A DNA stretch of 64,000 nucleotides from Alphaproteobacteria bacterium (GTDB lineage: Bacteria; Pseudomonadota; Alphaproteobacteria; RF32; CAG-239): contig JAFSWL010000044.1 in assembly GCA_017444525.1 (NCBI GenBank), positions 25,499 through 89,498 on the forward strand, written 5' to 3'. A program made the position numbers and the translations under genes. Under the pieces are notes generated by a model. It searched no databases and was not told the DNA's origin. It saw only the letters and a list, made by a program, of their open reading frames with translations. Positions 1 through 64,000 of this stretch are shown piece after piece. Numbering within the stretch: position 1 is the stretch's first letter; every line of letters begins with the position of its first letter.

Positions 1-54
1 ACACCCTGCCGTTCGGCAAGGTGCTAAATTTTGACAATCATCGGTACAATAGGA

Positions 55-3000
55 CTATATCCTGCCTTTGCCCATATTTTTTAATATAGAAGTTATTTTT
101 TTTGCAGACAGTCCCGTATCTACTGCTTTTCCGGCATTTTCTCCGGCATTACTGATAGAATAAACCTTCTTAGTGTCTCCGTCTTGAATATAGGTTACTT
201 GAACACCCGCATCATTTCTCTGACTGCCGAGAACAACATCGGCTTTGGTACCGTTGGCATCACCTACAAAACTGGCCTCCTCTTTCTTTCCCTTAAATAA
301 TTCAACGCGGTTGTTATCCTCGGTTTTATATATCTTGGTGCGCACATCATCAATCGTCCGAGTTGTTACGGTATATCCGTTTTTGCTTTCCACATTAACT
401 TTAAATTTATGCGATGTACCGTCGATATCGGTCATTTTTCCCTTAACTGTATAGCCGTCCTGTTTGATGGCTTCATTGCTTTCGGAATTTATCGGTAATC
501 CGCGGGATTGCATGGCGATACGTGCCGCATAATTTTCAACATCTTTATCCGTTTCACCGGTTACGACCATATTGACATCATAATCATGCTTTTTATGCCA
601 CATCCGTTTCCACCAGCTGCCTTCTTCGGCCTTACCGGTAACGGTACCTATTTTCTTTTCCGCTTCTGCTGCTTTTTCCACATGGACAGCATCAGAAGAT
701 TTTTCTTTATCTACAACCGCCACACCATCATTGGCATTCCCGTCGCTTTTGGCAGAAGCCTGAGCAGAATTAACTTCTGCATTGCCGGTCTTTGCTGTTG
801 CTGTGTTGCCCACATTTTCGCCGGTATTTCCGCTTCCCGAATTTATTGTTTCATGCCCGTTGGCAATTTCGCCGCCGGCATAAATAACCATACGATGATT
901 ATTCAAATCATCCTTAATTTTATCAAACTCACCGTTATCAAGTTTGGCTTGAAATTCTTGTTGCTGAGTGTCGGTAAGTTGCAGCTTATTAAGATAAGCA
1001 GTCATTTGTGATTGGGTAATATGGGTATTGCCTCCGCGCAGTTCATCAAAATCCTTGCCATTCATCAGCCCCATTTCTTTCAAAATAACATAAGTGGCAT
1101 TCGGTTGAGTCACAACTCTATTATCCGTAATTTCAAAAGTATGTGTTTGCGGTTCCTCGGCAATCACGTCAGCTTGCTGTGTATCAGTCAGCTGAGGTTG
1201 CTCAGAGGCGGCGTTACCGACGGTAGTGTTTTCTGCAAGAGTGTCCGTCTTATCGCCATCTCCGAGCAAATTACCTATAAAATCTTTAACTTCTTCGCCA
1301 TTAGCCATGCCTCCGCCGATAATCGTACCGGCAACGGCTGCACCGCGTGCGGCTTTCAACTGTTTTATTTCTTTGGCGAGCTCCATCACTCGTTCCTTGT
1401 CCTGAGCAGGGAGGTTTAACGAAGCAATTTTTTCCATAAGCTTTTCATCGCTATTAAACAGCCTTGTCAAATCCTGATAAGCTCTTTTTGCCGGATCTTT
1501 GGTTTTGAAAAAGCTTAATAATCCTTTATTTTCGACCTGTTGTCCCTGCAGATTTTTTTGCAGAATTTCCATTAATTCTTTCTTTTTCGGTGAGATTTTT
1601 TGCTGAACCACAACATAAGTTGCACCACCGGCAACAGCAGTAATAATACCGGTTACTTTCATCTTCATCAGTTTTATGGCCGCAGCCTGTGTGGCAGATG
1701 CAACGGCATTGGTCATGCCAAATCCGGACAAACTGCCGATAGCACCGAAGGCCAACGCACCGGAAGCATATAAGGCGGCAACAGCGCCCGCAGAAACGGC
1801 AAACGTTGCGGTTTGCTTTAACAAGCCGATTCCTTCCTCTTTATTGTTATTAAGATATTTGAAGAAGCCGCCGATGGATTTCTTTTGTCCTTCATTCTGC
1901 GCCGCATAGTTGTTATAAGATTTTTTGAACGCGCCGACTAACTGCCAACCTTGTTTTGCCGTCAGGCCTATAGGACCGAGAGCCGCAACCATACCGACAC
2001 TTAAAGCCGCGCTTTTTCCACCGTTTTTTACCGCAGTCATTATTTCAGGATGCTTTTGCCACAAGGCAAGTTTTTGATGTGAAGCGGTATTTAATACTCT
2101 ATTCATTCCGGTTTTCTGTGACAAACGCGAAGCATATATTGCATTTCTTTCGGTATAAATGCCGTTCATTGTTTTATAAATGTTAGAAAACATATATTTA
2201 TTAAAGGCGTCAATATGCTGCGGGTTTTGACTGATTTCGCCGATTTTATCCAACGGAATATTATTGGCCTCGCAATATCCTTTCCACCACTTAGCTTTTT
2301 GTTCTTCATCTTTTTCAATTAACTTGATGGTGGTGGAAACGCTGCCGAGATATTGCGCCGCTGTTTCATTATACTTTTCTAAAAAAAGTTTGGTATTTTC
2401 TTTTTCATCTTCGCACGGTACTACTGCCGCCAATTCGGTAATTGTGATCGCACGCAGAGTATCCAGTATTTCTTTATAAGTTTCTTTATCTGTATCTTTT
2501 AAGAAATGCAAACTTGCATCCTCTTCGAAACCGCTTGGAATAACGTTTTCTTTTACAATGCCGGTCCATTTCTGTTCGTTTTTCAAAAGTTGCTCGGCAA
2601 TTTGTGCCTGATTTGAAAATTCTCCATCCAATCCGTTATCTTTATCATAATCTTCCAGAGCTTTTGTAAGACTGTCCTGATTTGGATATTTATAATTTTC
2701 ATCGCTTGCAGTCAGTATTTCAACATAATCTTTTATGGTAGGAGCATTATGCGAAGAAAGCTCAGTTTCTTCAAGTTCTTTATTAATATATTTCTCAATA
2801 TCGAGCATTTCTTGGCGGAAAGATGCCATTTTTTGTGCAAGCTGCTTAGCTTCCGGAGAATCCTGTAATGGCGGATTTTGTCCGAATGTTTGTTGACCGA
2901 TCACAGCTAAGCGATTATATTCTGCCCTGATTTTATTATATATATTGAGTAAGTTACGGGAGGTTAGAGCATCATAAGGAGCATTGTTAGGTTCTTTTTC

Positions 3001-3306
3001 TTGCGGTTGTTCCTGCAAAGAAATAATTGTTTCTTCTGTTTTTGGCTGAGGTTGCTGCGCCAGAAGTTCTTCTCGGCGATTGATTATTTTTTCCGGTAAA
3101 GAACGCAAATTTTCAGGTAAATCACGTCCGTCAAGCAATTCAATGAATTTATCAAGAGTAGCAGTATCCAATCCATCAAGATTTGTGCGATTATTCAGCT
3201 CATTTAATAAGGTAATAACCGAGGTATCATAGACCTTAATATCTTCTTGCGGATTCGGCAAAGCGGCAATTTTTTCAATAAATTCTTGATTGGTTGTATC
3301 AGCCAT
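55..3306 (-). CDS. Large orphan protein (about 1083 aa) with an acidic N-terminal half, a central cluster of Gly/Ala-rich hydrophobic segments and a Lys/Thr/Gly-rich C-terminal part. Function unknown.
   Basis: Uninterrupted ORF 55..3321. GAGGAG lies 7 nt upstream of the ATG at 3306 (MADTTNQ...), so I start there. Hydrophobic stretches include SAALSVGMVAALGPIGL, FAVSAGAVAALYASGALAFGAIGSL and GIITAVAGGATYVVV. I recognise no catalytic motif. Confidence 0.75.
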   Translation of the reverse strand: MADTTNQEFIEKIAALPNPQEDIKVYDTSVITLLNELNNRTNLDGLDTATLDKFIELLDGRDLPENLRSLPEKIINRREELLAQQPQPKTEETIISLQEQPQEKEPNNAPYDALTSRNLLNIYNKIRAEYNRLAVIGQQTFGQNPPLQDSPEAKQLAQKMASFRQEMLDIEKYINKELEETELSSHNAPTIKDYVEILTASDENYKYPNQDSLTKALEDYDKDNGLDGEFSNQAQIAEQLLKNEQKWTGIVKENVIPSGFEEDASLHFLKDTDKETYKEILDTLRAITITELAAVVPCEDEKENTKLFLEKYNETAAQYLGSVSTTIKLIEKDEEQKAKWWKGYCEANNIPLDKIGEISQNPQHIDAFNKYMFSNIYKTMNGIYTERNAIYASRLSQKTGMNRVLNTASHQKLALWQKHPEIMTAVKNGGKSAALSVGMVAALGPIGLTAKQGWQLVGAFKKSYNNYAAQNEGQKKSIGGFFKYLNNNKEEGIGLLKQTATFAVSAGAVAALYASGALAFGAIGSLSGFGMTNAVASATQAAAIKLMKMKVTGIITAVAGGATYVVVQQKISPKKKELMEILQKNLQGQQVENKGLLSFFKTKDPAKRAYQDLTRLFNSDEKLMEKIASLNLPAQDKERVMELAKEIKQLKAARGAAVAGTIIGGGMANGEEVKDFIGNLLGDGDKTDTLAENTTVGNAASEQPQLTDTQQADVIAEEPQTHTFEITDNRVVTQPNATYVILKEMGLMNGKDFDELRGGNTHITQSQMTAYLNKLQLTDTQQQEFQAKLDNGEFDKIKDDLNNHRMVIYAGGEIANGHETINSGSGNTGENVGNTATAKTGNAEVNSAQASAKSDGNANDGVAVVDKEKSSDAVHVEKAAEAEKKIGTVTGKAEEGSWWKRMWHKKHDYDVNMVVTGETDKDVENYAARIAMQSRGLPINSESNEAIKQDGYTVKGKMTDIDGTSHKFKVNVESKNGYTVTTRTIDDVRTKIYKTEDNNRVELFKGKKEEASFVGDANGTKADVVLGSQRNDAGVQVTYIQDGDTKKVYSISNAGENAGKAVDTGLSAKKITSILKNMGKGRI

Positions 3307-3504
3307 ATTCATTCTCCTCAACAGCTTATATTTCCTATACTATATCGCAATTATACAGAAAAAGCAAGTAAAAAATGACAAAATTAATACATTTTGTAAA
3401 ATTGTCAAATAAGGGTAACTCATTCAATAATGCGTTTTTTTTAGTATACTTTTTTGTTTTGTATGGTATAACAAGTATAGTTTAAGAGTGGTTAACGAGG
3501 TGCT

Positions 3505-4962
3505 ATGCAAAAATTATCAAAAAAGTTTATATCTTTACTGCTTTTTAGTTTTGCGGTATGGAGTGTGGTTCCGATGTTGCGTCTTTCACTCTCCATGGAT
3601 ACACAAGAAGCGATAGTGTGGGGAAAATATTGTCTGTTCGGTACTACCAAACATGCACCGCTCTCGGGGTGGGTTGCGTATGCGTGGTATACGCTTTTCG
3701 GGCAAAGCGATAAGGCTATGTATGCCTTAAGTCAGCTTTTTGTATTGCTCGGTGTGGTATATATCTATAAGCTGGCTCGTTGCTTTTTGGATGAAACTAA
3801 GGCAATTTTGGCGGCGGCGCTGCAATTCGGCATAATATATTACGGATATTCTACTCCTGAATATAATGTCAATGTGGTATCGGTTGGATTATGGCCGTTG
3901 TGCGCCTATTATTTTTGGCGGGCCTATACATTGGATAAGTGGCGTGATTGGTTATTGTTTGGTATCTCAATCGGGCTGAATTTATTGAATAAATATACTG
4001 CTGTAATGCTACTGATTGCTCTCGGAGCATTTGTTTTGTGCGACAAAAAGTTCACACAACTGCTGAAAAACTATAAGGTGTATGCTGCGGCAATTATAGC
4101 TGTATCTTTGTTTGCTCCGCATGCCTATTGGCTGTATGAACATGATTTTGTGTCGTTTAATTATATATCATCACGCAGTCATGGCGGAGACATAACTTCT
4201 TTCTGGCGGCATTTTGTTTATCCGCTGAAGTTTCTGTTTGCGCAGATTTTGTTTGCGGCTCCAGCATTGCTGACATATTTTTATTTTTGGAGTAAGCACA
4301 AAACCGAGAAACTGGAATTCGGAACAACAGGCTGTTTTATTTTTTGTACTGCCGTTATTCCGGCTGCAATGTTTGCCCTGATTTGTCTCGTCAGCGGCAA
4401 TGCAGCTAAAAGTATGTGGGGTTTTCCTTGTTTGTTTATGTGGGGAACGGCTTTGTTTTATTTTGCTCCGCTAAAAATAGATAAAAATATTGCCGATAAA
4501 TTTTTAAATACAATGTTTGTATGGGTGGCGCTCTTGTCAACAGCTTATGGTGTCCAATGCTTGCTGACCTCCAGTCAGCGCTATCAGACCGATGTGCAGT
4601 CTGTGGCTGCAGAATTTGAGCAAAAATGGGCAGAACACACCGCAAAACCGCTTAAATATGTGGGAGCTGATGTGTGGTTCGGTAATATGATGGCGCTGTA
4701 CGCTTCTCATGAAATAAAACCGATGATATGGATGAACCCTGATAATAACCCGTGGTTTGACCGCAATGATTTTGAAAAAAGCGGAGCATTGCTGATTGCC
4801 ACGGATGATTGGGAGTTTCTGCAATATCAAAAGTTGTATGGGGATGCAGTTTCCGCACCGCAAAAAATCACGCTTGAATTTAAGAATTATTTTGGTAAAA
4901 CTAAAACAAAAGAAATTTTATACGGATTTTATGAACCATGGGAGGTTAAAAGTGCCGAATAA
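3505..4962 (+). CDS. ArnT-like / GT39-type (PMT_2) polytopic membrane glycosyltransferase using a polyprenyl-phosphate sugar donor
   Basis: 485 aa with many hydrophobic segments. The N-terminal loop motif DTQEAIVWGKY...KHAPLSGW resembles the DEAxYW...hPPL motif of ArnT/PMT_2 family enzymes. It is the first gene of a four-gene cluster with a GT2, a YdjC deacetylase and GtrA. Confidence 0.8.
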   Translation: MQKLSKKFISLLLFSFAVWSVVPMLRLSLSMDTQEAIVWGKYCLFGTTKHAPLSGWVAYAWYTLFGQSDKAMYALSQLFVLLGVVYIYKLARCFLDETKAILAAALQFGIIYYGYSTPEYNVNVVSVGLWPLCAYYFWRAYTLDKWRDWLLFGISIGLNLLNKYTAVMLLIALGAFVLCDKKFTQLLKNYKVYAAAIIAVSLFAPHAYWLYEHDFVSFNYISSRSHGGDITSFWRHFVYPLKFLFAQILFAAPALLTYFYFWSKHKTEKLEFGTTGCFIFCTAVIPAAMFALICLVSGNAAKSMWGFPCLFMWGTALFYFAPLKIDKNIADKFLNTMFVWVALLSTAYGVQCLLTSSQRYQTDVQSVAAEFEQKWAEHTAKPLKYVGADVWFGNMMALYASHEIKPMIWMNPDNNPWFDRNDFEKSGALLIATDDWEFLQYQKLYGDAVSAPQKITLEFKNYFGKTKTKEILYGFYEPWEVKSAE

Positions 4963-5923
4963 ATTAGTCAGTATAGTTGTTTCTGCTTATAACGAACAAG
5001 ATAATGTCACTGAACTTTACAAACAATTGAATATAGTTGCAAAAGACTGCAAAAATGTGGAGTTTGAATATATATTCGTGGATGACGGCAGCAATGATAA
5101 AACTTACAACAATTGTCTGAAATTGCAAAAGGATGACGCACGCGTAAAAATCGTACAACTCAAACGCAACTTCGGACATGAAATAGCAATGACGGCCGGT
5201 ATGGATTATGCCAAAGGCGATGCAGTGATTTTTATGGATGCAGATTTGCAACATCCTCCGCACTATATTCCGCGGCTGATAAAAGCTTGGCAGAACGGTA
5301 AAGAAATTGTGTTGACTAAACGTATGGATAACGCAGAAACATCCAAAACCTACAAGTTCTGCGCTAAAACTTTTTATTATATTCTGAATCTGCTTTCCGA
5401 TATGCCGATAATGGAGAGCGCGCCTGATTTCAGACTACTTGACCGTAAATATGTTGATTTTTTGAAAAGTTTTAACGAACAAGATAGATTATTTCGTGGT
5501 TTGCTCAGTTGGATTATGCCGCAAGACAATGTAGAAATTATTCCGTTTGAGGCGCCGGAACGTTTTAGCGGTACTTCAAAATACAATTTTATAAAATCAC
5601 TGCGTTTGGCGATAAACAGTTTTGTGCAGTTTTCCGTGGTTCCGTTGCGTTTGGCAACCATTTTGGGTATTATTGCAGCGGTTTTGGCGCTGCTGATGGG
5701 TGTCTATGTGTTTTTCGAACATTTCTTTATGCATAATCCGACTCCTGGTTATGCTACAATTATGGTAACAGTGGTGTTTTTGGGGGCGGTTCAGCTTATT
5801 TGTTTAGGTATCATCGGCGAATATATCGGCAAAATCCATATTGAAGTAAAAAAACGTCCGCTTTATGTGGCTGATTTTATCGAAAAGAAAGCAGGAAAAA
5901 ATGAGCCTGAAAATCATATTTAA
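4952..5923 (+). CDS. GT2 polyprenyl-phosphate glycosyltransferase (ArnC/GtrB/DPM1-like)
   Basis: VSIVVSAYNEQDNV...FVDDGSNDKT...FMDADLQHPP is a classic GT-A DxD architecture, with two C-terminal TM helices. GGGAGG lies 6 nt before the GTG at 4952 (alternative ATG at 4931). The ORF-track start at 4796 lies inside the previous gene. Confidence 0.85.
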   Translation: MPNKLVSIVVSAYNEQDNVTELYKQLNIVAKDCKNVEFEYIFVDDGSNDKTYNNCLKLQKDDARVKIVQLKRNFGHEIAMTAGMDYAKGDAVIFMDADLQHPPHYIPRLIKAWQNGKEIVLTKRMDNAETSKTYKFCAKTFYYILNLLSDMPIMESAPDFRLLDRKYVDFLKSFNEQDRLFRGLLSWIMPQDNVEIIPFEAPERFSGTSKYNFIKSLRLAINSFVQFSVVPLRLATILGIIAAVLALLMGVYVFFEHFFMHNPTPGYATIMVTVVFLGAVQLICLGIIGEYIGKIHIEVKKRPLYVADFIEKKAGKNEPENHI

Positions 5924-6746
5924 TGCCGATGATTTTGGTATCAGCCGCGGTGTCAATGCCGCTATTATCGAGGCACATACCAAAGGTATTTTAAATAGCA
6001 CCAGCTTAATGGTTAATCAAGAATTTGCCGCTGAAGCGGCGGAAGCCGCTAAAAATATGCCGGATTTGGAAGTGGGACTGCATCTTAATTTAACAAACGA
6101 AAAACCGGCAGCCGATTCGCGTGATATTCCGCTGTTGACAGATGCTGACGGTAAGCTGAAAAACGGTTTTGTAAAATTGCTGCTGTTATCATTTTTGCAT
6201 CCTGAAAAATTTGCATCGCAGGTTGAAACGGAAATTCGCGCACAGGCACAAAAATATATGGCAACGGGGCTGAAAATGGCACACATTGACGGACATCGCC
6301 ATGTGCATCTTATTCCGACAGTGTTTAAGATCGTATGCAAAATTGCAAGGGAATATAATGTGCGTCGTATAAGAGTGATGAACGAAAATGCCCTTAATAC
6401 GATTTTGCAAAACAAATCTAAAAGTTGGTTATTAGACGGCGGACTGATTAAATATTTTATCTTGCGCTTTCTCTCTTGGTGGAATGGTTATAAATCAGAC
6501 GTTTACTTTTATACGATTCTCTTTACCTGCAAAATTTCACGTGAACAGTTTGAAAATATTCGGATTCCGCGTGGCTATAATGCGGTAGAAATTATGATTC
6601 ATCCCGGTAAGCCTGAAATAGATAAACAGTATCCGGAAAGTGTGTGGGATGATAACATATTATCTCCGTGGCGCGCGGTGGAATTGGAAACATTGTTGGA
6701 TAAAAATGTTATGAACAATATTTGTGGCGGAGATGAAATTGATTAA
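5901..6746 (+). CDS. YdjC/ChbG-family carbohydrate deacetylase
   Basis: MSLKIIFNADDFGISRGVNAAIIEAH...STSLMVN...GLHLNLT...IDGHRHVHL matches the YdjC family signature. The ATG at 5901 is preceded by AGGAAAAA. Confidence 0.85.
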   Translation: MSLKIIFNADDFGISRGVNAAIIEAHTKGILNSTSLMVNQEFAAEAAEAAKNMPDLEVGLHLNLTNEKPAADSRDIPLLTDADGKLKNGFVKLLLLSFLHPEKFASQVETEIRAQAQKYMATGLKMAHIDGHRHVHLIPTVFKIVCKIAREYNVRRIRVMNENALNTILQNKSKSWLLDGGLIKYFILRFLSWWNGYKSDVYFYTILFTCKISREQFENIRIPRGYNAVEIMIHPGKPEIDKQYPESVWDDNILSPWRAVELETLLDKNVMNNICGGDEID

Positions 6747-7203
6747 GACAATAGTCAAATTATATCTTTGGACGGAGAATATCTGGTTTAAATTACCGGA
6801 AAAATTGCGTTTTTTATTGGTAGGCGGGTTTAATACCGTTTTTGCATGGTCGGTATTTGCAGCTTTGACATGGCTGTTTGTCTCAATCAACAATCGGGCA
6901 GGGTGGAATTTTCCTGAAATATTGTTGGCAAATGCGGCATTGATTGTGCAGTATGCCATAACCATCAATGTGTCGTTTATTACCATGCGCTACTACGTTT
7001 TTCGCAGTCATGGCAATTTTTGGAAAGAATGGGCAAAAGCGTGGTCGGTGTATGTTTTGCTTTATACTATTAACGCACCAAGTATCAGCTTTTTAATGTG
7101 GATATTTAAGCTTAACGCTTGGTTGGCGCAGGCAATATATTTGATTTTTTCGACAATCGTTACATTTTTATTACATAAATACTACTCGTTTCGCCATGCG
7201 TAA
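6733..7203 (+). CDS. GtrA-family small integral membrane protein
   Basis: LRFLLVGGFNTVFAWSVFAAL...NVSFITMRYYVFRS has the typical four-TM GtrA-like layout. The start is ambiguous (GTG 6724 or ATG 6733) and overlaps the end of the deacetylase gene. Confidence 0.75.
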   Translation: MKLIKTIVKLYLWTENIWFKLPEKLRFLLVGGFNTVFAWSVFAALTWLFVSINNRAGWNFPEILLANAALIVQYAITINVSFITMRYYVFRSHGNFWKEWAKAWSVYVLLYTINAPSISFLMWIFKLNAWLAQAIYLIFSTIVTFLLHKYYSFRHA

Positions 7204-7290
7204 ATTTGTTTTTTGCTGATATTTTTGATTGCAAATGATGCAAAATTGGGATACTATGTTTCTCATAGATAATTTTGTAAGGAATTTGCC

Positions 7291-7833
7291 ATGGAAATTA
7301 TAGGAACAAGCCCGAAAACCGGTAATCCGATTTTTGATGTCGGCGAATATAAAAATGTATTGTCGATGGAACAAACACTTAATTATGAAAATATTTCAAA
7401 GTATGTAAGGACCACTTTAAGTAAAAATGACGGCAACGAATTAAATGCTGCCATAGAAAATATATTCAGACAACCGGTAATGGCGGCTGCTTACCGCAAA
7501 CACGGTATAAAACCGGAATTTGTGAAAGAATATATTGAGAACCGCAAACAACAACCGTTAGGTGCAAAAATATCAATGATGATGCACATAGAAGGTATTT
7601 ATAACGACGCTGCCAATTCTATGGAAGAAGAAATAAATACGCCACGCATTTCCGGCTATAGAGAATGGCTCAGCTTGGAAGTAAAGTTTATGTTGTCGTT
7701 CAGTGCTACCGTTCCGATGAAAAAATTTGTTGCGCAAAAAAATGCCGAAAACAAAAAAACAAATATTCAAAAAACAGGTTGGCAGAAATTGGTGCAAATG
7801 CTGAAAATAAAAAAAGGCAATTATAAGTCTTAA
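7291..7833 (+). CDS. Hypothetical protein, paralog A of a lineage-specific family (see 9927..10655)
   Basis: 180 aa, with AAGGAA 6 nt upstream of the ATG. It shares the block QPVMAAAYRKHGIKPEFVKEYI with QPIMAGVYRKNGIKPNEVYDYI of the ORF at 9927..10655. Confidence 0.7.
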   Translation: MEIIGTSPKTGNPIFDVGEYKNVLSMEQTLNYENISKYVRTTLSKNDGNELNAAIENIFRQPVMAAAYRKHGIKPEFVKEYIENRKQQPLGAKISMMMHIEGIYNDAANSMEEEINTPRISGYREWLSLEVKFMLSFSATVPMKKFVAQKNAENKKTNIQKTGWQKLVQMLKIKKGNYKS

Positions 7834-7864
7834 CCCATACAATAATATATAGCTGGAGATAATT

Positions 7865-9250
7865 ATGACAGTTTTGGCCGCGATTGCCGTACCGCATCCG
7901 CCGCTGATTTTTCCGGAAGTAGGCAATGGCAAAGAAAAAGAAATTCAAAAAACTATTGATGCTTATCGTGAAGCAATGAATTTTTTAACGGATTTTGAGC
8001 CGGACACAATCATTTTGCTCAGTCCGCATATGCGTTGGTATGTTGATTATTTCCATGTGGCATTGGCAGAAAAAATTTCCGATAATTTTGCGCAGTTTGG
8101 AGCACCGGAAGTAAAAATAACCGCTGCGTCCGATGAAAGTTTTATCGGTGAGCTAAATACTTTTTGCCAAGCCCGTGGTTTTCCGTGCGGCATATTGGGC
8201 GGGCATGAGCAAAATATTGACCATGGTTCGTTTATTCCGCTACGCTTTTTGACAGAAGCCAAAAAAGACTTTAAAGTGGTGCGGATAGCAATTTCCGGAT
8301 TATCGATTTATTATCATTATCTGTTGGGGCAAATCTTAAATGAGGTTTCAAGTAAGCTCAATCGTCGTAGCGTGGTTATTGCCAGCGGTGATTGGTCGCA
8401 CAAGCTGCTTGACGACGGTCCGTACGGATTTACTAAAGAGGGACCGGAATTTGATGCTAAAGTGCGGGAGATTTTCAAAACAGCAAATTTTTTGCCGCTG
8501 TTGCAAATGTCGCCACAACTATGTGAAGCTGCCGGAGAATGCGGACACCGTCCGTTTGTGATTATGGCCGGAGCTTTTGATTTACGTACGGTTAAGAGTA
8601 ATTTACTGTCGTATGAAGGGCCGTTCGGTGTCGGCTATGGTGTGGCGACTTTTACTGCGGGTGATGTTGATAAAAAGCGCAATTTCGGAGCGCAATTTAG
8701 CGAATGGAAGCAAAAACAGGTGGCGGCACAGGTACAAAAAGAAGATGCCTATGTCCGTTTTGCCCGTTATTGCATTGAAAATTTTGTGTTGAGCGGAAAA
8801 CCGGTATCAATGCCGCAAAATGTAGCTTCCGAACTGGTGCAAAACCGCGCCGGAGTGTTTGTTTCGCTTAAAATGCACGGACAATTACGCGGCTGCATAG
8901 GTACCATTGCTCCGGTTTATGCCAACATTGCCGATGAAATTGCGCATAATGCAATTGCCGCGTGTTCGCAGGATCCGCGTTTTATGGCGGTTCGACCTGA
9001 TGAATTGGCGGATTTGGTATACAGTGTAGATGTGCTGATGCCGGCAGAACCGATAACTTCAACTGAGGAACTTAATATTAAAAAGTATGGAGTAATCGTC
9101 GAAAGCAATGGTAAACGTGGCTTGTTATTACCTGATATTGAGGGGATTGACAGTATAGAGCAGCAAGTGGCAATTGCCCGTCAAAAAGGCAATATAGCTC
9201 CGCACGAACCGGTGCAACTTTATCGCTTTGAAGTAGTGAGACATCGTTAA
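7865..9250 (+). CDS. Fusion protein: class III extradiol dioxygenase-like (LigB/Memo-like) N-terminal domain plus AMMECR1 C-terminal domain
   Basis: N-terminal AVPHPPLIFPEVG...IDHGSFIPLRFL...SGDWSHKL looks LigB-family. C-terminal GVFVSLKMHGQLRGCIGTI...QDPRF is the AMMECR1 signature. GGAGA RBS. Confidence 0.8.
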   Translation: MTVLAAIAVPHPPLIFPEVGNGKEKEIQKTIDAYREAMNFLTDFEPDTIILLSPHMRWYVDYFHVALAEKISDNFAQFGAPEVKITAASDESFIGELNTFCQARGFPCGILGGHEQNIDHGSFIPLRFLTEAKKDFKVVRIAISGLSIYYHYLLGQILNEVSSKLNRRSVVIASGDWSHKLLDDGPYGFTKEGPEFDAKVREIFKTANFLPLLQMSPQLCEAAGECGHRPFVIMAGAFDLRTVKSNLLSYEGPFGVGYGVATFTAGDVDKKRNFGAQFSEWKQKQVAAQVQKEDAYVRFARYCIENFVLSGKPVSMPQNVASELVQNRAGVFVSLKMHGQLRGCIGTIAPVYANIADEIAHNAIAACSQDPRFMAVRPDELADLVYSVDVLMPAEPITSTEELNIKKYGVIVESNGKRGLLLPDIEGIDSIEQQVAIARQKGNIAPHEPVQLYRFEVVRHR

Positions 9251-9315
9251 AAAAGCTTCGGTTAAACAAATTCGTTTAATAGATAAAATAAGAATTTGCA
9301 GATTATAAAAGATAC

Positions 9316-9344
9316 TTGACAAATTTTGGAAGATTGTTTATAAT
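9316..9344 (+). promoter_or_regulatory. Perfect-consensus sigma70-type promoter (TTGACA-17 nt-TATAAT)
   Basis: TTGACA at 9316..9321, a 17-nt spacer, then TATAAT at 9339..9344, about 55 nt upstream of the ATG at 9400. Confidence 0.6.
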
Positions 9345-9399
9345 TAAATTATAAATATATTATTTAACTCCGTTGAAAAGGCAACGGTAATATTTTTTT

Positions 9400-9807
9400 A
9401 TGTTAGAAGAATATTTTTGTACGATTGTCGGAATAAATGACGACCCTGAGGTGAAATGTTATCAGAGACCTGATGATAATATTCACGGAAAAGAAGCTTA
9501 TTGGCTGGATATAACCGGTTATGCAGATCAGAAAGGAGTCAAAAAATACGAAAAGGTTTTATTTGACGAACCGGTTAGAGTGGCATTGACTATCGGTATT
9601 AACTTTAACGGCAGAAATGTGGCCGATTTGGTAACTTCGAGCAGTTATAAAGGTGATAAGAAAACGTATATTCATATCCATATATCGTTACGCTCTAATG
9701 AGTATGAGGCTGAGAAGTTGCTGGATGTTTTTCATGTCGGGGCTGAAATAGTCTTTGATATCGGAGATACAAAGCTTCTGAGAATCAATTTGGGGAGACG
9801 GAAATGA
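9400..9807 (+). CDS. Hypothetical 135-aa protein
   Basis: ORF with protein-like composition, bracketed by a consensus promoter and a strong terminator. There is no recognisable Shine-Dalgarno site. I recognise no motif. Confidence 0.6.
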   Translation: MLEEYFCTIVGINDDPEVKCYQRPDDNIHGKEAYWLDITGYADQKGVKKYEKVLFDEPVRVALTIGINFNGRNVADLVTSSSYKGDKKTYIHIHISLRSNEYEAEKLLDVFHVGAEIVFDIGDTKLLRINLGRRK

Positions 9808-9840
9808 CTATGGGTACAATGTAAACTCGTTTGTCCATTA

Positions 9841-9880
9841 AAAAAGTATGACTTGTCGGTAACAAGTCATACTTTTTTTT
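9841..9880. terminator. Bidirectional rho-independent terminator between convergent genes
   Basis: AAAAAGTATGACTTGT-cggta-ACAAGTCATACTTTTT forms a 16-bp stem flanked by A- and T-runs. Confidence 0.85.
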
Positions 9881-9926
9881 AGGAACCAGGAAATTTATTG
9901 GTAAAAATCGCGAATTTCCTGACAAG

Positions 9927-10655
9927 TTATGAGAGAATGTGTTTGCTTATATCTGTATAAATTCTGCTCATATTCTGATTGTTTTGTTGCTGAGTTTTTT
10001 GTTCAGTCTTGGCAATTCTCGAAAAATCATCTTCGGCGGTTAATTGCATTAATTTTTGCGCTGCAGGAGTCATCACAATCGCAGTAACCACACCTCCAGC
10101 AATTGCCTTGGTGTTTTTCTCATTCTTCTTAAACCAACCAATAATCTTTTTTCCCCAAGACGGAGCAGATATTTCTCTGGTAATTTCTTTTGCCTGTTCT
10201 GCTTTGAACTGCTTCATTGATTTAGTTAATTTGCTGATAGGGTTGCTCAACCTTTTCTCCAATTCGTTCCATTCTGAGTTTTCAATCTTTAGACCGTTTA
10301 ATTTATCGCCTTCTGCTCTGTCGTTATTATGAGCAGCATGAGCATACGCAATCCAAACTTGTTTCAGGATATCTTTTTTATCCTCAATTGAAGACAATTG
10401 CACTGATCCTATATAATCATAAACCTCATTCGGTTTTATTCCGTTTTTACGGTAAACTCCGGCCATTATCGGCTGCTGCAATATTTCGGCCAGAATACGA
10501 TTCATCCGATCTTCATTATTAAATTCTTTAGGTGTAACATCGGAAAATTTGTTGATATCCATATAGTTAAGTTTTTGTTCTGCCAGCAGCACCGAACTGT
10601 ATTCATTGCTCTTCATAAGCGGATAACCTTTAGTGTTTTCAATAACCTCTACCAT
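9927..10655 (-). CDS. Hypothetical protein, paralog B of the family at 7291..7833, with an extra C-terminal hydrophobic segment
   Basis: AGGAGA lies 8 nt upstream of the ATG at 10655 (MVEVIENTKG...). The ORF-track start at 10760 has no RBS. It shares the QPIMAGVYRKNGIKP block with 7291..7833, and has a C-terminal AIAGGVVTAIVMTPAA hydrophobic stretch. Confidence 0.7.
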   Translation of the reverse strand: MVEVIENTKGYPLMKSNEYSSVLLAEQKLNYMDINKFSDVTPKEFNNEDRMNRILAEILQQPIMAGVYRKNGIKPNEVYDYIGSVQLSSIEDKKDILKQVWIAYAHAAHNNDRAEGDKLNGLKIENSEWNELEKRLSNPISKLTKSMKQFKAEQAKEITREISAPSWGKKIIGWFKKNEKNTKAIAGGVVTAIVMTPAAQKLMQLTAEDDFSRIAKTEQKTQQQNNQNMSRIYTDISKHILS

Positions 10656-10899
10656 ATTTTTTCTCCTACTAAAAAATCTGTTGACTATACTATAATGCAT
10701 ATTTTGTCTAAAATCAAGTAAAAAATACAAAATTACAAAAAGTGATAATATTTTCTGCAAAAAATGCTTGCAATTTGTATTTTATATGATATACAAAACA
10801 GGCATCTTTAAGGACAGATTCGTTTTTAGAGATGTTCGTGTTGATAATATTGTGGGGGACAAGCCATTGTCTTTACCACAAACCTAAGAGAGGTATAAA

Positions 10900-11337
10900 A
10901 TGGCTAAATCTAAAAAGAAAATTTTAGGTCTGATTAAGCTGCAAATACCTGCGGGTAAGGCGAATCCGTCTCCGCCGGTAGGTCCTGCTTTGGGCCAAAA
11001 AGGCTTAAACATTATGGAATTTTGTAAAGCATTCAATGCACAAACGCAAAAAATCGAGCCGGGTGTTCCGGTGCCGGTTATTATTACCGCATACGATGAC
11101 AAGAGCTTTACGTTCATTACCAAATTGCCGCCGGTTTCTTATTTGATTAAGAAAGCCGCCGGTGTTCAATCTGCATCTAAAGAACCGGGCAAAAAGTCTG
11201 CGGGCAAAATCTCTATGGCGCAAGTCAAAGAAATTGCCACCACCAAAATGCCGGATTTGAACTGCTCTACAGTCGAATCTGCTATGAATATGGTTAAAGG
11301 TCAGGCAGTGTCTATGGGTATTGAAGTTACGGAGTAA
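10900..11337 (+). CDS. rplK: 50S ribosomal protein L11
   Basis: [34 protein letters not shown] is the L11 signature. RBS AGAGAGG. Confidence 0.97.
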
Positions 11338-11341
11338 GTCG

Positions 11342-12025
11342 ATGAGCGGAAAGAGATTAGTGAATGCATATAAAAATATTGATAAGAATCAGGCTTACAG
11401 CTTGAAAGACGCTATCAATATCGTAAAAGAAAATGCAACTGCAAAATTTGATGAGACCATCGATTTGGCAATTAACTTGGGTGTTGATCCGAAACACGCC
11501 GATCAAATGATCCGTGGCGTTTGCCAGTTGCCGCACGGCAACGGTAAGACCGTTCGCGTGGCTGTGTTTGCGCAAGGCGAAAAGGCTGATGAAGCTAAGG
11601 CTGCCGGTGCTGATATTATCGGTGCTGAAAACTTGGTTGATTCAATTTTGGCCGGTAAGGTTGACTTTGACAGATGTATCGCAACTCCGGATATGATGGG
11701 GATGGCCGGTCGTGTGGCTCGCGTTTTGGGTCCGAAGGGCTTGATGCCGAACCCGAAACTCGGTACGGTTACCACCGATGTTGCCACAGCCGTTAAAAAT
11801 GCCAAAGCAGGAGAAGTTCAGTATCGTGTTGAAAAGAACGGTATTGTTCATGCCGGTGTGGCTAAGGCTTCCTTCAGCAGTGATCAAATCTATGACAATG
11901 CCAAATTATTCATTGAAACGATTTTGAAGGCTAAACCTGCCAGCCTGAAAGGAACTTATTTGAAGAAAATTTCGATTAGTTCGACTATGGGTGTGGGCGT
12001 TAAGGTTGATTCTTCTAATTTATAG
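11342..12025 (+). CDS. rplA: 50S ribosomal protein L1
   Basis: [25 protein letters not shown]...[11 protein letters not shown] is the L1 signature. The ATG at 11342 lies just after the rplK stop. Confidence 0.96.
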
Positions 12026-12031
12026 TATTGG

Positions 12032-12140
12032 AAAAGTCACTTAAAGGCTTTCTACTTGTGAGCTCTCTTGTTTATGTACTACTTTGTACACTGTGCAAGA
12101 GAGCTCACTGCGTATTATGCTTTTTAATTGACTTTTTTAT
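12032..12140 (+). other. Compound ~105-nt stem-loop directly downstream of rplA (possible terminator, structured RNA or palindromic element)
   Basis: Perfect 13-bp inverted repeat GTGAGCTCTCTTG (12058..12070) / CAAGAGAGCTCAC (12096..12108), with an apical TGTAC/GTACA hairpin. Outer arms AAAAGTCAcTTAAA / TTTAAtTGACTTTT are followed by a T-run. Confidence 0.5.
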
Positions 12141-12317
12141 ATTGTGAGGTGTCTTTTTAAGGATACACCACGGTAATCGGTATGCTACTATAAACGGCAT
12201 TAATCGGATTTTTTCTGTTATGAGGTGTTTTACACTACGAGTACTTTCTTTTTTCTATTAGAATTTTTTTCTTATTGCATGCTCTTTTTACTCTGTAAGT
12301 GTCAGTAATACAACAAT

Positions 12318-12346
12318 TTGACATATACTGAAAAATATGGTACTAT
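12318..12346 (+). promoter_or_regulatory. Sigma70-type promoter for the archaemetzincin-like gene
   Basis: TTGACA at 12318..12323, a 17-nt spacer, TACTAT at 12341..12346, then AAGGAG and the ATG at 12366. Confidence 0.55.
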
Positions 12347-12365
12347 GAAAATAAAGGAGAAAACT

Positions 12366-13166
12366 ATGCCTACAATCAGAAATATTTTCCTCTTATACGA
12401 AAAAAGTTTGGAACCTCTTGGTCCGCATATAAAAGATGCCGTTGAAGAAATGATGGATTGCTTTCCGGAACATAAAAATGATTATCCTATAACTATGCTG
12501 GGTAATTGGCGTAGTAATAAATATGCCTACGAAGACAGGTTTGGCAATAGAATTTTACGGCCTTATGAAAGTGTGGATTGGTATATAGATAAAGCCAAAG
12601 CTAAGGCCATAGAGGAGGGAAGATGGTATTCTCGTCGGCAAATATCCATAGATCAGCTATGTAAAGATATAACAGAGGATCCGTATCGCTCACAAATACC
12701 GCAATGGTCGGTGCTTATTACTAAACACGATTTATACGGAACTTATACTAATCAATACGGACTTAAGCAAAAACTCAATTTTTGTTTAGGTGTTTCGCAT
12801 GAAAACCAATTCTCGATTATATCGACTGCGCGTTTCTTAGATGCAAACAGCAGATTAGATGTTGAAGGCTTTAAAACCGTTATAATGCACGAGTTTGGAC
12901 ATCTTATAGGGTTAACATATGAGGGGAGAGCCAACAGTAATGAACAGCTTGGTTCGCATTGTACTAATGACGGATGCATTATGCAGCAGCGAATGAATGG
13001 AGATTATTCTGAATTAACGCGTTTGCGTCTGGCAGCTAAAAGGCTTTATAAATTACCACCGATTTGTGATGATTGTATAGATGCCGGCAATAGATTCTTC
13101 TCACGGCAACGTATGGCATATAATTTAACACATGGATTAAATATTCGTAATGATTGGCAGCGTTAG
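12366..13166 (+). CDS. Archaemetzincin-like (peptidase M54-like) zinc metalloprotease
   Basis: HEFGHLIG ... SHCTNDGCIM ... CDDC matches the HExxHxxG...Cx4CxM...CxxC archaemetzincin pattern with longer spacers. AAGGAG RBS before the ATG at 12366. The TTG at 12318 used by the ORF track is the -35 box. Confidence 0.65.
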   Translation: MPTIRNIFLLYEKSLEPLGPHIKDAVEEMMDCFPEHKNDYPITMLGNWRSNKYAYEDRFGNRILRPYESVDWYIDKAKAKAIEEGRWYSRRQISIDQLCKDITEDPYRSQIPQWSVLITKHDLYGTYTNQYGLKQKLNFCLGVSHENQFSIISTARFLDANSRLDVEGFKTVIMHEFGHLIGLTYEGRANSNEQLGSHCTNDGCIMQQRMNGDYSELTRLRLAAKRLYKLPPICDDCIDAGNRFFSRQRMAYNLTHGLNIRNDWQR

Positions 13167-13171
13167 CTTAT

Positions 13172-13212
13172 AAAAAAAACAGCGCCTTCGGTTAAGAAGA
13201 CGCTGTTTTTTT
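13172..13212. terminator. Bidirectional rho-independent terminator
   Basis: A-run, then CAGCGCCTTC-ggttaa-GAAGACGCTG, then a T-run, between convergent genes. Confidence 0.8.
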
Positions 13213-13224
13213 ATGTATCACAGG

Positions 13225-16200
13225 TTATTTTGCGGACTTATACGTTGCAAATACCTTTCCTGACTTGTTGTAGATAGTCAGCAAGGTGTTGTTCTCGGAC
13301 AACTTTGCGCTGTACTTGTCCGTAAACACGGTCGGATGTTTATTATCTCCTGATGTAGTATGACCATCGTCCCATCCCCACATGGTAGCGGTGCTGTAAG
13401 CCAACATACCTATATTATCGCCGTCGGTATCATCCCACGACATGTAGGAAGATGCATCATAGGCAATAGCGTTAATCCACTTACCCCAAGAGGTGATGTA
13501 GATTGCACTGTTCAGTCTGGAATCTGTTGATGAGGTAAACATGCTCTTATCTATGGCATCTGGTGCGCTTGCATTCTGACGAATGAGCAACGGCAGAGTA
13601 CCGTTTTCAAAGTGGATGCTTACTACATAGAGCCAACTGTTATGACCTTCCGTCTTAGATGCAGTAACTTTCACGTCCGTGAACTTACCGTAGCTGTCGG
13701 GGAAGTCAGGATTCCAAGGCTTAGCCACCGTGATGGTGCCAGGAGCTGAAGAATCGAAGCTATTTGAGCCGTAGCTGACCGAAATCTTATCGCTGTAGCT
13801 ATAAACGGTCTCGTTAATATTGTCGCTCTTCTGCTTAACGGATGCTCCGGATTCTGAAGCACTGAAGCTCAGTATTCCGAAATCATGAGTCTTACCTTCG
13901 CGTGTATAGACAATCTTGTTCGGGTCTTTTGATTCCCATTTATTCTCCTGTGTAGAACCTTTCAGCTTTGCTGTAGTGCTGATGCTGCGTGTTTCGGCAG
14001 TATAGCTCCAGTAGCCATCGGTTTTGTCGGAAGAACTAGTGAGATCGACCTTTGCCGAACCGGTAGTCTGTGAGTTGTCGGATTCCTTAGATGACCAGTT
14101 GGTCAGAACCTTAAAGTTACGATTGAAGATTTTGTTTACTTCTTCCGTCTTTTTGGTTCCGTCAGAATAAAGTGTAACCCACGTAAGCGAGGTTGTAACA
14201 TTATCCTGGTTGACAGTAATCTTCGGGTTTTCGATTTCGTAACCGGTAACGGTCTTAGTTTTTGCAACTACGATCTTACCCGGTGCTGTTGAAGACTTGG
14301 TGTTTCCGCCGAATGCCACATCGATTTTGTCGCTGTAGGTATAAGTGGTGGAAGTTGCCTCATCGCTCGTCAGCTGTACAGAGTGTCCTGCTTCGGTAGC
14401 ACTGAATGTTAGAGCATCAAACGTATACGTTTTACCTTCGCGGCTATACGTAATTGAGTTCGGATCCTCGCTGGTCCAACCGTTTGTCTGCTGACTTCCG
14501 GCCAGAGAAGCAATGGTTGTAATGTCGCGAATCTCCTTCTTATAGCTCCAATTGCCGTCCTCAATCTTGTTGTTCGACTTGAGAGAAACGCTGGCAGAAC
14601 CCGTGAGTTCGCTGTTGTTTATCTCATTAGAACTCCAATCCGTATTGCAAACAAGACTGCGTGCAAAAACCTTTGAAATCGCCTCCGAATTTTCGGTACC
14701 GTCGCTGTACTTTGTAATAAAGTCAAGCGAAGCCGTAACATTGTCATCGGAAACTACGAGTTTCGGATTACGGATTTCATAATCGGTAACGGTCTTTGTC
14801 TTTGCAACCACGATCTTACCCGGTGCTGTTGAAGACTTGGTGTTTCCGCCGAATGCCACATCGATTTTGTCGCTGTAGGTATAAGTGGTGGAAGTTGCCT
14901 CGTCGCTCGTCAGCTGTACCGAGTGTCCTGCTTCAGTTGCACTGAACGAAAGAGCATCAAACGTATACGTTTTGCCTTCTCGGCTATACGTAATCGAGTT
15001 CGGATCCTCGCTGGTCCAACCGTTTGTCTGCTGACTTCCGGCCAGAGACGCAATGGTTGTAATGTCGCGAATCTCCTTCTTATAGCTCCAATTTCCGTCC
15101 TCAATCTTGTTGTTCGACTTGAGAGTAACGCTGGCAGAACCCGTGAGCTCGCTGTTGTTTACCTCATTTGAACTCCAATCCGTGTTGCAAACCAGGCTGC
15201 GGGCAAAAACCTTTGAAACCGCTTCTGAATTTTCACTGCCGTCGCTGTACTTTGTGATAAAGTCAAGCGAAGCCGTAACATCGTTATCGGAAACGACAAG
15301 TTTCGGATTGCGGATTTCATAATCGGTAACGGTCTTGCCTTTCTGCACGATAATCTTACCCGGTGCCGTACTGTTCTGCATATCATTGGTTGTAGAGTTA
15401 CCATAACTTACGCTGATTGTATTAGAATAAGTATAGGTATCTGTCAAATCTTCTGATTTAGCAAGAGTAGCACTGCTGGCAACCTTGATTGCCGTGAAGG
15501 TTAGTTTGCCGAAATCTGCCGTAACACTTTGACGAGTAAAGACGATGTTGTTTGGATCAACACTGGTCCAACCGTTGGTTTGCTTGCTTGAAGCAAGAGT
15601 AACCGCAGCTGAAATATTACGTGTTTCTTCCTTCCATGTCCAATCGTCTTCGGATTTGCTTGAGCTTTGAACTAAAGTAACCGATGGCTCGGCCGTATTT
15701 TCGGTATTGACACTTTCATAAGCGGTCCAATCCGTTGTCACGGTTAAGCTTCTCGGGAACTCTTTGCTTACGGGATCGGTTGTTTCCGTACCGTTGGCAA
15801 ATTTTGTTACAAAGTCAAGCGAAGCCACAACTCTTTCATAGGTTATGTCAAGCTTTTTATTTCGGATTTCGTAACCGACAACCTTGTTGTTGCTGACCTT
15901 AACCACACCCGGCGCAGTCGTACGTTGAACATTGTCTCCATAAATTACATTGATTGCATCACTGTAATCATATATGGAGAAGCCGTCTTTGTCACCGCTG
16001 TGATTGATTGAGCCTCCGAGTTGCGTTGCTGCAAACGAAATATTGTCAAACACATGCTTTTTGCCCTCACGCTCATAAACGAATGCGTTTGGAACAACAG
16101 CTTCCCATGTGTTATCCTTAGAAGATCCGTCATACAGAGTGGCAACAGTGTTGAGCCGACGCGTCTGATTGACATACTTCCAGTAACCTTTTGCAACCTC

Positions 16201-17709
16201 GTTACTTGACATCAAGCTTACGCTAACATCAGAACTTGTGGTTTGAGATGCAACTTCTTGGTATGCCTCCCAATCGGTCAAGCACTGAAGCGTTCTCGGA
16301 ACACAGATGTGATCGCGTACTTTGTCCTGAGTTTCATCGTCGAAAACAGTGATGAAATCAATGTTGCCGACAATCGAATCCTTATAGACGATCAAAGCAG
16401 GATTATCAAACTTGTAGTCAACTGCCTTTTTAGCCGGCTTATAGAGATATACAAGCTCATTGGTCTTATGCGAATAACCGACATAAGTAGCCGTAATCTT
16501 GTTCTCCAAAAGGGCCTCGGAATAACCGGCGCGCTCAGAAGTTCTTGGTGTAGCTGTTGTAGAATTTTCGTCAACACGATAGTCCTCATAATCAAAGCTG
16601 ACTTCAATATTGTCATCTTTATATGTGGCACGCTCGTGCATCAGAGAATATTCTGTTACCACCAAATCTTCAGTCGTTCCGTTTGCAAGGTCGGCAGAGT
16701 AGGTGTCGGTTTTGCGCCAGACTGTCCACTTTCCTTCCGTGCGGTTTTCCGATTCGCTTCCCTTCTTAATGCCGTTTACACGCGACAGTTTGTAGTCAAA
16801 GCTCTTGACATCCTTACTGTAGGGATCTTTGTTTCCGACTTTTCGCTTCAAGATAATAGAGACATTTTCTCGAGTTTGCTCACCTGATTTCCACGTTATA
16901 ATCTTATCGAATTTGCAACGCTCATCAGTTTCATTGATAATCTCTCGAGTTTTGTTCTCTATCTCCACTTTCTTGATGGCATCATCTTCCAGAACCGAAC
17001 GCGTTGTATACGCGTAAACCGGCAGAGTGAACGTTTCCGGATTGAGCTTATTCGTTTCCTTCAAAACGAGATCAACCTTGTATTCGGTATTGTAAACACC
17101 GGTTACATAAGAAGCACGTGTACGCGCCTTGGCTGAAATCTCGGTATTCTTCAGGTGCCGAAAATCGGCTCGTACCAGTGTTACACTGGGATAGTAGTAG
17201 ACGTTACCGCCGTACTCAACCGTATAACTGGTAATTTTGACCGGAATGCTCATAACCTGGGCATCACCGTAGCTGTGGTAGACAGTATCCAACTCTACAT
17301 CGTTGCCATCACTATCCTTTGCGGTAGCACGAGCAATTCGTTCAGAGATAGGACGAATGTCAAGCTGCTCCTTTGTGATTTGATAATCTTTGCGCGCCAG
17401 ATCGGAATAGGCATCCAAACGCGGCGGCTGTTGGTTATCGAAAACCACATCGGTTTTAACACCATCCTCGGTTCTCCAGATTTTAATCGAGGCAGTCATT
17501 TGATCACTGACTTTAGTTTTAAGCGCAGTGTCACTATAATGCCGCAATCCGGCTTCATATACGTAGCCGGCAACAACTGGAATCGCCTCACTGTCAGTGT
17601 CGGTGGTGCGAGCTGTGTCTAACGTCGCCTTTTCGCAGGCGGAAAACACCATAATGATGGCAAAAAACGCCATCATAGAAACGAAAACTTTTCTTAATCC
17701 GTTGTTCAT
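13225..17709 (-). CDS. Giant modular lipoprotein (about 1494 aa): lipobox signal, N-terminal domain, five ~180-aa repeat modules and a conserved C-terminal domain. Function unknown.
   Basis: MNNGLRKVFVSMMAFFAIIMVFSAC is a signal peptide with a lipobox Cys. Module landmarks (TDWEAYQ, TDWTAYE, TDWSSNE x2, TNWSSKE) recur about every 180 aa. The N-terminal domain, one module and the C-terminal domain are homologous to the ORF at 32402..34696. No SD; the leader is A-rich. Confidence 0.85.
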   Translation of the reverse strand: MNNGLRKVFVSMMAFFAIIMVFSACEKATLDTARTTDTDSEAIPVVAGYVYEAGLRHYSDTALKTKVSDQMTASIKIWRTEDGVKTDVVFDNQQPPRLDAYSDLARKDYQITKEQLDIRPISERIARATAKDSDGNDVELDTVYHSYGDAQVMSIPVKITSYTVEYGGNVYYYPSVTLVRADFRHLKNTEISAKARTRASYVTGVYNTEYKVDLVLKETNKLNPETFTLPVYAYTTRSVLEDDAIKKVEIENKTREIINETDERCKFDKIITWKSGEQTRENVSIILKRKVGNKDPYSKDVKSFDYKLSRVNGIKKGSESENRTEGKWTVWRKTDTYSADLANGTTEDLVVTEYSLMHERATYKDDNIEVSFDYEDYRVDENSTTATPRTSERAGYSEALLENKITATYVGYSHKTNELVYLYKPAKKAVDYKFDNPALIVYKDSIVGNIDFITVFDDETQDKVRDHICVPRTLQCLTDWEAYQEVASQTTSSDVSVSLMSSNEVAKGYWKYVNQTRRLNTVATLYDGSSKDNTWEAVVPNAFVYEREGKKHVFDNISFAATQLGGSINHSGDKDGFSIYDYSDAINVIYGDNVQRTTAPGVVKVSNNKVVGYEIRNKKLDITYERVVASLDFVTKFANGTETTDPVSKEFPRSLTVTTDWTAYESVNTENTAEPSVTLVQSSSKSEDDWTWKEETRNISAAVTLASSKQTNGWTSVDPNNIVFTRQSVTADFGKLTFTAIKVASSATLAKSEDLTDTYTYSNTISVSYGNSTTNDMQNSTAPGKIIVQKGKTVTDYEIRNPKLVVSDNDVTASLDFITKYSDGSENSEAVSKVFARSLVCNTDWSSNEVNNSELTGSASVTLKSNNKIEDGNWSYKKEIRDITTIASLAGSQQTNGWTSEDPNSITYSREGKTYTFDALSFSATEAGHSVQLTSDEATSTTYTYSDKIDVAFGGNTKSSTAPGKIVVAKTKTVTDYEIRNPKLVVSDDNVTASLDFITKYSDGTENSEAISKVFARSLVCNTDWSSNEINNSELTGSASVSLKSNNKIEDGNWSYKKEIRDITTIASLAGSQQTNGWTSEDPNSITYSREGKTYTFDALTFSATEAGHSVQLTSDEATSTTYTYSDKIDVAFGGNTKSSTAPGKIVVAKTKTVTGYEIENPKITVNQDNVTTSLTWVTLYSDGTKKTEEVNKIFNRNFKVLTNWSSKESDNSQTTGSAKVDLTSSSDKTDGYWSYTAETRSISTTAKLKGSTQENKWESKDPNKIVYTREGKTHDFGILSFSASESGASVKQKSDNINETVYSYSDKISVSYGSNSFDSSAPGTITVAKPWNPDFPDSYGKFTDVKVTASKTEGHNSWLYVVSIHFENGTLPLLIRQNASAPDAIDKSMFTSSTDSRLNSAIYITSWGKWINAIAYDASSYMSWDDTDGDNIGMLAYSTATMWGWDDGHTTSGDNKHPTVFTDKYSAKLSENNTLLTIYNKSGKVFATYKSAK
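14281..15360 (-). repeat. Two tandem 540-bp copies (exactly 180 codons each) inside the giant lipoprotein gene
   Basis: 14281.. and 14821.. align at an offset of exactly 540 bp. The first 60 nt are identical. A hand count gives roughly 43 mismatches in 540, concentrated at the module end. Confidence 0.9.
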
Positions 17710-17922
17710 AATACAGTTTTTTTTTGAATGTATGATTTTTTTTTGCAATTCATAGAGACCAAAAACAGCTGATTAAAGCTGTTTTTTGGTAAAGTTCCGT
17801 GCATATAAAATCACCTGTGAAAAGAGATAAAAAATTATCTCTTTTCGTAATTATAGGCACAATCATTATTTTTACGAAAGTCAATATAACATAACTTTAT
17901 AAAATATGCAAGATTTTTTTAT

Positions 17923-17960
17923 ACAAAAAAACGTCTAAAAATTTTTAGACGCCTTTTTTC
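17923..17960 (-). terminator. Rho-independent terminator downstream of the 434-aa gene
   Basis: Perfect palindrome CGTCTAAAAATTTTTAGACG (17932..17951) flanked by A- and T-runs. Confidence 0.75.
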
Positions 17961-17978
17961 GCTAAATATCGTATTTTT

Positions 17979-19283
17979 CTAATCAAATCTACGACTTTCA
18001 GTCGGTGCATAATCACTGAGAGAATTACGGTTGAGCTCTTGCTTCAATGTTTTGTCAACCTTGGGCGATTTCGGAAGCGGGAATACTTTTGCACCACCAA
18101 AATCAACAGCTTCTTCTTCCATTTGCTTTTTTCTCTCAAGCTCATGGCGCAGATGCTCTTTTTTCTTCATATCTTTTTCGGCACGTATACGAGCCAGCTC
18201 TTGCGCTTCTTCGTATTCTTTCGCCGGATGATTATACTTTATGATTGAACTTACATTCGGTGCCGGAACATGATTTGGATCAATAACCGGAGTCATACCG
18301 AAAGGCGAGAGTTGAGCCGGAGCTGCAGCAGCCGGAGTTGCGGCAGCCGGAGCGGCATAAGGCATCGGAACTGTCGGTAATGGGATAAATTGTCCGGTAT
18401 AAGCATTATAAATGTATTGACCGCCTATTTGTACAGGTTGCGCTACCGGAACCGGAGCTTGCGGCGAGCTTATTGGCGGAGTCGGTACGGTCTGTGCTTC
18501 CGGAGCAGAAACATTTGTCGGTGCTGTGGCTTGCTCCGAAAACGTATTGCCCTCGCTAATCGGAAAATCTTTAGCCTCTATAGTTACGTCGTTAGGCAAG
18601 CGCAGCATCATATAGCCGCTACCGCCGCCATAAGCCGGACCGGACAAACCAATTGAATAAAATCCACCGATATAACCATAATCCATATCAATGTAATCAA
18701 TGGCAAACATGGTTTGTATGGTGGTGGTACCGATGGTTGTCATGCGGCAGCTGTAACCGTTATCCTGAATCAAAACATTATTAACATTTTTAACATGCAA
18801 CAAAGTTTTACTCGGACGGCAAGTCGGAGTTTGACCATTATAAGTTACATTCCAGTTTAAAATCAAATTCAGAGCCATAGTATTCTGCGGACTAACTGAA
18901 ACATCGGTGATTTTTACATCATCAATATACATATAAGCCGGAGTTACGCCCACCGTAATTGGTACCGAAACATATTCTTCGGTACATGAGTGAGTTTGAG
19001 CGTTGGCCTCGCAAACCAAAGCTTTCTGTCGTGCATTGCTGTCAAATAAATGCAATAAAGTATTGAAAATATATTCCTTGGACTGAGACAATTTTGCCGG
19101 TGCGCATTGTTTGGAGCGACAAACGATAATTGAAGTCGGCATCTGTAGCTGCGGTTGTGCCGCTTGCTGTATTTGCGGCTGCGGCTGTATATTCGGCATC
19201 TGTTCGGTATACTGTGCCTGTGCTGTATGTGTGCCGACGGTAAACATACCGATAACTGTGAGAAATCCTATTTGTTTTAACAT
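17979..19283 (-). CDS. Secreted Pro/Gln/Ala-rich protein with a Lys/Glu-rich C-terminal tail. Function unknown.
   Basis: Signal peptide MLKQIGFLTVIGMFTVGTHTAQA. Low-complexity PQPQIQQAAQPQLQ and PAAATPAAAAPAQ tracts flank a globular middle region. The C-terminus is AEKDMKKKEHLRHELERKKQMEEE. Confidence 0.75.
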   Translation of the reverse strand: MLKQIGFLTVIGMFTVGTHTAQAQYTEQMPNIQPQPQIQQAAQPQLQMPTSIIVCRSKQCAPAKLSQSKEYIFNTLLHLFDSNARQKALVCEANAQTHSCTEEYVSVPITVGVTPAYMYIDDVKITDVSVSPQNTMALNLILNWNVTYNGQTPTCRPSKTLLHVKNVNNVLIQDNGYSCRMTTIGTTTIQTMFAIDYIDMDYGYIGGFYSIGLSGPAYGGGSGYMMLRLPNDVTIEAKDFPISEGNTFSEQATAPTNVSAPEAQTVPTPPISSPQAPVPVAQPVQIGGQYIYNAYTGQFIPLPTVPMPYAAPAAATPAAAAPAQLSPFGMTPVIDPNHVPAPNVSSIIKYNHPAKEYEEAQELARIRAEKDMKKKEHLRHELERKKQMEEEAVDFGGAKVFPLPKSPKVDKTLKQELNRNSLSDYAPTESRRFD

Positions 19284-19400
19284 CGCGATACCTTTTTCAA
19301 ATAAGCTTATAATTCTTTAGGCTACAATAACAGGATAATATGAATGAAAAGTAAATAAAATTATGATTGAACAAAAAAAATTATAAAGTATAATGCAGTC

Positions 19401-19922
19401 ATGATGAAATATTTAAAATTTTTGAGCGCGGTTATGCTGTTATTTGCCGTTATTTCTTCTGCCGCCGCAGCTAAGAGATATAAGGCTGTCGACGGCGATT
19501 CGCTGGAACAAGCGGAGAGACGTATTCGTTTGGATGGTATAGATGCACCGGAGTTTATACAAACTTGTTATAATGCTGATAATACGGAATATGCCTGCGG
19601 TTTAGAAGCCCTGCAATATTTGGAAAAACTGTTGCAAAATAGTTCCGTACATTGTGAATGCGCTGTTCAGAAAGATAAATACGGACGCGAAATTTGCGAA
19701 TGTTTTGCTGATGATATATCTATCAATCAAGCCATGGTGTTTGGTGGTTATGCCGTAAATTATCGCAAAGATGAATATATTGAAGCCGAGCATAACGCCA
19801 GAGAAAACAAGCGCGGAATATGGCGCGGAAAATTTATGCGTCCGGCACTGTTTCGCACTTTGGAACGCTTAAAAAGCAAAGCCGCTGCAAAAAAGTATTC
19901 CGCGGCGGCTGATTGTGAATGA
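19401..19922 (+). CDS. Secreted thermonuclease (staphylococcal nuclease, SNase-like) family protein
   Basis: Signal peptide followed by VDGDSLE...IRLDGIDAPE...DKYGREI...NQAMVFGGYA...AEHNARENKRGIW, the SNase-fold motif order. Confidence 0.8.
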   Translation: MMKYLKFLSAVMLLFAVISSAAAAKRYKAVDGDSLEQAERRIRLDGIDAPEFIQTCYNADNTEYACGLEALQYLEKLLQNSSVHCECAVQKDKYGREICECFADDISINQAMVFGGYAVNYRKDEYIEAEHNARENKRGIWRGKFMRPALFRTLERLKSKAAAKKYSAAADCE

Positions 19923-19928
19923 TACTCT

Positions 19929-20114
19929 TTACTTGATCATATAGGCAAACAAAGCATAGCACGCCGCTATTCCGATAACAATTTGTACAACCGTTACCAA
20001 AATTGGCAGAAAACCAAAAACAGCAGTTACCAAATCAAATTTGAAAGCACCTACCAAGCCCCAGTTAATGCCGCCGATCAATGCTAAAAATAAAGCTACT
20101 CTTTTTAAAGTCAT
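19929..20114 (-). CDS. DUF378-family small membrane protein
   Basis: LALIGGINWGLVGAFKFDLV is typical of DUF378. AGGAGA RBS before the ATG at 20114. Confidence 0.75.
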   Translation of the reverse strand: MTLKRVALFLALIGGINWGLVGAFKFDLVTAVFGFLPILVTVVQIVIGIAACYALFAYMIK

Positions 20115-20246
20115 TTTATTTCTCCTAAATGTTGAACACATAGCCGAAAATATATTGTTCAAAGTTTAACTTTGTGTAAAAAAATATAATATCGTTGCGT
20201 AAAAATGCAACCTCGTCTATACATATTTTATATTGAAAGGATAAAA

Positions 20247-20732
20247 ATGTCGGAAAAATTTGCTCTTATAATTGCTACATATTTTGGATTGGGACTTTCA
20301 CCGAAAGCTCCGGGAACGGTCGGTTCAATCGGAACTTTACCATTGGCATTTCTACTGTGTTATTTCTTTGGCGCACTCGGAATTATTGTGGTGGCAATTC
20401 CGATAGCCGTTGTCGGGATTTGCGCAACCGATGTATTGATTCGAGATTCGGCTGAAAAGGATCCGGGCAAGGTTGTGATTGACGAGGTTGCAGGGCAATT
20501 GTTGGCATTTTTATTTGTAGCTGATGCATTGCGCGCTAATACGTCAGACTGGTGGTTATATTTAGTCGGTTTGGCCGCTTTCCGCTTTTTTGATATATGC
20601 AAAATGGGACCGGTTAAATGGTTTGATTCCAAAATGAAAAATGCCATCGGAGTAATGATGGACGACATCTGTGCCGGCTTATTGGCGGCAGTGCTTGTAT
20701 GGGGTGTCAGAACCTATATTTACGCCAATTAA
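20247..20732 (+). CDS. pgpA: Phosphatidylglycerophosphatase A
   Basis: YFGLGLSPKAPGTVGS...DPGKVVIDEVAGQ are PgpA signature blocks. Confidence 0.9.
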   Translation: MSEKFALIIATYFGLGLSPKAPGTVGSIGTLPLAFLLCYFFGALGIIVVAIPIAVVGICATDVLIRDSAEKDPGKVVIDEVAGQLLAFLFVADALRANTSDWWLYLVGLAAFRFFDICKMGPVKWFDSKMKNAIGVMMDDICAGLLAAVLVWGVRTYIYAN

Positions 20733-21403
20733 ATATTTGCAATCAGCTCGAAAAATTGGGATATTCTTTGCCGGAGAGAAAAAACATATTGTCGCAAATG
20801 CTGGTGGTGGCGCACGCTCCTTCTTGTCCGCTCGGTGTACAGCAATCGTCGTTTTATTCATTCCGCTCGGCATACGACGGGAAGGGCGAAACCGGTTGGG
20901 GAATCTTACCGGAATATATCCGCAAACGCAAACGCGAAGAAAGGATTCGCTTTGCCGCAGACCAGAACGGCGATGTTAAAAGAGCGGCGCAGAATCGCTA
21001 TTTGGAAATGAAACCTTCTTATTTGGAAAAAAAGCGCTTATTCGTAATCAAACAAAAACATCCGTGGATGAATGATGATGACGGACCGTTTATGACCAAT
21101 CCGGACGAACACGGCGATATAACGTATGGCAACCCTAACCAGACGCAGGACGGCAAGTGTATGATGTTTTTCAGCCGTAATCTGATGATAAACGGTGTAA
21201 AAAATGCTCTTGATAACAATGATAAGTTTACACCGTTACCGCCGCTTGAGGAACTGATAAAGGTGCGTGACGCGAATATGGATGCGCAAGAGCGTCATAA
21301 TTTTAATGCCAAGCTGTCGTCCGTATATAAAAATCTCTGTGACAACGGCAAAAAATTGATTGCCGAAGTGGTTAATGATTATAAATCCGGCGGTCGACAA
21401 TAA
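20699..21403 (+). CDS. Hypothetical protein, start uncertain
   Basis: Long ORF with coding-like composition in its last two thirds. The ATG at 20699 overlaps pgpA by 34 nt. Alternatives are the TTG at 20789 (GGAGAG 10 nt upstream) or the ATG at 20798. I recognise no motif. Confidence 0.5.
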   Translation: MGCQNLYLRQLNICNQLEKLGYSLPERKNILSQMLVVAHAPSCPLGVQQSSFYSFRSAYDGKGETGWGILPEYIRKRKREERIRFAADQNGDVKRAAQNRYLEMKPSYLEKKRLFVIKQKHPWMNDDDGPFMTNPDEHGDITYGNPNQTQDGKCMMFFSRNLMINGVKNALDNNDKFTPLPPLEELIKVRDANMDAQERHNFNAKLSSVYKNLCDNGKKLIAEVVNDYKSGGRQ

Positions 21404-21410
21404 CTCAAGA

Positions 21411-22655
21411 TTATAAATAAGAATCTTTCATCCACTCGGCAACGGCGGAATCTTTCGCTTTTTCAAACACCTCATTTAAATAGGCCTCTATCAGAATTTG
21501 GCGCGCCTCTTGCAGCGGAATACCGCGTGCTTGCATATAAAACAGCTGTTCTGCGTCCAAATCTCCGCTGGCAGCACCGTGCGAACACTTCACGTCATCG
21601 GCAAAAATCTCTAACTCCGGTTTGCAGTCAACTTCCGCCTCATCACTCAATACCAGAGCGCGGTGGAGCTGATAGCCTGTTGTTTGCTGAGCGTCGGGCG
21701 CAATATGAATCTGCCCTTGAAAAACTCCTTTGGCTTTACCGTCAAGCACACCTTTTACCAACTGGTCGGAGTTCGTGTGCGGTGCCAAATGACGAATATT
21801 GGTGGTAATATCACTGATGCCGTTTTGCTCCAAACGATAAACTCCGTTGATTTCAGCAGCGGCATTTTCCTGCGTTAAGCGCACATAACTTTCAGTACGT
21901 GCCAATGTGCATTCGCCATGAACAATAAAAGCATTATATTGTCCATCGGCTTTGATCAGAACACTGTTCAGAGCCACGTGGTGCGCTTTTTGCGCCTCGT
22001 TTTGCTGTTTATAATGTTGCAAAATTGCGCCGGTACCGACATAAATCTCATTTACAATATTATCAAAATACTGTGCATCATTTTCCCCATCAAAATGCTC
22101 AATCAACGTGGCTTTTGCCCCTTTCTCGACCACAACGATGTTACGGATGTTGCTCAGGCGGTTCACATCGTGGTGTTGGTGATAATGCAAATAAATCGGC
22201 ATATTAAGAACTGTGCCGGCGGTAATGACGATAAATAATCCTTCATCCAAAAAAGCCGTATTGAGCGCAGCAAAAGGGAACTCTTCCATATCAAAAGATT
22301 TATTAAGATACGGTTTTATTTCGCCGTCTTCTATTGCTTCATACAGCGGGCGAATAATAACGCCGCACGGCAAATCATGGGCAATATGCGTCAGCTTGCC
22401 GTTGCAATATTTTATATCAACGGCCAAAAACGGCAGATTGCTTTCATCGTGACAATGGCCATCGCATTGATGCGGTGTGCTGTCAATTTGCGGCTTATTG
22501 AGTGCATCTTCCTTAAAATAAGAGTATTTCCACGCTTCGGTTTTGGCGGTGGGTAATCCGATTCGCGCAAATATGGTGCATGCCTTTTCACGTAATCCTT
22601 CGAACCACGGAATATTCTCGCCGAACAACGCTGTATTTTGTTTTAGCAAACTCAT
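21411..22655 (-). CDS. sufD: Fe-S cluster assembly protein SufD
   Basis: Position after sufC and SufD-like C-terminal beta-helix sequence (KPELEIFADDVKCSHGAASG). Confidence 0.92.
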   Translation of the reverse strand: MSLLKQNTALFGENIPWFEGLREKACTIFARIGLPTAKTEAWKYSYFKEDALNKPQIDSTPHQCDGHCHDESNLPFLAVDIKYCNGKLTHIAHDLPCGVIIRPLYEAIEDGEIKPYLNKSFDMEEFPFAALNTAFLDEGLFIVITAGTVLNMPIYLHYHQHHDVNRLSNIRNIVVVEKGAKATLIEHFDGENDAQYFDNIVNEIYVGTGAILQHYKQQNEAQKAHHVALNSVLIKADGQYNAFIVHGECTLARTESYVRLTQENAAAEINGVYRLEQNGISDITTNIRHLAPHTNSDQLVKGVLDGKAKGVFQGQIHIAPDAQQTTGYQLHRALVLSDEAEVDCKPELEIFADDVKCSHGAASGDLDAEQLFYMQARGIPLQEARQILIEAYLNEVFEKAKDSAVAEWMKDSYL

Positions 22656-23419
22656 ATTGACGCTTCCAGATAGTTTTTGTAACCGCTTGTTTCCAATTCT
22701 TCCGCCAGCGCCATACCGCCGGTTCTGATAATGTGTCCGTCCGCATAAATATGCACAAAATCCGGCTTAATTTGCCGTAACAAATCGAGATGGTGCGTAA
22801 TAATCAAAAGAGAATTGTCATTGTTATGCCATTGATTAACCCCATTTGCCACGATTTTTAGTGCATCGATATCCAATCCCGAATCTGCCTCATCCAAAAT
22901 GGCGAGTTTCGGTTGCAACAGGCTGAGTTGCAAAATTTCCAGTCGCTTTTTCTCGCCGCCGGAGAAACCGACGTTTATTTCACGTTTAAGCATATCGGCG
23001 CTGACCTCAAATTCTTTTGCTTTGGAGCGGAGCAGTTTCAAAAATTCGGCGGTATCCAACTCCGGTAAGTTATTGTATTTACGCACGGCATTGACGGCGT
23101 GTTTCAAAAAAAACTGTGTGGTCACTCCCGGAATTTCCACCGGTGCCTGCATACTCAAAAAAATGCCCAGTGCGGCGCGCTCTTCCGGTTTAAGTGCGGT
23201 TAAATCATGCCCGCAAAAATGCATACTGCCGCCGGTAACGGTATAATCCGGTTTGCCGGTCAAAACATACGAAAGAGTAGATTTTCCGGCACCGTTCGGT
23301 CCCATAATGGCATGAGTTTCGCCGGAATTAATTGTCAAATTCAAATGTTTGATGATTTCCTTGCCGCTTTCGGTGATTCCTGCGGATAAATCTTTTATTT
23401 CAAGCAGTTTTGGCGTCAT
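22652..23419 (-). CDS. sufC: Fe-S cluster assembly ATPase SufC
   Basis: Walker A GPNGAGKST and ABC signature FSGGEKKR. Start chosen at MTPKLLEIKDL (ATG 23419), which has an AAGGA RBS. Confidence 0.93.
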   Translation of the reverse strand: MTPKLLEIKDLSAGITESGKEIIKHLNLTINSGETHAIMGPNGAGKSTLSYVLTGKPDYTVTGGSMHFCGHDLTALKPEERAALGIFLSMQAPVEIPGVTTQFFLKHAVNAVRKYNNLPELDTAEFLKLLRSKAKEFEVSADMLKREINVGFSGGEKKRLEILQLSLLQPKLAILDEADSGLDIDALKIVANGVNQWHNNDNSLLIITHHLDLLRQIKPDFVHIYADGHIIRTGGMALAEELETSGYKNYLEASI

Positions 23420-23717
23420 TTTCTTTTTCCTTTTGTTCCCAATCATCGAGCCGCTTTTCGATAACTTTCAACTTTTCGGCCTTATAGGCGCGAATTTTAT
23501 CGGTAATTCCATAGCAGCATTTCAGCTGACCGAGCATAATTTCCACATCGGCGGCTTCTTCAATAATTTCATCGACATTATCTTTTTTGCGGTTGACATT
23601 TTTCAAAATTTCTTTAATCAGTTCGCTCATTTCTTCGATAACTTGCAACATTTGCGGCTCTTTTCCCCAAACCCGCAAAGCACGCTTATACAATTCTTCT
23701 TCCTTGATTTCCGACAT
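23400..23717 (-). CDS. Small all-alpha MazG-like NTP pyrophosphohydrolase-domain protein (putative) inserted between sufB and sufC
   Basis: 105 aa with paired acidic motifs EEMSELIKE and EEAADVEIM, as in MazG-type domains. Its ATG shares one base with the sufB stop (TAATG), and its 3' end overlaps the sufC start by 20 nt. Confidence 0.5.
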   Translation of the reverse strand: MSEIKEEELYKRALRVWGKEPQMLQVIEEMSELIKEILKNVNRKKDNVDEIIEEAADVEIMLGQLKCCYGITDKIRAYKAEKLKVIEKRLDDWEQKEKENDAKTA

Positions 23718-25162
23718 TATCCGATACTTCCTTCCAAGCTGATATTAATAAGTTTTCCGGCCTCAATGGCAAATTCCATCGGCAGTTTTTGCATAACTTC
23801 CTTGCAGAAACCGTTGACGATAAGTCCGACGGCTTCTTCTTCTTTTATACCGCGCTGCTGGCAATAGAACAGTTGTTCCGCACTGATTTTGGAGGTGGTC
23901 GCTTCGTGTTCCAAAACCGCGGATTTATTGCGGTTGCGGATATACGGTACGGTATGCGAGCCGCAAGTTGAACCGATGAGTAAACTGTCACATTGTGAGT
24001 AATTGCGGGCATTTTTGGCACCGGCGGCAATATCCACCAACCCGCGGTAAGTTTGATTGGAAAATCCGGCAGAAATCCCTTTGGAAATGATTTTGGAACG
24101 GGTATTCTTTCCCAAATGAATCATCTTGGTACCGGTATCGGCTTGTTGCCGATTGTTGGTAATTGCCACCGAATAAAATTCGCCGACCGAATTGTCTCCC
24201 TGTAAAATGCATGACGGATATTTCCATGTTACTGCCGAGCCTGTCTCCACCTGTGTCCACGAAATTTTGGAATTGATACCGCGGCAAGCTGCCCGCTTGG
24301 TTACAAAATTATATACTCCGCCGTTGCCATCCTTATCTCCCGGATACCAGTTTTGCACGGTGGAGTATTTAACTTCCGCATTGTTCATTACCACAATCTC
24401 TACAATCGCAGCATGGAGCTGATTTTCGTCGCGTTGCGGCGCAGTGCACCCCTCCAAATAAGAAACGTAACTGTCATCTTCCGCCACAATCAGAGTGCGC
24501 TCGAATTGTCCGGTGTTCTGTGCGTTGATGCGAAAATAAGTGGAAAGCTCCATTGGTGCCTTTATGCCTTTGGGAATATATACAAACGAACCGTCGGTAA
24601 ACACCGCGGAATTGAGACAGGCGTAAAAGTTATCGGTATACGGCACAACAGAACCCAAATATTTTTGCACTAAATCGGGATGATTTTGCACTGCTTCGGA
24701 AATAGAACAAAAAATAATACCTTGCTCTGCCAATTTAGCACGATATGTAGTCGCCACCGAAACGCTGTCAAACACCGCGTCAACAGCCACAACTCCGGCC
24801 AGAGCTTCTTGTTCTTTAAGCGGAATGCCGAGTTTATTGTAAGTTTCAAGCAATTTTTCATCAACATCCTTAAGACTTAGCGGATGCACTTTTTGCTTTG
24901 GCGCGGCATAATAGCTTAAATTCTGGAAATCAACAGCATTGTATTGCAACTTAGCCCAATGTGGCTCGCTTAATGTCAGCCAGTGGCGATATGCCTTAAG
25001 ACGACGCTCCAAAAGCCACTCCGGTTCATTCTTTTTGGCGGAAATCAGACGGATAATATCTTCGTTTAGACCATACGGCACAATATCGGCCTCTATATCA
25101 GTGGTAAAGCCGTATTTATATTTATCTCCGCCTAAATCTTCAATTTCTGGTCTTGATGCCAT
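23717..25162 (-). CDS. sufB: Fe-S cluster assembly scaffold SufB
   Basis: [19 protein letters not shown]...[12 protein letters not shown] is highly conserved SufB sequence. Confidence 0.96.
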
Positions 25163-25353
25163 TGTTCTGCCCTTAAAATCTGCCGCATCATAGCAAATAT
25201 GTCTGAAAAATCAAGAAAAAATATCGTTAATAAAAATTATAACCGAAATTGTAACAAAATATTCATATTTCTCTGCAAAAAAACACTGGAAAAAGTAAAA
25301 AAAATGTGTTAAAATCCACCTATGGTACTGGAACTTTATAAAAGGTAACTGTA

Positions 25354-26460
25354 ATGTATATATGGATATTATTGGCGACAATTATGGTGGCCTTAAGTTT
25401 TTTCAACGTTGCGCCGCGTGCCGATAAGGAACATGCGCTCAATGATATTAAGGCTGCAACCATTATAAACCGCTTTAATGCGGAACATTCTGCGCGCCTG
25501 CATACTTTGGAATGCGAAATCATATACAACAGAAATACCCAGAAAAACGGCGGAGGAGCCGGTTGGGATGGTGCCGATGGCATGCGCACAAGTTCTTATG
25601 CTCCGGTTAATGTAACCGGATATGAACCGGTTTATCAGGAATTTAATACCTATCTTCCGGTCGGATATTTAACCGGCAACAAAAAGAAAGACGGCAGCGG
25701 CAGCAATTATGCTACCGGTAACATGAAACAATTTGTTTATTGTCTGTCTCTGTCGGCCGAAGAAGACGCCGGTTCCAAACCGGATAGCGAAGTTTTTATC
25801 GCTTGCGATGCTCAGGATGATGCGCGCACCAAAAATATCGGTGAGCACCGCTATTTAGTTTCATTTGCTCCGATTCCGGAAAGGTGGCTGTCTAAAGATG
25901 GTAATCTTACGCCTTTGCCGACATTTGTTAATTTGTTATCGAATACCAGTGGCCGAGCAGCTTCTTTCGGTTGGCTCGAATATGTTGACGGCAAACCTAA
26001 ATTACATGGCGTAGGGGCAGCCGCTACGCGTGCCATCAGACTCCGAGAGAAAAGTCATACCTTTGATGATGAGCATAAAGACCGGTTTGAACAGCGTCTG
26101 GATGAAAATTACAACTACAAAGCAGATTTAAGCAGTAAACAGGCCGGTCACGAAAAACTGGTGGCGGAGAATATTTTGATTTCCGAAAATTCCGCTATAT
26201 GGCGTAATTCTGAGCTTGATGTGTGCAAAACAAAACCCTGTATGTTTGCTTATGAAGTATTTCCCAAAACCGATCCCGCATGTCATTGCTACAATATTTT
26301 GGAAAACTATTACGGTAGGGATCGCTTGAATTTAGCTCAGTGCTATAATGATACAAAGCATACGGAAATTGAAAACAATGATAAAATTAATGTCTTTAAG
26401 GATGAGACACTTAAAGACAGAGAATTAAGATATAAAAAATTTGAAAGTTATTTGAAGTAA
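25354..26460 (+). CDS. Bitopic membrane protein (368 aa), first gene of the giant pilin-like operon. Function unknown.
   Basis: The N-terminal anchor MYIWILLATIMVALSFF is followed by an AP...helix-like segment. The C-terminal part is Cys-rich. There is a stop codon 5 codons upstream in frame, so no hidden leader. A 34-nt gap separates it from the next gene. Confidence 0.7.
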   Translation: MYIWILLATIMVALSFFNVAPRADKEHALNDIKAATIINRFNAEHSARLHTLECEIIYNRNTQKNGGGAGWDGADGMRTSSYAPVNVTGYEPVYQEFNTYLPVGYLTGNKKKDGSGSNYATGNMKQFVYCLSLSAEEDAGSKPDSEVFIACDAQDDARTKNIGEHRYLVSFAPIPERWLSKDGNLTPLPTFVNLLSNTSGRAASFGWLEYVDGKPKLHGVGAAATRAIRLREKSHTFDDEHKDRFEQRLDENYNYKADLSSKQAGHEKLVAENILISENSAIWRNSELDVCKTKPCMFAYEVFPKTDPACHCYNILENYYGRDRLNLAQCYNDTKHTEIENNDKINVFKDETLKDRELRYKKFESYLK

Positions 26461-26494
26461 TATAACCGAATAAAGTGAATTAAGGAGAACGCTG

Positions 26495-29400
26495 ATGAAA
26501 AAGTTTAATAATAAATCCGTACTGGAGCGAGGTGGCTTGATGATAGAAGCCTTAGCCATGCTTGGTTTGATAGCAGTGGTTACCCCGACCATGTATAAAA
26601 AATCCGCGGAGAGGACGATGGAAGTTGAGGATATCAATACCGCGACTTCAATGCGCACGATTATGGGGGCGGCTGAATCATATATGTCATCTAATTACAA
26701 CGACATTATGAAAGTTATGGAAGAAGATACTTCGCATCAGCACACTATATCGGGCAGAAAAATCGGCGTTATGGATATTCCGATGGCGGATTTGACTCCT
26801 TATTTGCCTTATAAATTTAATGAAGAAGGTGAGCTATATAATTATAAGTCTCCGAAGATTCGTATTGTTCGTGCCGGTGACAATTTAACGGCGTTTGCAC
26901 TGTTTCCGGCTAAGGTAGACGGTGAACACGGCATCGGTCAAGAAAGAACGGTGCGTATAGCTTCACTTATCGGGGCTAACGGCGGTTATATCTCCAGCAA
27001 AGAAAATGAAGCCAAGCAAGCACGCGGTGTCGGCGGTGTGTGGAATTTGGACGGAGATTATTATTCAGCTGTATTTAACGGTGTTGAAACAGATAATCAA
27101 AATCAGTACTCTTTGGTTACATCTTCTTCCAATGTGGTTAATGGTGCCAATGCTATGGCAGAATCGGATCCGACTCAGTTTGTACAACGTACTAAACAAG
27201 AAGGTTCGGGCTGGCGCAATGCGATGCGTACTGATTTATATATGGGATCGGGGCCGGATAGCGCGCAAGATCCGGATGACCGCGAGCATCAAGATGACTT
27301 TTTCAGTATTTATAACGTGAATGAGATGATTATCGGTGCAGATCGTGATGCCAAACAAGAATTGCTTAAGGCTGTCAGAAATGAACCGGAAACCGCATTC
27401 AGTGCTGATCCGAGTAGCTATGGCTTATATGTAGCCGGCAGCGGTTCCAGAGGAGAGGGCGCCGGTAATGCTTATATCAAAGGTACATTGATTGCCGCCG
27501 GTAACAGATTGTGGGCCGGCAATGAAACACTTAAATATACAGGTACTAATCTGGAATTTGACGGCACTAACTTTAAAATCGGCAAAAATCAGACAGATGC
27601 CAGTAAAGATGCAGATAATTATGTTATGTCCGGTCATGCTGAAAAGGGTAAGAGCACACTTGATATTATGGGAGATAAAATTAATGTTGCGGAAGCCGGA
27701 GATATCGGGAACTATAAGCCTAAAAATGATGTTCAGAAGAAAGCAAATGTAGTAGTACATACTACCAACAAAGATACTCATACAACCGGAACGGTAAATC
27801 CTCCTGCATATTCAGCTGACAGCAAAGCACCGGATTTTGGCGTTGATATTGACGGCAATATGGTGGTTGAAGGTGTGTTGGCGGCAGGTCAGCTCGATGT
27901 TAACAACATCCGTACGGCTAATATTTCCGTAGGTTCGGAAAATATTGACGATGAATATAAGTGGATGGATGTTGATAAAAACGGTGTACACGTTCACCAG
28001 CCGGCAAGCGGTGCCTATAAAGGTACGCAGATTGAAGCGCGTGACAAACTTATTACCATGCGTGTCGGTTCAGATAATGCAATTGATAAAAATACCGACA
28101 GCAATGGTGTAGAGGCAGATAACGCGGCGCAAATCATCATGGATGGTGCAGATGCCGCAAATGGCAGTATTATCCAAAAGGTTAAGGGAACTAACGGCAA
28201 AATAGCGTTGGCCAACGACAATTTGGGCATCAATATAAAAAATCGGGCCATTACCATCGGCAATACCGATGCCGCCGGCACCACAAAAGATGATGCGACG
28301 CAATACTTTGTTGGTTTCGGCAAAGGCGGTAATATTCACATGACAAACAGCAATTTGAAAATTTCTGATGCCAACAATAATGCTTTGTTTACCGTCCGTG
28401 GTCTTGAGGATAGTAAAGAAGATCAAGGAATTGTTGATAATACAACGCGCAACAGTAGCCCGTATAACATCGCCGCACACGGCAACATCCTGTTTACGGA
28501 TGGACTGAATAATGGCAATTCCAGAGCTCGATATTTAGCAATGTCCAATAATGGAGACGGATTTGCGGCGGTAAACATTATCAAAGGAGATGCTGACGGT
28601 ACTATAAACACTGCCGGAACCGGTGTTGTGTATATTGATATGGATACAGGCAGCGAGAGCGCTTCTATGCAGGCTGTCAGTGGCACAGACTATCAAATAA
28701 AAGATGCCGGAGGCACGGTAAGGAGAAATGTTCAAGGAGGCTCAATTTATATTCGAAAGGGCTTGATTGATGTTGTGCCGGATAAGAACAATATCGGCCA
28801 AGTTGCTAAAACTCGCAATAATACCACCGGAGAGCTTACGGGGGTTACTGTTACTGGCGGCAATGACACTGCCGATCAAGGTAGGGGCGTTATTCGAGCC
28901 AGCCGCTTTGTGGCCAATAACATAACAACCGAAGGAAATCCGGTTAAAGTTCCGGCTTTCTTCACTCAAGCTAAATTGGAAGAATACAGCGGTTCCGGAA
29001 CAAATCGTTATGATACCTATATGGTTAATCCGGCCTATACGTCGGTGATGAACGATATTAAATTGGTGTCGCGCGGCGGCGCTCGTTTGAGCGATATTTT
29101 GCCGACGTTTATCACCAAAGGTATTTATACGGCTAAAAACAACTATTCCGAATTGGCTTTCCATGGCGACACCAGCGGTTCCGGCTCAAGCGGTCATGGC
29201 GTGTCGTTGGAACCATCCAACTTATTCTTAAAAGCGGATGGTACACTTAATATATATCAGCCGAGAACCGGATATACAAGTGATCCGGCCTCGCCGATTA
29301 TTGGTGTGGTGCCGGCTCCGCAGTGTCCTCCGGGATATGCGCGTATGATTACGGTTACTCCGGCCAGTATTCGTATGGCGGAAGCCGGTCGTTTCCGCAA

Positions 29401-30718
29401 CCCGTCGCCGAGCAGCTTTAACGGTTATAAAATAGACGTTGACAGCTTTACCGATCCGACCAACCAAGATTATATCACATACGAAGGGAAGAATTATGAC
29501 TTGGATGACCTCAATAATATGAGAGATGAGAATGGAAATGTTGTTTCCTTGCCGGATAGCGTTAAGCAAAATATGGGACAATCGGTGCAGTTATATAACA
29601 CTTATATCAATAGTGAATCTGCCGGTATACGCGATATGCGCCGCGCCAATCCGTCTTATAAAACCGGTGTCCACATGACCGGCGGGGAAGAATGCTTTAA
29701 TTGGGGGGCTGACGGCGAATGCTTGGATAGTAATCACTACGGATATAAGATGGAAATGCACGTCGCTGAAGCCGGAGACATTGATAAAAACAGAAATGAA
29801 AATAAGGTTCATGATTCCCATGATTCAACCATGGGGCAAACCAATGTAATTAATGTACCGGCATCTTCTTCCTCAGTCTGGAGCTCATATAAGGAAGACG
29901 GTTACGGCGATAAAGGAGGTACGGTTTACCATAGCGGCAATACGAATGCCAGCGGCAAATATAAAGCCAATATCGTTAAAGATAAAGTAACCCTTTCGAT
30001 AATGGACAGAGATGAAGACGGTAATGTGTTATGGACCGACCATGCTGTAACCAATGAAATTGATATGTCGGATACCCGCTTATTGGTAGATCGTATCAAA
30101 AACGTCTCCTTTGAAGATAGAGACGGGGCTCCGACGTATGTACTTACTTCCGGCAATGCCGATGCATTTGCACCGATTACTTTCCAAAAGAGTACGTGGT
30201 TGAAAACGGCAGCTATTCCGGTAGCTAAAACGACAGTTAGCGACACGCAACGTCAAAGTGCTTACGCTTCCGGTTGGGCAATTTTAATGGGCTTTTTATA
30301 TCCGCAACATGGTTATCGCAATGTGTTGAATACATTGGGATTTGACGTTGCCAATAGTTATCAAACTTATCCAATGTATGAGGATGATGGTGAAAACTAT
30401 ATTGGCGGATTTAACAGTAGAAAAGCGAAGGAGCGTAATTTTAGAGTCAGCCCTAGCAGTCCTAAAGACGATTATTTCTTCTGGAATATATTTCCGGTTG
30501 AACAAGAGAGCTTGGAAGCATTTATTACCACTTATTGCTACTTTGACCAAGATAATAAGGCATTCAAACAGTTTAACAGCAGTGAGGAGGTTAAAGATCA
30601 CTTGCCGATGATTGATTATATTACAACGTTCCCGAGCGGTTATGAACCGGAAGGACATAATAAGAATTATCGTAAACTGTTGAACGACCCGTCAATGAAG
30701 TATAACGAATTGTGGTAA
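26495..30718 (+). CDS. Giant (1407 aa) protein with a prepilin-type N-terminal signal and pilin-like N-terminal domain
   Basis: AAGGAG RBS. N-terminus MKKFNNKSVLERG|GLMIEALAMLGLIAVVTP has a short basic leader, Gly, Glu at +5 and a hydrophobic helix. This is the same G-x-x-M-I-E pattern as the 184-aa pilin at 41243..41797. A ~1170-aa Gly/Asn/Asp/Thr-rich extension follows. Confidence 0.8.
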   Translation: MKKFNNKSVLERGGLMIEALAMLGLIAVVTPTMYKKSAERTMEVEDINTATSMRTIMGAAESYMSSNYNDIMKVMEEDTSHQHTISGRKIGVMDIPMADLTPYLPYKFNEEGELYNYKSPKIRIVRAGDNLTAFALFPAKVDGEHGIGQERTVRIASLIGANGGYISSKENEAKQARGVGGVWNLDGDYYSAVFNGVETDNQNQYSLVTSSSNVVNGANAMAESDPTQFVQRTKQEGSGWRNAMRTDLYMGSGPDSAQDPDDREHQDDFFSIYNVNEMIIGADRDAKQELLKAVRNEPETAFSADPSSYGLYVAGSGSRGEGAGNAYIKGTLIAAGNRLWAGNETLKYTGTNLEFDGTNFKIGKNQTDASKDADNYVMSGHAEKGKSTLDIMGDKINVAEAGDIGNYKPKNDVQKKANVVVHTTNKDTHTTGTVNPPAYSADSKAPDFGVDIDGNMVVEGVLAAGQLDVNNIRTANISVGSENIDDEYKWMDVDKNGVHVHQPASGAYKGTQIEARDKLITMRVGSDNAIDKNTDSNGVEADNAAQIIMDGADAANGSIIQKVKGTNGKIALANDNLGINIKNRAITIGNTDAAGTTKDDATQYFVGFGKGGNIHMTNSNLKISDANNNALFTVRGLEDSKEDQGIVDNTTRNSSPYNIAAHGNILFTDGLNNGNSRARYLAMSNNGDGFAAVNIIKGDADGTINTAGTGVVYIDMDTGSESASMQAVSGTDYQIKDAGGTVRRNVQGGSIYIRKGLIDVVPDKNNIGQVAKTRNNTTGELTGVTVTGGNDTADQGRGVIRASRFVANNITTEGNPVKVPAFFTQAKLEEYSGSGTNRYDTYMVNPAYTSVMNDIKLVSRGGARLSDILPTFITKGIYTAKNNYSELAFHGDTSGSGSSGHGVSLEPSNLFLKADGTLNIYQPRTGYTSDPASPIIGVVPAPQCPPGYARMITVTPASIRMAEAGRFRNPSPSSFNGYKIDVDSFTDPTNQDYITYEGKNYDLDDLNNMRDENGNVVSLPDSVKQNMGQSVQLYNTYINSESAGIRDMRRANPSYKTGVHMTGGEECFNWGADGECLDSNHYGYKMEMHVAEAGDIDKNRNENKVHDSHDSTMGQTNVINVPASSSSVWSSYKEDGYGDKGGTVYHSGNTNASGKYKANIVKDKVTLSIMDRDEDGNVLWTDHAVTNEIDMSDTRLLVDRIKNVSFEDRDGAPTYVLTSGNADAFAPITFQKSTWLKTAAIPVAKTTVSDTQRQSAYASGWAILMGFLYPQHGYRNVLNTLGFDVANSYQTYPMYEDDGENYIGGFNSRKAKERNFRVSPSSPKDDYFFWNIFPVEQESLEAFITTYCYFDQDNKAFKQFNSSEEVKDHLPMIDYITTFPSGYEPEGHNKNYRKLLNDPSMKYNELW

Positions 30719-30735
30719 TCGTTTGAACCTGAAAA

Positions 30736-30768
30736 ACACCGACGGGAAATCCGCCGGTGTTTTTCTTT
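30736..30768 (+). terminator. Rho-independent terminator of the giant pilin-like gene
   Basis: ACACCGACGG-gaaat-CCGCCGGTGT followed by TTTTTCTTT. Confidence 0.8.
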
Positions 30769-30770
30769 GA

Positions 30771-31240
30771 TATTACCGTCATCGCTCGTGTGGAGTGCTG
30801 TATATAATATTATCGCCATCGCTCGTTCGGCATAGTTTATTATAATACTGTCATACCTCAATAATATATTATTGTCATCGCTCGTTCGGCGCAAGTCCGA
30901 ACGTCAAGCGATCTTCCGTATTGTTCTTCCCCTTACGAGGAAGAGGAATGAGGGGATAATATACTTCCTTACTCAATGCACTTTCCTTGAAGAATATTAA
31001 AAAATGATTTGAAGATCCATTGACCTCACTTAGTTCGGAGGGATGACCATTTGGTTTTATAACAAAAACGTCATGCCTCGATTCCGACAGGAATCGTCCA
31101 GGCATCTTCCGATTTAAAAAACAATGATTCGAAGATGACTTTATTATTTTGACGCATTCGCTTACGGCTCAGCGAGGGATAACTTTATATTTTAATACAT
31201 TCGCCTACGGCAAAGCAAAGGATGATCATTTGCTTTTAAA
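30771..31240. repeat. ~470-bp non-coding tract of degenerate hairpin-forming GTCAT-type short repeats in both orientations
   Basis: Three direct copies of TATTAyyGyCATCGCTCGT at 30771, 30808 and 30868. Hairpins at 30877..30912 (ATCGCTCGTTCGG/CCGAACG..AGCGAT) and 31068..31105 (ATGCCTCGATTCC/GGAATCG..AGGCAT). Paired copies CATTCGCTTACGGC / CATTCGCCTACGGC occur near 31153 and 31197. An inverted GTCATCCCTCCGAAC copy lies near 31030. Confidence 0.7.
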
Positions 31241-31281
31241 ATGCGAACAGCACCTTCCCGATTAAGGAAAAGGTGCTGTTC
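31236..31281 (-). terminator. Rho-independent terminator downstream of the beta-barrel-like gene
   Basis: Perfect 12-bp stem GAACAGCACCTT (31245..31256) / AAGGTGCTGTTC (31270..31281), with a T-rich tail on the minus strand. Confidence 0.75.
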
Positions 31282-31298
31282 TTATAGTAAAACGTTTA

Positions 31299-32162
31299 TC
31301 ACTTACTTGGAGACTGGTATGGACGCATGTCATTACGCATGTTCCACACGTCAGCTTTTGTATACCCTCTAGCATCCATTGCCTGAGTATTATACGAAGC
31401 ATGGCGCATGATACGGATGCGTACGCCAGCGTAAATACCACCCTGTCCGAACACCTTGTTGGTATTCAGAACGATGTTCTGCTGAACGCCATAGTGGACG
31501 CCAGCGAACACGCTGACGGGACTAAACTTGAAGTTATGGAAAAACTCCAAAAACCCGTACACTCCACTGGTAAACTCGCGGATATCGAGATCCGATGTTG
31601 TCTTAGTGGTTGTCGTAGTTATTCCATCAGGCGTTGTCTCCTTCCCAGTCCATGTCGCCTTTTCCTGGTCAAGGAATGACGATAGCTGGAAGGTATAGGC
31701 AGCTCCCAGTTTAATACCTGAGTGGTGGTTGTTCCACTGCAGGATTTTACCTGAGATGCGCAGCTCCGTCTGGAACTGCAAAAATGCGTTCTGCCTGTCG
31801 CTCTCCGCGTCTTCTACGGCCTTACGGATGACCTCGCGGACATCCGCAGTCCAAACACGTCCCTCATAACCAAAGGACGCACCACCACCATACGTGGTGT
31901 TTCCGGCGAAGGTTCCGACATCTCCGTGAAAATCCAGATACCAACCGTGGTTGTCCACGTCGTAATATATTGTCGGTTCGAGGTTGTTACCCTCGAACTT
32001 TTTAATTTCGTCACGGTGCGGCCCCTTGTGGCGGAGCTCGTGATGGTAGTTATACTTCACCGACTCCGATACAGGAGCGAACTCCATATCGGAAATCTCA
32101 ACCTGAGCATTTGCGCTCATTACCATTACCATCATTGCGGCGGCTGCCATATATCTTTTCAT
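31299..32162 (-). CDS. Secreted protein, putative outer-membrane beta-barrel (287 aa)
   Basis: Signal peptide MKRYMAAAAMMVMVMSANAQ. Alternating Gly/aromatic segments (GASFGYEGRVW, KLGAAYTFQL, GVYGFLEFF, VFAGVHYGV, GIYAGVRIRI). No SD; the A-rich leader shares the ACAWTCAAAAAAA motif. The beta-barrel call is tentative. Confidence 0.65.
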   Translation of the reverse strand: MKRYMAAAAMMVMVMSANAQVEISDMEFAPVSESVKYNYHHELRHKGPHRDEIKKFEGNNLEPTIYYDVDNHGWYLDFHGDVGTFAGNTTYGGGASFGYEGRVWTADVREVIRKAVEDAESDRQNAFLQFQTELRISGKILQWNNHHSGIKLGAAYTFQLSSFLDQEKATWTGKETTPDGITTTTTKTTSDLDIREFTSGVYGFLEFFHNFKFSPVSVFAGVHYGVQQNIVLNTNKVFGQGGIYAGVRIRIMRHASYNTQAMDARGYTKADVWNMRNDMRPYQSPSK

Positions 32163-32401
32163 ATTTTTTTTGTTTTTTTGATTGTGAATAAATTTGTTGG
32201 TTTCCCTCGGGGTGCGTCTTGCAATCATCATACGGCACAGCCGCTCTATCCCTCACACGCCGCGCTGCGGAATGCTTGGCAATAATCATGATTGATGCAA
32301 AGAACGCCCCTCGAGGTGCCAAACTTAAAAAAAATTACATATCCATGGGGAGGAAATCGCACGGACACGTCCGCACACTATCGACCCCATGCGGGGAAGA
32401 G

Positions 32402-34696
32402 TTATTTCCAAGAACCCATGTAGGTACCAGGGTAGGTGTCTGTAGCCGTAAGACGACCATCGGATACCTGCAGATTATACCTAGAGGTAGAAGTAGAACA
32501 ATGACCATTTACGAAATGACCTTCGTCCCAATTCTGAGACTTGGCGTTCTTATAGTCCTTGTTAGCCTTCTCTTTACCATCCCTAGACCAAGTCATCTGA
32601 GAGACCTGATCTGAAGCAATAGTGTTAATCCATACGTTCTCAGCTTCCTGATAGGTTGCTGAGTTGAAGTCGTGATTCGAGGTGTACTCGAAGTACTCAA
32701 ATGCCCAGCTAGGCACTCTTGCACCTGACTTCACAACTACTGGAAGAACACCCTTCTCGAAATGGAGAGACCAGATATACACAAAGCCATCGTGGCTCAT
32801 GTTGTTTGATACGGTCTGCTTTACTTCGAGAAGATCGCCCCACTCACGGGGGAAGAATCTCTCCTCCTCTGGTATCGGAGCAGCGGACTTCACCTTAATG
32901 GTGCCGTTGCCGGTAGAGGACTTGACACTACTTCCCCAGACGTACTTCAATACGTCCGAGTAGGGATAGTTAGTATAGTTTCCTTCAGTTACCCCGTTGC
33001 CGAGGTTGTCAGTATTGCTTACATTGAGGGTATTAGCCTCAAAACTGAAGGTCTTATCACGGTATGTGCAAGAGAAATTTGTAGGCTCCACTGAGCTCCA
33101 CTTATTCTCCTGCTGGCTACCATTAAGGGTAGCGATACTAACCAAGCTACGAGTCTCGCGACTCCACTTAGCCTCAGCCCCTTCGAGTGTCTTAGATACA
33201 GGCTCAGTTGAGGTTACAGTAACATTTACCCCACTGGTGGAGTATTTGTTATTCAGTTCCTCACTGCTCCATGCACCAAGATTTCTCAGAATGCGAGAGT
33301 CTGAGAAATCAAACTTTACTCTCTCCTGCCCTCCATCTGAGTAGTTGATGACATACTCAAGATGCCAGTTGACCTTATCATCAGATAGGGTCTCTGTACA
33401 CTTAGATTTGTCCCAACCCTCGCTCGTGACGTGGGCATTCTCCTTGAGAAGCACAACAGACTCCGAAGCATCCTGGGCATAGCCGAGGTAGCTTGTGGAG
33501 ATGCTATTATGCAGTCTCTTAGCGGTGTAACCGCCGCGTGGAGAATTAATGTCTTCCTCGTAAGTATTTCTCTCACGGGGATTCCAGTTTTCAAAATCAA
33601 AGGTATGCTTGAGACCGAACTTGGTGTTAGCAAATTCGGCTTTCTCATGATACAAACCATAAGACGTGTTAACCGGAGCGACATTATTCGAGAGGACTCC
33701 GCTGAAAGTATCGGTGCGACCCGACACAGTCCAGTTCTCGTCCTTGCTCACCTGAGAGATACCTCCTATAGACAAGGGGTTGTCAGACAACCAGTTGTAA
33801 CCAAACGCGGTCACAACCTTCTCATACTCGTCGATCGTTTCGATGCGGCGGTTGAGAACCTTACTATAGGTCTGCTCGTGCTTCGAGCCGTCCTTCTTCG
33901 TCCATTCGATGACGATATCGCACCTTTCGGTGGTCTCGTCAAGTGGATTACGATCATAACTCAGGATCTTGCCAGAGACGATGTCATTCTCCTCGAGCTG
34001 GTATACACGTATTGTATCGCCCAATGTAACTGGGAACACGACATTCTTGTCGTAGTTCTCAATTTTACACTGAGCCTTCCATACGAAACCTCTGCACACA
34101 GAATCGGTGATAACCATCTCACCGCGGGTACCGTACTTGGTGGTACCGGGGAGCTGGTTAATAGCCTCTAAGTAAGGCTCACCTATTTTGACGTAGGGAG
34201 CATCGTAATTCTTACCATTGATAGTGCGCACGATGCGCTCCATCTTGCGCTGGCAGTAAACGATATTTCCGTCCTCTACGTCAGAGGTCGTCTTACCAGA
34301 GTCCTCATAGACCTTGCGGTCGTCAGAGGAAGACTTCGTCGAAGTCTGCATTGCTCCGTGTGATGTGCGCTCCTGCGAGTAAGCAAGAGAGACTGTCTTT
34401 GGACCAGCATACTTGTCGTTCTGGTGCCAACAAGAAATGTTGGCACGACCAGTATCACTGATCTTGTTGTTGCCGTCTTTGACTGTATATTCGATATCAA
34501 CGTCGGCGGTTCCGTCGTTGATAATAATATACGTGACATCCCAATCGGGAGTGTCATCCACCGGCACAACCGGCTCTGAATCTTTCTCGGATGTAGTTGA
34601 CATGTTGTTTGTCAACTTCTCGCACGAAGCGAGACCGAAACATACTACCATGGCCAGCAAGAACATGCCAGCGAGGTTCATAAAACTCTTTCCCAT
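32402..34696 (-). CDS. Modular lipoprotein (764 aa), the single-module paralog of the giant lipoprotein at 13225..17709
   Basis: MGKSFMNLAGMFLLAMVVCFGLASC has a lipobox. Blocks ETTERCDIVIEWTKKDG, ENWTVSGRTDTFSG, one AWSSEELN module and the C-terminal FVYIWSLHFEKGVLPVVV align with ETDERCKFDKIITWKSG, GKWTVWRKTDTYSA, the TDWSSNE modules and WLYVVSIHFENGTLPLLI of the 1494-aa protein. Confidence 0.85.
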   Translation of the reverse strand: MGKSFMNLAGMFLLAMVVCFGLASCEKLTNNMSTTSEKDSEPVVPVDDTPDWDVTYIIINDGTADVDIEYTVKDGNNKISDTGRANISCWHQNDKYAGPKTVSLAYSQERTSHGAMQTSTKSSSDDRKVYEDSGKTTSDVEDGNIVYCQRKMERIVRTINGKNYDAPYVKIGEPYLEAINQLPGTTKYGTRGEMVITDSVCRGFVWKAQCKIENYDKNVVFPVTLGDTIRVYQLEENDIVSGKILSYDRNPLDETTERCDIVIEWTKKDGSKHEQTYSKVLNRRIETIDEYEKVVTAFGYNWLSDNPLSIGGISQVSKDENWTVSGRTDTFSGVLSNNVAPVNTSYGLYHEKAEFANTKFGLKHTFDFENWNPRERNTYEEDINSPRGGYTAKRLHNSISTSYLGYAQDASESVVLLKENAHVTSEGWDKSKCTETLSDDKVNWHLEYVINYSDGGQERVKFDFSDSRILRNLGAWSSEELNNKYSTSGVNVTVTSTEPVSKTLEGAEAKWSRETRSLVSIATLNGSQQENKWSSVEPTNFSCTYRDKTFSFEANTLNVSNTDNLGNGVTEGNYTNYPYSDVLKYVWGSSVKSSTGNGTIKVKSAAPIPEEERFFPREWGDLLEVKQTVSNNMSHDGFVYIWSLHFEKGVLPVVVKSGARVPSWAFEYFEYTSNHDFNSATYQEAENVWINTIASDQVSQMTWSRDGKEKANKDYKNAKSQNWDEGHFVNGHCSTSTSRYNLQVSDGRLTATDTYPGTYMGSWK

Positions 34697-34778
34697 ATAA
34701 TGTGATTTTTTTGAATGTAATTTTTTTCTTTTTAAACGGTTCATCTCGCTTATGAAAATCCTCAACTCGTGAAAATCT

Positions 34779-34800
34779 TCATCGCCATCGCTTTGGCGGG
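34779..34800 (+). repeat. Isolated copy of the ATCGCCATCGCT repeat core, upstream of the 764-aa lipoprotein gene
   Basis: The exact 12-mer ATCGCCATCGCT at 34781..34792 matches 30812..30823 in the repeat tract, in the same orientation. Confidence 0.6.
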
Positions 34801-35129
34801 AGAAATTTGTAATACGCTACAGCTGAAAACCATACTGCAACGCACAAGTCGCCCCACCATAATGATGACGAAGCGGTATATGATGAACTGTCTAATCAAA
34901 CAAAAAATCCAATGAAAACATTTTATCGTACAAGTGATAAAAACGTTTTCCCGAATAATTGTTATGATAATAGACAGTGATAATTCTTTTGCAATTATAA
35001 AGTTATCATAAATTTCAATGTTTTGCAACAAAAAAATGTATGTTTTTTGAAAAAATTGACAAATAATAAGAATATTACGTCAATACAAGATGTTAATGAT
35101 TAGTTAATTAATTTTGCAATTAAAATAAC

Positions 35130-36347
35130 TTACCGAATTAAATTAAGCAGTTCATCCCGTGTCAGATTGAAGTTGTTGTCAATCCACATTTGTTCAAGCC
35201 GGTTCAGAGTTTGACCGATTTTCCGATTGCCTTTGACTCCCTTATTTATTACATCACGACCACGAATTGGAAAAATCGGCACAACAGAATTTTCAATCTC
35301 TTGCAACAGATTAGTGACACTCTTACCCTCAAAACCGTAAATCGCCGCGCCGAGCAATATTTTATCAATACAAAATTGTTTGCCGTAACGATAAATAAAC
35401 TGCATTCGTGATTGCTGCGTCATAATATTTTCGGGATGTAAATCTATCTTAGCCCACTGCACAAAAGTTTCTTTTTGCTTTTTGGTAAATCTCAGTGTTC
35501 CTGCCATATTTTCGGCAGCTGCTGCTTTGGGCTGATACAAAACAAACAGCCGCCGCAAGAAATTTCCCTCATATTTATTGTCTGCCACCAAACAGCTTAA
35601 ACGCTCCAACGCATCTAAATGCCGCGATTTAGGCAAAAAATAGGCAAGAATGTCATTGTCATAAATAATCTTCATAGAGGCAGCCGCATTTGGAGTTACC
35701 AAAATTTTGAACAGCTCATCACGCACCCGCTCAATAGCAACCGAACGCAGGCTGTTTTTATGCTGAATACATGAGGCAAGCGAAGCCTTATCCATCGGCT
35801 TTTTACCGAATTTGGCATAAAAACGGAAAAAACGCAAAATACGCAGATAATCTTCTTCAATGCGCTCATCCGGATTTCCGATAAAGCGCACAATACCGGC
35901 TTTCAAGTCAGCTATGCCGTCATAATAATCAAAAACATTGCCGCGCAAATCGGCATAAACCGCATTAATCGTTAAATCGCGCCGCGCCGCATCGGCACTC
36001 CAATCATCAGTAAATTCAATTTCATATTTACCCGATTCATTTTTTACACTTCGACGCAAAGAGGCAACTTCCAGAATCTGGTCATCAATAACGACTCCGA
36101 TAGTAGCTTGTTTTAAACCTATCGGAACGGTCCTGAGCTCACGGCTTTGACATGCTTCAATCAGTTCATCGGGAGATAAGTCGGTAGCCAAATCCAAATC
36201 AAATCCGCTCAATCCGGCCAGCGTATCTCTCACCGCACCGCCGACAAAGCGAATAGTGCCGCCGCTGCTTTCAACCGCCTCAAACAGACGCCCGATTTTG
36301 GCTGATTTTACGATTTTTGACATATCCAGATAATCAGGTATGAACAT
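35130..36347 (-). CDS. cca: CCA-adding tRNA nucleotidyltransferase / poly(A) polymerase family
   Basis: RFVGGAVRDTLAG...DLDLATD...RRDLTINA matches the class II nucleotidyltransferase head-domain motifs. Confidence 0.88.
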   Translation of the reverse strand: MFIPDYLDMSKIVKSAKIGRLFEAVESSGGTIRFVGGAVRDTLAGLSGFDLDLATDLSPDELIEACQSRELRTVPIGLKQATIGVVIDDQILEVASLRRSVKNESGKYEIEFTDDWSADAARRDLTINAVYADLRGNVFDYYDGIADLKAGIVRFIGNPDERIEEDYLRILRFFRFYAKFGKKPMDKASLASCIQHKNSLRSVAIERVRDELFKILVTPNAAASMKIIYDNDILAYFLPKSRHLDALERLSCLVADNKYEGNFLRRLFVLYQPKAAAAENMAGTLRFTKKQKETFVQWAKIDLHPENIMTQQSRMQFIYRYGKQFCIDKILLGAAIYGFEGKSVTNLLQEIENSVVPIFPIRGRDVINKGVKGNRKIGQTLNRLEQMWIDNNFNLTRDELLNLIR

Positions 36348-36446
36348 AGCTCAAAAAAACCTCTTGTTATTTTGATGAAATTTTAATAGTTTATATACAC
36401 ATTTTTTATATAATCCAAGTGAATTTTAATAAAAAAGGATAAATAG

Positions 36447-36956
36447 ATGTTAAAATATTTTTTGGTACTCGGAAGTTTACTTATTTCGGCGGCGGCTCAG
36501 GCTGCCAATCAGCCGCAGCTTTTGGGGGAATATGGTGATTGGACCGCATGGACTTATAACGATCGCGGCAATGTTATTTGCTATATAGCATCAAGTCCGA
36601 AAAAAGATGAAGGAAAATATACTAAACGCGGCGATATTTATACGGTTGTAACCCATCGTCCGTCTGAAAAATCATTTGATGAAGTCAGCTTTGTTGCCGG
36701 ATATACCTATAATCCGAAAGCGGCATTGGTGGTGAAAATCGGTAATGGAGTTTTCCGTAATACATTTACCGAAGGCGATAAAGGATGGATGATTAATAAT
36801 GCCGAAGATCAGAAATTGGTCGCGGCAATGAAACGCGGCGAACGTATGATCGTTGATGGTCAATCAAGCCGCGGCACAGCTACCAAAGATACATATTCGC
36901 TTAAAGGTTTTACCAGCGCCTATCAGGCAATATCCGCTAAATGTAAGAAAAAATAA
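36447..36956 (+). CDS. Invasion-associated locus B (IalB) family periplasmic protein
   Basis: Signal peptide, then GEYGDWTAWTY...ICYIAS...VSFVAGYTY...GFTSAYQAI..KC, the IalB-family layout. Confidence 0.8.
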   Translation: MLKYFLVLGSLLISAAAQAANQPQLLGEYGDWTAWTYNDRGNVICYIASSPKKDEGKYTKRGDIYTVVTHRPSEKSFDEVSFVAGYTYNPKAALVVKIGNGVFRNTFTEGDKGWMINNAEDQKLVAAMKRGERMIVDGQSSRGTATKDTYSLKGFTSAYQAISAKCKKK

Positions 36957-36958
36957 AT

Positions 36959-38029
36959 ATGGCTAAAACAGAACTCATAGGACTGAGTAAAGAAGAATTG
37001 CAAAAGGCTTTGACCGATATCGGGGAAAAGCCTTTTCGTGCAAAACAGCTTTGGCAGTGGCTTTATTATTTTGGCGAAACCGATTTTGCAAAAATGAGTA
37101 ACCTTTCAAAAGTTCTGCGCACCAAGCTCGCCGAAAATTTTACCATTACCCGTCCTAAAATCGTAACCGAGCAACTGTCTTCGGATAAAACTCGTAAATG
37201 GTTGCTTGAATTTGCCGACGGGCAGCGTGTGGAAATGGTTTATATTCCGGAAGAAGACAGAGGCGCAGTATGTATTTCGACACAAGTCGGATGCGCAGTA
37301 GGGTGTCGATTTTGCCATACAGGCAGCCAGAAGCTTACTCGTAATTTAACCGCTGGAGAAATCGTCAGTCAGTTTATGGTGGCGCGCGATACATACGGCG
37401 AATGGCCGAGTCCCACCAACGAAACGCGCTATCTCTCCAATATAGTGGTTATGGGAATGGGGGAGCCGCTGCACAACATTGAAAATACCATTAAAGCTCT
37501 AAATATTTTAACCGACGGCGAGGGGATAGCCATATCACGCCGCCGTGTTACTATGTCTACTTCAGGTATTGCGCCTAACATCGTACGTGCGCTCAGAGAA
37601 ACCGGAGTGCGTTTGGCGGTGTCGCTGCATGCGCCGAACAATACTTTGCGTTCTGAGATTATGCCGATAAACAATCGTTATCCGTTGGAAGAAGTGCTTT
37701 CTGCTTGTCGGGAATATCAGGGTAACGATGGCAGCCGCTACATTACGTTTGAATATCTGATGCTTGACGGTGTCAACGACTCGTTTGAGTGTGCGCACGA
37801 GCTGATTGCTTTGATGAAGAAATATGACCTGCGAGCCAGTTTTAATCTGATTCCGTTTAATCCGTGGCCGGGATGTATCTTTAAGCCAAGCTCAAATAAT
37901 CGGGTTCATGCCTTTGCCCGCGAATTGGAAAAGGCCGGTTTTGCCGCACCAGTGCGCGTGGCACGCGGACAAGATATTTTAGCGGCTTGCGGCCAATTAA
38001 AATCCAAAAAAGAGCAAGAGACTAAATAA
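36959..38029 (+). CDS. rlmN: 23S rRNA (A2503-C2) / tRNA methyltransferase RlmN (radical SAM)
   Basis: FRAKQLWQWLY and CISTQVGCAVGCRFCHTG (CxxxCxxC) are typical RlmN sequence. Confidence 0.95.
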   Translation: MAKTELIGLSKEELQKALTDIGEKPFRAKQLWQWLYYFGETDFAKMSNLSKVLRTKLAENFTITRPKIVTEQLSSDKTRKWLLEFADGQRVEMVYIPEEDRGAVCISTQVGCAVGCRFCHTGSQKLTRNLTAGEIVSQFMVARDTYGEWPSPTNETRYLSNIVVMGMGEPLHNIENTIKALNILTDGEGIAISRRRVTMSTSGIAPNIVRALRETGVRLAVSLHAPNNTLRSEIMPINNRYPLEEVLSACREYQGNDGSRYITFEYLMLDGVNDSFECAHELIALMKKYDLRASFNLIPFNPWPGCIFKPSSNNRVHAFARELEKAGFAAPVRVARGQDILAACGQLKSKKEQETK

Positions 38030-38648
38030 GTCCGATTTTCTGCGCTGTAATCACGGCCTGTGTGCGATTGCTGACATGAAGTGAGCGTAGCAGAGCGTTT
38101 ATATGCAGCTTAACCGTTGATTCGGAAACCCCCATATCATACGCAATTTGCTTATTTGACTTGCCTTGTGCAATCAAGTCAAGAACTTGAGACTGCCGCG
38201 TAGTCAGGGTTTTAATGCCGATATTACGAGAGCTTAACGCATTAATCGGTGTATTTTCCAACAGATTCGGCGGAACGTAGTTGCCTCCTTCAATAATCAG
38301 CCGCAACGCATTATTAAAAACCTTAACTTCCGAACGCTTAGGAATATATCCCTTAACACCGGTAGCGAGAATGGTGCGGATAGTACGGCTGTCTTCGGAG
38401 GCAGAAACCACGATTATTTTCATTTTAGGAGCCATGGCATGAATTTGTTTTAAACTTTCAAGCCACGGCATATCTTGCATTTCTACGTCCAGCAACAATA
38501 CGTCAATCTGCGATTCTGTGTTCAGAATTTTAAATACCTGCGAATATCCGGAAGCCTGTAAGATAACGGCATCAGGGACTATTTCTTCCAGTCGCAGGGC
38601 CAGTCCGTCGCGAAACAACGCGTGATCGTCCGCAATCAGAATTTTCAT
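38022..38648 (-). CDS. NarL/FixJ-type response regulator (REC plus LuxR HTH), orphan
   Basis: MKILIADDHALFRDG...LLLDVEMQDM...TTRQSQVLDLIAQGKSNKQIAYDMGVSESTVKLH. GAGGAG RBS before the ATG at 38648. No adjacent kinase. Confidence 0.88.
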   Translation of the reverse strand: MKILIADDHALFRDGLALRLEEIVPDAVILQASGYSQVFKILNTESQIDVLLLDVEMQDMPWLESLKQIHAMAPKMKIIVVSASEDSRTIRTILATGVKGYIPKRSEVKVFNNALRLIIEGGNYVPPNLLENTPINALSSRNIGIKTLTTRQSQVLDLIAQGKSNKQIAYDMGVSESTVKLHINALLRSLHVSNRTQAVITAQKIGLI

Positions 38649-38741
38649 GTACAATCTCCTCTTAGTTTTAGCCATGTAATCGGTCATTTATATATTGCCG
38701 ATTATACATATTTAAAGACGTTCAAGAGAATAGTTGCAAAT

Positions 38742-39203
38742 TTATTTTTTAGGCAGTTCAATATATTTAACACCGGCTTCGGAAAACATCTCCGCCGAAT
38801 AGCGCAACTTGTCGCGCCAAGTATTTTTCGGATCATTAATATCGGATTTATATTCGTATGTAACCACTTCTTTGATACCGGCTTGAATAATGGCACGAGC
38901 GCAATCGGTACAAGGTGTCAGCGTACAAAACATGGTGCAGCCTTTCAGGCAAGTTCCGGTCAGACAAGCATTAAAAATCGCATTGCGTTCGGCATGTTCA
39001 AAAAAATCATACTTAGTCGGACGCTCCAACCGTTCCGGTATGCCGTCAACCACCCCGCGGACAAAGCCATTATAGCCGGTGGCACGAATTTCCTTATCCG
39101 GCCCCACCACTACTGCACCTGTCTTTGTCGACGGGTCTTTCGACCAAGTTGATATCAACTCGGCAAGCTCCAAAAAGCGATAATTCCATTTTTCCGAAAA
39201 CAT
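38742..39203 (-). CDS. Deoxycytidylate (dCMP) deaminase / ComEB-like cytidine deaminase-fold protein
   Basis: HAERNAI and TLTPCTDCA zinc-binding motifs. AGGAA RBS before the ATG at 39203. Confidence 0.85.
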   Translation of the reverse strand: MFSEKWNYRFLELAELISTWSKDPSTKTGAVVVGPDKEIRATGYNGFVRGVVDGIPERLERPTKYDFFEHAERNAIFNACLTGTCLKGCTMFCTLTPCTDCARAIIQAGIKEVVTYEYKSDINDPKNTWRDKLRYSAEMFSEAGVKYIELPKK

Positions 39204-39341
39204 TTTACGATTCCTTTTTTTTAAATCCGAATAAACTTTAGCAATAAATTCTCCGATTTCAAACAATTATATTTAAGTTATTGACAATGTCGAAGTTTAG
39301 AGTTATATCGTCGATAAATATCAATTTTTATCCTTACTATT

Positions 39342-39740
39342 ATGATTTATGTTTTATCTTGGGCTGAACTGTTTACGGTAGTAGCCCTTGTGGTTTTTGG
39401 CACCGTTTTACACAACCACCGCTATGAACAAGTGCCGATCAATATTTGTGATCGTTTGATTTGCTATGCCATGATTTTGTATGTCGCGGCCGCCTTTTTG
39501 ACAGCGTTACCGTTGGTCAGAGCTGAATGGAATTATCAAAACATTGCGATTATTACCGCCCACACCGCTTATCATTTTGTGGTCGGTGTGTTTTTGCTGT
39601 TTGCTTTGGTAAAATTTGCCGACGTTCCGTTTCGCTATGAAAAGAGTCATCTTCTTGCCCGCGGCGCTCTGTATTTTGCCTTTGTGTTTGAGGCTTTGGC
39701 ACTGTGCGCATTTGTAGTCTGCTGTGTGTTGGTTTTCTGA
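39342..39740 (+). CDS. Hypothetical four-TM membrane protein
   Basis: 132 aa, almost entirely hydrophobic helices, followed by a terminator. Confidence 0.65.
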   Translation: MIYVLSWAELFTVVALVVFGTVLHNHRYEQVPINICDRLICYAMILYVAAAFLTALPLVRAEWNYQNIAIITAHTAYHFVVGVFLLFALVKFADVPFRYEKSHLLARGALYFAFVFEALALCAFVVCCVLVF

Positions 39741-39745
39741 AAGAT

Positions 39746-39780
39746 AAAAGGCTCCGGTATAATTATCGGAGCCTTTTGCT
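39746..39780 (+). terminator. Rho-independent terminator
   Basis: AAAGGCTCCG-gtataattat-CGGAGCCTTT followed by TGCTT. Confidence 0.75.
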
Positions 39781-39885
39781 TATGGAGTTTATTCAATATT
39801 TTCTTTAGCGCGAAAAACCGTGATTTAGCTTGACAATACTTAAAAATTAATTAAGTTATAGCCAACACTTAATATTATAGAATAG

Positions 39886-41175
<1,290 letters not shown>

Positions 41176-41192
41176 TTTAAACAAAATCAAAT

Positions 41193-41226
41193 AAAAAACG
41201 CCGCTTCAAATGAGGCGGCGTTTTGG
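41193..41226. terminator. Bidirectional rho-independent terminator between eno and the pilin gene
   Basis: AAAAAACGCCGC-ttcaaatgag-GCGGCGTTTT. Confidence 0.8.
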
Positions 41227-41242
41227 TGTGGATAACAAACAA

Positions 41243-41797
41243 TTAAAAGAATGTCCATACGATGGTATTGTTGTTGGTAGAGGTACAAGCGGCTACAGCT
41301 TCGGCAATAGTAACATTACCTGCTGTTGCCAATTTTTCGGTATTGTTAATTTTAACCGACCACAAGCCTGAAGTTTTCCCTTGTCCCCATTCTTTAGTAG
41401 AGAGTTCAATACAGGAATCTTGCGGTATCATTCCAAAGGAAACGGCAAAAGCTTTGTTGGTTCGCTCGCCTTTGTTGGCAACATTAAGCAAGACTGTTCC
41501 GCCGTAAGTATTGACCATTGAATCTCCGTCTATCATATCATCCGGAACCAGATGAGATTTTTTAATCAGGTTCATGTTAGGATTGCCACCGGTAGATAAA
41601 GCAGTATATACTTTGTGTCCTGCAAAAAGGGCGCGAGTACTGGCCGTAATCTGCGTTAATTGATCAATTGTTTTATTGACACGGTAGACATTCATTGCCT
41701 TAGAATAACCGGCAATACCGCCGACAGACAGCACACCGATAATTGCCAAAACCCCGAGCATTTCAATCATTGAGCGACCGGATTCGTTTATTTTCAT
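41243..41797 (-). CDS. Type IV pilin-like protein (184 aa)
   Basis: MKINESG|RSMIEMLGVLAIIGVLSVGGIAGY is a prepilin-type leader, with Glu at +5 and a hydrophobic helix. A C-terminal Cys pair (C...C) is present. GGGAGGA RBS. Confidence 0.85.
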   Translation of the reverse strand: MKINESGRSMIEMLGVLAIIGVLSVGGIAGYSKAMNVYRVNKTIDQLTQITASTRALFAGHKVYTALSTGGNPNMNLIKKSHLVPDDMIDGDSMVNTYGGTVLLNVANKGERTNKAFAVSFGMIPQDSCIELSTKEWGQGKTSGLWSVKINNTEKLATAGNVTIAEAVAACTSTNNNTIVWTFF

Positions 41798-41826
41798 TTT
41801 TTCCTCCCTGTAATTAATTTTGTGTC

Positions 41827-41855
41827 AGCATAACAAAAATAATATGCATCGTCAA
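41827..41855 (-). promoter_or_regulatory. Sigma70-type promoter of the pilin gene
   Basis: On the minus strand: TTGACG (41855..41850), a 17-nt spacer, then TATGCT (41832..41827). Confidence 0.5.
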
Positions 41856-41932
41856 TTACGAAAAATGATATATGACAGAGGTTAATTTCAAACTAAAAAA
41901 AGAAGGAACAAATTAATGTTCCTTCTTTTTTT

Positions 41933-42331
41933 TTAAGCTACAGGAATTAGTTGGTAGATTCGTTTATTAACTAACTTCAATAAATCGGCAACAACCTGCG
42001 ATTTTTCAAACTCTTTTAAATCACCGGCAAGCTCTAACAGTTTATTTAAATCAAACTGTTTGAGGTAATACTCAACTTGCGATGGATCTTCCTGTATCAG
42101 TTTGAAAAAATTAACAGGTTTGCCCCCGCGGTGTTTTAGTTCGTTTTCTACCTTTTTTAACGCTTCTTTGACGGCTGTTTTTTGCTTGTCATTAAATGTG
42201 GCAAAAAAGTACTCATCATCCATACAAACCGTCAGCGCAGACCAAAATTCAGAAAGCTCTTCCACATCGAAGTCCTCAAGTTGACCAACTTCGACTACCG
42301 CAACAATCAGCATAATCTCAGTTATTTCCAT
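41933..42331 (-). CDS. Acidic hypothetical protein (132 aa) downstream of recF
   Basis: ORF with coding-like composition, followed by a strong hairpin (GAAGGAACA/TGTTCCTTC, 41902..41926). I recognise no motif. Confidence 0.6.
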   Translation of the reverse strand: MEITEIMLIVAVVEVGQLEDFDVEELSEFWSALTVCMDDEYFFATFNDKQKTAVKEALKKVENELKHRGGKPVNFFKLIQEDPSQVEYYLKQFDLNKLLELAGDLKEFEKSQVVADLLKLVNKRIYQLIPVA

Positions 42332-42397
42332 AATGATTCATATTTAATAATTATCACTTATACATATATTGTAGCGATAAAATAACAAAATATCAAG

Positions 42398-43603
42398 CTA
42401 AAAGATAATACCGTTTTTTAGGTTGAAAAATTGTGCATCATGGCGCAGCAGTTCAAAATTTTGCGGTTCGGTGGATGTTATCCACGCTTGTATGCGAAGT
42501 GCGCGTATTTTATCAAGCAATGCATCGCGTTTACAATCATCAAGATGAGTCGTAACTTCATCCAACAGCAAGACAGGTACAAAACCTTTGTATAATATCT
42601 GGCATTGCGTTTGCGCCAAAATAATACTGACGAGCAATGCCTTTTGCTCTCCGGTAGAGCATAATTCCGCCGGCATATTTTTTTTCTTAAAATAAACTTT
42701 GAAATCGGTGCGGTTAATACCGTCAATATAATCATTATAAAGCAGATTGCGCCGTTGCTTGGCCAAAAATGCAGTATAAAAATCTTCTACATGCAATGCC
42801 GGATTCGTATCAAGCATTTTTTCAATTATTCCATCCAATTCCAACCGCACATTCGGAAAAATATCGTCTGGTTCTTGCTCGATAAATGTATTCAGCCGAG
42901 CAATTTGCTCGCGCCGAGCCGCGGCAATAGCCACGCCGGACGCAGCCATATCCGTTTCCAGTGATTTCAGCCAATATTCATCGGTTTGTCCCGATTTTAT
43001 CAGTTGTGTCCATTGTCGATATAAATGTTCAAACGCTGCGGTTCGCTTAGCGTGTTCTAAATCAAAAGCATATACCAATCGGTCAAGAAAACTGCGCCGT
43101 GGCTGAGTCCCGCCCAAAAAAAGACGATCCATCTGCGGTGTAATCCAAATAGCAGAAATGTATTTGCCGAGTTCGGCTTGCTGTGTTATTTTTTGCTGAT
43201 TGATTTTGACAATGCGGCGGTCATAAGCTCGTGTTCCTTCGTCATCTAAATCTTCTTTAATAGAATGCTGTAATGCTGTACCTATCGTATATTCTTCATT
43301 GTTGTGCAGAATATCCGCAGCCACACTCCAATCATTGAGTTTAGGCATTTCATCTTCATTATCAGAACAAATCCGCTTAATTTCTGAAAGTTTAGCTCCT
43401 CGCAAACCGCGCCCCGGGGTTAAAAAAGAAATTGCTTCCAAAATATTGGTTTTCCCTGAGCCGTTTTCACCGGTTAAAATAATTGGGCAAATTTCTGTTT
43501 GCAAACGCATATTTTTATAATTTCTAAAGTCAGTTAAAGTCAGGCGTTTAACACCTGACTTTAATTTGGTAAATGTTTCGATTGTCGACTTAATATCGGT
43601 CAA
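42398..43603 (-). CDS. recF: DNA replication and repair protein RecF
   Basis: LTDFRNY...LTGENGSGKTNILEAISFL (Walker A) and the dnaA-dnaN-recF context. Confidence 0.93.
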   Translation of the reverse strand: MTDIKSTIETFTKLKSGVKRLTLTDFRNYKNMRLQTEICPIILTGENGSGKTNILEAISFLTPGRGLRGAKLSEIKRICSDNEDEMPKLNDWSVAADILHNNEEYTIGTALQHSIKEDLDDEGTRAYDRRIVKINQQKITQQAELGKYISAIWITPQMDRLFLGGTQPRRSFLDRLVYAFDLEHAKRTAAFEHLYRQWTQLIKSGQTDEYWLKSLETDMAASGVAIAAARREQIARLNTFIEQEPDDIFPNVRLELDGIIEKMLDTNPALHVEDFYTAFLAKQRRNLLYNDYIDGINRTDFKVYFKKKNMPAELCSTGEQKALLVSIILAQTQCQILYKGFVPVLLLDEVTTHLDDCKRDALLDKIRALRIQAWITSTEPQNFELLRHDAQFFNLKNGIIF

Positions 43604-43604
43604 A

Positions 43605-44726
43605 TTACACTCTCATTGGCATCAAAACATAGATGGCGCTGGAATCGGAGGTGTCATGAATAACCGACGGAGAAGAACTGTCTTTGAAACTGAAACGAAC
43701 AGTGTCGCCACGAATCTCTGCTAAAATATCCAGCAGATAGCGGAAATTATATCCGATTTCGAGTGATTCGTTGTCGTATGTTGCTTCAATTTCTTCAATA
43801 GCACTGCCCAAATCAGGATTCGAAGTCGTCAAAATGACGTGATTTTTGTTTGCAATCATTTTGATTGCGCGCGTACGTTCGGCAACTACAGAAACACGAT
43901 CAACCGCAGTAGCCAACGTTTTAACACTCAACTCTAAAATTTTGTTGTTTCCGGTCGGAATAACACGCTCATAATCCGGATAAGTACCATCAATCAACTT
44001 AGAAGCTAAAGTTATATCTTCAAGCGTGAAACGAACTTTACTGTCAGAGAGGGCAATCTTAATGGTTTCTGCTGCCGTATCATCAAGCAATTTACGGATT
44101 TCACCTACCGTCTTGCGCGGCAGAATAACACCCTGCATACTTTCTGCTCCTTGTGGTAACGGGCTCTCGACACAAGCCAAACGATGTCCGTCGGTAGCTA
44201 CAATGCGCAACACTTTAGTCTCACCCTCATCTTTAGGGTGAATATATAAGCCGTTCAGATAATATCTGGTTTCTTCAGTAGAAGCGGCAAACTGAGTGCG
44301 GTCAATTACGTCTTTGAGCTCATCGCGTTTCATTTCAAAATTAGTAGGCAAAGCGTCGGCGGAAATTGCCGGAAAATCTTCGACACCAATTGTCGGCAAC
44401 GAAAATTCCGATTTACCTGACGCGATCTTCAGTTGGTCTTTTTCATCAGGATAGGTCAGCTCAACATCGGCACCGTCGGAAAGCTTGCGCACAATGTCAT
44501 ACAGCATGTGTGCCGGTGCGGTAATAGCTCCGTTTTCCAAAATCTTAGCATCAACAACTTCGGTAATTTCCGTATCCATATCGGTTGCTTTAAAACTGAT
44601 GCCGTTGTTATCGGCCTCAATGCGCACATTGGAGAGAACCGGAACGGTATTGCGCCTTTCAACAATATTTTGAACGTGTCCCAAAGTTTTGAGCAAAATA
44701 GCTTTTTCAATTGCAAATTTCATCAT
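43605..44726 (-). CDS. dnaN: DNA polymerase III beta sliding clamp
   Basis: RRNTVPVLSNVRIEA...YLNGLYI...ATDGHRLA...MPMRV are DnaN hallmarks. Confidence 0.96.
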   Translation of the reverse strand: MMKFAIEKAILLKTLGHVQNIVERRNTVPVLSNVRIEADNNGISFKATDMDTEITEVVDAKILENGAITAPAHMLYDIVRKLSDGADVELTYPDEKDQLKIASGKSEFSLPTIGVEDFPAISADALPTNFEMKRDELKDVIDRTQFAASTEETRYYLNGLYIHPKDEGETKVLRIVATDGHRLACVESPLPQGAESMQGVILPRKTVGEIRKLLDDTAAETIKIALSDSKVRFTLEDITLASKLIDGTYPDYERVIPTGNNKILELSVKTLATAVDRVSVVAERTRAIKMIANKNHVILTTSNPDLGSAIEEIEATYDNESLEIGYNFRYLLDILAEIRGDTVRFSFKDSSSPSVIHDTSDSSAIYVLMPMRV

Positions 44727-44813
44727 TTTTACCTTATTTTGTTTTTATAATACGCTTACATTAGCAAAACTGCCTGCAAAGAAGAAGTTTAAAAAAAATT
44801 CTTCAACAGCTTT

Positions 44814-46205
44814 TTAGCATTCAAGCGCACGGCGCAAAGAATCAACACTCTCTGCCATAGACGTATCTTCAAGCACCAATTCTTCTACTTTGCGAACCGC
44901 ATGCATAACCGTCGTGTGATCACGGTCAAACTTGCGTCCAATTTCCGGCAGAGAGCGTGAAGTCAATTGTTTTGCCAGATACATAGCAATCTGTCTCGGG
45001 CGGGCAACATTGCGGGCACGGCGAGAAGATTGCATTTCTTTAACCGAAATATTAAAGTATTCAGCAACCTTTTTTTGAATTTCATCAATTGTGGTTTTGC
45101 GATCAATTGAACGCAGCATATCTTTTAATACATCTTGCGTCATATCAAGAGAAATTTCATGCCCCGGAAGCAATAATGAATGTGCGGCGATTCGTTTAAG
45201 CGAACCTTCCAATTCACGAATGCTTGAAGATATTTTCTGTGCCAGAAAATCAGCCACATTATCCGGCAGAGTAATACCCAATTGTTCCGACTTCTTACGC
45301 AGGATTCCTAAACGCAATTCATAATCCGCCGGCATAATATCTGCTACTAACCCGCTGTTTAAACGCGATTTCAAACGTCCTTCGATACCGTCTAAATCGT
45401 TCGGTGACTTATCGGCGGAAAGAATAATCTGTTTGCCGCTCTCAATCAAAGAATTAAAGGTGTAGAAAAATTCATCTTGTGTTTTGGTTTTGTTGGCCAA
45501 AAATTGAACATCGTCAATCATCAATACATCAACCGAACGGAACTGCTCCTTAAAGGCATCCGTATCTTTATAACGCAGCGCATTTACAAACTTATATAAG
45601 AATTGTTCGGCCGAAATATAAACCACGGTACGGTTAGGATCGGAATTCTTAATATATTGCGCCACTGCGTGCATCAGGTGTGTTTTTCCCAGGCCCACAC
45701 CGGAATATAAAAACAGCGGATTAAACGAAATGCTTTTGGATTCGGCTACTTTACGCGCTGCAGCATAAGCAAACTCATTGGTTTTACCGACCACAAAATT
45801 ATCAAACGTATAAACCGGATTTAATTTTGAAGCCAGAGAATCGGTATTTCCGAAACTGTTGGCAACACCATATATTTTTTGCGGTGTAGGGGTGGTTTTT
45901 ATTTGTTTAATTAAAGAATTGTCGGAAGATATATTTTGTACCACAACTTGAATTGACTTAAGCTCTGGATTCTTACGTTCCCAAATACGATGGATTCGTT
46001 CCGAATAATGCGTTATCACCCAGTTTTTCATAAACGCAGTAGGCGCACCGATTCGCATTACACCATTATCAAACGAGTTCACGCACAGCGGCTTCAACCA
46101 ACTGTCAAAAGCAGTTTGCCCAAATTCCATTTTTAACTGACCACATACTTCTTCCCATTGATCATTAATAGATAAGTTATCATTTCTTATTGCTTCTTCA
46201 GCCAT
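44814..46205 (-). CDS. dnaA: Chromosomal replication initiator DnaA
   Basis: NPLFLYSGVGLGKTHLMHA (Walker A) ...IRELEG... and C-terminal RDHTTVMHA (DnaA signature). Confidence 0.97.
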   Translation of the reverse strand: MAEEAIRNDNLSINDQWEEVCGQLKMEFGQTAFDSWLKPLCVNSFDNGVMRIGAPTAFMKNWVITHYSERIHRIWERKNPELKSIQVVVQNISSDNSLIKQIKTTPTPQKIYGVANSFGNTDSLASKLNPVYTFDNFVVGKTNEFAYAAARKVAESKSISFNPLFLYSGVGLGKTHLMHAVAQYIKNSDPNRTVVYISAEQFLYKFVNALRYKDTDAFKEQFRSVDVLMIDDVQFLANKTKTQDEFFYTFNSLIESGKQIILSADKSPNDLDGIEGRLKSRLNSGLVADIMPADYELRLGILRKKSEQLGITLPDNVADFLAQKISSSIRELEGSLKRIAAHSLLLPGHEISLDMTQDVLKDMLRSIDRKTTIDEIQKKVAEYFNISVKEMQSSRRARNVARPRQIAMYLAKQLTSRSLPEIGRKFDRDHTTVMHAVRKVEELVLEDTSMAESVDSLRRALEC

Positions 46206-46584
46206 TTTTCCCGTCCATAAAAATCAATTAACCAAACTGAAACAAAACCGCGGTGGAAAAATGCAAAAATAAGTTTTCGCAAGCCTAACCCATCGCACTT
46301 GCCCGACACATCAGTCCGCGATTGGCTTTATCATTATATATAAATCGGGTATTAAAAAACATTCCGTTATATATCAGCCAAATCTGAACCAAGACCCCTT
46401 TGTGGCGGTCAAACTGTCCGTTTCGCCAAATCGAGAGTAACTTTATTAATTACGCCCCGAAGAAAGTGTAAATAAATTGTTAACAGAAAAAAATATAAAT
46501 TCAATAGAACATTTTGAGAACATTGCAATTAAATTTCTTGACAACGTATTTTTAAACAAGTGCGGTATAATTATTTGATAATAC

Positions 46585-46626
46585 ACAAAAAAACACAAAT
46601 CGATTCGTTTAAAGAATCAATTTGTG
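46585..46626 (-). terminator. Rho-independent terminator after rpsT
   Basis: On the minus strand: CACAAATTGATTC-tttaaac-GAATCGATTTGTG followed by TTTTTTT. Confidence 0.8.
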
Positions 46627-46657
46627 CTTTTCAACGTAATCCCAGATTCTCTATATA

Positions 46658-46918
46658 TTAGAGAGCCTTAATTTTCTGAGCTAAACGAGAAATTGTACGT
46701 GAAGCCGTATTCTTTTTGAACACACCCTTCTGAGCAGCGCGAGCCATTTCGCTTTCTGCCGTTTTGAAGGCCACTGCAGCACCTTCTTTATCATTGGCAG
46801 CAACCAAAGCCAGAACTTTCTTTACGAAAGTTCTCACACGGCTTCTGCGTGCACCGTTGATTTGAGCGCGTTTATTATTATGTACAATTCTTGTTTTTGC
46901 CGACTTATGATTGGCCAT
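46658..46918 (-). CDS. rpsT: 30S ribosomal protein S20
   Basis: MANHKSAKTRI...NKRAQINGARRSRVRTFVKKV is typical S20. Confidence 0.95.
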   Translation of the reverse strand: MANHKSAKTRIVHNNKRAQINGARRSRVRTFVKKVLALVAANDKEGAAVAFKTAESEMARAAQKGVFKKNTASRTISRLAQKIKAL

Positions 46919-47024
46919 ATTTCTTCTTCCTATTAAAAAATGTTAATATAAAATTTACTCTGGTAAACGTTATAACCACGACAACGGCATAAAGTCAACC
47001 AAAATTTTATATTTTTTTGTTTTT

Positions 47025-47390
47025 TTACGGTTTTGTTTTAATGGTTATTCTGACAATTAATGGTGAAGCGGATTCTTTTACCACTTCCAAAGTTTCTCCT
47101 TCGCGATAAAACAGCAAACTGTTTTCCCGATTCCCCTGATATATCCAACCCAGTTGCGGCAACGATTCGGTATAAAACTTTTCTACGGCGGTGAATTTTA
47201 ATTTCGGAGCGTTAAAATATGCTTCTAACAATCGGGTTTCTTCATTACCGAAAGATACATCATCTTGTGTAATTTGATTTAATCCCTCTAACAGCGGCAC
47301 ATCATCCATGCCTTCCACAAATTTCTCGGCTTGTGTCGGAAATGGATATGCCAAAAATAAAAGAATTGTCATAAACCACAGGTTTTTCAT
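47025..47390 (-). CDS. Small secreted hypothetical protein co-oriented with mutM
   Basis: Signal peptide MKNLWFMTILLFLAYPFPTQA. A 10-nt gap separates it from the mutM stop. Confidence 0.65.
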   Translation of the reverse strand: MKNLWFMTILLFLAYPFPTQAEKFVEGMDDVPLLEGLNQITQDDVSFGNEETRLLEAYFNAPKLKFTAVEKFYTESLPQLGWIYQGNRENSLLFYREGETLEVVKESASPLIVRITIKTKP

Positions 47391-47400
47391 TTATTTACTC

Positions 47401-48240
47401 CTATTTTTGCAAGTTAGGACAATAAAAAGTAGAGCGTCCGCCTTGTATTATTTTACGGATTCCGCCGGTTTTTGCAATATTGCATTTGCAATCCGGACAG
47501 CGTTGTCCGGTTTTATTATAAACGCAATGATGTTGCTGAAAATAACCGATATCCCCATCGGGACGGCGATAATCGTGAATAGTCGAACCACCGGCATTGA
47601 TTGCTTCTTCCAAAATGATGCGTGTATATTTAATGATTTCTTTTGCTTCCGATTCGGATATGACGCAACTTTCTCTTTCCGGCAGGATTCGCGCCCGATA
47701 TAAAATTTCCGAAGCGTAAATGTTGCCGATTCCGCAGATGATCTCCTGATTGAGTAATGATAATTTAATGGCACATTTGCGTTTTTTTAATGCTTTAAGC
47801 AAATATTGCGGTGTCAGATTTGTATCCCATGGGTCGAGTCCGATATGCTTAAAACAAGGGTGTTGTGTCAATTTATCGGATTCGCCGAGCAAAACCAGTC
47901 CGAAACGCCGCGCATCATTATAATAAATTACGCCTTTATCGGTTTCAATGATAACATGGTCGTGTTTTTCACTCTCCGGCGGATTCGCCTTTTCAATACG
48001 GATTTTGCCGCTCATCCCGAAATGCCAGATAATCGTCAGGCCGTTATCCAAATCCATCAGCATATATTTGGCGATTCGCCGCAGGTTAATGATTTTCGCA
48101 CCGCGGATTCGTTTTGCAAAGTCTGTCGGAACAAGTTCCCGCAGGCGCGGTTGGTTAACAATCGCATCACGGATTACAGCTCCGTTTACGGCGGCGGATA
48201 CGGTATTCTTTATGGTTTCTACTTCTGGTAATTCCGGCAT
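47401..48240 (-). CDS. mutM: Formamidopyrimidine-DNA glycosylase
   Basis: N-terminal MPELPEVE and the C-terminal zinc finger CxxC...CxxC (CPDCKC...FYCPNLQ). Confidence 0.95.
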   Translation of the reverse strand: MPELPEVETIKNTVSAAVNGAVIRDAIVNQPRLRELVPTDFAKRIRGAKIINLRRIAKYMLMDLDNGLTIIWHFGMSGKIRIEKANPPESEKHDHVIIETDKGVIYYNDARRFGLVLLGESDKLTQHPCFKHIGLDPWDTNLTPQYLLKALKKRKCAIKLSLLNQEIICGIGNIYASEILYRARILPERESCVISESEAKEIIKYTRIILEEAINAGGSTIHDYRRPDGDIGYFQQHHCVYNKTGQRCPDCKCNIAKTGGIRKIIQGGRSTFYCPNLQK

Positions 48241-48360
48241 AAAATTTATTCTCCTTTAACCATTATAATATATAGTCCGAAACAGATTGCAAACTTCTTG
48301 CCATTATTTATAAACAGGGTTACATTAAAAGAATCGATTTAATTTTGTAACGTTGAGAAG

Positions 48361-48951
48361 ATGATAAAAAAACGCAGCAGAAAATATTACGCCCCACAAA
48401 ACGAAGATAACACCGTTCATATCTGCGACCATCCCGATTGTCAGGAAAAAGGCGAATATCGCGCGCCGAAAGACCGCAGCTTGAAAGATTACTACTGGTT
48501 TTGCCTCAAACATGTTGAGGAATACAATCAGAAATGGAATTATTACGGCGAAGGATATGACTCAGAGGCGGAAGAAAAGGTTAAACGCCGTTTTTCACAC
48601 CGGTTTAAATCCAAAGTAAGTTATCAGTTCGGCTATGATTTATGGGAGGAAGCGGCATTTTTTGATGACGGTTACGAAAGTCCGTCCGACGGCAATCGCG
48701 AATATTCCGCCGACGGCATTTATTTTACGGTGGAAGAGCGTAAATATATCAAGACGCTGGAAATGAATATTCGCGATATCAATCCCGATTCGCTCAAAAA
48801 ACAATATAAGAAAATGGCAAAAAAATATCATCCCGATATCAATCAAAACGATTCGGCGGCCGAAGAAAAGTTCAAACAAATATCGGCAGCTTATCAGCAT
48901 TTAAAAGAAAAGTTCGAGCGCATTCCGAATTATGATTTATTCAAAGAATAG
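48361..48951 (+). CDS. Protein with an N-terminal Cys/His-rich region and a C-terminal J domain
   Basis: KKQYKKMAKKYHPDINQ...EEKFKQISAAYQHL contains the HPD motif of a J domain. N-terminal CDHPDCQEKGEY...WFCLKH. Confidence 0.85.
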   Translation: MIKKRSRKYYAPQNEDNTVHICDHPDCQEKGEYRAPKDRSLKDYYWFCLKHVEEYNQKWNYYGEGYDSEAEEKVKRRFSHRFKSKVSYQFGYDLWEEAAFFDDGYESPSDGNREYSADGIYFTVEERKYIKTLEMNIRDINPDSLKKQYKKMAKKYHPDINQNDSAAEEKFKQISAAYQHLKEKFERIPNYDLFKE

Positions 48952-48988
48952 CGTTTTGCCGATTCTCCATCTGAATAACGAAATTTTC

Positions 48989-49017
48989 TTGACTAATTTG
49001 ACGAAATGAGGTACAAT
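48989..49017 (+). promoter_or_regulatory. Sigma70-type promoter A (drives the macro-domain gene)
   Basis: TTGACT at 48989..48994, a 17-nt spacer, then TACAAT at 49012..49017. Confidence 0.55.
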
Positions 49018-49053
49018 AAAAGCAAATTTTAGTTATTTAGTTATTTTTATTAT

Positions 49054-49701
49054 ATGGAAAAAAAAGTAGGACTTTTAAAGTTCGGAGGAATCAACGTAAA
49101 AATTGTTGAGGACGATGTAACGTGCGAGCTTGCTGATTGCATCGTTGTTCCTGAGTTTAACAATTGTGCTTCATACGGTGGTGTCGGCGGTGCTTGTGTT
49201 CGCCGCGGTTTGCGCAAGGGAATGGAAGCATACGACAAGCGCGCTCAGCAGCAGCCGTTTGCGTTTGGCGATACCTTCTTGACCGAAAGTGGACGTGATA
49301 ACCTGTTTCTGGGGCACGTAGTTACAGTCGGGGCACCTGCTGAAGAACAGTTTGAGGCTGTTTTCAAGTCGGTCTACAACATTATCGGCGATTGCAATCA
49401 GAGGCCGTATGCCTCGATTCGCCGCATTGCGATTCCCGAGCTTGGAACCGGCATTATCGGCAACCTGACGCAGGAACAGAGTGCTCGCGCCATCATCGGT
49501 GCCGTTGATGCTTTCTCTCGGGTTTGCGGTGCTACCATAGTCGATGAAGTTGTGCTGTGTGTCTACAAGGCGTCCACGGCACCTGCCGAAAAGGTACTTG
49601 CTGACGGCTCTTTCCGCGATTGCAAGTTCGAAGTCGGACAGAAAATCTTTGATCCGATGGACTGGCTGCACGGGATGGGGCTTGAGTTCAGCAAAGCCTG
49701 A
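49054..49701 (+). CDS. Macro-domain (ADP-ribose binding/hydrolase-like) protein
   Basis: ADCIVVPEFNNCASYGGVGGA...HVVTVGAP...RRIAIPELGTGIIGNL follows the macro-domain motif order (xVNAAN-like, GGG-like, IafPxIstGi). G+C is visibly higher than in the flanks. No SD. Confidence 0.65.
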   Translation: MEKKVGLLKFGGINVKIVEDDVTCELADCIVVPEFNNCASYGGVGGACVRRGLRKGMEAYDKRAQQQPFAFGDTFLTESGRDNLFLGHVVTVGAPAEEQFEAVFKSVYNIIGDCNQRPYASIRRIAIPELGTGIIGNLTQEQSARAIIGAVDAFSRVCGATIVDEVVLCVYKASTAPAEKVLADGSFRDCKFEVGQKIFDPMDWLHGMGLEFSKA

Positions 49702-49714
49702 CAAATAAAAAAGT

Positions 49715-49752
49715 AAGGAGTAATGCTTGAAGCATTGCTCCTTATTTTTTTG
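49715..49752 (+). terminator. Rho-independent terminator after the macro-domain gene
   Basis: AAGGAGTAATGCTT-ga-AGCATTGCTCCTT followed by ATTTTTTTT. Confidence 0.85.
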
Positions 49753-49760
49753 CATAAAAA

Positions 49761-49840
49761 TTCAAGCAAATATCTGCGGCTTTTCAATATTTAAAGGATA
49801 AATTCGAGTGAATTCCAAATTATGACCGATTCAAAGAATA
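49761..49840 (+). pseudogene. Decayed duplicate of the last ~27 codons of the J-domain gene
   Basis: 49761..49840 aligns without gaps to 48871..48950, about 65 of 80 identical by hand count. It translates to FKQISAAFQYLKDKFE*IPNYDRFKE* versus FKQISAAYQHLKEKFERIPNYDLFKE*. Confidence 0.8.
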
Positions 49841-49860
49841 AGACTTTTTAACGAAAATTC

Positions 49861-49889
49861 TTGCCAAAATACAAAAACTGCGGTATACT
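49861..49889 (+). promoter_or_regulatory. Sigma70-type promoter B, paralogous to promoter A (drives the 250-aa gene)
   Basis: TTGCCA at 49861..49866, a 17-nt spacer, then TATACT at 49884..49889. The preceding AACGAAAATTCTTGCC is homologous to AACGAAATTTTCTTGAC of promoter A. Confidence 0.5.
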
Positions 49890-50191
49890 GAAATCCTAAA
49901 AACATTAAGAATTAGGTATAACAAATATATATTATTAATATTTCCACTTTATAAGCAGGATAAGTTTTGCGCTTGTGTCTTATGATATGAATGCAGAATA
50001 ACGTTGAAATAAAAGATGAAAAACGAACAGTTGGCGAAGCACAGTAACCGACGAAATCTCAAAATACTTCGTGCAGTCAGATATTTTTTAATGTCAGATT
50101 GTTGATTCTTTTTTTCAATTCCGAGAGATAATTTGGAAGCTAAATTGCTCGTTTGCGAGTCCTGAAAGGGAGTAAGTAAACGGGATATAGT

Positions 50192-50944
50192 ATGAACGCA
50201 ATGAACAAGAATTTCCGTACCTCTGAGAACGTAGTTTTCACCAAGGTCAATGAGAAAGATGTTCAGCCCACCGGTAACTTCATCACCGTTCGTGGTAACA
50301 AGGCTGTTGCCATTATGGACGGCGAGGAGGTACCCATGCCCGAGCTGTTGTTCAACGAAATAGGAGTAGGCTACTACTTCGTCGACTTCTACCAGCATGG
50401 TAAGAAGATGGCGAAGAAGCACGGTACTTATGTGGCCGTGAAGCAGGAGCCGATCCGCGTCTGGAAGAACATCAAGCCCGGTGAGGTACTCAAGACTGTC
50501 ATCGACGGTTACGAGGAGCACAGCATTCAGCTCGACGACACCAAGGTCGCTGCTCAGAACGTGATCAAGAACGAGTTCTATGCCATCCCCAAGGATGTGC
50601 TGGAGAAGAAGTATCGTTTTGATCACAGTGAGTTTGATTTCGACCTCTATGTGCCGAAGTCGGACGCTGTGTCTTCATGGGTGTACTCCGACGTCAACGT
50701 GTTTGGCGTGCTCTGGGGCGGTCTGGAGTTTCTGACGACTCCGATGATCAACATCACCGATCCGGACGACTGTTACGGATGTAACTATGTTGTCTGGTGG
50801 GGCAACGACGGACGCCTGAGCTCATACAAGGTCCTGGGCTTCTTCCGCGCCTGCGGTCAGAAGTTCTACGACCAACCGATGGCCGAGCCCAAGTCGGTGC
50901 TGGAAGCTACATTTCAGCCACCAAAGGAGCTGATGGGTTGCTAA
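50192..50944 (+). CDS. Hypothetical 250-aa protein, high GC3, foreign-looking
   Basis: Clean ORF with strong C/G-ending codon preference that differs from the neighbours. It generates a long antisense shadow ORF (49949..50626). Only a weak GGGA lies upstream. I recognise no motif. Confidence 0.7.
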   Translation: MNAMNKNFRTSENVVFTKVNEKDVQPTGNFITVRGNKAVAIMDGEEVPMPELLFNEIGVGYYFVDFYQHGKKMAKKHGTYVAVKQEPIRVWKNIKPGEVLKTVIDGYEEHSIQLDDTKVAAQNVIKNEFYAIPKDVLEKKYRFDHSEFDFDLYVPKSDAVSSWVYSDVNVFGVLWGGLEFLTTPMINITDPDDCYGCNYVVWWGNDGRLSSYKVLGFFRACGQKFYDQPMAEPKSVLEATFQPPKELMGC

Positions 50945-50957
50945 TCATACAAAAGAA

Positions 50958-50993
50958 AGAGACGTTTCCTTAACCGGAAACGCCTCTTTTTTG
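50958..50993. terminator. Rho-independent terminator between convergent genes
   Basis: AGAGACGTTTCC-ttaac-GGAAACGCCTCT followed by TTTTTT. Confidence 0.8.
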
Positions 50994-51022
50994 TTGTTAA
51001 CTTTATTTCACATCTATAAATC

Positions 51023-52300
51023 TTAACGCTCACGTCCTTTTTTGATAGCCGCGGTGACGGCAAAATTAGTTTTTTCGGTCTGCGATTCGGGTGAGGTATG
51101 TGCCATATCGTATTTTTGCATGGATTGTTTGATGTATTCATCAAGCATTGCCGCTTCTTCCGGTGTACGCGCGCCATCGGCATCAACCGCTTTCACTTTT
51201 TCCAAATATGCCTTTATGTTCGCGGAATATTGTTCGGCATTTTGCGCATCCTGACACATAATCTTTTTTAGAGATTCCTCACAAATCAAGTTGCGCTTTG
51301 CAAGTTCTTGTTTAATATATTCATTTAAGTCAAAATCAGGAGTTACATATTTTCTTACATCACCCAAACCCATAATATTTTCAAACATTGCATCGACTCG
51401 TTCGTGATATTGGTTGATTGTGTTGGAATTTTCCTCCATTGCCCAGACCGGATAATCATTATAAACCGGAACAGAGTTCCAGAACGCTTGTTTGCTGTAT
51501 TCGGATACAACGGTTTGTTGCGTTGCTTTGTCGTACTCAGATGTATTATTTGTTTCAAGCCACTTATCATTAACATATTTGGCAACATAAGCCTCCATAT
51601 TTTCCATATTCGGATTTTCCGACAATGTTTTTTGTAAATCTTTTGTATCAATGGTGAGGTCATCAAAATACTTCACATTACCGGTTGCTTTATACATATC
51701 GAGAGCCAATCCGGCTTGCACCATGTTTGCCTTTATTTCAGTCATCATATTCAGTTTAGCCATATATTCAGGTGGTAAATCAAACTGGCGATTGCCGTAG
51801 TTTTTATCGTCTTCCAAGTGAGCCATTTCGTGTTCTATAAGTGAAAACAATGAAGTATGATTGGATTTTTCGGTAAAAAATTCAACTCGTTTCTTAGCTT
51901 CTTCTTCACTAAATCCATACTTTTCCATAAACATCTGTACGCAGTCGTCACGGTCATCCTCATCCATGCTATAATTATAAACCAATATGTGATTTTCTCC
52001 GTCATAAGCAGCGGAATATAGCGTCTCATCATTATGCAGAGCGGAATATAAATCTACCTCTTTATATTCAATAGTCGTATTTTCGGAGAATTTTTCGCCC
52101 ATATCATCAAGGTGAGAGTCATTCCATGTATCAAAATCAATTTCGCGTTCGCTTAAAATCAGGTCATTTTTACCTTGATTCAATTTGTATGTATCAGATT
52201 TCGGGTCATACACCACATCAAAGCCGTATTTTTGTTGCAAATCTACAGCTTTTTCCAAGACACTCTCTCCATTGGTAATCAGTTTATCGTTGCCAGCCAT
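51023..52300 (-). CDS. Orphan protein with an HExxH zincin motif (425 aa)
   Basis: LIEHEMAHLED in the middle of an acidic protein without a signal peptide. I cannot place it in a family. Confidence 0.65.
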   Translation of the reverse strand: MAGNDKLITNGESVLEKAVDLQQKYGFDVVYDPKSDTYKLNQGKNDLILSEREIDFDTWNDSHLDDMGEKFSENTTIEYKEVDLYSALHNDETLYSAAYDGENHILVYNYSMDEDDRDDCVQMFMEKYGFSEEEAKKRVEFFTEKSNHTSLFSLIEHEMAHLEDDKNYGNRQFDLPPEYMAKLNMMTEIKANMVQAGLALDMYKATGNVKYFDDLTIDTKDLQKTLSENPNMENMEAYVAKYVNDKWLETNNTSEYDKATQQTVVSEYSKQAFWNSVPVYNDYPVWAMEENSNTINQYHERVDAMFENIMGLGDVRKYVTPDFDLNEYIKQELAKRNLICEESLKKIMCQDAQNAEQYSANIKAYLEKVKAVDADGARTPEEAAMLDEYIKQSMQKYDMAHTSPESQTEKTNFAVTAAIKKGRER

Positions 52301-52368
52301 ATTTTGACTCCTATCTTTTTCCTACAATTATACCATAATCTTACACTTTTTGCATTAAATTTTTGTTA

Positions 52369-52400
52369 CAAAAAAACAGCCGATATTGCTACCGGCTGTC
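52369..52400 (-). terminator. Rho-independent terminator after the aminotransferase gene
   Basis: On the minus strand: GACAGCCG-gtagcaatat-CGGCTGT followed by TTTTTTT. Confidence 0.8.
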
Positions 52401-52422
52401 TAAGGTTAAAACGATTCGTAAA

Positions 52423-53583
52423 TTATGCGGCTTTATTCATTTTTTGTGCTGCAAACTCATTCATCTTTTCGATGATATAATCAAGCTGTTCGTCCGTCAA
52501 ATACGGTGTCATCGGAATGCTGCATACCGTCTTGGAAAGTTTTTCGCAAACCGGTAAAGAACGGGTGTTCCACTTGGCATAAGCGGTTTGCGTATTTACC
52601 GGACGCGGATAATATGCACCGCACGGAATACCGTTTGCTTTGAGATATGTCATCAATTCGTCGCGGTCTTCGCAATGAATGGTGTAAAGTGCATACGCTG
52701 AGCGGCAGTTATCCAAGATTTTTTGCTTGCCGAAATAGCTGCTGAGTTCGTTATCATAGCGCGAAGCCACACGATATCTGTTCTCGAGTTCTTGCTTGAG
52801 CTGTGTCAATTTCAACAGCAAAACTGCACCTTGAAATGAGTTCATACGGCCGGTCATTCCCAGACGCACGTTATCGTAGTGATCTTCCGGACTCATACCG
52901 TGAACGCGGCAGGATTTAACCAATTCATTTTCTTCATTGGAATTGCAGAAAACCGCACCGCCGTCGCCATAGCCGCCGAGCGGCTTGGTCGGGTAAAACG
53001 AAGTAGCGCTCATATCGGCAATCGAACCGGCATTGTGTCCATGATATACCGAACCGAAACTTTGGCAGGAATCAGACATAACTTTCATACCGTTTTCATG
53101 AGCGATTTTCATAATTTCATCGTAATTGCACGGAGAACCGAAAATATCTACCGCAATAACGGCTTTTAAGTTCAGCTTACCTTCGGCTTTAACCTGTGCA
53201 ATGGCGCGTTTCAGGTCTTCAGTGTCCATATTATAAGTGTTCGGATCGGAGTCTACAAAAATCGGTGTAGCACCGAGCAGAACCGGAGCTTCGGCCGAAG
53301 CAACAAACGTAAACGAAGATACAAACACGGCATCACCAGGTTTAACATCCCACGCCATTAAACCTAAAGTCAGGGCATCTGTGCCGGAACCGCAGGTAGA
53401 GCAATATTTCACACCGGCATATTCAGCAAGTTTTGTATCCAGTTCTTTAGTTTCCGGACCTTGGCAATAAGCGCCGTGATTTAAAATATTCTTAAAAGCT
53501 TCCAAAAATTTTTCTTGACCGATTTTTTTTTGAGTGGTGGCACAGTCAAAAAGATAAATCGGTTCGCTAGGTTTATTTGTCAT
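52423..53583 (-). CDS. DegT/DnrJ/EryC1/StrS-family PLP-dependent sugar aminotransferase
   Basis: GPETKELDTKLAEY..., SGTDALTL, DSCQSFGS, FYPTKPLGGYGDGG are family blocks. AAGGAA RBS before the ATG at 53583. Confidence 0.88.
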   Translation of the reverse strand: MTNKPSEPIYLFDCATTQKKIGQEKFLEAFKNILNHGAYCQGPETKELDTKLAEYAGVKYCSTCGSGTDALTLGLMAWDVKPGDAVFVSSFTFVASAEAPVLLGATPIFVDSDPNTYNMDTEDLKRAIAQVKAEGKLNLKAVIAVDIFGSPCNYDEIMKIAHENGMKVMSDSCQSFGSVYHGHNAGSIADMSATSFYPTKPLGGYGDGGAVFCNSNEENELVKSCRVHGMSPEDHYDNVRLGMTGRMNSFQGAVLLLKLTQLKQELENRYRVASRYDNELSSYFGKQKILDNCRSAYALYTIHCEDRDELMTYLKANGIPCGAYYPRPVNTQTAYAKWNTRSLPVCEKLSKTVCSIPMTPYLTDEQLDYIIEKMNEFAAQKMNKAA

Positions 53584-53684
53584 TGTTTCATTTTCCTTCA
53601 TAAAAGTTATCACTGTGTTGCAATTTAGCGCATTTTCGGCTTAGTTGCAACACACAAAACATTACGTGTTTGTAACATTTGGAT

Positions 53685-53715
53685 AAAAAAAACGATGCCC
53701 GAATAAGGCACCGCT
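53685..53715 (-). terminator. Rho-independent terminator after the OMP gene
   Basis: On the minus strand: CGGTGCC-ttattc-GGGCATCG followed by TTTTTTTT. Confidence 0.65.
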
Positions 53716-53738
53716 TTTTAACTTTCATATATTCGGAA

Positions 53739-54365
53739 TTAGAAGTTGTATCTAGCACCAAACATAATTTCGTGGTCGCGAGCAGTAACTTTTGTTACAG
53801 AATCACCCCAGTTTTTACGGATGCGACCTAAATCAGCATAACGGTAACCGGCATCCAAAGTCCAGTTAGAGGTTATGTCATAAGCGATACCTGCCATAAC
53901 TTGCCAAGCAAAGTTGTTAACCGACTTAGCTTGTTCACCGAAATCAGCCTTCAAGTGAGCAAGACCAATACCGGCACCGATATACGGAGTCCAAGGTGTG
54001 CAAGTCAAATAATCAAAATAAGCATTTGCCATAAAGGAGTGCTTATAGAGTCTGAAATGCTCAATTTCGGCTTCATCCCCGTTGTCAGCAGTAGTTGTCA
54101 ACCAATTACGTTTAATGTCACGAGAGTTGTTTAATTCAACTTCGCCACGAACATAACCGGCACGAACACCGTAAGCTACGTGAGTTCCAAACAATTCTTT
54201 ATTTGCTTTCCAGCGGGCAATAGCTGCATCTTCATAGCTATGATCTTTAATTTTTACTTTGTTAAAGTCATAAGATAATTTGCCAGAAACATACTGGTTA
54301 ACTTTTGCGTCTGCATTAGCGCTTAACAAGCAGGCAACACCAGCTAATAACAAAATTTTTTTCAT
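53739..54365 (-). CDS. Small outer-membrane beta-barrel protein (OmpA-beta-barrel/Opa-like porin family)
   Basis: Signal peptide MKKILLLAGVACLLSANADA. Alternating strands (AGIAYDITSNWTLDAGYRY) and a C-terminal FGARYNF. Confidence 0.8.
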   Translation of the reverse strand: MKKILLLAGVACLLSANADAKVNQYVSGKLSYDFNKVKIKDHSYEDAAIARWKANKELFGTHVAYGVRAGYVRGEVELNNSRDIKRNWLTTTADNGDEAEIEHFRLYKHSFMANAYFDYLTCTPWTPYIGAGIGLAHLKADFGEQAKSVNNFAWQVMAGIAYDITSNWTLDAGYRYADLGRIRKNWGDSVTKVTARDHEIMFGARYNF

Positions 54366-54591
54366 ATTAAATTCCTTCATTACTTGTTGAACAACAATAT
54401 ACTTTCGTATTGTAACAGCCATACTTTAGGACGATAAAAAAGCTATGTCAAGATATTTTTCTTAAACAATTCGCAGGCTTGTTGACGATTCATTAACATA
54501 TTATCATGTATAAAATGCACTTTTTGCGCAAAACCTATGGTTTAAGAGGTGTTACAACCGGTGATACACAAAAAATTACATATTTGTAACA

Positions 54592-55302
54592 TTATTTGTA
54601 GGCATACAAAGTTTTGCCGTAACGCTTGAGCCAAATACGGCCGCGGCTCCATTCAGGACATAGCGAGGCAACACAGGCCCAAAAAGCGTCGGAATGGTCC
54701 GGATGCTTGAGGTGCGACACTTCATGCGCCATCAGATAATCAATCACAAAATCGGGAGCCAGTGCAATCCGCCAACTGTAATTGATATGTTTTAGGGAGG
54801 AACAACTTCCCCAGCGCGAAGCTGTGTCTTTTATACTGACACCGGTAAGTTTACATCCTAGTTTATCGGCTAAATTTTTGGAGCGTTCATAAAATTCTTC
54901 TTGTGCCCGTTTTTTAATATAATCATGAACTCGGCGGTGGATAAATTCTGTTTCTCCCGAAACGCAAAGTTTATCGCCTTCAAGCCAAACTCCGCGTCTG
55001 GCTTCGGGATGATGTTCAATGGCAACATTCTTCCCAAATAACGATATGGTTTCACCATCGGCAAAATATTTTATTTCTGGCAGTTTGTTGAGGGAATTTA
55101 TAATCCAATCAGTGTGTTCGGTTACAAAATTTATAGCTTGCTTGCGTGAGCAAAAACGCGGTACGGAAAGCACCGGTATTCTTTGCTTTTCATCTATTTT
55201 CAGCGTCAGCTTGCGACCTGAGCGGGATTGCACTACTTTTATATCCATACCGACGGCCTCGGCAATATCAAAGGTCTTGCCAGTCAACAATGTAATCTTC
55301 AT
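54592..55302 (-). CDS. YgjP-like / DUF45 M48-family metal-dependent hydrolase
   Basis: RWGSCSS...INYSWRIALAP..VIDYLMAHEVSHLKHPDHSDAFW. The start could alternatively be the ATG at 55248 (MDIKVVQSRSGRKLTL). Confidence 0.85.
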   Translation of the reverse strand: MKITLLTGKTFDIAEAVGMDIKVVQSRSGRKLTLKIDEKQRIPVLSVPRFCSRKQAINFVTEHTDWIINSLNKLPEIKYFADGETISLFGKNVAIEHHPEARRGVWLEGDKLCVSGETEFIHRRVHDYIKKRAQEEFYERSKNLADKLGCKLTGVSIKDTASRWGSCSSLKHINYSWRIALAPDFVIDYLMAHEVSHLKHPDHSDAFWACVASLCPEWSRGRIWLKRYGKTLYAYK

Positions 55303-55771
55303 AATCCTTTACCTTTGTTTCGTTTATCAATTCGCGACCGCTAAGGGAATTTCCCGATTCGGCTACGCTTGAGGCTTTACCTGTAATAAGCGGATGCCAT
55401 TCCGGTAAGCCGTAACCGTTGTCTAGTAGCCAATAAGCACAAGTTTTCGGTAGCCAACGCGGCTTTTCGCGCACCGCCTCGAGATTGATGTCGCGACAAT
55501 CCGGTACAGCTTCAAACCTGTGCTCATAAATTTTACACAAACAGCTTTTGCAATCCAAAAAGCGGCAATATGTATTGGTAAAATGAATTTTGCCTTTGAT
55601 TTCTAACTTGTTTAGACAACACTTGCCGCAGCCGTCGCATAGCGCTTCCCATTCGGCTTTACTCATTTCTTCAAGTTTTTTATGCTTCCAAAATTCCGGC
55701 TCCAGCTTTTGAAATTCATCGACGCGCGTTTGCGGGTCATATGATTCGTCTATGGTATAATCTTTACTCAT
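55268..55771 (-). CDS. UPF0260 / YcgN-family CxxCxxCC protein, paralog 1
   Basis: WEALCDGCGKCCLNKLE...CRFLD...C.CKIYE...PKTCAYWLL. GGGAGGA RBS before the ATG at 55771. Confidence 0.85.
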   Translation of the reverse strand: MSKDYTIDESYDPQTRVDEFQKLEPEFWKHKKLEEMSKAEWEALCDGCGKCCLNKLEIKGKIHFTNTYCRFLDCKSCLCKIYEHRFEAVPDCRDINLEAVREKPRWLPKTCAYWLLDNGYGLPEWHPLITGKASSVAESGNSLSGRELINETKVKDYEDYIVDWQDL

Positions 55772-55790
55772 AAATCCTCCCAAATTTCTC

Positions 55791-55895
55791 GTCATCCTGA
55801 GGCAATGCCGAAGGATCCAGCAACGCAGGAAGCGCTGCTTTGTCCCGAAGGATAAAATGGATTCTTCGCTTCGCCTCAGCTACGCTCAGAATGAC
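55791..55895. repeat. ~105-bp imperfect palindromic element adjacent to the GIY-YIG gene
   Basis: GTCATCCTGAG..CGAAGGATCC (55791..55818) pairs with GGATTCTTCG..CTCAGAATGAC (55859..55895). Confidence 0.75.
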
Positions 55896-55911
55896 GGTAA
55901 AGGCTTTGTCC

Positions 55912-56187
55912 CTATAATAAGCTGTCATATAAATCATCCCAGTTTTTATTATTTTTTTCAATCAGTTCTATCTTACGCTTTCTGAGCCATCCTTTTAAGG
56001 TCTTTTCTCTCTTGATTGCCTGTGTCATATCTTCATAGATCTCATAATAAACAAGCATTTTTATATTATATCTCTTGGTAAAACCGCTGAAAATTTCCTG
56101 TTTATGCTCATAGACGCGCTTAACTAAGTCCGAAGTCACTCCCGTGTATAGTGTTCCGTTTTTTTGCTCGCTAAAATATAAATACAT
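55912..56187 (-). CDS. Stand-alone GIY-YIG (URI) domain protein, UPF0213-like (92 aa)
   Basis: MYLYFSEQKNGTLYTGVTSDLVKRVYEHKQ...REKTLKGW has the GIY...YxG...R..EH...E core. The ORF-track N-terminal extension overlaps ycgN paralog 2 and is not credible. Confidence 0.8.
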   Translation of the reverse strand: MYLYFSEQKNGTLYTGVTSDLVKRVYEHKQEIFSGFTKRYNIKMLVYYEIYEDMTQAIKREKTLKGWLRKRKIELIEKNNKNWDDLYDSLL

Positions 56188-56197
56188 GGTTGCTTTT

Positions 56198-56584
56198 TCA
56201 TAAGTCCTCCCAATCGACGATATGGTCTTCCAGTTCTTCCTCCTTGACTTCAAGTTCGGATACGGCACGTCCTTGCAGTGGCATGAGCGGTTGCTCCTTA
56301 TAGCTTTTATCAAACAACTTGCGGTAGGCACAGGTTTTCGGCATAAACGGCAATTTATCAACATTTTCCGGCGTCAGTTTGAGACAGTTTGGTACCAGTT
56401 CGCACCGCTTATCATAAACACTGCAGCGGCATTGCTGCATATCAAAATACCGGCATAAAACATTGGTATGATACATATCTCCTGTATCTTCATCTTCAAG
56501 CGTAATCATACAGCATTTGCCGCAATTATCGCAAATAGCTTCCCATTCAGCGGAAGATATTTTATTTAAGGTATTTTTATCCAT
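56198..56584 (-). CDS. UPF0260 / YcgN-family CxxCxxCC protein, paralog 2
   Basis: WEAICDNCGKCCMITLE...CRYFD...CRCSVYD...PKTCAYRKL. The ATG at 56584 overlaps the dnaB stop (ATGGATAA, 8 nt). Confidence 0.85.
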   Translation of the reverse strand: MDKNTLNKISSAEWEAICDNCGKCCMITLEDEDTGDMYHTNVLCRYFDMQQCRCSVYDKRCELVPNCLKLTPENVDKLPFMPKTCAYRKLFDKSYKEQPLMPLQGRAVSELEVKEEELEDHIVDWEDL

Positions 56585-58049
56585 GCTGTTCCGGCAGTCT
56601 TTCGTCTTCGGCAAAGTTACGGAATAAAGTGTATTCACCGTCCCAACCAAGCTTTACCGAACCGGTTGGACCGTGGCGTTGTTTGCCGATAATCACTTCT
56701 GCCTGATGTGCGGTATTGCGATCGCGGATTTCCCATTCTGCATGCTTTTTATTAAATGCTTCTTCCGATTCGTTTTCCGAGCGTTTTGGTTCGGAATTGT
56801 GAATGTAATAATTTTCGCGGAACACAAACATTACAATATCGGCATCTTGCTCAATGGAACCGGATTCACGCAAGTCGGACATTTGCGGCTGCTTATCCTC
56901 ACGCGATTCGACACTACGATTAAGTTGCGATAGGGCAATTACCGGAATTTTCAACTCTTTGGCCAAAATCTTCAAACCACGGGATATTTCCGAAACTTCC
57001 TGCACACGATTTCCTTCGCTTTTTTTGTCACCGGTGCCGCCGATTAGTTGAATATAGTCAATAACAATGAGCCCCAATCCTTTGGTGCGTTTCAAACGAC
57101 GGGCACGTGAACGAATGGCGTTTATACTGACTCCCGGTGTATCATCGATATAAAGTGGAATATTGGCAAGTTCATGAGTGGCACCGGCGATTCGCATCAT
57201 TTCTGCTTCGTTCAAATCACCGACACGCATTTTATGACTGGAAATTTGAATAGTACTGGATAGAATGCGCGCTGCTAATTCATCGGCCGACATTTCAAGC
57301 GAAAAAAATGCAACGCCGCGTTTATCCGGAGGAGTATTCTTATCATTGGCAAAAAAATCGGCAACATTGTAGGCAATATTAGTTGCCAAAGCGGTTTTAC
57401 CCATGGCCGGACGACCTGCCAGAATAATCAGATCCGAGTCATTTAAACCGCCGATCTTGTAGTCAAGCTGATTTAATTTAGTCGGAACACCGGAAATCTT
57501 ACCGCCTTTTTGATAGGCTTTCTCTATGGTTTTAACAGAAGATGTGAGAGCAGCACCAAAATCAATAAAACCGCCCTTGGCATCGCCTTGATCAGCCAAA
57601 TTATAAAGAGATTTTTCTGCCTCGCTAATTTGATCAGTAGCCGAAACCTCCAAATTTTCTTCCATTGCGCTACTGATGATTTCATAACCGGTATTGATAA
57701 GTTCGCGGCGCAGATAACGATCATATATAAACTGAGCATAGTGTTCAACATTTATCAGCGGCGAAGCACTTTCGGCAAGTTTAACCAAATACGGAAAACC
57801 GCCTACCTGTTCAAGCGTACCTTCTTGCTCAAAATAGTTTCTGAGCGTAATAATATCGGCAGTGCGTTCGCGGGCCAACAGTTTTGAAATAGCCTGAAAT
57901 ATTTTGCGATGCGTGGTATCAGCAAAATGTTCCGGTTTCAAAATATCACCGATTTTTTCATAAAACTTATTATTAGCCAGCAATGCGCCGAGTACCGCTT
58001 GTTCGGCTTCAATATTTTGCGGTAATTTCGATATATCAGGTTTTTCCAT
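56577..58049 (-). CDS. dnaB: Replicative DNA helicase DnaB
   Basis: PQNIEAEQAVLGALL...ILAGRPAMGKTALA (Walker A)...VIDYIQL...LSQLNR. Confidence 0.97.
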   Translation of the reverse strand: MEKPDISKLPQNIEAEQAVLGALLANNKFYEKIGDILKPEHFADTTHRKIFQAISKLLARERTADIITLRNYFEQEGTLEQVGGFPYLVKLAESASPLINVEHYAQFIYDRYLRRELINTGYEIISSAMEENLEVSATDQISEAEKSLYNLADQGDAKGGFIDFGAALTSSVKTIEKAYQKGGKISGVPTKLNQLDYKIGGLNDSDLIILAGRPAMGKTALATNIAYNVADFFANDKNTPPDKRGVAFFSLEMSADELAARILSSTIQISSHKMRVGDLNEAEMMRIAGATHELANIPLYIDDTPGVSINAIRSRARRLKRTKGLGLIVIDYIQLIGGTGDKKSEGNRVQEVSEISRGLKILAKELKIPVIALSQLNRSVESREDKQPQMSDLRESGSIEQDADIVMFVFRENYYIHNSEPKRSENESEEAFNKKHAEWEIRDRNTAHQAEVIIGKQRHGPTGSVKLGWDGEYTLFRNFAEDERLPEQHG

Positions 58050-58177
58050 TTTCCGCCTTCGTTTTTTAAGAGAAATTTTAATGTCGAAATTTGTTATAAA
58101 CGATACAGCTATTTTGGATACAAAAATCTTTTTCGGTTTGTGGATAACGGGTATAATTTATGCCGTATTGTATTATG

Positions 58178-58618
58178 CTATTCGCGGTGGTACGGATGGT
58201 GATTGATTATGGTCTGGATACGATATATTTGCTCACATAAAACCGCCCGCATTAAAATATGGGGTAGAGTGAGTTTGCCGAATGAGAGAATTAAATCGGC
58301 TTTGTCGCGAGTGGATGGCAAATGTCCGTCGGCACCGCCGATTAAAAAACAAATTTCCGAGTATCCGTCATTGAGCCAGTTTTCGACTTTTTGAGCCAAA
58401 TCCATGCTGGAAATATTAACCCCGCGTTCATCCAAAACAATCACTTTGGCTCCGTGCGGTATGGAATTTTGCAAGAACTTAGCCTCATCTTCTTGATTGG
58501 AATTATCTTGTTCTTTAATCACGATATCCCAGCCGGAACGTTTGATGTATTCGGCAATAATTGCCGCTTCAGGCGCATTTTTTTTGCATTTTCCGATGGC
58601 AATAATCGTGACTTTCAT
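58178..58618 (-). CDS. rlmH: 23S rRNA (pseudouridine1915-N3)-methyltransferase RlmH
   Basis: SPOUT-type sequence: VIVLDERG...FLIGGADGH...LSFGKLTLPH...R..L.EQIYR. Confidence 0.92.
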   Translation of the reverse strand: MKVTIIAIGKCKKNAPEAAIIAEYIKRSGWDIVIKEQDNSNQEDEAKFLQNSIPHGAKVIVLDERGVNISSMDLAQKVENWLNDGYSEICFLIGGADGHLPSTRDKADLILSFGKLTLPHILMRAVLCEQIYRIQTIINHHPYHRE

Positions 58619-58622
58619 CAGT

Positions 58623-58973
58623 TTATTTTTCTCTTAAATTAGCAATTGATTGCCACATTTTTTCAAGATTATAAAACTCGCGTACTTCCGGACGGAAAAT
58701 GTGCACAATCACGTCAAAAGCATCAATCAGCACCCAATCGGCTTTTTCTTCGCCTTCCGAAGTGCTTTTATGTCCGGCAGCTTTCAGATTTTCCTCGATT
58801 TTTTGCGCAATAGAGGCAACGTGTCGATTCGAGTTACCGCTTGCCACCACCATATAACTGGCAATCGATGTTTTTCCTTCCAAGTCGATGATTACAATAT
58901 CTTCGGCTTTCATATCTTCAAGTGAGTCGGTAATGATTTTTAAAATCGCATTATTTTCTTTTTGGTTTGTCAC
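58623..58973 (-). CDS. rsfS: Ribosomal silencing factor RsfS
   Basis: LEDMKAEDIVIIDL...YMVVASGNSNRHV...WVLIDAFDVIVHIF..E.REFYNLEKMW. Confidence 0.93.
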   Translation of the reverse strand: MTNQKENNAILKIITDSLEDMKAEDIVIIDLEGKTSIASYMVVASGNSNRHVASIAQKIEENLKAAGHKSTSEGEEKADWVLIDAFDVIVHIFRPEVREFYNLEKMWQSIANLREK

Positions 58974-58989
58974 TTTTCATCCTCCTTAA

Positions 58990-60054
<1,065 letters not shown>

Positions 60055-60112
60055 TTACCTCAAAGTACAAATAAAGGGGCATTACGCCCCTTATATTCAA
60101 TCGCTTCAAAAA

Positions 60113-60367
60113 CTATTCGGTAACGACGGAAACATAAACCTTGTCGTTGGCTTTGGTTTTGAATTCAACCTTGCCTTCGGAAGTAGCAAAAATTGTGTGA
60201 TCCTTACCCAAACCTACATTCTGCCCCGGATGATACTTGGTACCGCGTTGACGAATGATTATGTTGCCAGGGATTACAGCTTCGCCGCCGAACTTTTTAA
60301 CACCCAAACGACGACCTTCGGAATCGCGGCCGTTACTGGAGCTACCACCTGATTTCTTATGTGCCAT
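60113..60367 (-). CDS. rpmA: 50S ribosomal protein L27
   Basis: [28 protein letters not shown]. Confidence 0.97.
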
Positions 60368-60386
60368 AACGTTTTCTCCCTATAAA

Positions 60387-60686
60387 TTAACCTAAAATAT
60401 CCGTGATTTTAACAATCGTGATATTTTGTCTGTGACCGTTTTTACGACGATAGTTCTGTCTTCTTTTCTTTTTGAAAACAATAACTTTTTTGTCTTTTGC
60501 TTGTTTTACGACCAAAGCCTTAACGCTTGCACCCTTAACGAGCGGAGTGCCGATTGTGGAATCGAGCGCCAAAACTTCGTTGAAAACAACTTCTTTTCCT
60601 TCTTCACCGGCGATTTTTTCAATCTTTACAACGTCACCGGTTGTGACATTATACTGTTTACCGCCTGTTTTAATTACTGCGTACAT
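60387..60686 (-). CDS. rplU: 50S ribosomal protein L21
   Basis: [16 protein letters not shown]...EK and [15 protein letters not shown]. Confidence 0.96.
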
Positions 60687-60796
60687 ATCCTTTTCCTTTA
60701 ATTTTAAATATAAAGCAATGGCTTGTAATATACATAAGTTTTTATCTCTGTCAACCTAAAAATAACGATTTTTTAATTTTTTTTTAATTCGCAAAA

Positions 60797-63700
60797 TTAA
60801 AACGCATATTTAAAGTCAAGCCAACCGCTGTGATCCTGATAATGCTTGCGGAATTTAGCCTCATAACCTACACCTAATTCCAAGTGGTCAGTTAACACAA
60901 CAGAAGAGCCGATACCGATTTCAACACCGAAACGCGGCATACTCTTGCCGTCAACGGTATAGCTGGTACCATTCGGCAAACTGACAAAGGCATTATCTTT
61001 ATCGCTGATAACATCATACATAATACCTGCATAAGCGTGCGGCTTGAAACTGCTATAAGATGTTTCCGCTTTCACTCCCAATGTAGCCCGCAGCAAATCC
61101 ATATCGTTGCCGGAAACGCTTTGCATTGCCTCATCAACATAGGCGTGGCGTTTTATTTTGTAATATCTTGCACCTAACTCAGGGGTAAGGTATTTAAATG
61201 TATATCCGGTCAGACCTTGAACACTATATATATCGGCACTGTAATGCGCACTGATATTGCGTCCGAGAACGCGCTTATCCTCATCGAAATCGGTATGACC
61301 ATAGCTCAAAACACCGTTAATAAACCAGTTGCTCGGGCGGTACTCGCCGTAAATATATCCTTGCAGCGTTTGAATATTTACATCGCGTCGGAAAGCGTTT
61401 ACGTCGGTGTCGTCAAATTGCATACCGATACCGACTTTGGTTGCGGAGGCAATCTTTTTATCAACACCGGCAATAAATCCGCGATCATCGGCATCATAGC
61501 CGTAGGTGTCACCGTGATTTTGCATTTTTGACTTGGCGTAATATGTTTTTACCCAAGTTTTAACATCGCTCAAATCCGGATAGCCGTCGCCTGAAGATAA
61601 TCCACCGTTCATAAAAGACTTAATCAGGTGATTATCAACTGTCAGCAATAATCTGTCAGTTAAGTCTATCAAAGCAGATTGTCCCATACCGTCATCATTC
61701 GGTGCTAAAGCCGTCAAAACCTTATTGAATTCCACACCGTTGGTTTGCGCCAAACGCGCCAAATCATCGGCAATTCCTTGCGCTATCGGATTACCGTGCG
61801 ACGGACCGTCAACCCATGCTCCTGCCGCGTCCTGATTGTTTCCGCTGCCGCCGTTTTCTTCGGAAATTTCACGCGCGGTTTTGGTTTGATATACTCCGTA
61901 AATACCGGATTTATCGGACTTGCGGGCAAAGCCGTACATATTGTTATGGAACTCATCACTGAAGTTGTTGTTATTGATATCCGAGCCGTCACTCAAGCTG
62001 AGCAAGGCCACCTCGCCGAATTTTTTACCGTCCAGCGGATTTTGCCCGAATGTAATATCAATCTTTGCTCCGTCGGCAATATCAAAGCTGTCGGCCTTAA
62101 TTGCACCGTAATCTCCGCTGATGCTGTTTACATCAAGCTTAAGCGTCGAGCCTTTTCCGAATACGGCTTTTTTAGCCATAACTTTATTATTTGCTGCCTC
62201 AAGTGTTCCGTCAACATTGAGGTTAACATTACTGACATCGGCATTTTGCAGACTCATTTTTCCGCCGGCGGCAACATCAATCGGTGATTTACCTTGACTG
62301 TCGGTCAGCGCCGCATCTTGCAACGTAACGCTGGCACCATCGGCAATTACAAACCCGTTGTGTCCGTTCAAATCAATCGTTGATTTTTGAGCACCGTCAG
62401 CCACACCCTTAATCGTCAAATTGCCGTAGGTTGTGCCGGAATCGTCTTCTGCTTTATAAACTTCATCGGCAGTATCGGCAATAAAGTTTTTATCATCTAA
62501 TTTCGCCTGATTGACGAGTGCCAGTGTATCACCGAGTTTTTCTTCATCTTCCGTAGTATCGGTAGAAATCGTTACACCGATGGAATCGTTTAAGGTATCG
62601 GTGGTAGCCAAGCCGAATTGCCCCTCGGTTTTGGTGGTAACTACTTTTTTATTGAATTCGTCCGACCATTTGGTGTTGGCGGTAACTTCATCAACCACGG
62701 TTTCTTCTTTTTCGTCGATTACAAACTTTTCGGTTAAGTCGTCGCTTAAAGCCAGTTGCAAATCGGCCGCATCAGTCGTGCCCTGCGTTTTGAGCACTTG
62801 TACTTTGAAATCGTCAGTAATATCGGATTTTGCGCTATCGACATAATTGATTTCGTTCAATGTCACCGTGCCGCTCGAAGCTGTGGTCGCACTTGCGTCG
62901 GTGGCAAATGTATCTGCCTTTTTATCTTTGGTGTTAATATCGATTTTCCACTTGGAGTCGGCATTGGAAGTCAAAGACTTGAGTGAATAATCGTGCAACG
63001 TGCCGTCGGTAGTTTCCAAAGTAACTTTTTCCACCGTGACATCACTGTTGCTGATATCGTTATAAAGCTGTACCGTACCTGTCGCATCACCGGTAATGGC
63101 AACCGCAGCGTTTTCGCCGTCAATGGTATCATAGAAAGTGGCTGTACCGCTGTTGGTAGCCGAGATTGTCAAATCGGCATTATCCATATAAATGGCATTG
63201 GCAACATCGTTGATTTTATTGCCTTTGAACAGGGTTGTGCCGTTATCGGCGGCAATGGTTAAATCTTGGTCAGTATAAATCGCCGCACCAAAACCTTCGC
63301 CGCTCGCGGTAAAAGTATTGTCGGTAAAGGTCGAGTTTTTAATCCCGTTGGTAATTTCACCTTCGTTATAGATTACACCGCCGTAAACATTTGTTGCCGA
63401 ACCGGTATTTTTATCAAAAGTGCCGCTGATGGAAGCGATAGTGATGACAGCGCTGTTATCGACTAACATATTACCGATGACACCACCGTAAATATCTCCG
63501 TTTTGAGAAATAGCACTGTTTTTGCTGAAATTACCATTAATGTTGCCGATGGTTGCCGTGCCCTTACCTGCCATATTTAGAATTGTGCCACCTATAACAT
63601 TACCATAAGCGGTATAGGCTACGTTCTCCGTAAAGTCAGCGGTTATATTGCCGATTTGTGAAGCTATGTTTTGATAGCCGTGTCCGCGCCACCAATATAT

Positions 63701-64000
63701 GTATGAAACATTAAAAATAGCGGCGCCGCCGACATCGCCGGTTACTCCGCCGTCAGATGTTGCCGTAGAAATCGCATAGTTATTTTCGAATTTGGCATTA
63801 TTAATGGAATTGATAAGACCGTAGGCATTGGCGATTGCTCCGCCAAAACCGCCTTCAGGGAACCATGCGCGATAATTATCAACCCAACCATTATATGGTG
63901 GATAACCATAATCCCAGTTTGGATCATAATGCCAATCCATATAGACAACCGGAGTGTTTCCGCTCGGTGCGGTTATGGTTACGCCGTTACCAACAAAATC
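60797..64000 (-). CDS. Autotransporter adhesin with Pmp-type (GGA-I/L/V, FxxN) passenger repeats and a C-terminal beta-barrel; 5' end outside the window
   Basis: The reading frame stays open upstream of the ATG at 63940 through to the window edge. Repeated GGAIAN/GGAAIFN/GGVIGN/GGVIYN plus F..N motifs. The C-terminal barrel ends in GWLDFKYAF. Confidence 0.85.
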   Translation of the reverse strand, partial: DFVGNGVTITAPSGNTPVVYMDWHYDPNWDYGYPPYNGWVDNYRAWFPEGGFGGAIANAYGLINSINNAKFENNYAISTATSDGGVTGDVGGAAIFNVSYIYWWRGHGYQNIASQIGNITADFTENVAYTAYGNVIGGTILNMAGKGTATIGNINGNFSKNSAISQNGDIYGGVIGNMLVDNSAVITIASISGTFDKNTGSATNVYGGVIYNEGEITNGIKNSTFTDNTFTASGEGFGAAIYTDQDLTIAADNGTTLFKGNKINDVANAIYMDNADLTISATNSGTATFYDTIDGENAAVAITGDATGTVQLYNDISNSDVTVEKVTLETTDGTLHDYSLKSLTSNADSKWKIDINTKDKKADTFATDASATTASSGTVTLNEINYVDSAKSDITDDFKVQVLKTQGTTDAADLQLALSDDLTEKFVIDEKEETVVDEVTANTKWSDEFNKKVVTTKTEGQFGLATTDTLNDSIGVTISTDTTEDEEKLGDTLALVNQAKLDDKNFIADTADEVYKAEDDSGTTYGNLTIKGVADGAQKSTIDLNGHNGFVIADGASVTLQDAALTDSQGKSPIDVAAGGKMSLQNADVSNVNLNVDGTLEAANNKVMAKKAVFGKGSTLKLDVNSISGDYGAIKADSFDIADGAKIDITFGQNPLDGKKFGEVALLSLSDGSDINNNNFSDEFHNNMYGFARKSDKSGIYGVYQTKTAREISEENGGSGNNQDAAGAWVDGPSHGNPIAQGIADDLARLAQTNGVEFNKVLTALAPNDDGMGQSALIDLTDRLLLTVDNHLIKSFMNGGLSSGDGYPDLSDVKTWVKTYYAKSKMQNHGDTYGYDADDRGFIAGVDKKIASATKVGIGMQFDDTDVNAFRRDVNIQTLQGYIYGEYRPSNWFINGVLSYGHTDFDEDKRVLGRNISAHYSADIYSVQGLTGYTFKYLTPELGARYYKIKRHAYVDEAMQSVSGNDMDLLRATLGVKAETSYSSFKPHAYAGIMYDVISDKDNAFVSLPNGTSYTVDGKSMPRFGVEIGIGSSVVLTDHLELGVGYEAKFRKHYQDHSGWLDFKYAF

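Follow-up and report, generated by a model that had tools for sequence, protein, structure and literature searches.

In the 64,000-nt stretch of DNA analyzed here (the window), a two-gene operon encodes a 1407-aa protein that we read, with a probability of roughly 0.6, as a giant PilV-family type IVb minor pilin displayed at the pilus tip by the mechanism proposed below. The protein is probably a very large pilus-tip adhesin, and the pilus assembly motor was not found in the loci searched. The initial annotation had proposed a giant pilin-like adhesin candidate, and PilV homology supports this interpretation; we infer the adhesin part from homology and architecture.

The operon comprises the gene of a 368-aa partner protein and the gene of the giant protein, 34 nt apart, with a strong terminator at its end (Table 1); both the coordinates and the gap had been given correctly by the initial annotation. 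The 3' arm of the terminator stem continues into the U-rich tract UUUUUCUUU. The promoter-like site is weak evidence, as such sites in the region were no more numerous than in shuffles. Within the window, the neighbors of the cassette are sufBCD and orphan surface proteins, and its surroundings are housekeeping genes, the suf operon and, ~14 kb off, the dnaA region.

At least 106 species of Alphaproteobacteria, all uncultured and from gut and rumen, carry the two-gene cassette, which therefore behaves as a core chromosomal trait. MAGs with the cassette include RUG10918, with 92% identity across the N-terminal 450 residues, GCA_023665325.1, and GCA_031271345.1. In 72 of the 77 loci bearing the giant gene, the partner gene immediately precedes it on the same strand, and the flanking genes differ between loci while the cassette stays together. 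Family matches of 270-490 aa were considered as small relatives and rejected, as they were truncated fragments.

Table 1. Features of the two-gene operon and the pilin gene of the window.
Feature	Coordinates	Strand	Basis or remark
Promoter-like site TGGAAA-17-TAAAAT, TG before -10	25287..25315	+	~40 nt 5' of partner gene; consensus scan only
Partner gene, 368-aa leaderless bitopic protein	25354..26460	+	ORF
RBS AAGGAG of the giant gene	26482..26487	+	read from sequence; 7 nt before the second ATG
Giant gene, 1407 aa	26495..30718	+	ORF
Class III (prepilin) leader, residues 1-13	26495..26533	+	MKKFNNKSVLERG; ends in invariant Gly-1
PilV-like pilin module, residues 14-251	26534..27247	+	alpha-1 helix (residues 14-66, Glu+5 = E18) and alpha/beta head
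Partly acidic, low-confidence linker, residues 252-339	27248..27511	+	AF2 and conservation
Beta-rich, G/N/D-rich stalk region, residues 340-840	27512..29014	+	includes conserved block 451-510
Most conserved part outside the N-terminus, residues 841-960	29015..29374	+	TYMVNPAYTSVMNDIKLVSRGGARLSDILP ... PAPQCPPGY
Hypervariable, indel-rich region, residues 961-1200	29375..30094	+	alignment
Conserved C-terminal domain, residues 1201-1407, and stop codon	30095..30718	+	ends in invariant LNDP..Y.E.W
Intrinsic terminator hairpin closing the two-gene operon	30731..30765	+	dG -20.4 kcal/mol, z -5.1
PilS/Bundlin-type type IV major pilin, 184 aa	41243..41797	-	PF08805 E 3e-21; PF05307 E 1e-10

Prepilin-type N-terminus and PilV-like module

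The giant protein starts with MKKFNNKSVLERG/GLMIEALAMLGLIAVVTP, where the slash marks the predicted cleavage site. The 13-aa leader has a net charge of +3 and Gly at -1, and the mature end begins with GLMIE, placing Glu at +5. Gly-1 and Glu+5 occur without exception in a set of 111 distinct N-termini from the family, position +1 is G, S, or T, and no variation is seen at 22 of the first 35 mature positions; this conservation argues that the motif of the giant protein did not arise by chance. It also bears out the prepilin-type N-terminus (basic leader, Gly, Glu at +5) read by the initial annotation. The family leaders vary in sequence and in length (6-19 aa, nearly all 9-19) and have a mean net charge of +3.4. 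Additionally, the leader register of the giant protein matches that of the PilS-type pilin encoded in the window, MKINESG/RSMIE. Residues 12-34 form the sole hydrophobic segment, and AlphaFold2 (AF2) predicted one helix over residues 6-66, running from the leader through mature residue ~53.

The scan for the N_methyl signature (PF07963, TIGR02532, IPR012902) proposed by the initial annotation was run, and the giant protein had no match even at E<=10. Taken by itself, this counts against the pilin model; however, the PilS-type pilin from the same window, used as a control for TIGR02532, also scored below the cut-off (12.8 versus 16.3 bits), and the negative result is therefore uninformative. 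Pfam and NCBIfam searches with the full protein and its fragments reached no pilin model and no other model. A Flp/Tad-type pilin was first weighed for its LIAVV resemblance and was rejected, as position +6 is Ala and not the Tyr of the G/xxxxEY motif of Flp/Tad (type IVc) pilins and TadE/G pseudopilins, no match to PF04964, PF07811, or PF13400 was obtained, and the affinity to PilV/PilS was clear.

Judged by sequence comparison, the first ~250 residues are a divergent PilV (Shufflon_N) pilin module, with a homology that is significant past the helix as well. The hhalign comparison with the Yersinia ruckeri pYR4 PilV resulted in 96.5% probability (E 7e-10) over residues 12-191. The blastp comparison with PilV picked only this ORF in the window, with 27.7% identity over 249 aa (E 2e-7), and pYR4 PilV matched 53 family genes in tblastn, with a best E of 7e-9. 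When 72,556 plasmids were searched by tblastn, all 15 listed records were annotated as pilV tip adhesin, at 27% identity over residues 10-250. Two relatives (L009 and L077) scored 29.8 and 29.9 bits against Pfam Shufflon_N (PF04917), above the threshold of 27.5, whereas the window protein alone remained below this threshold because it is too divergent.

The AF2 model displays an alpha/beta head domain up to about residue 220, with 10-residue block-mean pLDDT values mostly of 81-93 over residues 21-210. The pilin-like head domain of ~200 aa that had been described from the layout of the sequence is thus corroborated by the model and by the PilV homology, and it can be named as PilV-type. Foldseek searches of the two AF2 models against the PDB returned nothing significant, the best pilin-related match being a type II secretion system (T2SS) pseudopilin at E 0.98; the top matches (phage tail spikes, MORN repeats, and the T2SS pseudopilin), with E values of 0.15-1, were set aside. 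The family profile had no match among PDB sequences at E<=10.

Extension and partner protein

The rest of the protein, ~1150 residues, is predominantly beta, has no match among known folds, families, or domain signatures, and contains no detectable repeats. The linker is moderately conserved, and most of residues 221-336 had pLDDT values under 50, which a few short stretches slightly exceeded. The stalk region was modeled as a run of short strands with block-mean pLDDT of ~50-85. Gly, Asn, and Asp account for 11.8, 10.1, and 9.3% of residues 238-840 versus 6.7, 6.0, and 6.2% in the window proteome. The Gly/Asn/Asp enrichment claimed for the extension therefore stands, but the G-x-N/D segments occur at the frequency predicted by composition (15 versus 13.8 expected). 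As self-BLAST also found no internal repeats in the giant protein, the beta-helical or repetitive fold suggested by the initial annotation is without sequence-level support.

Beyond the stalk, column identity reaches 91% over residues 841-870 and 64% over residues 931-960, and AF2 confidence is low for residues 843-870. Alignment occupancy then falls to 7-49%, with identity below 10%, over residues 991-1200, and the hypervariable region is 23-45% identical in homologs that are 53-59% identical overall. The C-terminal domain was modeled as mixed alpha/beta with pLDDT of 55-88. The C-terminal AF2 model overall has a mean pLDDT of 62, and this moderate confidence counts against the pilus-tip reading. 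Such an alternation of conserved blocks with a hypervariable, indel-rich region would be expected of a ligand-binding surface protein.

The partner protein has a single hydrophobic segment, residues 1-22 (MYIWILLATIMVALSFFNVAPR), and the rest is an extracytoplasmic, Cys-containing domain. The protein starts with MYIW, and a stop codon lies four codons upstream, so that no leader is possible. These results confirm the leaderless, pilin-helix-like anchor that had been noted for the partner, and its operon pairing is conserved across the family. Residues M1, Y2, A8, T9, N18, C291, and C296 are invariant. No Pfam match was obtained in 38 members, and similarity to any pYR4 pil protein was not found. 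A weak collinear similarity to the pilin module of the giant protein (hhalign P 0.004), based on the shared order of the motifs LPvGY, YxVSFAxIP, and GW, hints that the partner may be a degenerate paralogue of this module.

Pilus genes and alternative readings

The window does encode one pilus component, the PilS/Bundlin-type pilin listed in Table 1, which the initial annotation had overlooked. This pilin starts with MKINESG/RSMIEMLGVLAIIGVLS, in the same G/xxMIE register as the giant protein, and is likely the fiber subunit beneath the tip protein. The clade pilins matched pYR4 PilS with an hhalign probability of 95.7%, and the PilS-type family was located at <=10 kb from the cassette in 11 loci. 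The window pilin has at least 7959 homologs among the 8000 candidates sharing most words that were scored; the sources shown are all Alphaproteobacteria MAGs or unnamed metagenomes, and some of the proteins are named "type 4 pilus major pilin". A24 prepilin peptidase (PF01478) genes were found 3 kb downstream of the cassette in two loci (L022 and L037). The peptidase has 714 homologs, several of them named "MAG: prepilin peptidase [Alphaproteobacteria bacterium]"; such peptidases are common in the clade, and none is encoded in the 64-kb window itself.

No assembly ATPase, platform, secretin, or alignment protein was found in the window or in ~1.5 Mb of loci of ~80 related genomes. Assembly genes were sought by Pfam scans of the window ORFs down to a length of ~100-150 aa, by Walker-A and A24 motif scans in six frames of 86 loci, by tblastn with twelve pYR4 pil proteins, in the neighborhoods of two pilin paralogues and four peptidase orthologues, and by extension of the window edge, and none of these searches found any. 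One T2SSF-like tblastn match in L047 (75 aa, E 0.002) was judged spurious, as it lies within a 325-aa ORF unlike a platform protein. The initial annotation was thus right that the window holds no ATPase, platform, secretin, or prepilin peptidase. As to the machinery of the genome, on which it had made its own reading depend, peptidase genes and PilS-type pilins are present in the clade, whereas the ATPase, platform, and secretin were not located.

The lack of a secretin or extension ATPase gene near any cassette, pilin, or peptidase gene would favor a processed pilin-like protein that is never extruded on a long pilus and instead serves in a short periplasmic pseudopilus or as an inner-membrane anchor, envelope-spanning or secretion-related as in type II secretion. 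The very large size of the extension (~1150 aa) points in the same direction, and the best pilin-related Foldseek match, although not significant, was a T2SS pseudopilin. In the pilus model, a folded extension of ~120 kDa would need to pass through a secretin. We nevertheless consider a non-extruded protein unlikely, because the protein is homologous to PilV in particular, which is a pilus adhesin, and occurs together with pilins of the PilS/Bundlin type. The hypervariable, indel-rich region also speaks for a surface that is exposed and under diversifying pressure, and non-pilin tip proteins of ~1200 aa (PilY1 and MshQ) ride type IV filaments (PMC13533445). Similarly improbable, in our view, is a true pilus tip protein that mediates contact between bacteria (mating-pair stabilization, DNA uptake, or aggregation) and not adhesion to host or mucus. 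All characterized PilV proteins serve to recognize recipient cells when conjugation takes place in liquid and in the gut (PMC9045228), and the organisms inhabit dense gut and rumen communities; however, conjugation genes, a relaxase, and a shufflon recombinase are absent from the window and from the conserved neighborhood, and the cassette sits amid housekeeping genes as a core trait of many species.

Very improbable is an ordinary uncleaved signal anchor that tethers a surface or periplasmic protein unrelated to pili. The missing N_methyl/TIGR02532 match and the lack of a significant structural match to pilins would fit such an anchor, but the former is shared by the PilS-type pilin of the window. 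Moreover, an anchor of this kind does not account for the invariant Gly-1 and Glu+5, the latter a charged residue within a hydrophobic helix, or for the significant PilV homology past the helix.

Comparison with known pilus proteins and proposed mechanism

Experimental work has established PilV as an adhesin among the type IVb minor pilins; its N-terminus is constant and its C-terminus variable (PMC9045228), and NCBI annotates it as a pilus tip adhesin. Its systems are the type IVb thin pili of IncI1/IncI2 (R64, R721, and TP114) and pYR4 (Pfam Shufflon_N, PF04917). The giant protein shares with PilV a prepilin leader ending in Gly, a constant N-terminus with a variable distal part, and a homologous alpha-1C and head with the motifs YLPxGF, LxAFxL, IAxxIGxxGGY, and AxGxGGxW; PilV works with a PilS-family major pilin, and a PilS-type pilin also occurs in the window. 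However, the giant protein has 1407 aa, whereas PilV has ~415-460 aa, that of TP114 consisting of a 345-aa constant part and 69-113 variable residues (PMC9045228). Position +5 is Glu in the giant protein and Ser in pYR4 PilV. Plasmid pilV is the last gene of the pilL-pilV operon (cf. the pYR4 operon), whereas the giant gene is chromosomal, lies outside any pilL-pilV operon, and is accompanied by a gene dedicated to a leaderless partner, for which the plasmid PilV systems have no counterpart. No rci recombinase was found among its neighbors, and no sfx or matching inverted repeats at its 3' end. The giant protein is therefore a very large, shufflon-less variant within the known PilV kind.

Other tip proteins resemble the giant protein in part. 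CofB (ETEC CFA/III) and TcpB (Vibrio cholerae TCP) also carry additional beta-rich domains behind a pilin module, and both are tip-located and initiate assembly (PMC8179133, PMC13533445); however, they are ~500 aa long, form homotrimeric tips, and have no such partner gene, and a sequence or fold match to the giant protein was not detected. Modular type IV pilins, with Streptococcus sanguinis PilB and PilC as examples, display a functional module on the filament by joining it to an N-terminal pilin module, and the most extreme multi-domain case in a survey has 860 residues (PMC8179133), whereas the extension of the giant protein alone has ~1150 residues and matches no known domain signature. 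PilY1/PilC and MshQ are comparable in size (~1100-1200 aa) and in presumed tip location and role (PMC13533445), but they are non-pilin proteins that carry a Sec signal and attach to minor pilins by beta-strand addition, whereas the giant protein has a prepilin-type N-terminus, carries its own pilin module, and lacks the PilY1 beta-propeller (PF05567) according to Pfam.

The analysis shows the signal motif, the homology to PilV, the operon and its conservation as a cassette, the pilin of the window, and the peptidase in relatives; cleavage, pilus incorporation, tip location, adhesion, and the role of the partner are inferred, as follows. The class III signal would insert the giant protein into the inner membrane, and an A24 prepilin peptidase would cleave it after Gly13. 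The mature alpha-1 helix, with Glu+5, and the PilV-like head would then dock it into a type IVb pilus of PilS-type major pilins, one gene for which sits 10.5 kb from the giant gene. As a low-abundance priming subunit, the giant protein would come to lie at the pilus tip, with its beta-rich extension pointing outward in the order stalk, conserved hinge, hypervariable region, and conserved C-terminal domain. The extension may bind a target, e.g., host or mucus glycans or other microbes, much as the variable C-terminus of PilV sets target specificity. The membrane helix of the partner resembles an already-processed pilin helix without Glu5; the co-transcribed partner would most likely pair with the giant protein to form a tip or initiation complex of two proteins, where it may be the topmost cap; alternatively, it might keep the extension export-competent.

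Only tentatively do we extend this proposal to a previously unrecognized two-protein pilus tip, in which a leaderless, Glu5-less, and never-processed cap would sit atop a 1400-residue PilV-type pilin; such pilins might be the largest type IV pilin class, and the organelle might be central to colonization in an order of uncultured Alphaproteobacteria from gut and rumen.

If the giant PilV-type pilin reading is true, type IV pilins can bear extensions of more than 1100 residues, at about three times the size of PilV and beyond the 860-residue extreme of the survey. A plasmid-type mating adhesin lineage would then have been adopted as a chromosomal, shufflon-free surface organelle in a group of gut and rumen Alphaproteobacteria that has no representative in culture. 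With its strictly conserved partner that lacks a leader, the cassette makes it possible to test whether a pilin-like protein can bypass prepilin peptidase, and the hypervariable region, as the likely ligand-binding determinant, would be useful for understanding how these abundant, unstudied commensals attach.

The two-gene unit and its family

The 1407-aa protein (the giant) and the 368-aa protein before it (the partner) are encoded by co-oriented ORFs separated by 34 nt, which bears out the coordinates of the initial annotation. The 3' arm of the hairpin closing the unit enters a U-rich tract, and sufB, sufC, and sufD lie upstream on the opposite strand. The GC content is ordinary (0.42 in the first gene and 0.44 in the second, against 0.42 in the window). 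The 580 nt of intergenic DNA that follow the giant gene contain an element of ~30 nt in three direct copies, whose core ATTATYGYCATCGCTCGTTCGGC has 2 exact matches in the window against 0 expected. The giant gene and the gene for the 310-aa protein are convergent.

Features of the window discussed in the text
Feature	Positions	Strand	Details
ORF without Pfam family	55-3321	-	1088 aa
Orphan protein	13225-17748	-	1507 aa
ORF without Pfam family	17979-19283	-	434 aa
Promoter-like site, weak	25287-25315
Partner ORF	25354-26460	+	368 aa; ORF call
Giant ORF	26495-30718	+	1407 aa; ORF call
AAGGAG		+	7 nt before giant start; in sequence
Hairpin closing the unit	30731-30765		dG -20.4 kcal/mol, z -5.1
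Copies of ~30-nt element	30765-30890
ORF without Pfam family	31299-32231	-	310 aa
Orphan protein	32402-34765	-	787 aa
Enolase - dCMP deaminase - GerE trio	38022-41175		within 36959-41175
PilS/Bundlin-type type IV major pilin	41243-41797	-	184 aa; PF08805, E 3e-21
dnaA, dnaN, recF	42398-46205	-

At least 721 homologues of the giant were found, and those with a source name are all hypothetical proteins from uncultured Alphaproteobacteria or Pseudomonadota. The nearest relative, RUG10918, shares 92% identity across the N-terminal 450 residues. We scanned one genome per species and obtained 106 encoding stretches. Every locus kept is from an uncultured rumen or gut MAG, and nearly all of these MAGs carry the label Alphaproteobacteria; the few other taxon labels look like mis-binning. 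The giant gene was present in 77 of 82 loci, and the partner was immediately upstream on the same strand in 72 of these 77, upholding the proposed pairing. The gap lay between -89 and +97 nt with the exception of one locus, the negative values arising from ORF calls that begin ahead of the true start. Apart from the pair, a PilS-type pilin was the only recurrent neighbour (11 loci), and all other flanking genes differed.

A search of 1.84 billion representative proteins with the N-terminal module returned 385 proteins at E<=1e-3, of which 252 reached E<=1e-10; almost all measure 930-1470 aa. Five short matches were read and rejected as small relatives, since they end abruptly and are fragments; the giant format is thus the rule for this branch.

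The window encodes many surface proteins. The two large orphan proteins are mutually related, match no Pfam family, and have N-termini that look like lipoprotein signals; a 1485-aa homologue (4169-8626) is the divergent neighbour of the two genes at the related locus L002. The N-termini of the 434-aa and 310-aa ORFs resemble signal peptides. One ORF in 48361-63940, probably the 1047-aa ORF at 60797-63940 (-), matched the Autotransporter beta-domain, and OMP_b-brl, Opacity, and Surface_Ag_2 were also matched in this region. The dnaA, dnaN, and recF genes, with a cumulative GC skew peak near 30-32 kb, suggest that the window may lie close to a replication landmark.

Prepilin signal and pilin module of the giant

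The giant starts with MKKFNNKSVLERG, with a predicted cut after Gly13, followed by GLMIEALAMLGLIAVVTPTMYKK; residues 12-34 are its sole hydrophobic segment. Among 111 distinct N-termini out of 197 family sequences, Gly-1 and Glu+5 never vary, the +1 residue is Gly, Ser, or Thr, and of the first 35 mature positions 22 are unchanged in all, in line with the prepilin-type N-terminus proposed initially. Leaders differ in both sequence and length, with a range of 6-19 aa (almost all 9-19) and a mean net charge of +3.4. More distant branches read QTG/SMMIEA and QRG/TLLVEA, which places -1 at the first of the two Gly in the window's 'GG'. These sequences identify the N-terminus as a class III (prepilin) signal. 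The suggested scan with N_methyl-type models gave no match to the giant, a result that weighs little because the genuine pilin of the same window is likewise under the TIGR02532 cut-off.

AlphaFold2 (78-sequence alignment) predicted one helix at residues 6-66, comprising the leader and 53 mature residues, and then an alpha/beta domain that extends to about residue 220 (for residues 21-210, block-mean pLDDT is mostly 81-93), in agreement with the pilin-like helix and head already described.

The only Pfam match among 32 family members was Shufflon_N (PF04917, E 3e-5), the family of PilV, the minor pilin and tip adhesin of IncI/R64-type type IVb pili. When N-terminal 400-residue fragments were submitted, two relatives exceeded the gathering score (29.8 and 29.9 vs 27.5 bits), two further relatives reached 22 and 15 bits, the PilV control reached 325 bits, and the window giant had no score. 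With tblastn, giant residues 1-250 matched 47 records among 72,556 plasmids (27% identity over residues 10-250, E 0.03), and all 15 plasmid records among the matches listed are annotated 'shufflon system plasmid conjugative transfer pilus tip adhesin PilV'. In the reverse search, PilV of Yersinia ruckeri pYR4 matched 53 giant genes in related loci (best E 7e-9) and, among the window ORFs, the giant alone (27.7% identity over 249 aa, E 2e-7). Profile-to-sequence hhalign aligned giant 12-191 with PilV 12-173 (96.5% probability, E 7e-10, 155 columns), and the motifs YLPxGF, LxAFxL, IAxxIGxxGGY, and AxGxGGxW are common to the giant family and PilV. By this homology, the giant head is a PilV module.

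Extension and partner

The extension had been described as rich in Gly/Asn/Asp/Thr, with many G-x-N/D segments suggestive of a beta-helical or repetitive fold. Gly, Asn, and Asp are indeed enriched in residues 238-840; however, G-x-N/D motifs there are no commoner than composition predicts, and no internal repeats were detectable in the extension. AlphaFold2 modelled the extension largely as short beta strands, at moderate confidence (mean pLDDT 62), and Foldseek, a PDB sequence profile, and Pfam recognised nothing in it. In the family alignment, conservation along the giant is mosaic: blocks 451-510, 841-870 (91% column identity), 931-960, 1201-1290, and 1321-1407, the last ending in invariant LNDP..Y.E.W, are conserved, 541-780 is variable, and 961-1200 is the most variable and indel-rich. 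Differences from the closest relative, L004 7591-11763 (93% identical overall), cluster in residues 121-240 (pilin head) and 1201-1320, which hints at localised diversification or recombination.

The partner starts with MYIWILLATIMVALSFF, and a stop codon four codons upstream means that it cannot have a leader, as first noted. A single hydrophobic helix at its N-terminus, in which M1, Y2, A8, and T9 are invariant and Glu5 is lacking, is followed by a helix-breaking N-x-S-P-R-x-D, a predicted amphipathic stretch, and a domain with conserved Cys pairs. This predicted layout is that of a pilin needing no processing. Neither a Pfam match (38 members) nor similarity to any pYR4 pil protein was found. 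A relaxed profile-profile alignment placed the partner collinear with the giant pilin module, with three motifs in the same order (P 0.004, probability 9%); such kinship is a weak lead only.

Pilus genes and the PilV-type reading

The window was said to lack pilus assembly genes. This held for the ATPase, platform, secretin, and peptidase, but a PilS-type pilin gene had gone unnoticed. The pilin starts with MKINESG/RSMIEMLGVLAIIGVLS (MKINESG/RSMIE...), with G-1 and E+5 in register with those of the giant, and adjoins the recF-dnaN-dnaA block. Clade pilins matched pYR4 PilS with 95.7% probability. The family has at least 7959 matches (scoring was limited to the 8000 candidates with most words in common); the source names among the matches listed are all Alphaproteobacteria MAGs or unnamed metagenomes, some members are named 'type 4 pilus major pilin' by NCBI, and a single MAG carries four or more copies. 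Two species have genes for an A24 prepilin peptidase (PF01478, E 3e-16) at a distance of 3 kb downstream from the two-gene unit; several of the 714 homologues are named 'MAG: prepilin peptidase [Alphaproteobacteria bacterium]'.

The pilus genes of the clade are scattered among housekeeping genes: pilin genes adjoin dnaK/dnaJ, lon, secA, or recF, and the peptidase gene adjoins groES-groEL or comes after enolase, deaminase, and response regulator. The latter arrangement occurs in relatives L087 and L090 (7300-10702), after an enolase - dCMP deaminase - GerE response regulator trio; the window keeps the trio, with rlmN in the peptidase's place. No assembly ATPase, platform, or secretin was found in about 1.5 Mb of related DNA, and this negative result is the main gap in the pilus argument.

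The best-supported reading is that the giant is a PilV-type minor pilin of a PilS-type pilus. TP114 PilV has a 345-aa constant part and 69-113 variable residues choosing the target cell (PMC9045228). In contrast, the giant is three times larger, has no shufflon, is chromosomal and outside any pil operon, retains Glu+5, and comes with a dedicated partner gene. The protein singled out as most extreme in a survey of modular pilins has 860 residues (PMC8179133); PilY1 and MshQ are tip proteins of comparable size but not pilins, and CofB and TcpB form type IVb tips (PMC13533445).

The prepilin signal and PilV-module homology support the initial interpretation of a pilin-like adhesin candidate; adhesion, tip location, and the partner's role we infer. 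In this reading, the A24 peptidase would cleave the giant, which would be incorporated as assembly starts and carried to the tip of the PilS-type pilus, where its extension may serve as the binding organ.

Follow-up and report, generated by a model that had tools for sequence, protein, structure and literature searches.

The locus considered here raises the question of how two genes with un-hostlike codon usage came to lie in an alphaproteobacterial contig, and what they might do there. They are on the minus strand of the 64,000-nucleotide stretch of DNA that was analyzed (the window): a gene for a 764-aa lipoprotein is followed after 239 nt by one for a 287-aa putative beta-barrel. The contig backbone is alphaproteobacterial (IalB, RlmN, CCA enzyme, SufBCD), and the nearest relative is the rumen MAG RUG10918. 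An initial annotation had described the pair as a compositionally deviant island that could be a self-contained module, with recent acquisition implied. The interpretation favored here, with slightly less than even confidence, is that the locus is a surface system of gut and rumen Alphaproteobacteria, in which a hypervariable adhesin-like lipoprotein is served by a dedicated barrel for anchoring or export.

The lipoprotein gene (32402..34696, minus strand) was delimited into regions using sequence, domain HMMs and an AF2 model. A signal peptide and lipobox (residues 1-25, ...GLAS-C) are followed by a disordered Pro-rich linker of ~25 residues, N-terminal all-beta domains (residues 48-432, nt 33401-34555), a single ~170-aa module (residues 433-603, nt 32888-33400) and a C-terminal ~150-aa domain (residues 611-764, nt 32405-32866). 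The signal peptide ends in the lipobox pattern [LVI][ASTVI][GAS]C (MGKSFMNLAGMFLLAMVVCFGLAS-C), and its Cys, from which the protein reads C-E-K-L-T-N-N, is nearly invariant across the family. The AF2 model (pLDDT 80.6) is all-beta, including the C-terminal domain, with a beads-on-a-string layout, and Foldseek finds for it nothing but elongated look-alikes of Ig-like adhesin, pilus or tail-fibre type. Pfam, NCBIfam and PDB sequence searches returned no match for the protein, nor did those of Pfam and PDB for its C-terminal domain. Relatives form 26 close clusters (of 5.8 billion) and 151 representative clusters (of 1.84 billion).

A giant paralog of 1494 aa (13225..17709, minus strand) has the same N-terminal and C-terminal domains around five tandem modules, as counted by domain HMMs, compared with one in the 764-aa protein. 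The homology between the two, asserted from the first, is significant with BLASTP, which gives E values of 1e-37 over the N-terminal part and 1e-35 over the module plus C-terminal domain, with additional module matches at 1e-18. Modules 3 and 4 of the giant are 96% identical, and module number ranges from 1 to 5 among relatives. The giant has no Pfam, NCBIfam or PDB relative. A 434-aa gene upstream of it (17979-19283) and an SNase gene (19401-19922) are syntenic with a human-gut MAG locus (L011), where both lipoprotein types and a barrel are found within one locus; no barrel gene adjoins the giant in the window itself. Elsewhere, the module and C-terminal domain are fused to BspA-type LRR, DUF285, dockerin, Big_2, MBG and Omp28 domains. 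As a 1494-aa rod of five modules would be too long for the periplasm, the fusion partners are extracellular and the genes are hypervariable, the lipoproteins are probably surface exposed in Alphaproteobacteria.

The barrel gene (31299..32162, minus strand) encodes a protein that begins with MKRYMAAAAMMVMVMSANA followed by Q, the signal peptide ending in ANA before this Q. A conserved ~45-aa N-terminal segment precedes about 8-12 strands, which include a Thr-rich hairpin that is conserved, and the C-terminal tail is helical; the sequence ends ...RPYQSPSK after this tail and carries no C-terminal aromatic beta-signal. The guess that this is a beta-barrel is supported by an all-beta AF2 model (pLDDT 73, pTM 0.65) and by Foldseek, in which the PDB leaders are almost all outer-membrane barrels (NspA, Ail, Pla/OmpT, OmpA, OmpW and OmpX; best matches with E 4.5e-4 to 1e-2 and TM relative to target of 0.6-0.7). 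The protein is thus predicted, at the level of such models, to be a small outer-membrane barrel with a Sec signal peptide. Its relatives are found in 48 clusters among 5.8 billion, with 0 named, and searches of Pfam, NCBIfam and PDB sequences found no match. By sequence comparison both families are uncharacterised, and the statement that no known family could be assigned holds for the pair and the giant alike.

Every short family lipoprotein gene examined in Alphaproteobacteria has a homologous barrel gene immediately after it, both in rumen loci (L001-L008, L155, L158 and L160; E down to 1e-148) and in human-gut loci (L021, L009, L012 and L010; E 5e-9 to 1e-3). Thus, the earlier notion of a dedicated pair is upheld as far as conserved pairing is concerned, but not the recent acquisition implied alongside it. 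Because the barrel is small, a role in translocation is speculative; it could serve solely as an anchor, or do something unrelated. By analogy with SusCD, BtuBG and Slam-dependent receptors, it could also be the channel of a nutrient-uptake pair, with the lipoprotein as a substrate-capturing lid or hemophore-like partner. The adjacency of a lipoprotein gene and an outer-membrane protein gene fits such a pair, as does the size of the barrel, which is close to that of OmpW- and OmpG-class channels. However, there is no TonB-dependent plug, 22-strand barrel or Pfam transporter signal, metabolic or transport genes are not co-localised, and the 1 to 5 stalk modules fit an extended adhesin rather than a lid. 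The hypervariability described below would also be unusual for a substrate-binding site, and we regard nutrient uptake as improbable.

The pair was originally singled out for its composition, and this holds for codon usage and third positions, although bulk G+C of the deviant genes is only modestly raised (0.48-0.50 vs 0.423±0.027). The two genes have GC3 values of 0.562 (z 3.5) and 0.580 (z 3.9), compared with 0.408±0.044 in 37 background genes with a maximum of 0.494, and by codon-usage distance they rank first and second of the 42 genes in the window. The giant paralog deviates to an intermediate degree (GC3 0.490, z 1.9). A core SD motif (GGAG, GAGG or AGGA at -18 to -4) is absent from the pair and the giant but present in 16/37 background genes. 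The leaders of the three genes are 57-65% A with a common ATTCA...AAAAAAA, in agreement with the SD-less, A-rich starts first described. The codon usage of the pair correlates with that of Bacteroidota-type genes (r 0.65-0.69) better than with that of its own genome (r 0.26). Full-length homologs with 45-48% identity are found in Bacteroidota-type loci, where the neighbors are T9SS sorting-domain proteins, a BT4734-like_N protein, BspA-type LRR proteins and TAnnTTTG promoter motifs, and these homologs form a sister clade. The Bacteroidota-like look noted at the outset thus has a real basis, and from sequence relationships the lipoprotein family is common to Alphaproteobacteria and Bacteroidota.

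These observations (atypical composition, Bacteroidota-like codon usage, SD-less leaders and a sister clade in Bacteroidota-type loci) would fit a recent horizontal island from a Bacteroidota donor, which would retain donor codon usage, SD-less leaders and signal-peptide style because its arrival was recent. However, at least five relatives, each assembled independently, have the pair at the same site and in the same order (CCA enzyme, lipoprotein, barrel), and dS of their flanking genes is 0.9-2.2, near synonymous saturation; presence is not patchy, the same site being occupied in all relatives found. The deviant codon usage is common to the whole family in every alphaproteobacterial genome examined, distant human-gut lineages included. 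Beside the pair, the window has no mobility genes; neither an integrase nor a tRNA nor direct repeats adjoin it, and the window as a whole has no tRNA or Rfam matches. No barrel homolog was found in the Bacteroidota-type loci, and in one Bacteroidota contig (L150) the family gene itself lies in an island of foreign composition, next to a mobile-element gene. The recent island implied by the initial annotation is contradicted by the synteny, the family-wide codon bias and the lack of mobility genes, and a recent Bacteroidota origin has little probability; an ancient transfer between the phyla, in either direction, is likely.

In related rumen Alphaproteobacteria, the flanking proteins are 81-99% identical, whereas the lipoprotein reaches 50-57% and the barrel 33-49%. 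In the comparison with the nearest relative, the two genes have dS values of 0.51 and 0.84 where the flanks have 0.22-0.30, and dN in the pair is 4-10 times that of the flanks. The excess of dS suggests allele swapping; gene-averaged dN/dS (0.18 and 0.07) is below 1 and so does not demonstrate positive selection. The coding parts are hypervariable between closely related genomes while their site stays fixed, which is best explained by allele replacement together with fast protein evolution.

The non-coding parts of the locus are in places more conserved than the genes. A conserved 5' region of the lipoprotein gene, comprising promoter and long leader (34697..35121, minus strand), was delimited in a six-genome alignment, with invariant blocks such as GTTTTCATTGG, TGCAGTATGGTTTTCAGCTG, TCACGAGTTGAG and GAGATGAACCG; it ends in the A-rich leader without SD, and the coding sequence after it has just 50-57% protein identity. 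The intergenic spacer (32163..32401, minus strand) has 75% column identity across six genomes and is more conserved than either gene. It is a structured RNA, supported by covariation and previously undescribed. Part 1 is a long stem (AUGGGG...CCCCAU) around a variable hairpin, with a U8 run 10 nt later; part 2 is a multibranch domain, after which comes the A-rich SD-less leader of the barrel gene. RNAalifold folds the alignment into 57 pairs in 7 helices, with 94.3% of cells paired. The MFE is -78.8 kcal/mol (z -2.7). Changes on both sides are seen in 13 pairs, whereas shuffles give 5.0±1.6 (none of 500 gets to 13) and slid controls no more than 4, and part 1 is retained through compensatory changes in L155 and L158. 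There is no gathering-level match in Rfam 15 (best in the region E 0.39-0.59, unrelated). An intrinsic terminator hairpin (31234..31292, minus strand; inverted repeat with 23-nt arms, then a T run) closes the two-gene unit, and its architecture is kept in L004, L155 and L158.

Downstream of the terminator is a repeat-rich spacer (30990..31136), identified by blastn of L004 against the window as a rearrangement breakpoint. In L004, the closest relative, the cassette is inverted together with the 5' region of the lipoprotein gene, and a 147-nt inverted repeat flanks it on both sides (9331-9477 and 13547-13693, 95% complementary); the window has one copy of the repeat, and no repeats flank the pair there. 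Inverted repeats of this kind can be mis-resolved by assemblers, which bears on whether the locus is an artefact, a Bacteroidota fragment joined into an alphaproteobacterial contig. The foreign-like codon usage and the many family members on short contigs might be taken the same way. However, the gene order is repeated in independent assemblies that stem from separate studies (ENA, NCBI and Logan; L001, L002/L003, L004, L005 and L007), and the conserved leader and spacer are continuous into the flanks, leaving an artefact with negligible probability. The assembly chimera considered in the initial annotation is excluded by synteny on the 35.1-kb side, while the 31-kb side is the breakpoint seen in the closest relative.

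Hypervariability and the signs of allele swapping would also be expected of a phage-interaction module, in which the lipoprotein and/or barrel is a phage receptor, decoy or exclusion factor in an arms race and the C-terminal domain has been captured for tail fibres. The C-terminal domain does occur in tandem in phage-tail-fibre-like giant proteins bearing Bflower or CBM_5_12 domains, and look-alikes in BFVD are tail fibres and receptor-binding proteins. For the carrier protein of P0069, a relative of 47% identity is encoded on a contig from IMG/VR that also has clamp loader, ligase and NrdD genes. However, the IMG/VR ORF itself is without the C-terminal domain, tblastn of this domain against 50,697 GenBank phages gave 0 matches, and the structural matches have TM below 0.12. 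The lipoprotein family is probably shared with phages too, and a phage module, which we consider unlikely, is compatible with a surface adhesin and its barrel rather than exclusive of them.

Pilin genes offer another possible context. In many MAGs, those with the N-terminus GRSMIEMLGVLAI... are immediate neighbors of family loci, on the upstream side of the lipoprotein gene in L001-L003 and L005 and right after the giant paralog in L011, L014 and L020. In the window, the barrel gene converges with a 1407-aa pilin-like gene, and positions 41243-41797 encode a PilS/Bundlin pilin. The pair could thus be an accessory of type IVb-like pili, for example a pilus-associated adhesin or assembly factor. 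However, no small pilin adjoins the pair in the window, and no secretin, ATPase or platform genes are nearby. Since pilin paralogs are numerous in these genomes, their proximity may mean no more than that variable surface genes cluster together, and a pilus accessory is highly improbable.

Under the favored interpretation of a surface adhesin with a dedicated barrel, the lipoprotein would be a lipid-anchored rod made up of a flexible linker, N-terminal beta-sandwich domains, ~170-aa stalk modules in variable number and, at the distal end, a binding domain of ~150 aa. It would be exported by Sec, lipidated and delivered to the outer membrane by Lol, where the BAM-assembled barrel would be the docking site or conduit that puts it on the outer face; in trans, the barrel would also serve the giant paralog. 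The two genes would be expressed as one unit, with the conserved long leader at its start and a canonical terminator at its end, and translation would initiate on the A-rich SD-less leaders. The intergenic RNA would be a probable partial terminator or processing element combined with a 5'UTR, setting the ratio of barrel to lipoprotein; alternatively, the stem and U-run could be a full terminator, with the barrel gene having a separate promoter. Hypervariability would fit an exposed antigen or receptor, and the un-hostlike codon usage may have been inherited from, or maintained by exchange with, an external gene pool (Bacteroidota, probably phages). A broader proposal, which we put forward as doubtful, is that this is an unrecognised two-component route of lipoprotein display in Proteobacteria, where a ~240-residue barrel other than Slam/DUF560 exports or anchors a rod-like adhesin, tuned by the new intergenic RNA, with foreign-style translation signals (SD-less starts, Bacteroidota-like codons) kept by ongoing exchange among phyla and phages. 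If so, Bacteroidota display a homologous lipoprotein without any barrel partner.

Among known systems, Slam (type XI secretion; Slam1-TbpB, Slam2-HpuA) was the loose analogy offered initially. Slam proteins combine a periplasmic TPR domain with a DUF560 barrel of 14 strands, and the C-terminal end of their substrates is an eight-stranded TbpB-like barrel (PMC5449769). The analogy extends to a barrel gene adjoining a lipobox gene (here with lipobox LASC, 239 nt upstream), a product that is probably surface-displayed, and a proteobacterial host. However, the partner here has 287 aa and about 8-12 strands, with no DUF560 (PF04575) match at Pfam E<=0.1 and no TPR match, just ~45 residues preceding the barrel, and the lipoprotein has no TbpB or fHbp sequence signature (Pfam, PDB). 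The TPR domain and DUF560 barrel being absent, a Slam system was rejected.

Surface lipoproteins of Bacteroidota may carry a LES motif, C-X-K-(D/E)2 or SDDDD after the lipidated Cys (PMC5080379). The locus resembles Bacteroidota LES, BspA-type and T9SS surface proteins in its full-length homologs, shared shuffled domains and SD-less A-rich leaders, but the 764-aa protein has no LES motif after its Cys, the host is an SD-using alphaproteobacterium and the barrel gene is always coupled. The homologs in Bacteroidota context have an acidic N-terminus (C-G-S-S-K-D-D-A-D-D), LES-like but shifted. Motif and barrel thus appear complementary, the Bacteroidota copies having the motif without the barrel and the alphaproteobacterial copies the barrel without the motif.

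A SusC/SusD or other TonB-dependent pair differs in that the locus has no Plug, TonB_dep_Rec or SusD match, a barrel of 287 aa and an all-beta lipoprotein. Small outer-membrane proteins (NspA, OmpX/Ail, the OmpA transmembrane domain, OmpW and the 10-stranded OmpT/Pla) are closest to the barrel in structure, signal peptide and size, but it is outside any sequence family detectable with Pfam, NCBIfam or PDB, and has an extra N-terminal segment, Thr-rich hairpin, helical tail and linked lipoprotein gene. O-antigen and capsule loci (JUMPstart/ops), and Bacteroides capsule loci with UpxY-dependent leaders, combine variable coding content with conserved non-coding leaders. The locus encodes two proteins rather than a biosynthetic operon, no ops/JUMPstart element or NusG paralog was identified in it, and what is conserved in it is a structured RNA of ~240 nt lying between the two genes. 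The likeness would lie in divergent, compositionally atypical coding content at a fixed site, bracketed by strongly conserved non-coding leaders.

The locus reads on the minus strand as a 425-nt non-coding region (35121-34697) 5' of the lipoprotein gene, the 764-aa lipoprotein gene itself (34696-32402; signal peptide, lipobox GLAS|C), a 239-nt spacer (32163-32401), the 287-aa barrel gene (32162-31299; signal peptide ...SANA|Q) and, 3' of the latter, a terminator consisting of a hairpin and a T-run (31292-31234). As the initial annotation had claimed, the 764-aa lipoprotein is paralogous from end to end to the 1494-aa giant lipoprotein (13225-17709, -), as BLASTP E values show for the N-terminal part (1e-37) and for module and C-terminal domain together (1e-35), with repeated hits to the module. 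Domain HMMs find a single module (433-603) in the shorter protein, between an N-terminal region and a C-terminal domain (611-764), and five modules between the same two parts in the giant; relatives carry 1 to 5 modules. Modules 3 and 4 of the giant (14254-15336, -) are 96% identical across 180 aa, which indicates recent tandem duplication or gene conversion and offers a substrate for change in module number. The 540-nt module repeats escaped TRF (period limit 500) and were established from protein-level comparison. Neither the pair nor the giant paralog has any match in Pfam, NCBIfam or PDB sequences, whether searched as single sequences or as profiles (A1, A2), and the domains are thus, as first noted, assignable to no family. 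A secreted Pro/Ala-rich 434-aa protein without a Pfam match and an SNase-like nuclease gene (17979-19922) accompany the giant lipoprotein, making a trio at 13.2-19.9 kb. The same companions occur at 9703-11538 in L011, a distant human-gut MAG in which one locus holds a short lipoprotein, a barrel-like gene, SNase, a 376-aa gene, a giant lipoprotein and a pilin gene. The trio with the giant lipoprotein is therefore conserved.

The 287-aa partner had been annotated as a putative beta-barrel, and structure prediction bears this out. Its AF2 model (pLDDT 73, pTM 0.65, from a 13-sequence alignment) is all-beta with about 8-12 long antiparallel strands, plus a conserved N-terminal segment of ~45 residues and a helical tail at the C-terminus. 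The top Foldseek matches in the PDB are nearly all outer-membrane barrels: NspA (4.5e-4), Ail, Pla/OmpT, OmpA, OmpW and OmpX. The partner is thus predicted to be an outer-membrane barrel. Its profile, searched against 5.8 billion proteins, retrieves just 48 clusters, none of them with a Pfam domain or a name. With the barrel HMM, each short family lipoprotein examined in Alphaproteobacteria proves to be followed immediately by a homolog, both in rumen loci (L001-L008, L155 and L158, E 1e-148 to 4e-73; L160, 3.5e-47) and, in human-gut MAGs, beside the distant type of 750 aa (L021, 4.6e-9; L009, 2.2e-8; L012, 9e-4; L010, 1.2e-3). On sequence grounds, lipoprotein and barrel are an old unit.

The AF2 model of the 764-aa lipoprotein (pLDDT 80.6, pTM 0.36) places ~25 residues of disordered linker behind the Cys and then a row of beta-sandwich domains. 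Whole-chain Foldseek searches of PDB and BFVD yield nothing beyond elongated all-beta look-alikes at low TM, namely the CFA/I CfaE-CfaB pilus, Saf, FaeG, cadherins, and phage tail fibres or receptor-binding proteins. The family is rare: it has 26 close clusters, and 151 representative ones in a set of 1.84 billion proteins. Elsewhere in the family, module and C-terminal domain are joined to BspA-type LRR_5, DUF285, Dockerin_1, MBG_2, Big_2 or Omp28; the C-terminal domain also occurs solo in proteins of ~200-230 aa, and in tandem in giant tail-fibre-like proteins bearing Bflower_2 or CBM_5_12. A 47%-identical relative of one such giant carrier, P0069, sits on an IMG/VR contig whose other products include a clamp loader, NAD ligase, NrdD and a methyltransferase. 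That viral ORF does not contain the C-terminal domain, so the link to phages is an indirect one, and a tblastn search of GenBank phages with this domain gave zero matches. The contigs of the distant homologs P0119, P0131 and P0182 are too short for taxon assignment. Modules, fusions and fibre look-alikes fit an extracellular stalk with a binding domain at its tip, and from them we infer that the lipoprotein is exposed on the surface.

The deviant composition reported for the pair is confirmed, and it is far plainer in codons than in bulk G+C, which is merely ~2-3 SD above background. Against 37 curated background genes (GC3 0.408±0.044, maximum 0.494), GC3 is 0.562 in the lipoprotein gene (z 3.5), 0.580 in the barrel gene (z 3.9) and 0.490 in the giant paralog (z 1.9), and the pair takes ranks 1 and 2 among 42 genes in codon-usage distance. 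Relative to background, the pair prefers AAG (0.82 vs 0.26), GAG (0.77 vs 0.21) and CAG (1.00 vs 0.35), and avoids CCG (0.18 vs 0.68) and TTA (0.03 vs 0.20). Host bias for highly expressed genes was considered as a cause and rejected, since rplK and rplA lack this pattern and use GAA, CCG and TTG like the remaining genome. The description of these genes as SD-less with a common A-rich leader also holds: a core SD motif precedes 16 of the 37 background genes vs none of the three family genes (lipoprotein, barrel, giant paralog), whose leaders have an A content of 57-65% and ATTCA...A7-9 in common. Every family member at every alphaproteobacterial locus examined, even in very AT-rich genomes, shows the same codon bias, which is therefore a persistent family trait, not a leftover of recent transfer. 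Elsewhere in the window, two GC3-rich ORFs without Pfam matches (49054-49701, GC3 0.54; 50192-50944, GC3 0.73) may mark a second compositionally atypical patch at 49054-50944; the latter overlaps an opposite-strand 225-aa ORF (49949-50626), so it is perhaps no real gene.

The compositionally deviant island of the initial annotation implied a recent acquisition, and the comparison with relatives, together with the family-wide bias, contradicts this. A genome scan recovered 18 loci, all from uncultured gut or rumen MAGs, of which 17 bear the label Alphaproteobacteria, proteobacterium or Pseudomonadota and one that of uncultured Eubacteriales. CCA enzyme, (pilin), lipoprotein and barrel follow one another in this order in L001, L002/L003, L005 and L007, and L004 (RUG10918), the nearest relative, has the same genes with the lipoprotein-barrel cassette turned round, which makes its barrel gene convergent with the CCA gene. 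Across these genomes the flanks are 81-95% (CCA enzyme), 93-98% (IalB) and 95-98% (RlmN) identical to the window, and the pair is 50-86% (lipoprotein) and 33-92% (barrel) identical. Flank dS is 0.9-2.2 against L001, L002 and L007, which is near saturation; the locus does not qualify as a recent genomic island, and its foreign codon usage and translation signals have outlasted near-saturation of the neighbours' synonymous sites. Against L004, flank dS is 0.22-0.30, compared with 0.51 for the lipoprotein gene and 0.84 for the barrel gene, and dN of the pair is 4-10 times above that of the flanks. The synonymous excess in the pair points to allele replacement plus fast protein evolution.

An assembly chimera, raised at the outset as a point to check, is excluded on the 35.1-kb side by the gene order shared with other genomes, but the junction at 31 kb is marked as the one needing read support. 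In L004 (9331-13693; in the window, 30990-35121) the inverted 4.1-kb cassette of leader, lipoprotein, spacer and barrel is bracketed by a 147-nt inverted repeat, 95% complementary, of which the window has one copy (30990-31136) and the other relatives none. The L004 inversion may be real, or may be a mis-resolved repeat or assembly ambiguity. An invertible element or transposon was rejected, as inverted repeats flank the cassette in L004 only and are absent from the window, L001, L002, L005 and L007. Three direct repeats of ~30 nt (ATATTATyGyCATCGCTCGTkyGG) lie at 30765-30890 between two convergent terminators, with no further copies within the 64-kb window.

Full-length homologs P0015, P0023 and P0024 (45-48% identity) are found in the Bacteroidota-type loci L147-L154. 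Directly upstream of them are T9SS type-A sorting-domain proteins (TIGR04183 at 26.8 and 23.5 bits, against a cutoff of 23); the loci further contain lipoproteins of the PARCEL/DUF285 and BspA LRR_5 kinds, a BT4734-like_N protein and TAtcTTTG promoter motifs, and lack SD sequences. The homologs there have acidic N-termini (C-G-S-S-K-D-D-A-D-D) resembling the Bacteroidota lipoprotein export signal (LES) as defined in PMC5080379. In a neighbour-joining tree, the L147-L154 clade and the alphaproteobacterial 764-type clade are sisters within a larger family. Correlations of codon usage for the window lipoprotein gene are 0.69 (Bacteroidota copies), 0.65 (GC-rich L150 core genes) and 0.26 (its own genome); the L150 copy also lies within a compositionally distinct island. 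Transfer between phyla is thus established, and may have run in either direction. A 95-aa ORF in L150 (10838-11125) is a remnant of a second C-terminal-domain copy and suggests turnover of family genes there. The Bacteroidota-like look first noted for the locus has a basis in these lipoprotein homologs. The barrel HMM finds no homolog in L147-L154. That the barrel supplies surface display is argued, indirectly, mainly from the contrast between LES-like signals without a barrel in Bacteroidota and a barrel without LES in Alphaproteobacteria.

The spacer has 75% column identity across six genomes, exceeding both coding sequences, and RNAalifold gives a fold of 57 pairs in 7 helices with 94.3% of cells paired. 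In this fold 13 pairs are altered on both sides, vs 5.0±1.6 in shuffled alignments (0/500 reach 13) and <=4 with slid partners; the fold comes from the same small alignment, so these covariation figures are supportive, not final. In part 1 a long stem, AUGGGG...CCCCAU, encloses a hairpin that varies by compensatory changes; its GGGG can alternatively pair with an upstream CCCC right after the stop codon, and a U8 run follows 10 nt past the stem. Part 2, a multibranch domain, lies ahead of the A-rich leader. L155 and L158 retain part 1 and have part 2 replaced. No Rfam family matches the spacer RNA, and among the matches listed for the pattern ATGGGGTCGAN{5,9}CGGACG in metagenomes there are only chance ones, on unrelated GC-rich contigs. 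Relatives do not keep the Bacteroidota -7 promoter motif (TAAGTTTG) that the spacer contains, and it was discarded. We infer that the spacer RNA is an attenuator or processing element together with a regulatory 5'UTR. The ~425 nt 5' of the lipoprotein gene (34697-35121, -) likewise contain long invariant blocks in six genomes, ahead of hypervariable coding sequence. Homopolymer tracts in the two leaders differ between the window (A7/A8/T8) and L004 (A5/A7/T7).

Type IVb-like pilin genes (N-terminus GRSMIEMLGVLAI..., PilS/Bundlin) recur beside family loci (L001 8641-9315, L011 16138-16833, L014 13407-14090, L020 13384-14651), and the window has one at 41243-41797 (-). Convergent with the barrel gene is a gene (26495-30718, +) for a 1407-aa protein that lacks Pfam domains and whose N-terminus is prepilin-like (ERG|GLMIEAL). 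Other large surface-type genes of the window are a 1047-aa autotransporter (60797-63940, -; PF03797) and a 1085-aa ORF without a Pfam match (55-3312, -).

What was first observed at the locus therefore stands, and its interpretation stands in part. Neither the two protein families nor the RNA have been characterised. The unit would consist of a hypervariable, surface-exposed, adhesin-type lipoprotein and a dedicated small barrel that anchors or exports it, and would be regulated via the conserved non-coding RNA. This reading as a whole, with the lipoprotein family shared across phyla, is the most likely one, at somewhat short of an even chance. The locus shows surface-protein gene sharing in the rumen and gut among Alphaproteobacteria, Bacteroidota and probably phages. 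Among the surface antigens of this uncultured and little-known lineage of gut Alphaproteobacteria, the one identified here appears to vary most, and the spacer RNA is a new candidate cis-regulatory RNA. To our knowledge, how lipoproteins pass the outer membrane is an open question beyond Slam and the Bacteroidota LES systems. Because its Bacteroidota homologs have no barrel, the lipoprotein and mini-barrel pair is a compact, directly testable candidate for export.

Among known systems, the closest structural class of the partner is that of small outer-membrane barrels, and the locus does not belong with Sus-like or TonB-dependent pairs. Slam proteins combine a TPR domain with a 14-stranded DUF560 barrel, and their substrates have a C-terminal eight-stranded barrel (PMC5449769). 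Of the loose analogy to Slam drawn in the initial annotation, adjacency to a lipobox gene is a feature in common; the TPR domain and the 14-stranded DUF560 barrel were both looked for in the 287-aa partner and are absent. Thus, the locus is not a member of the Slam family, although it may work like one.
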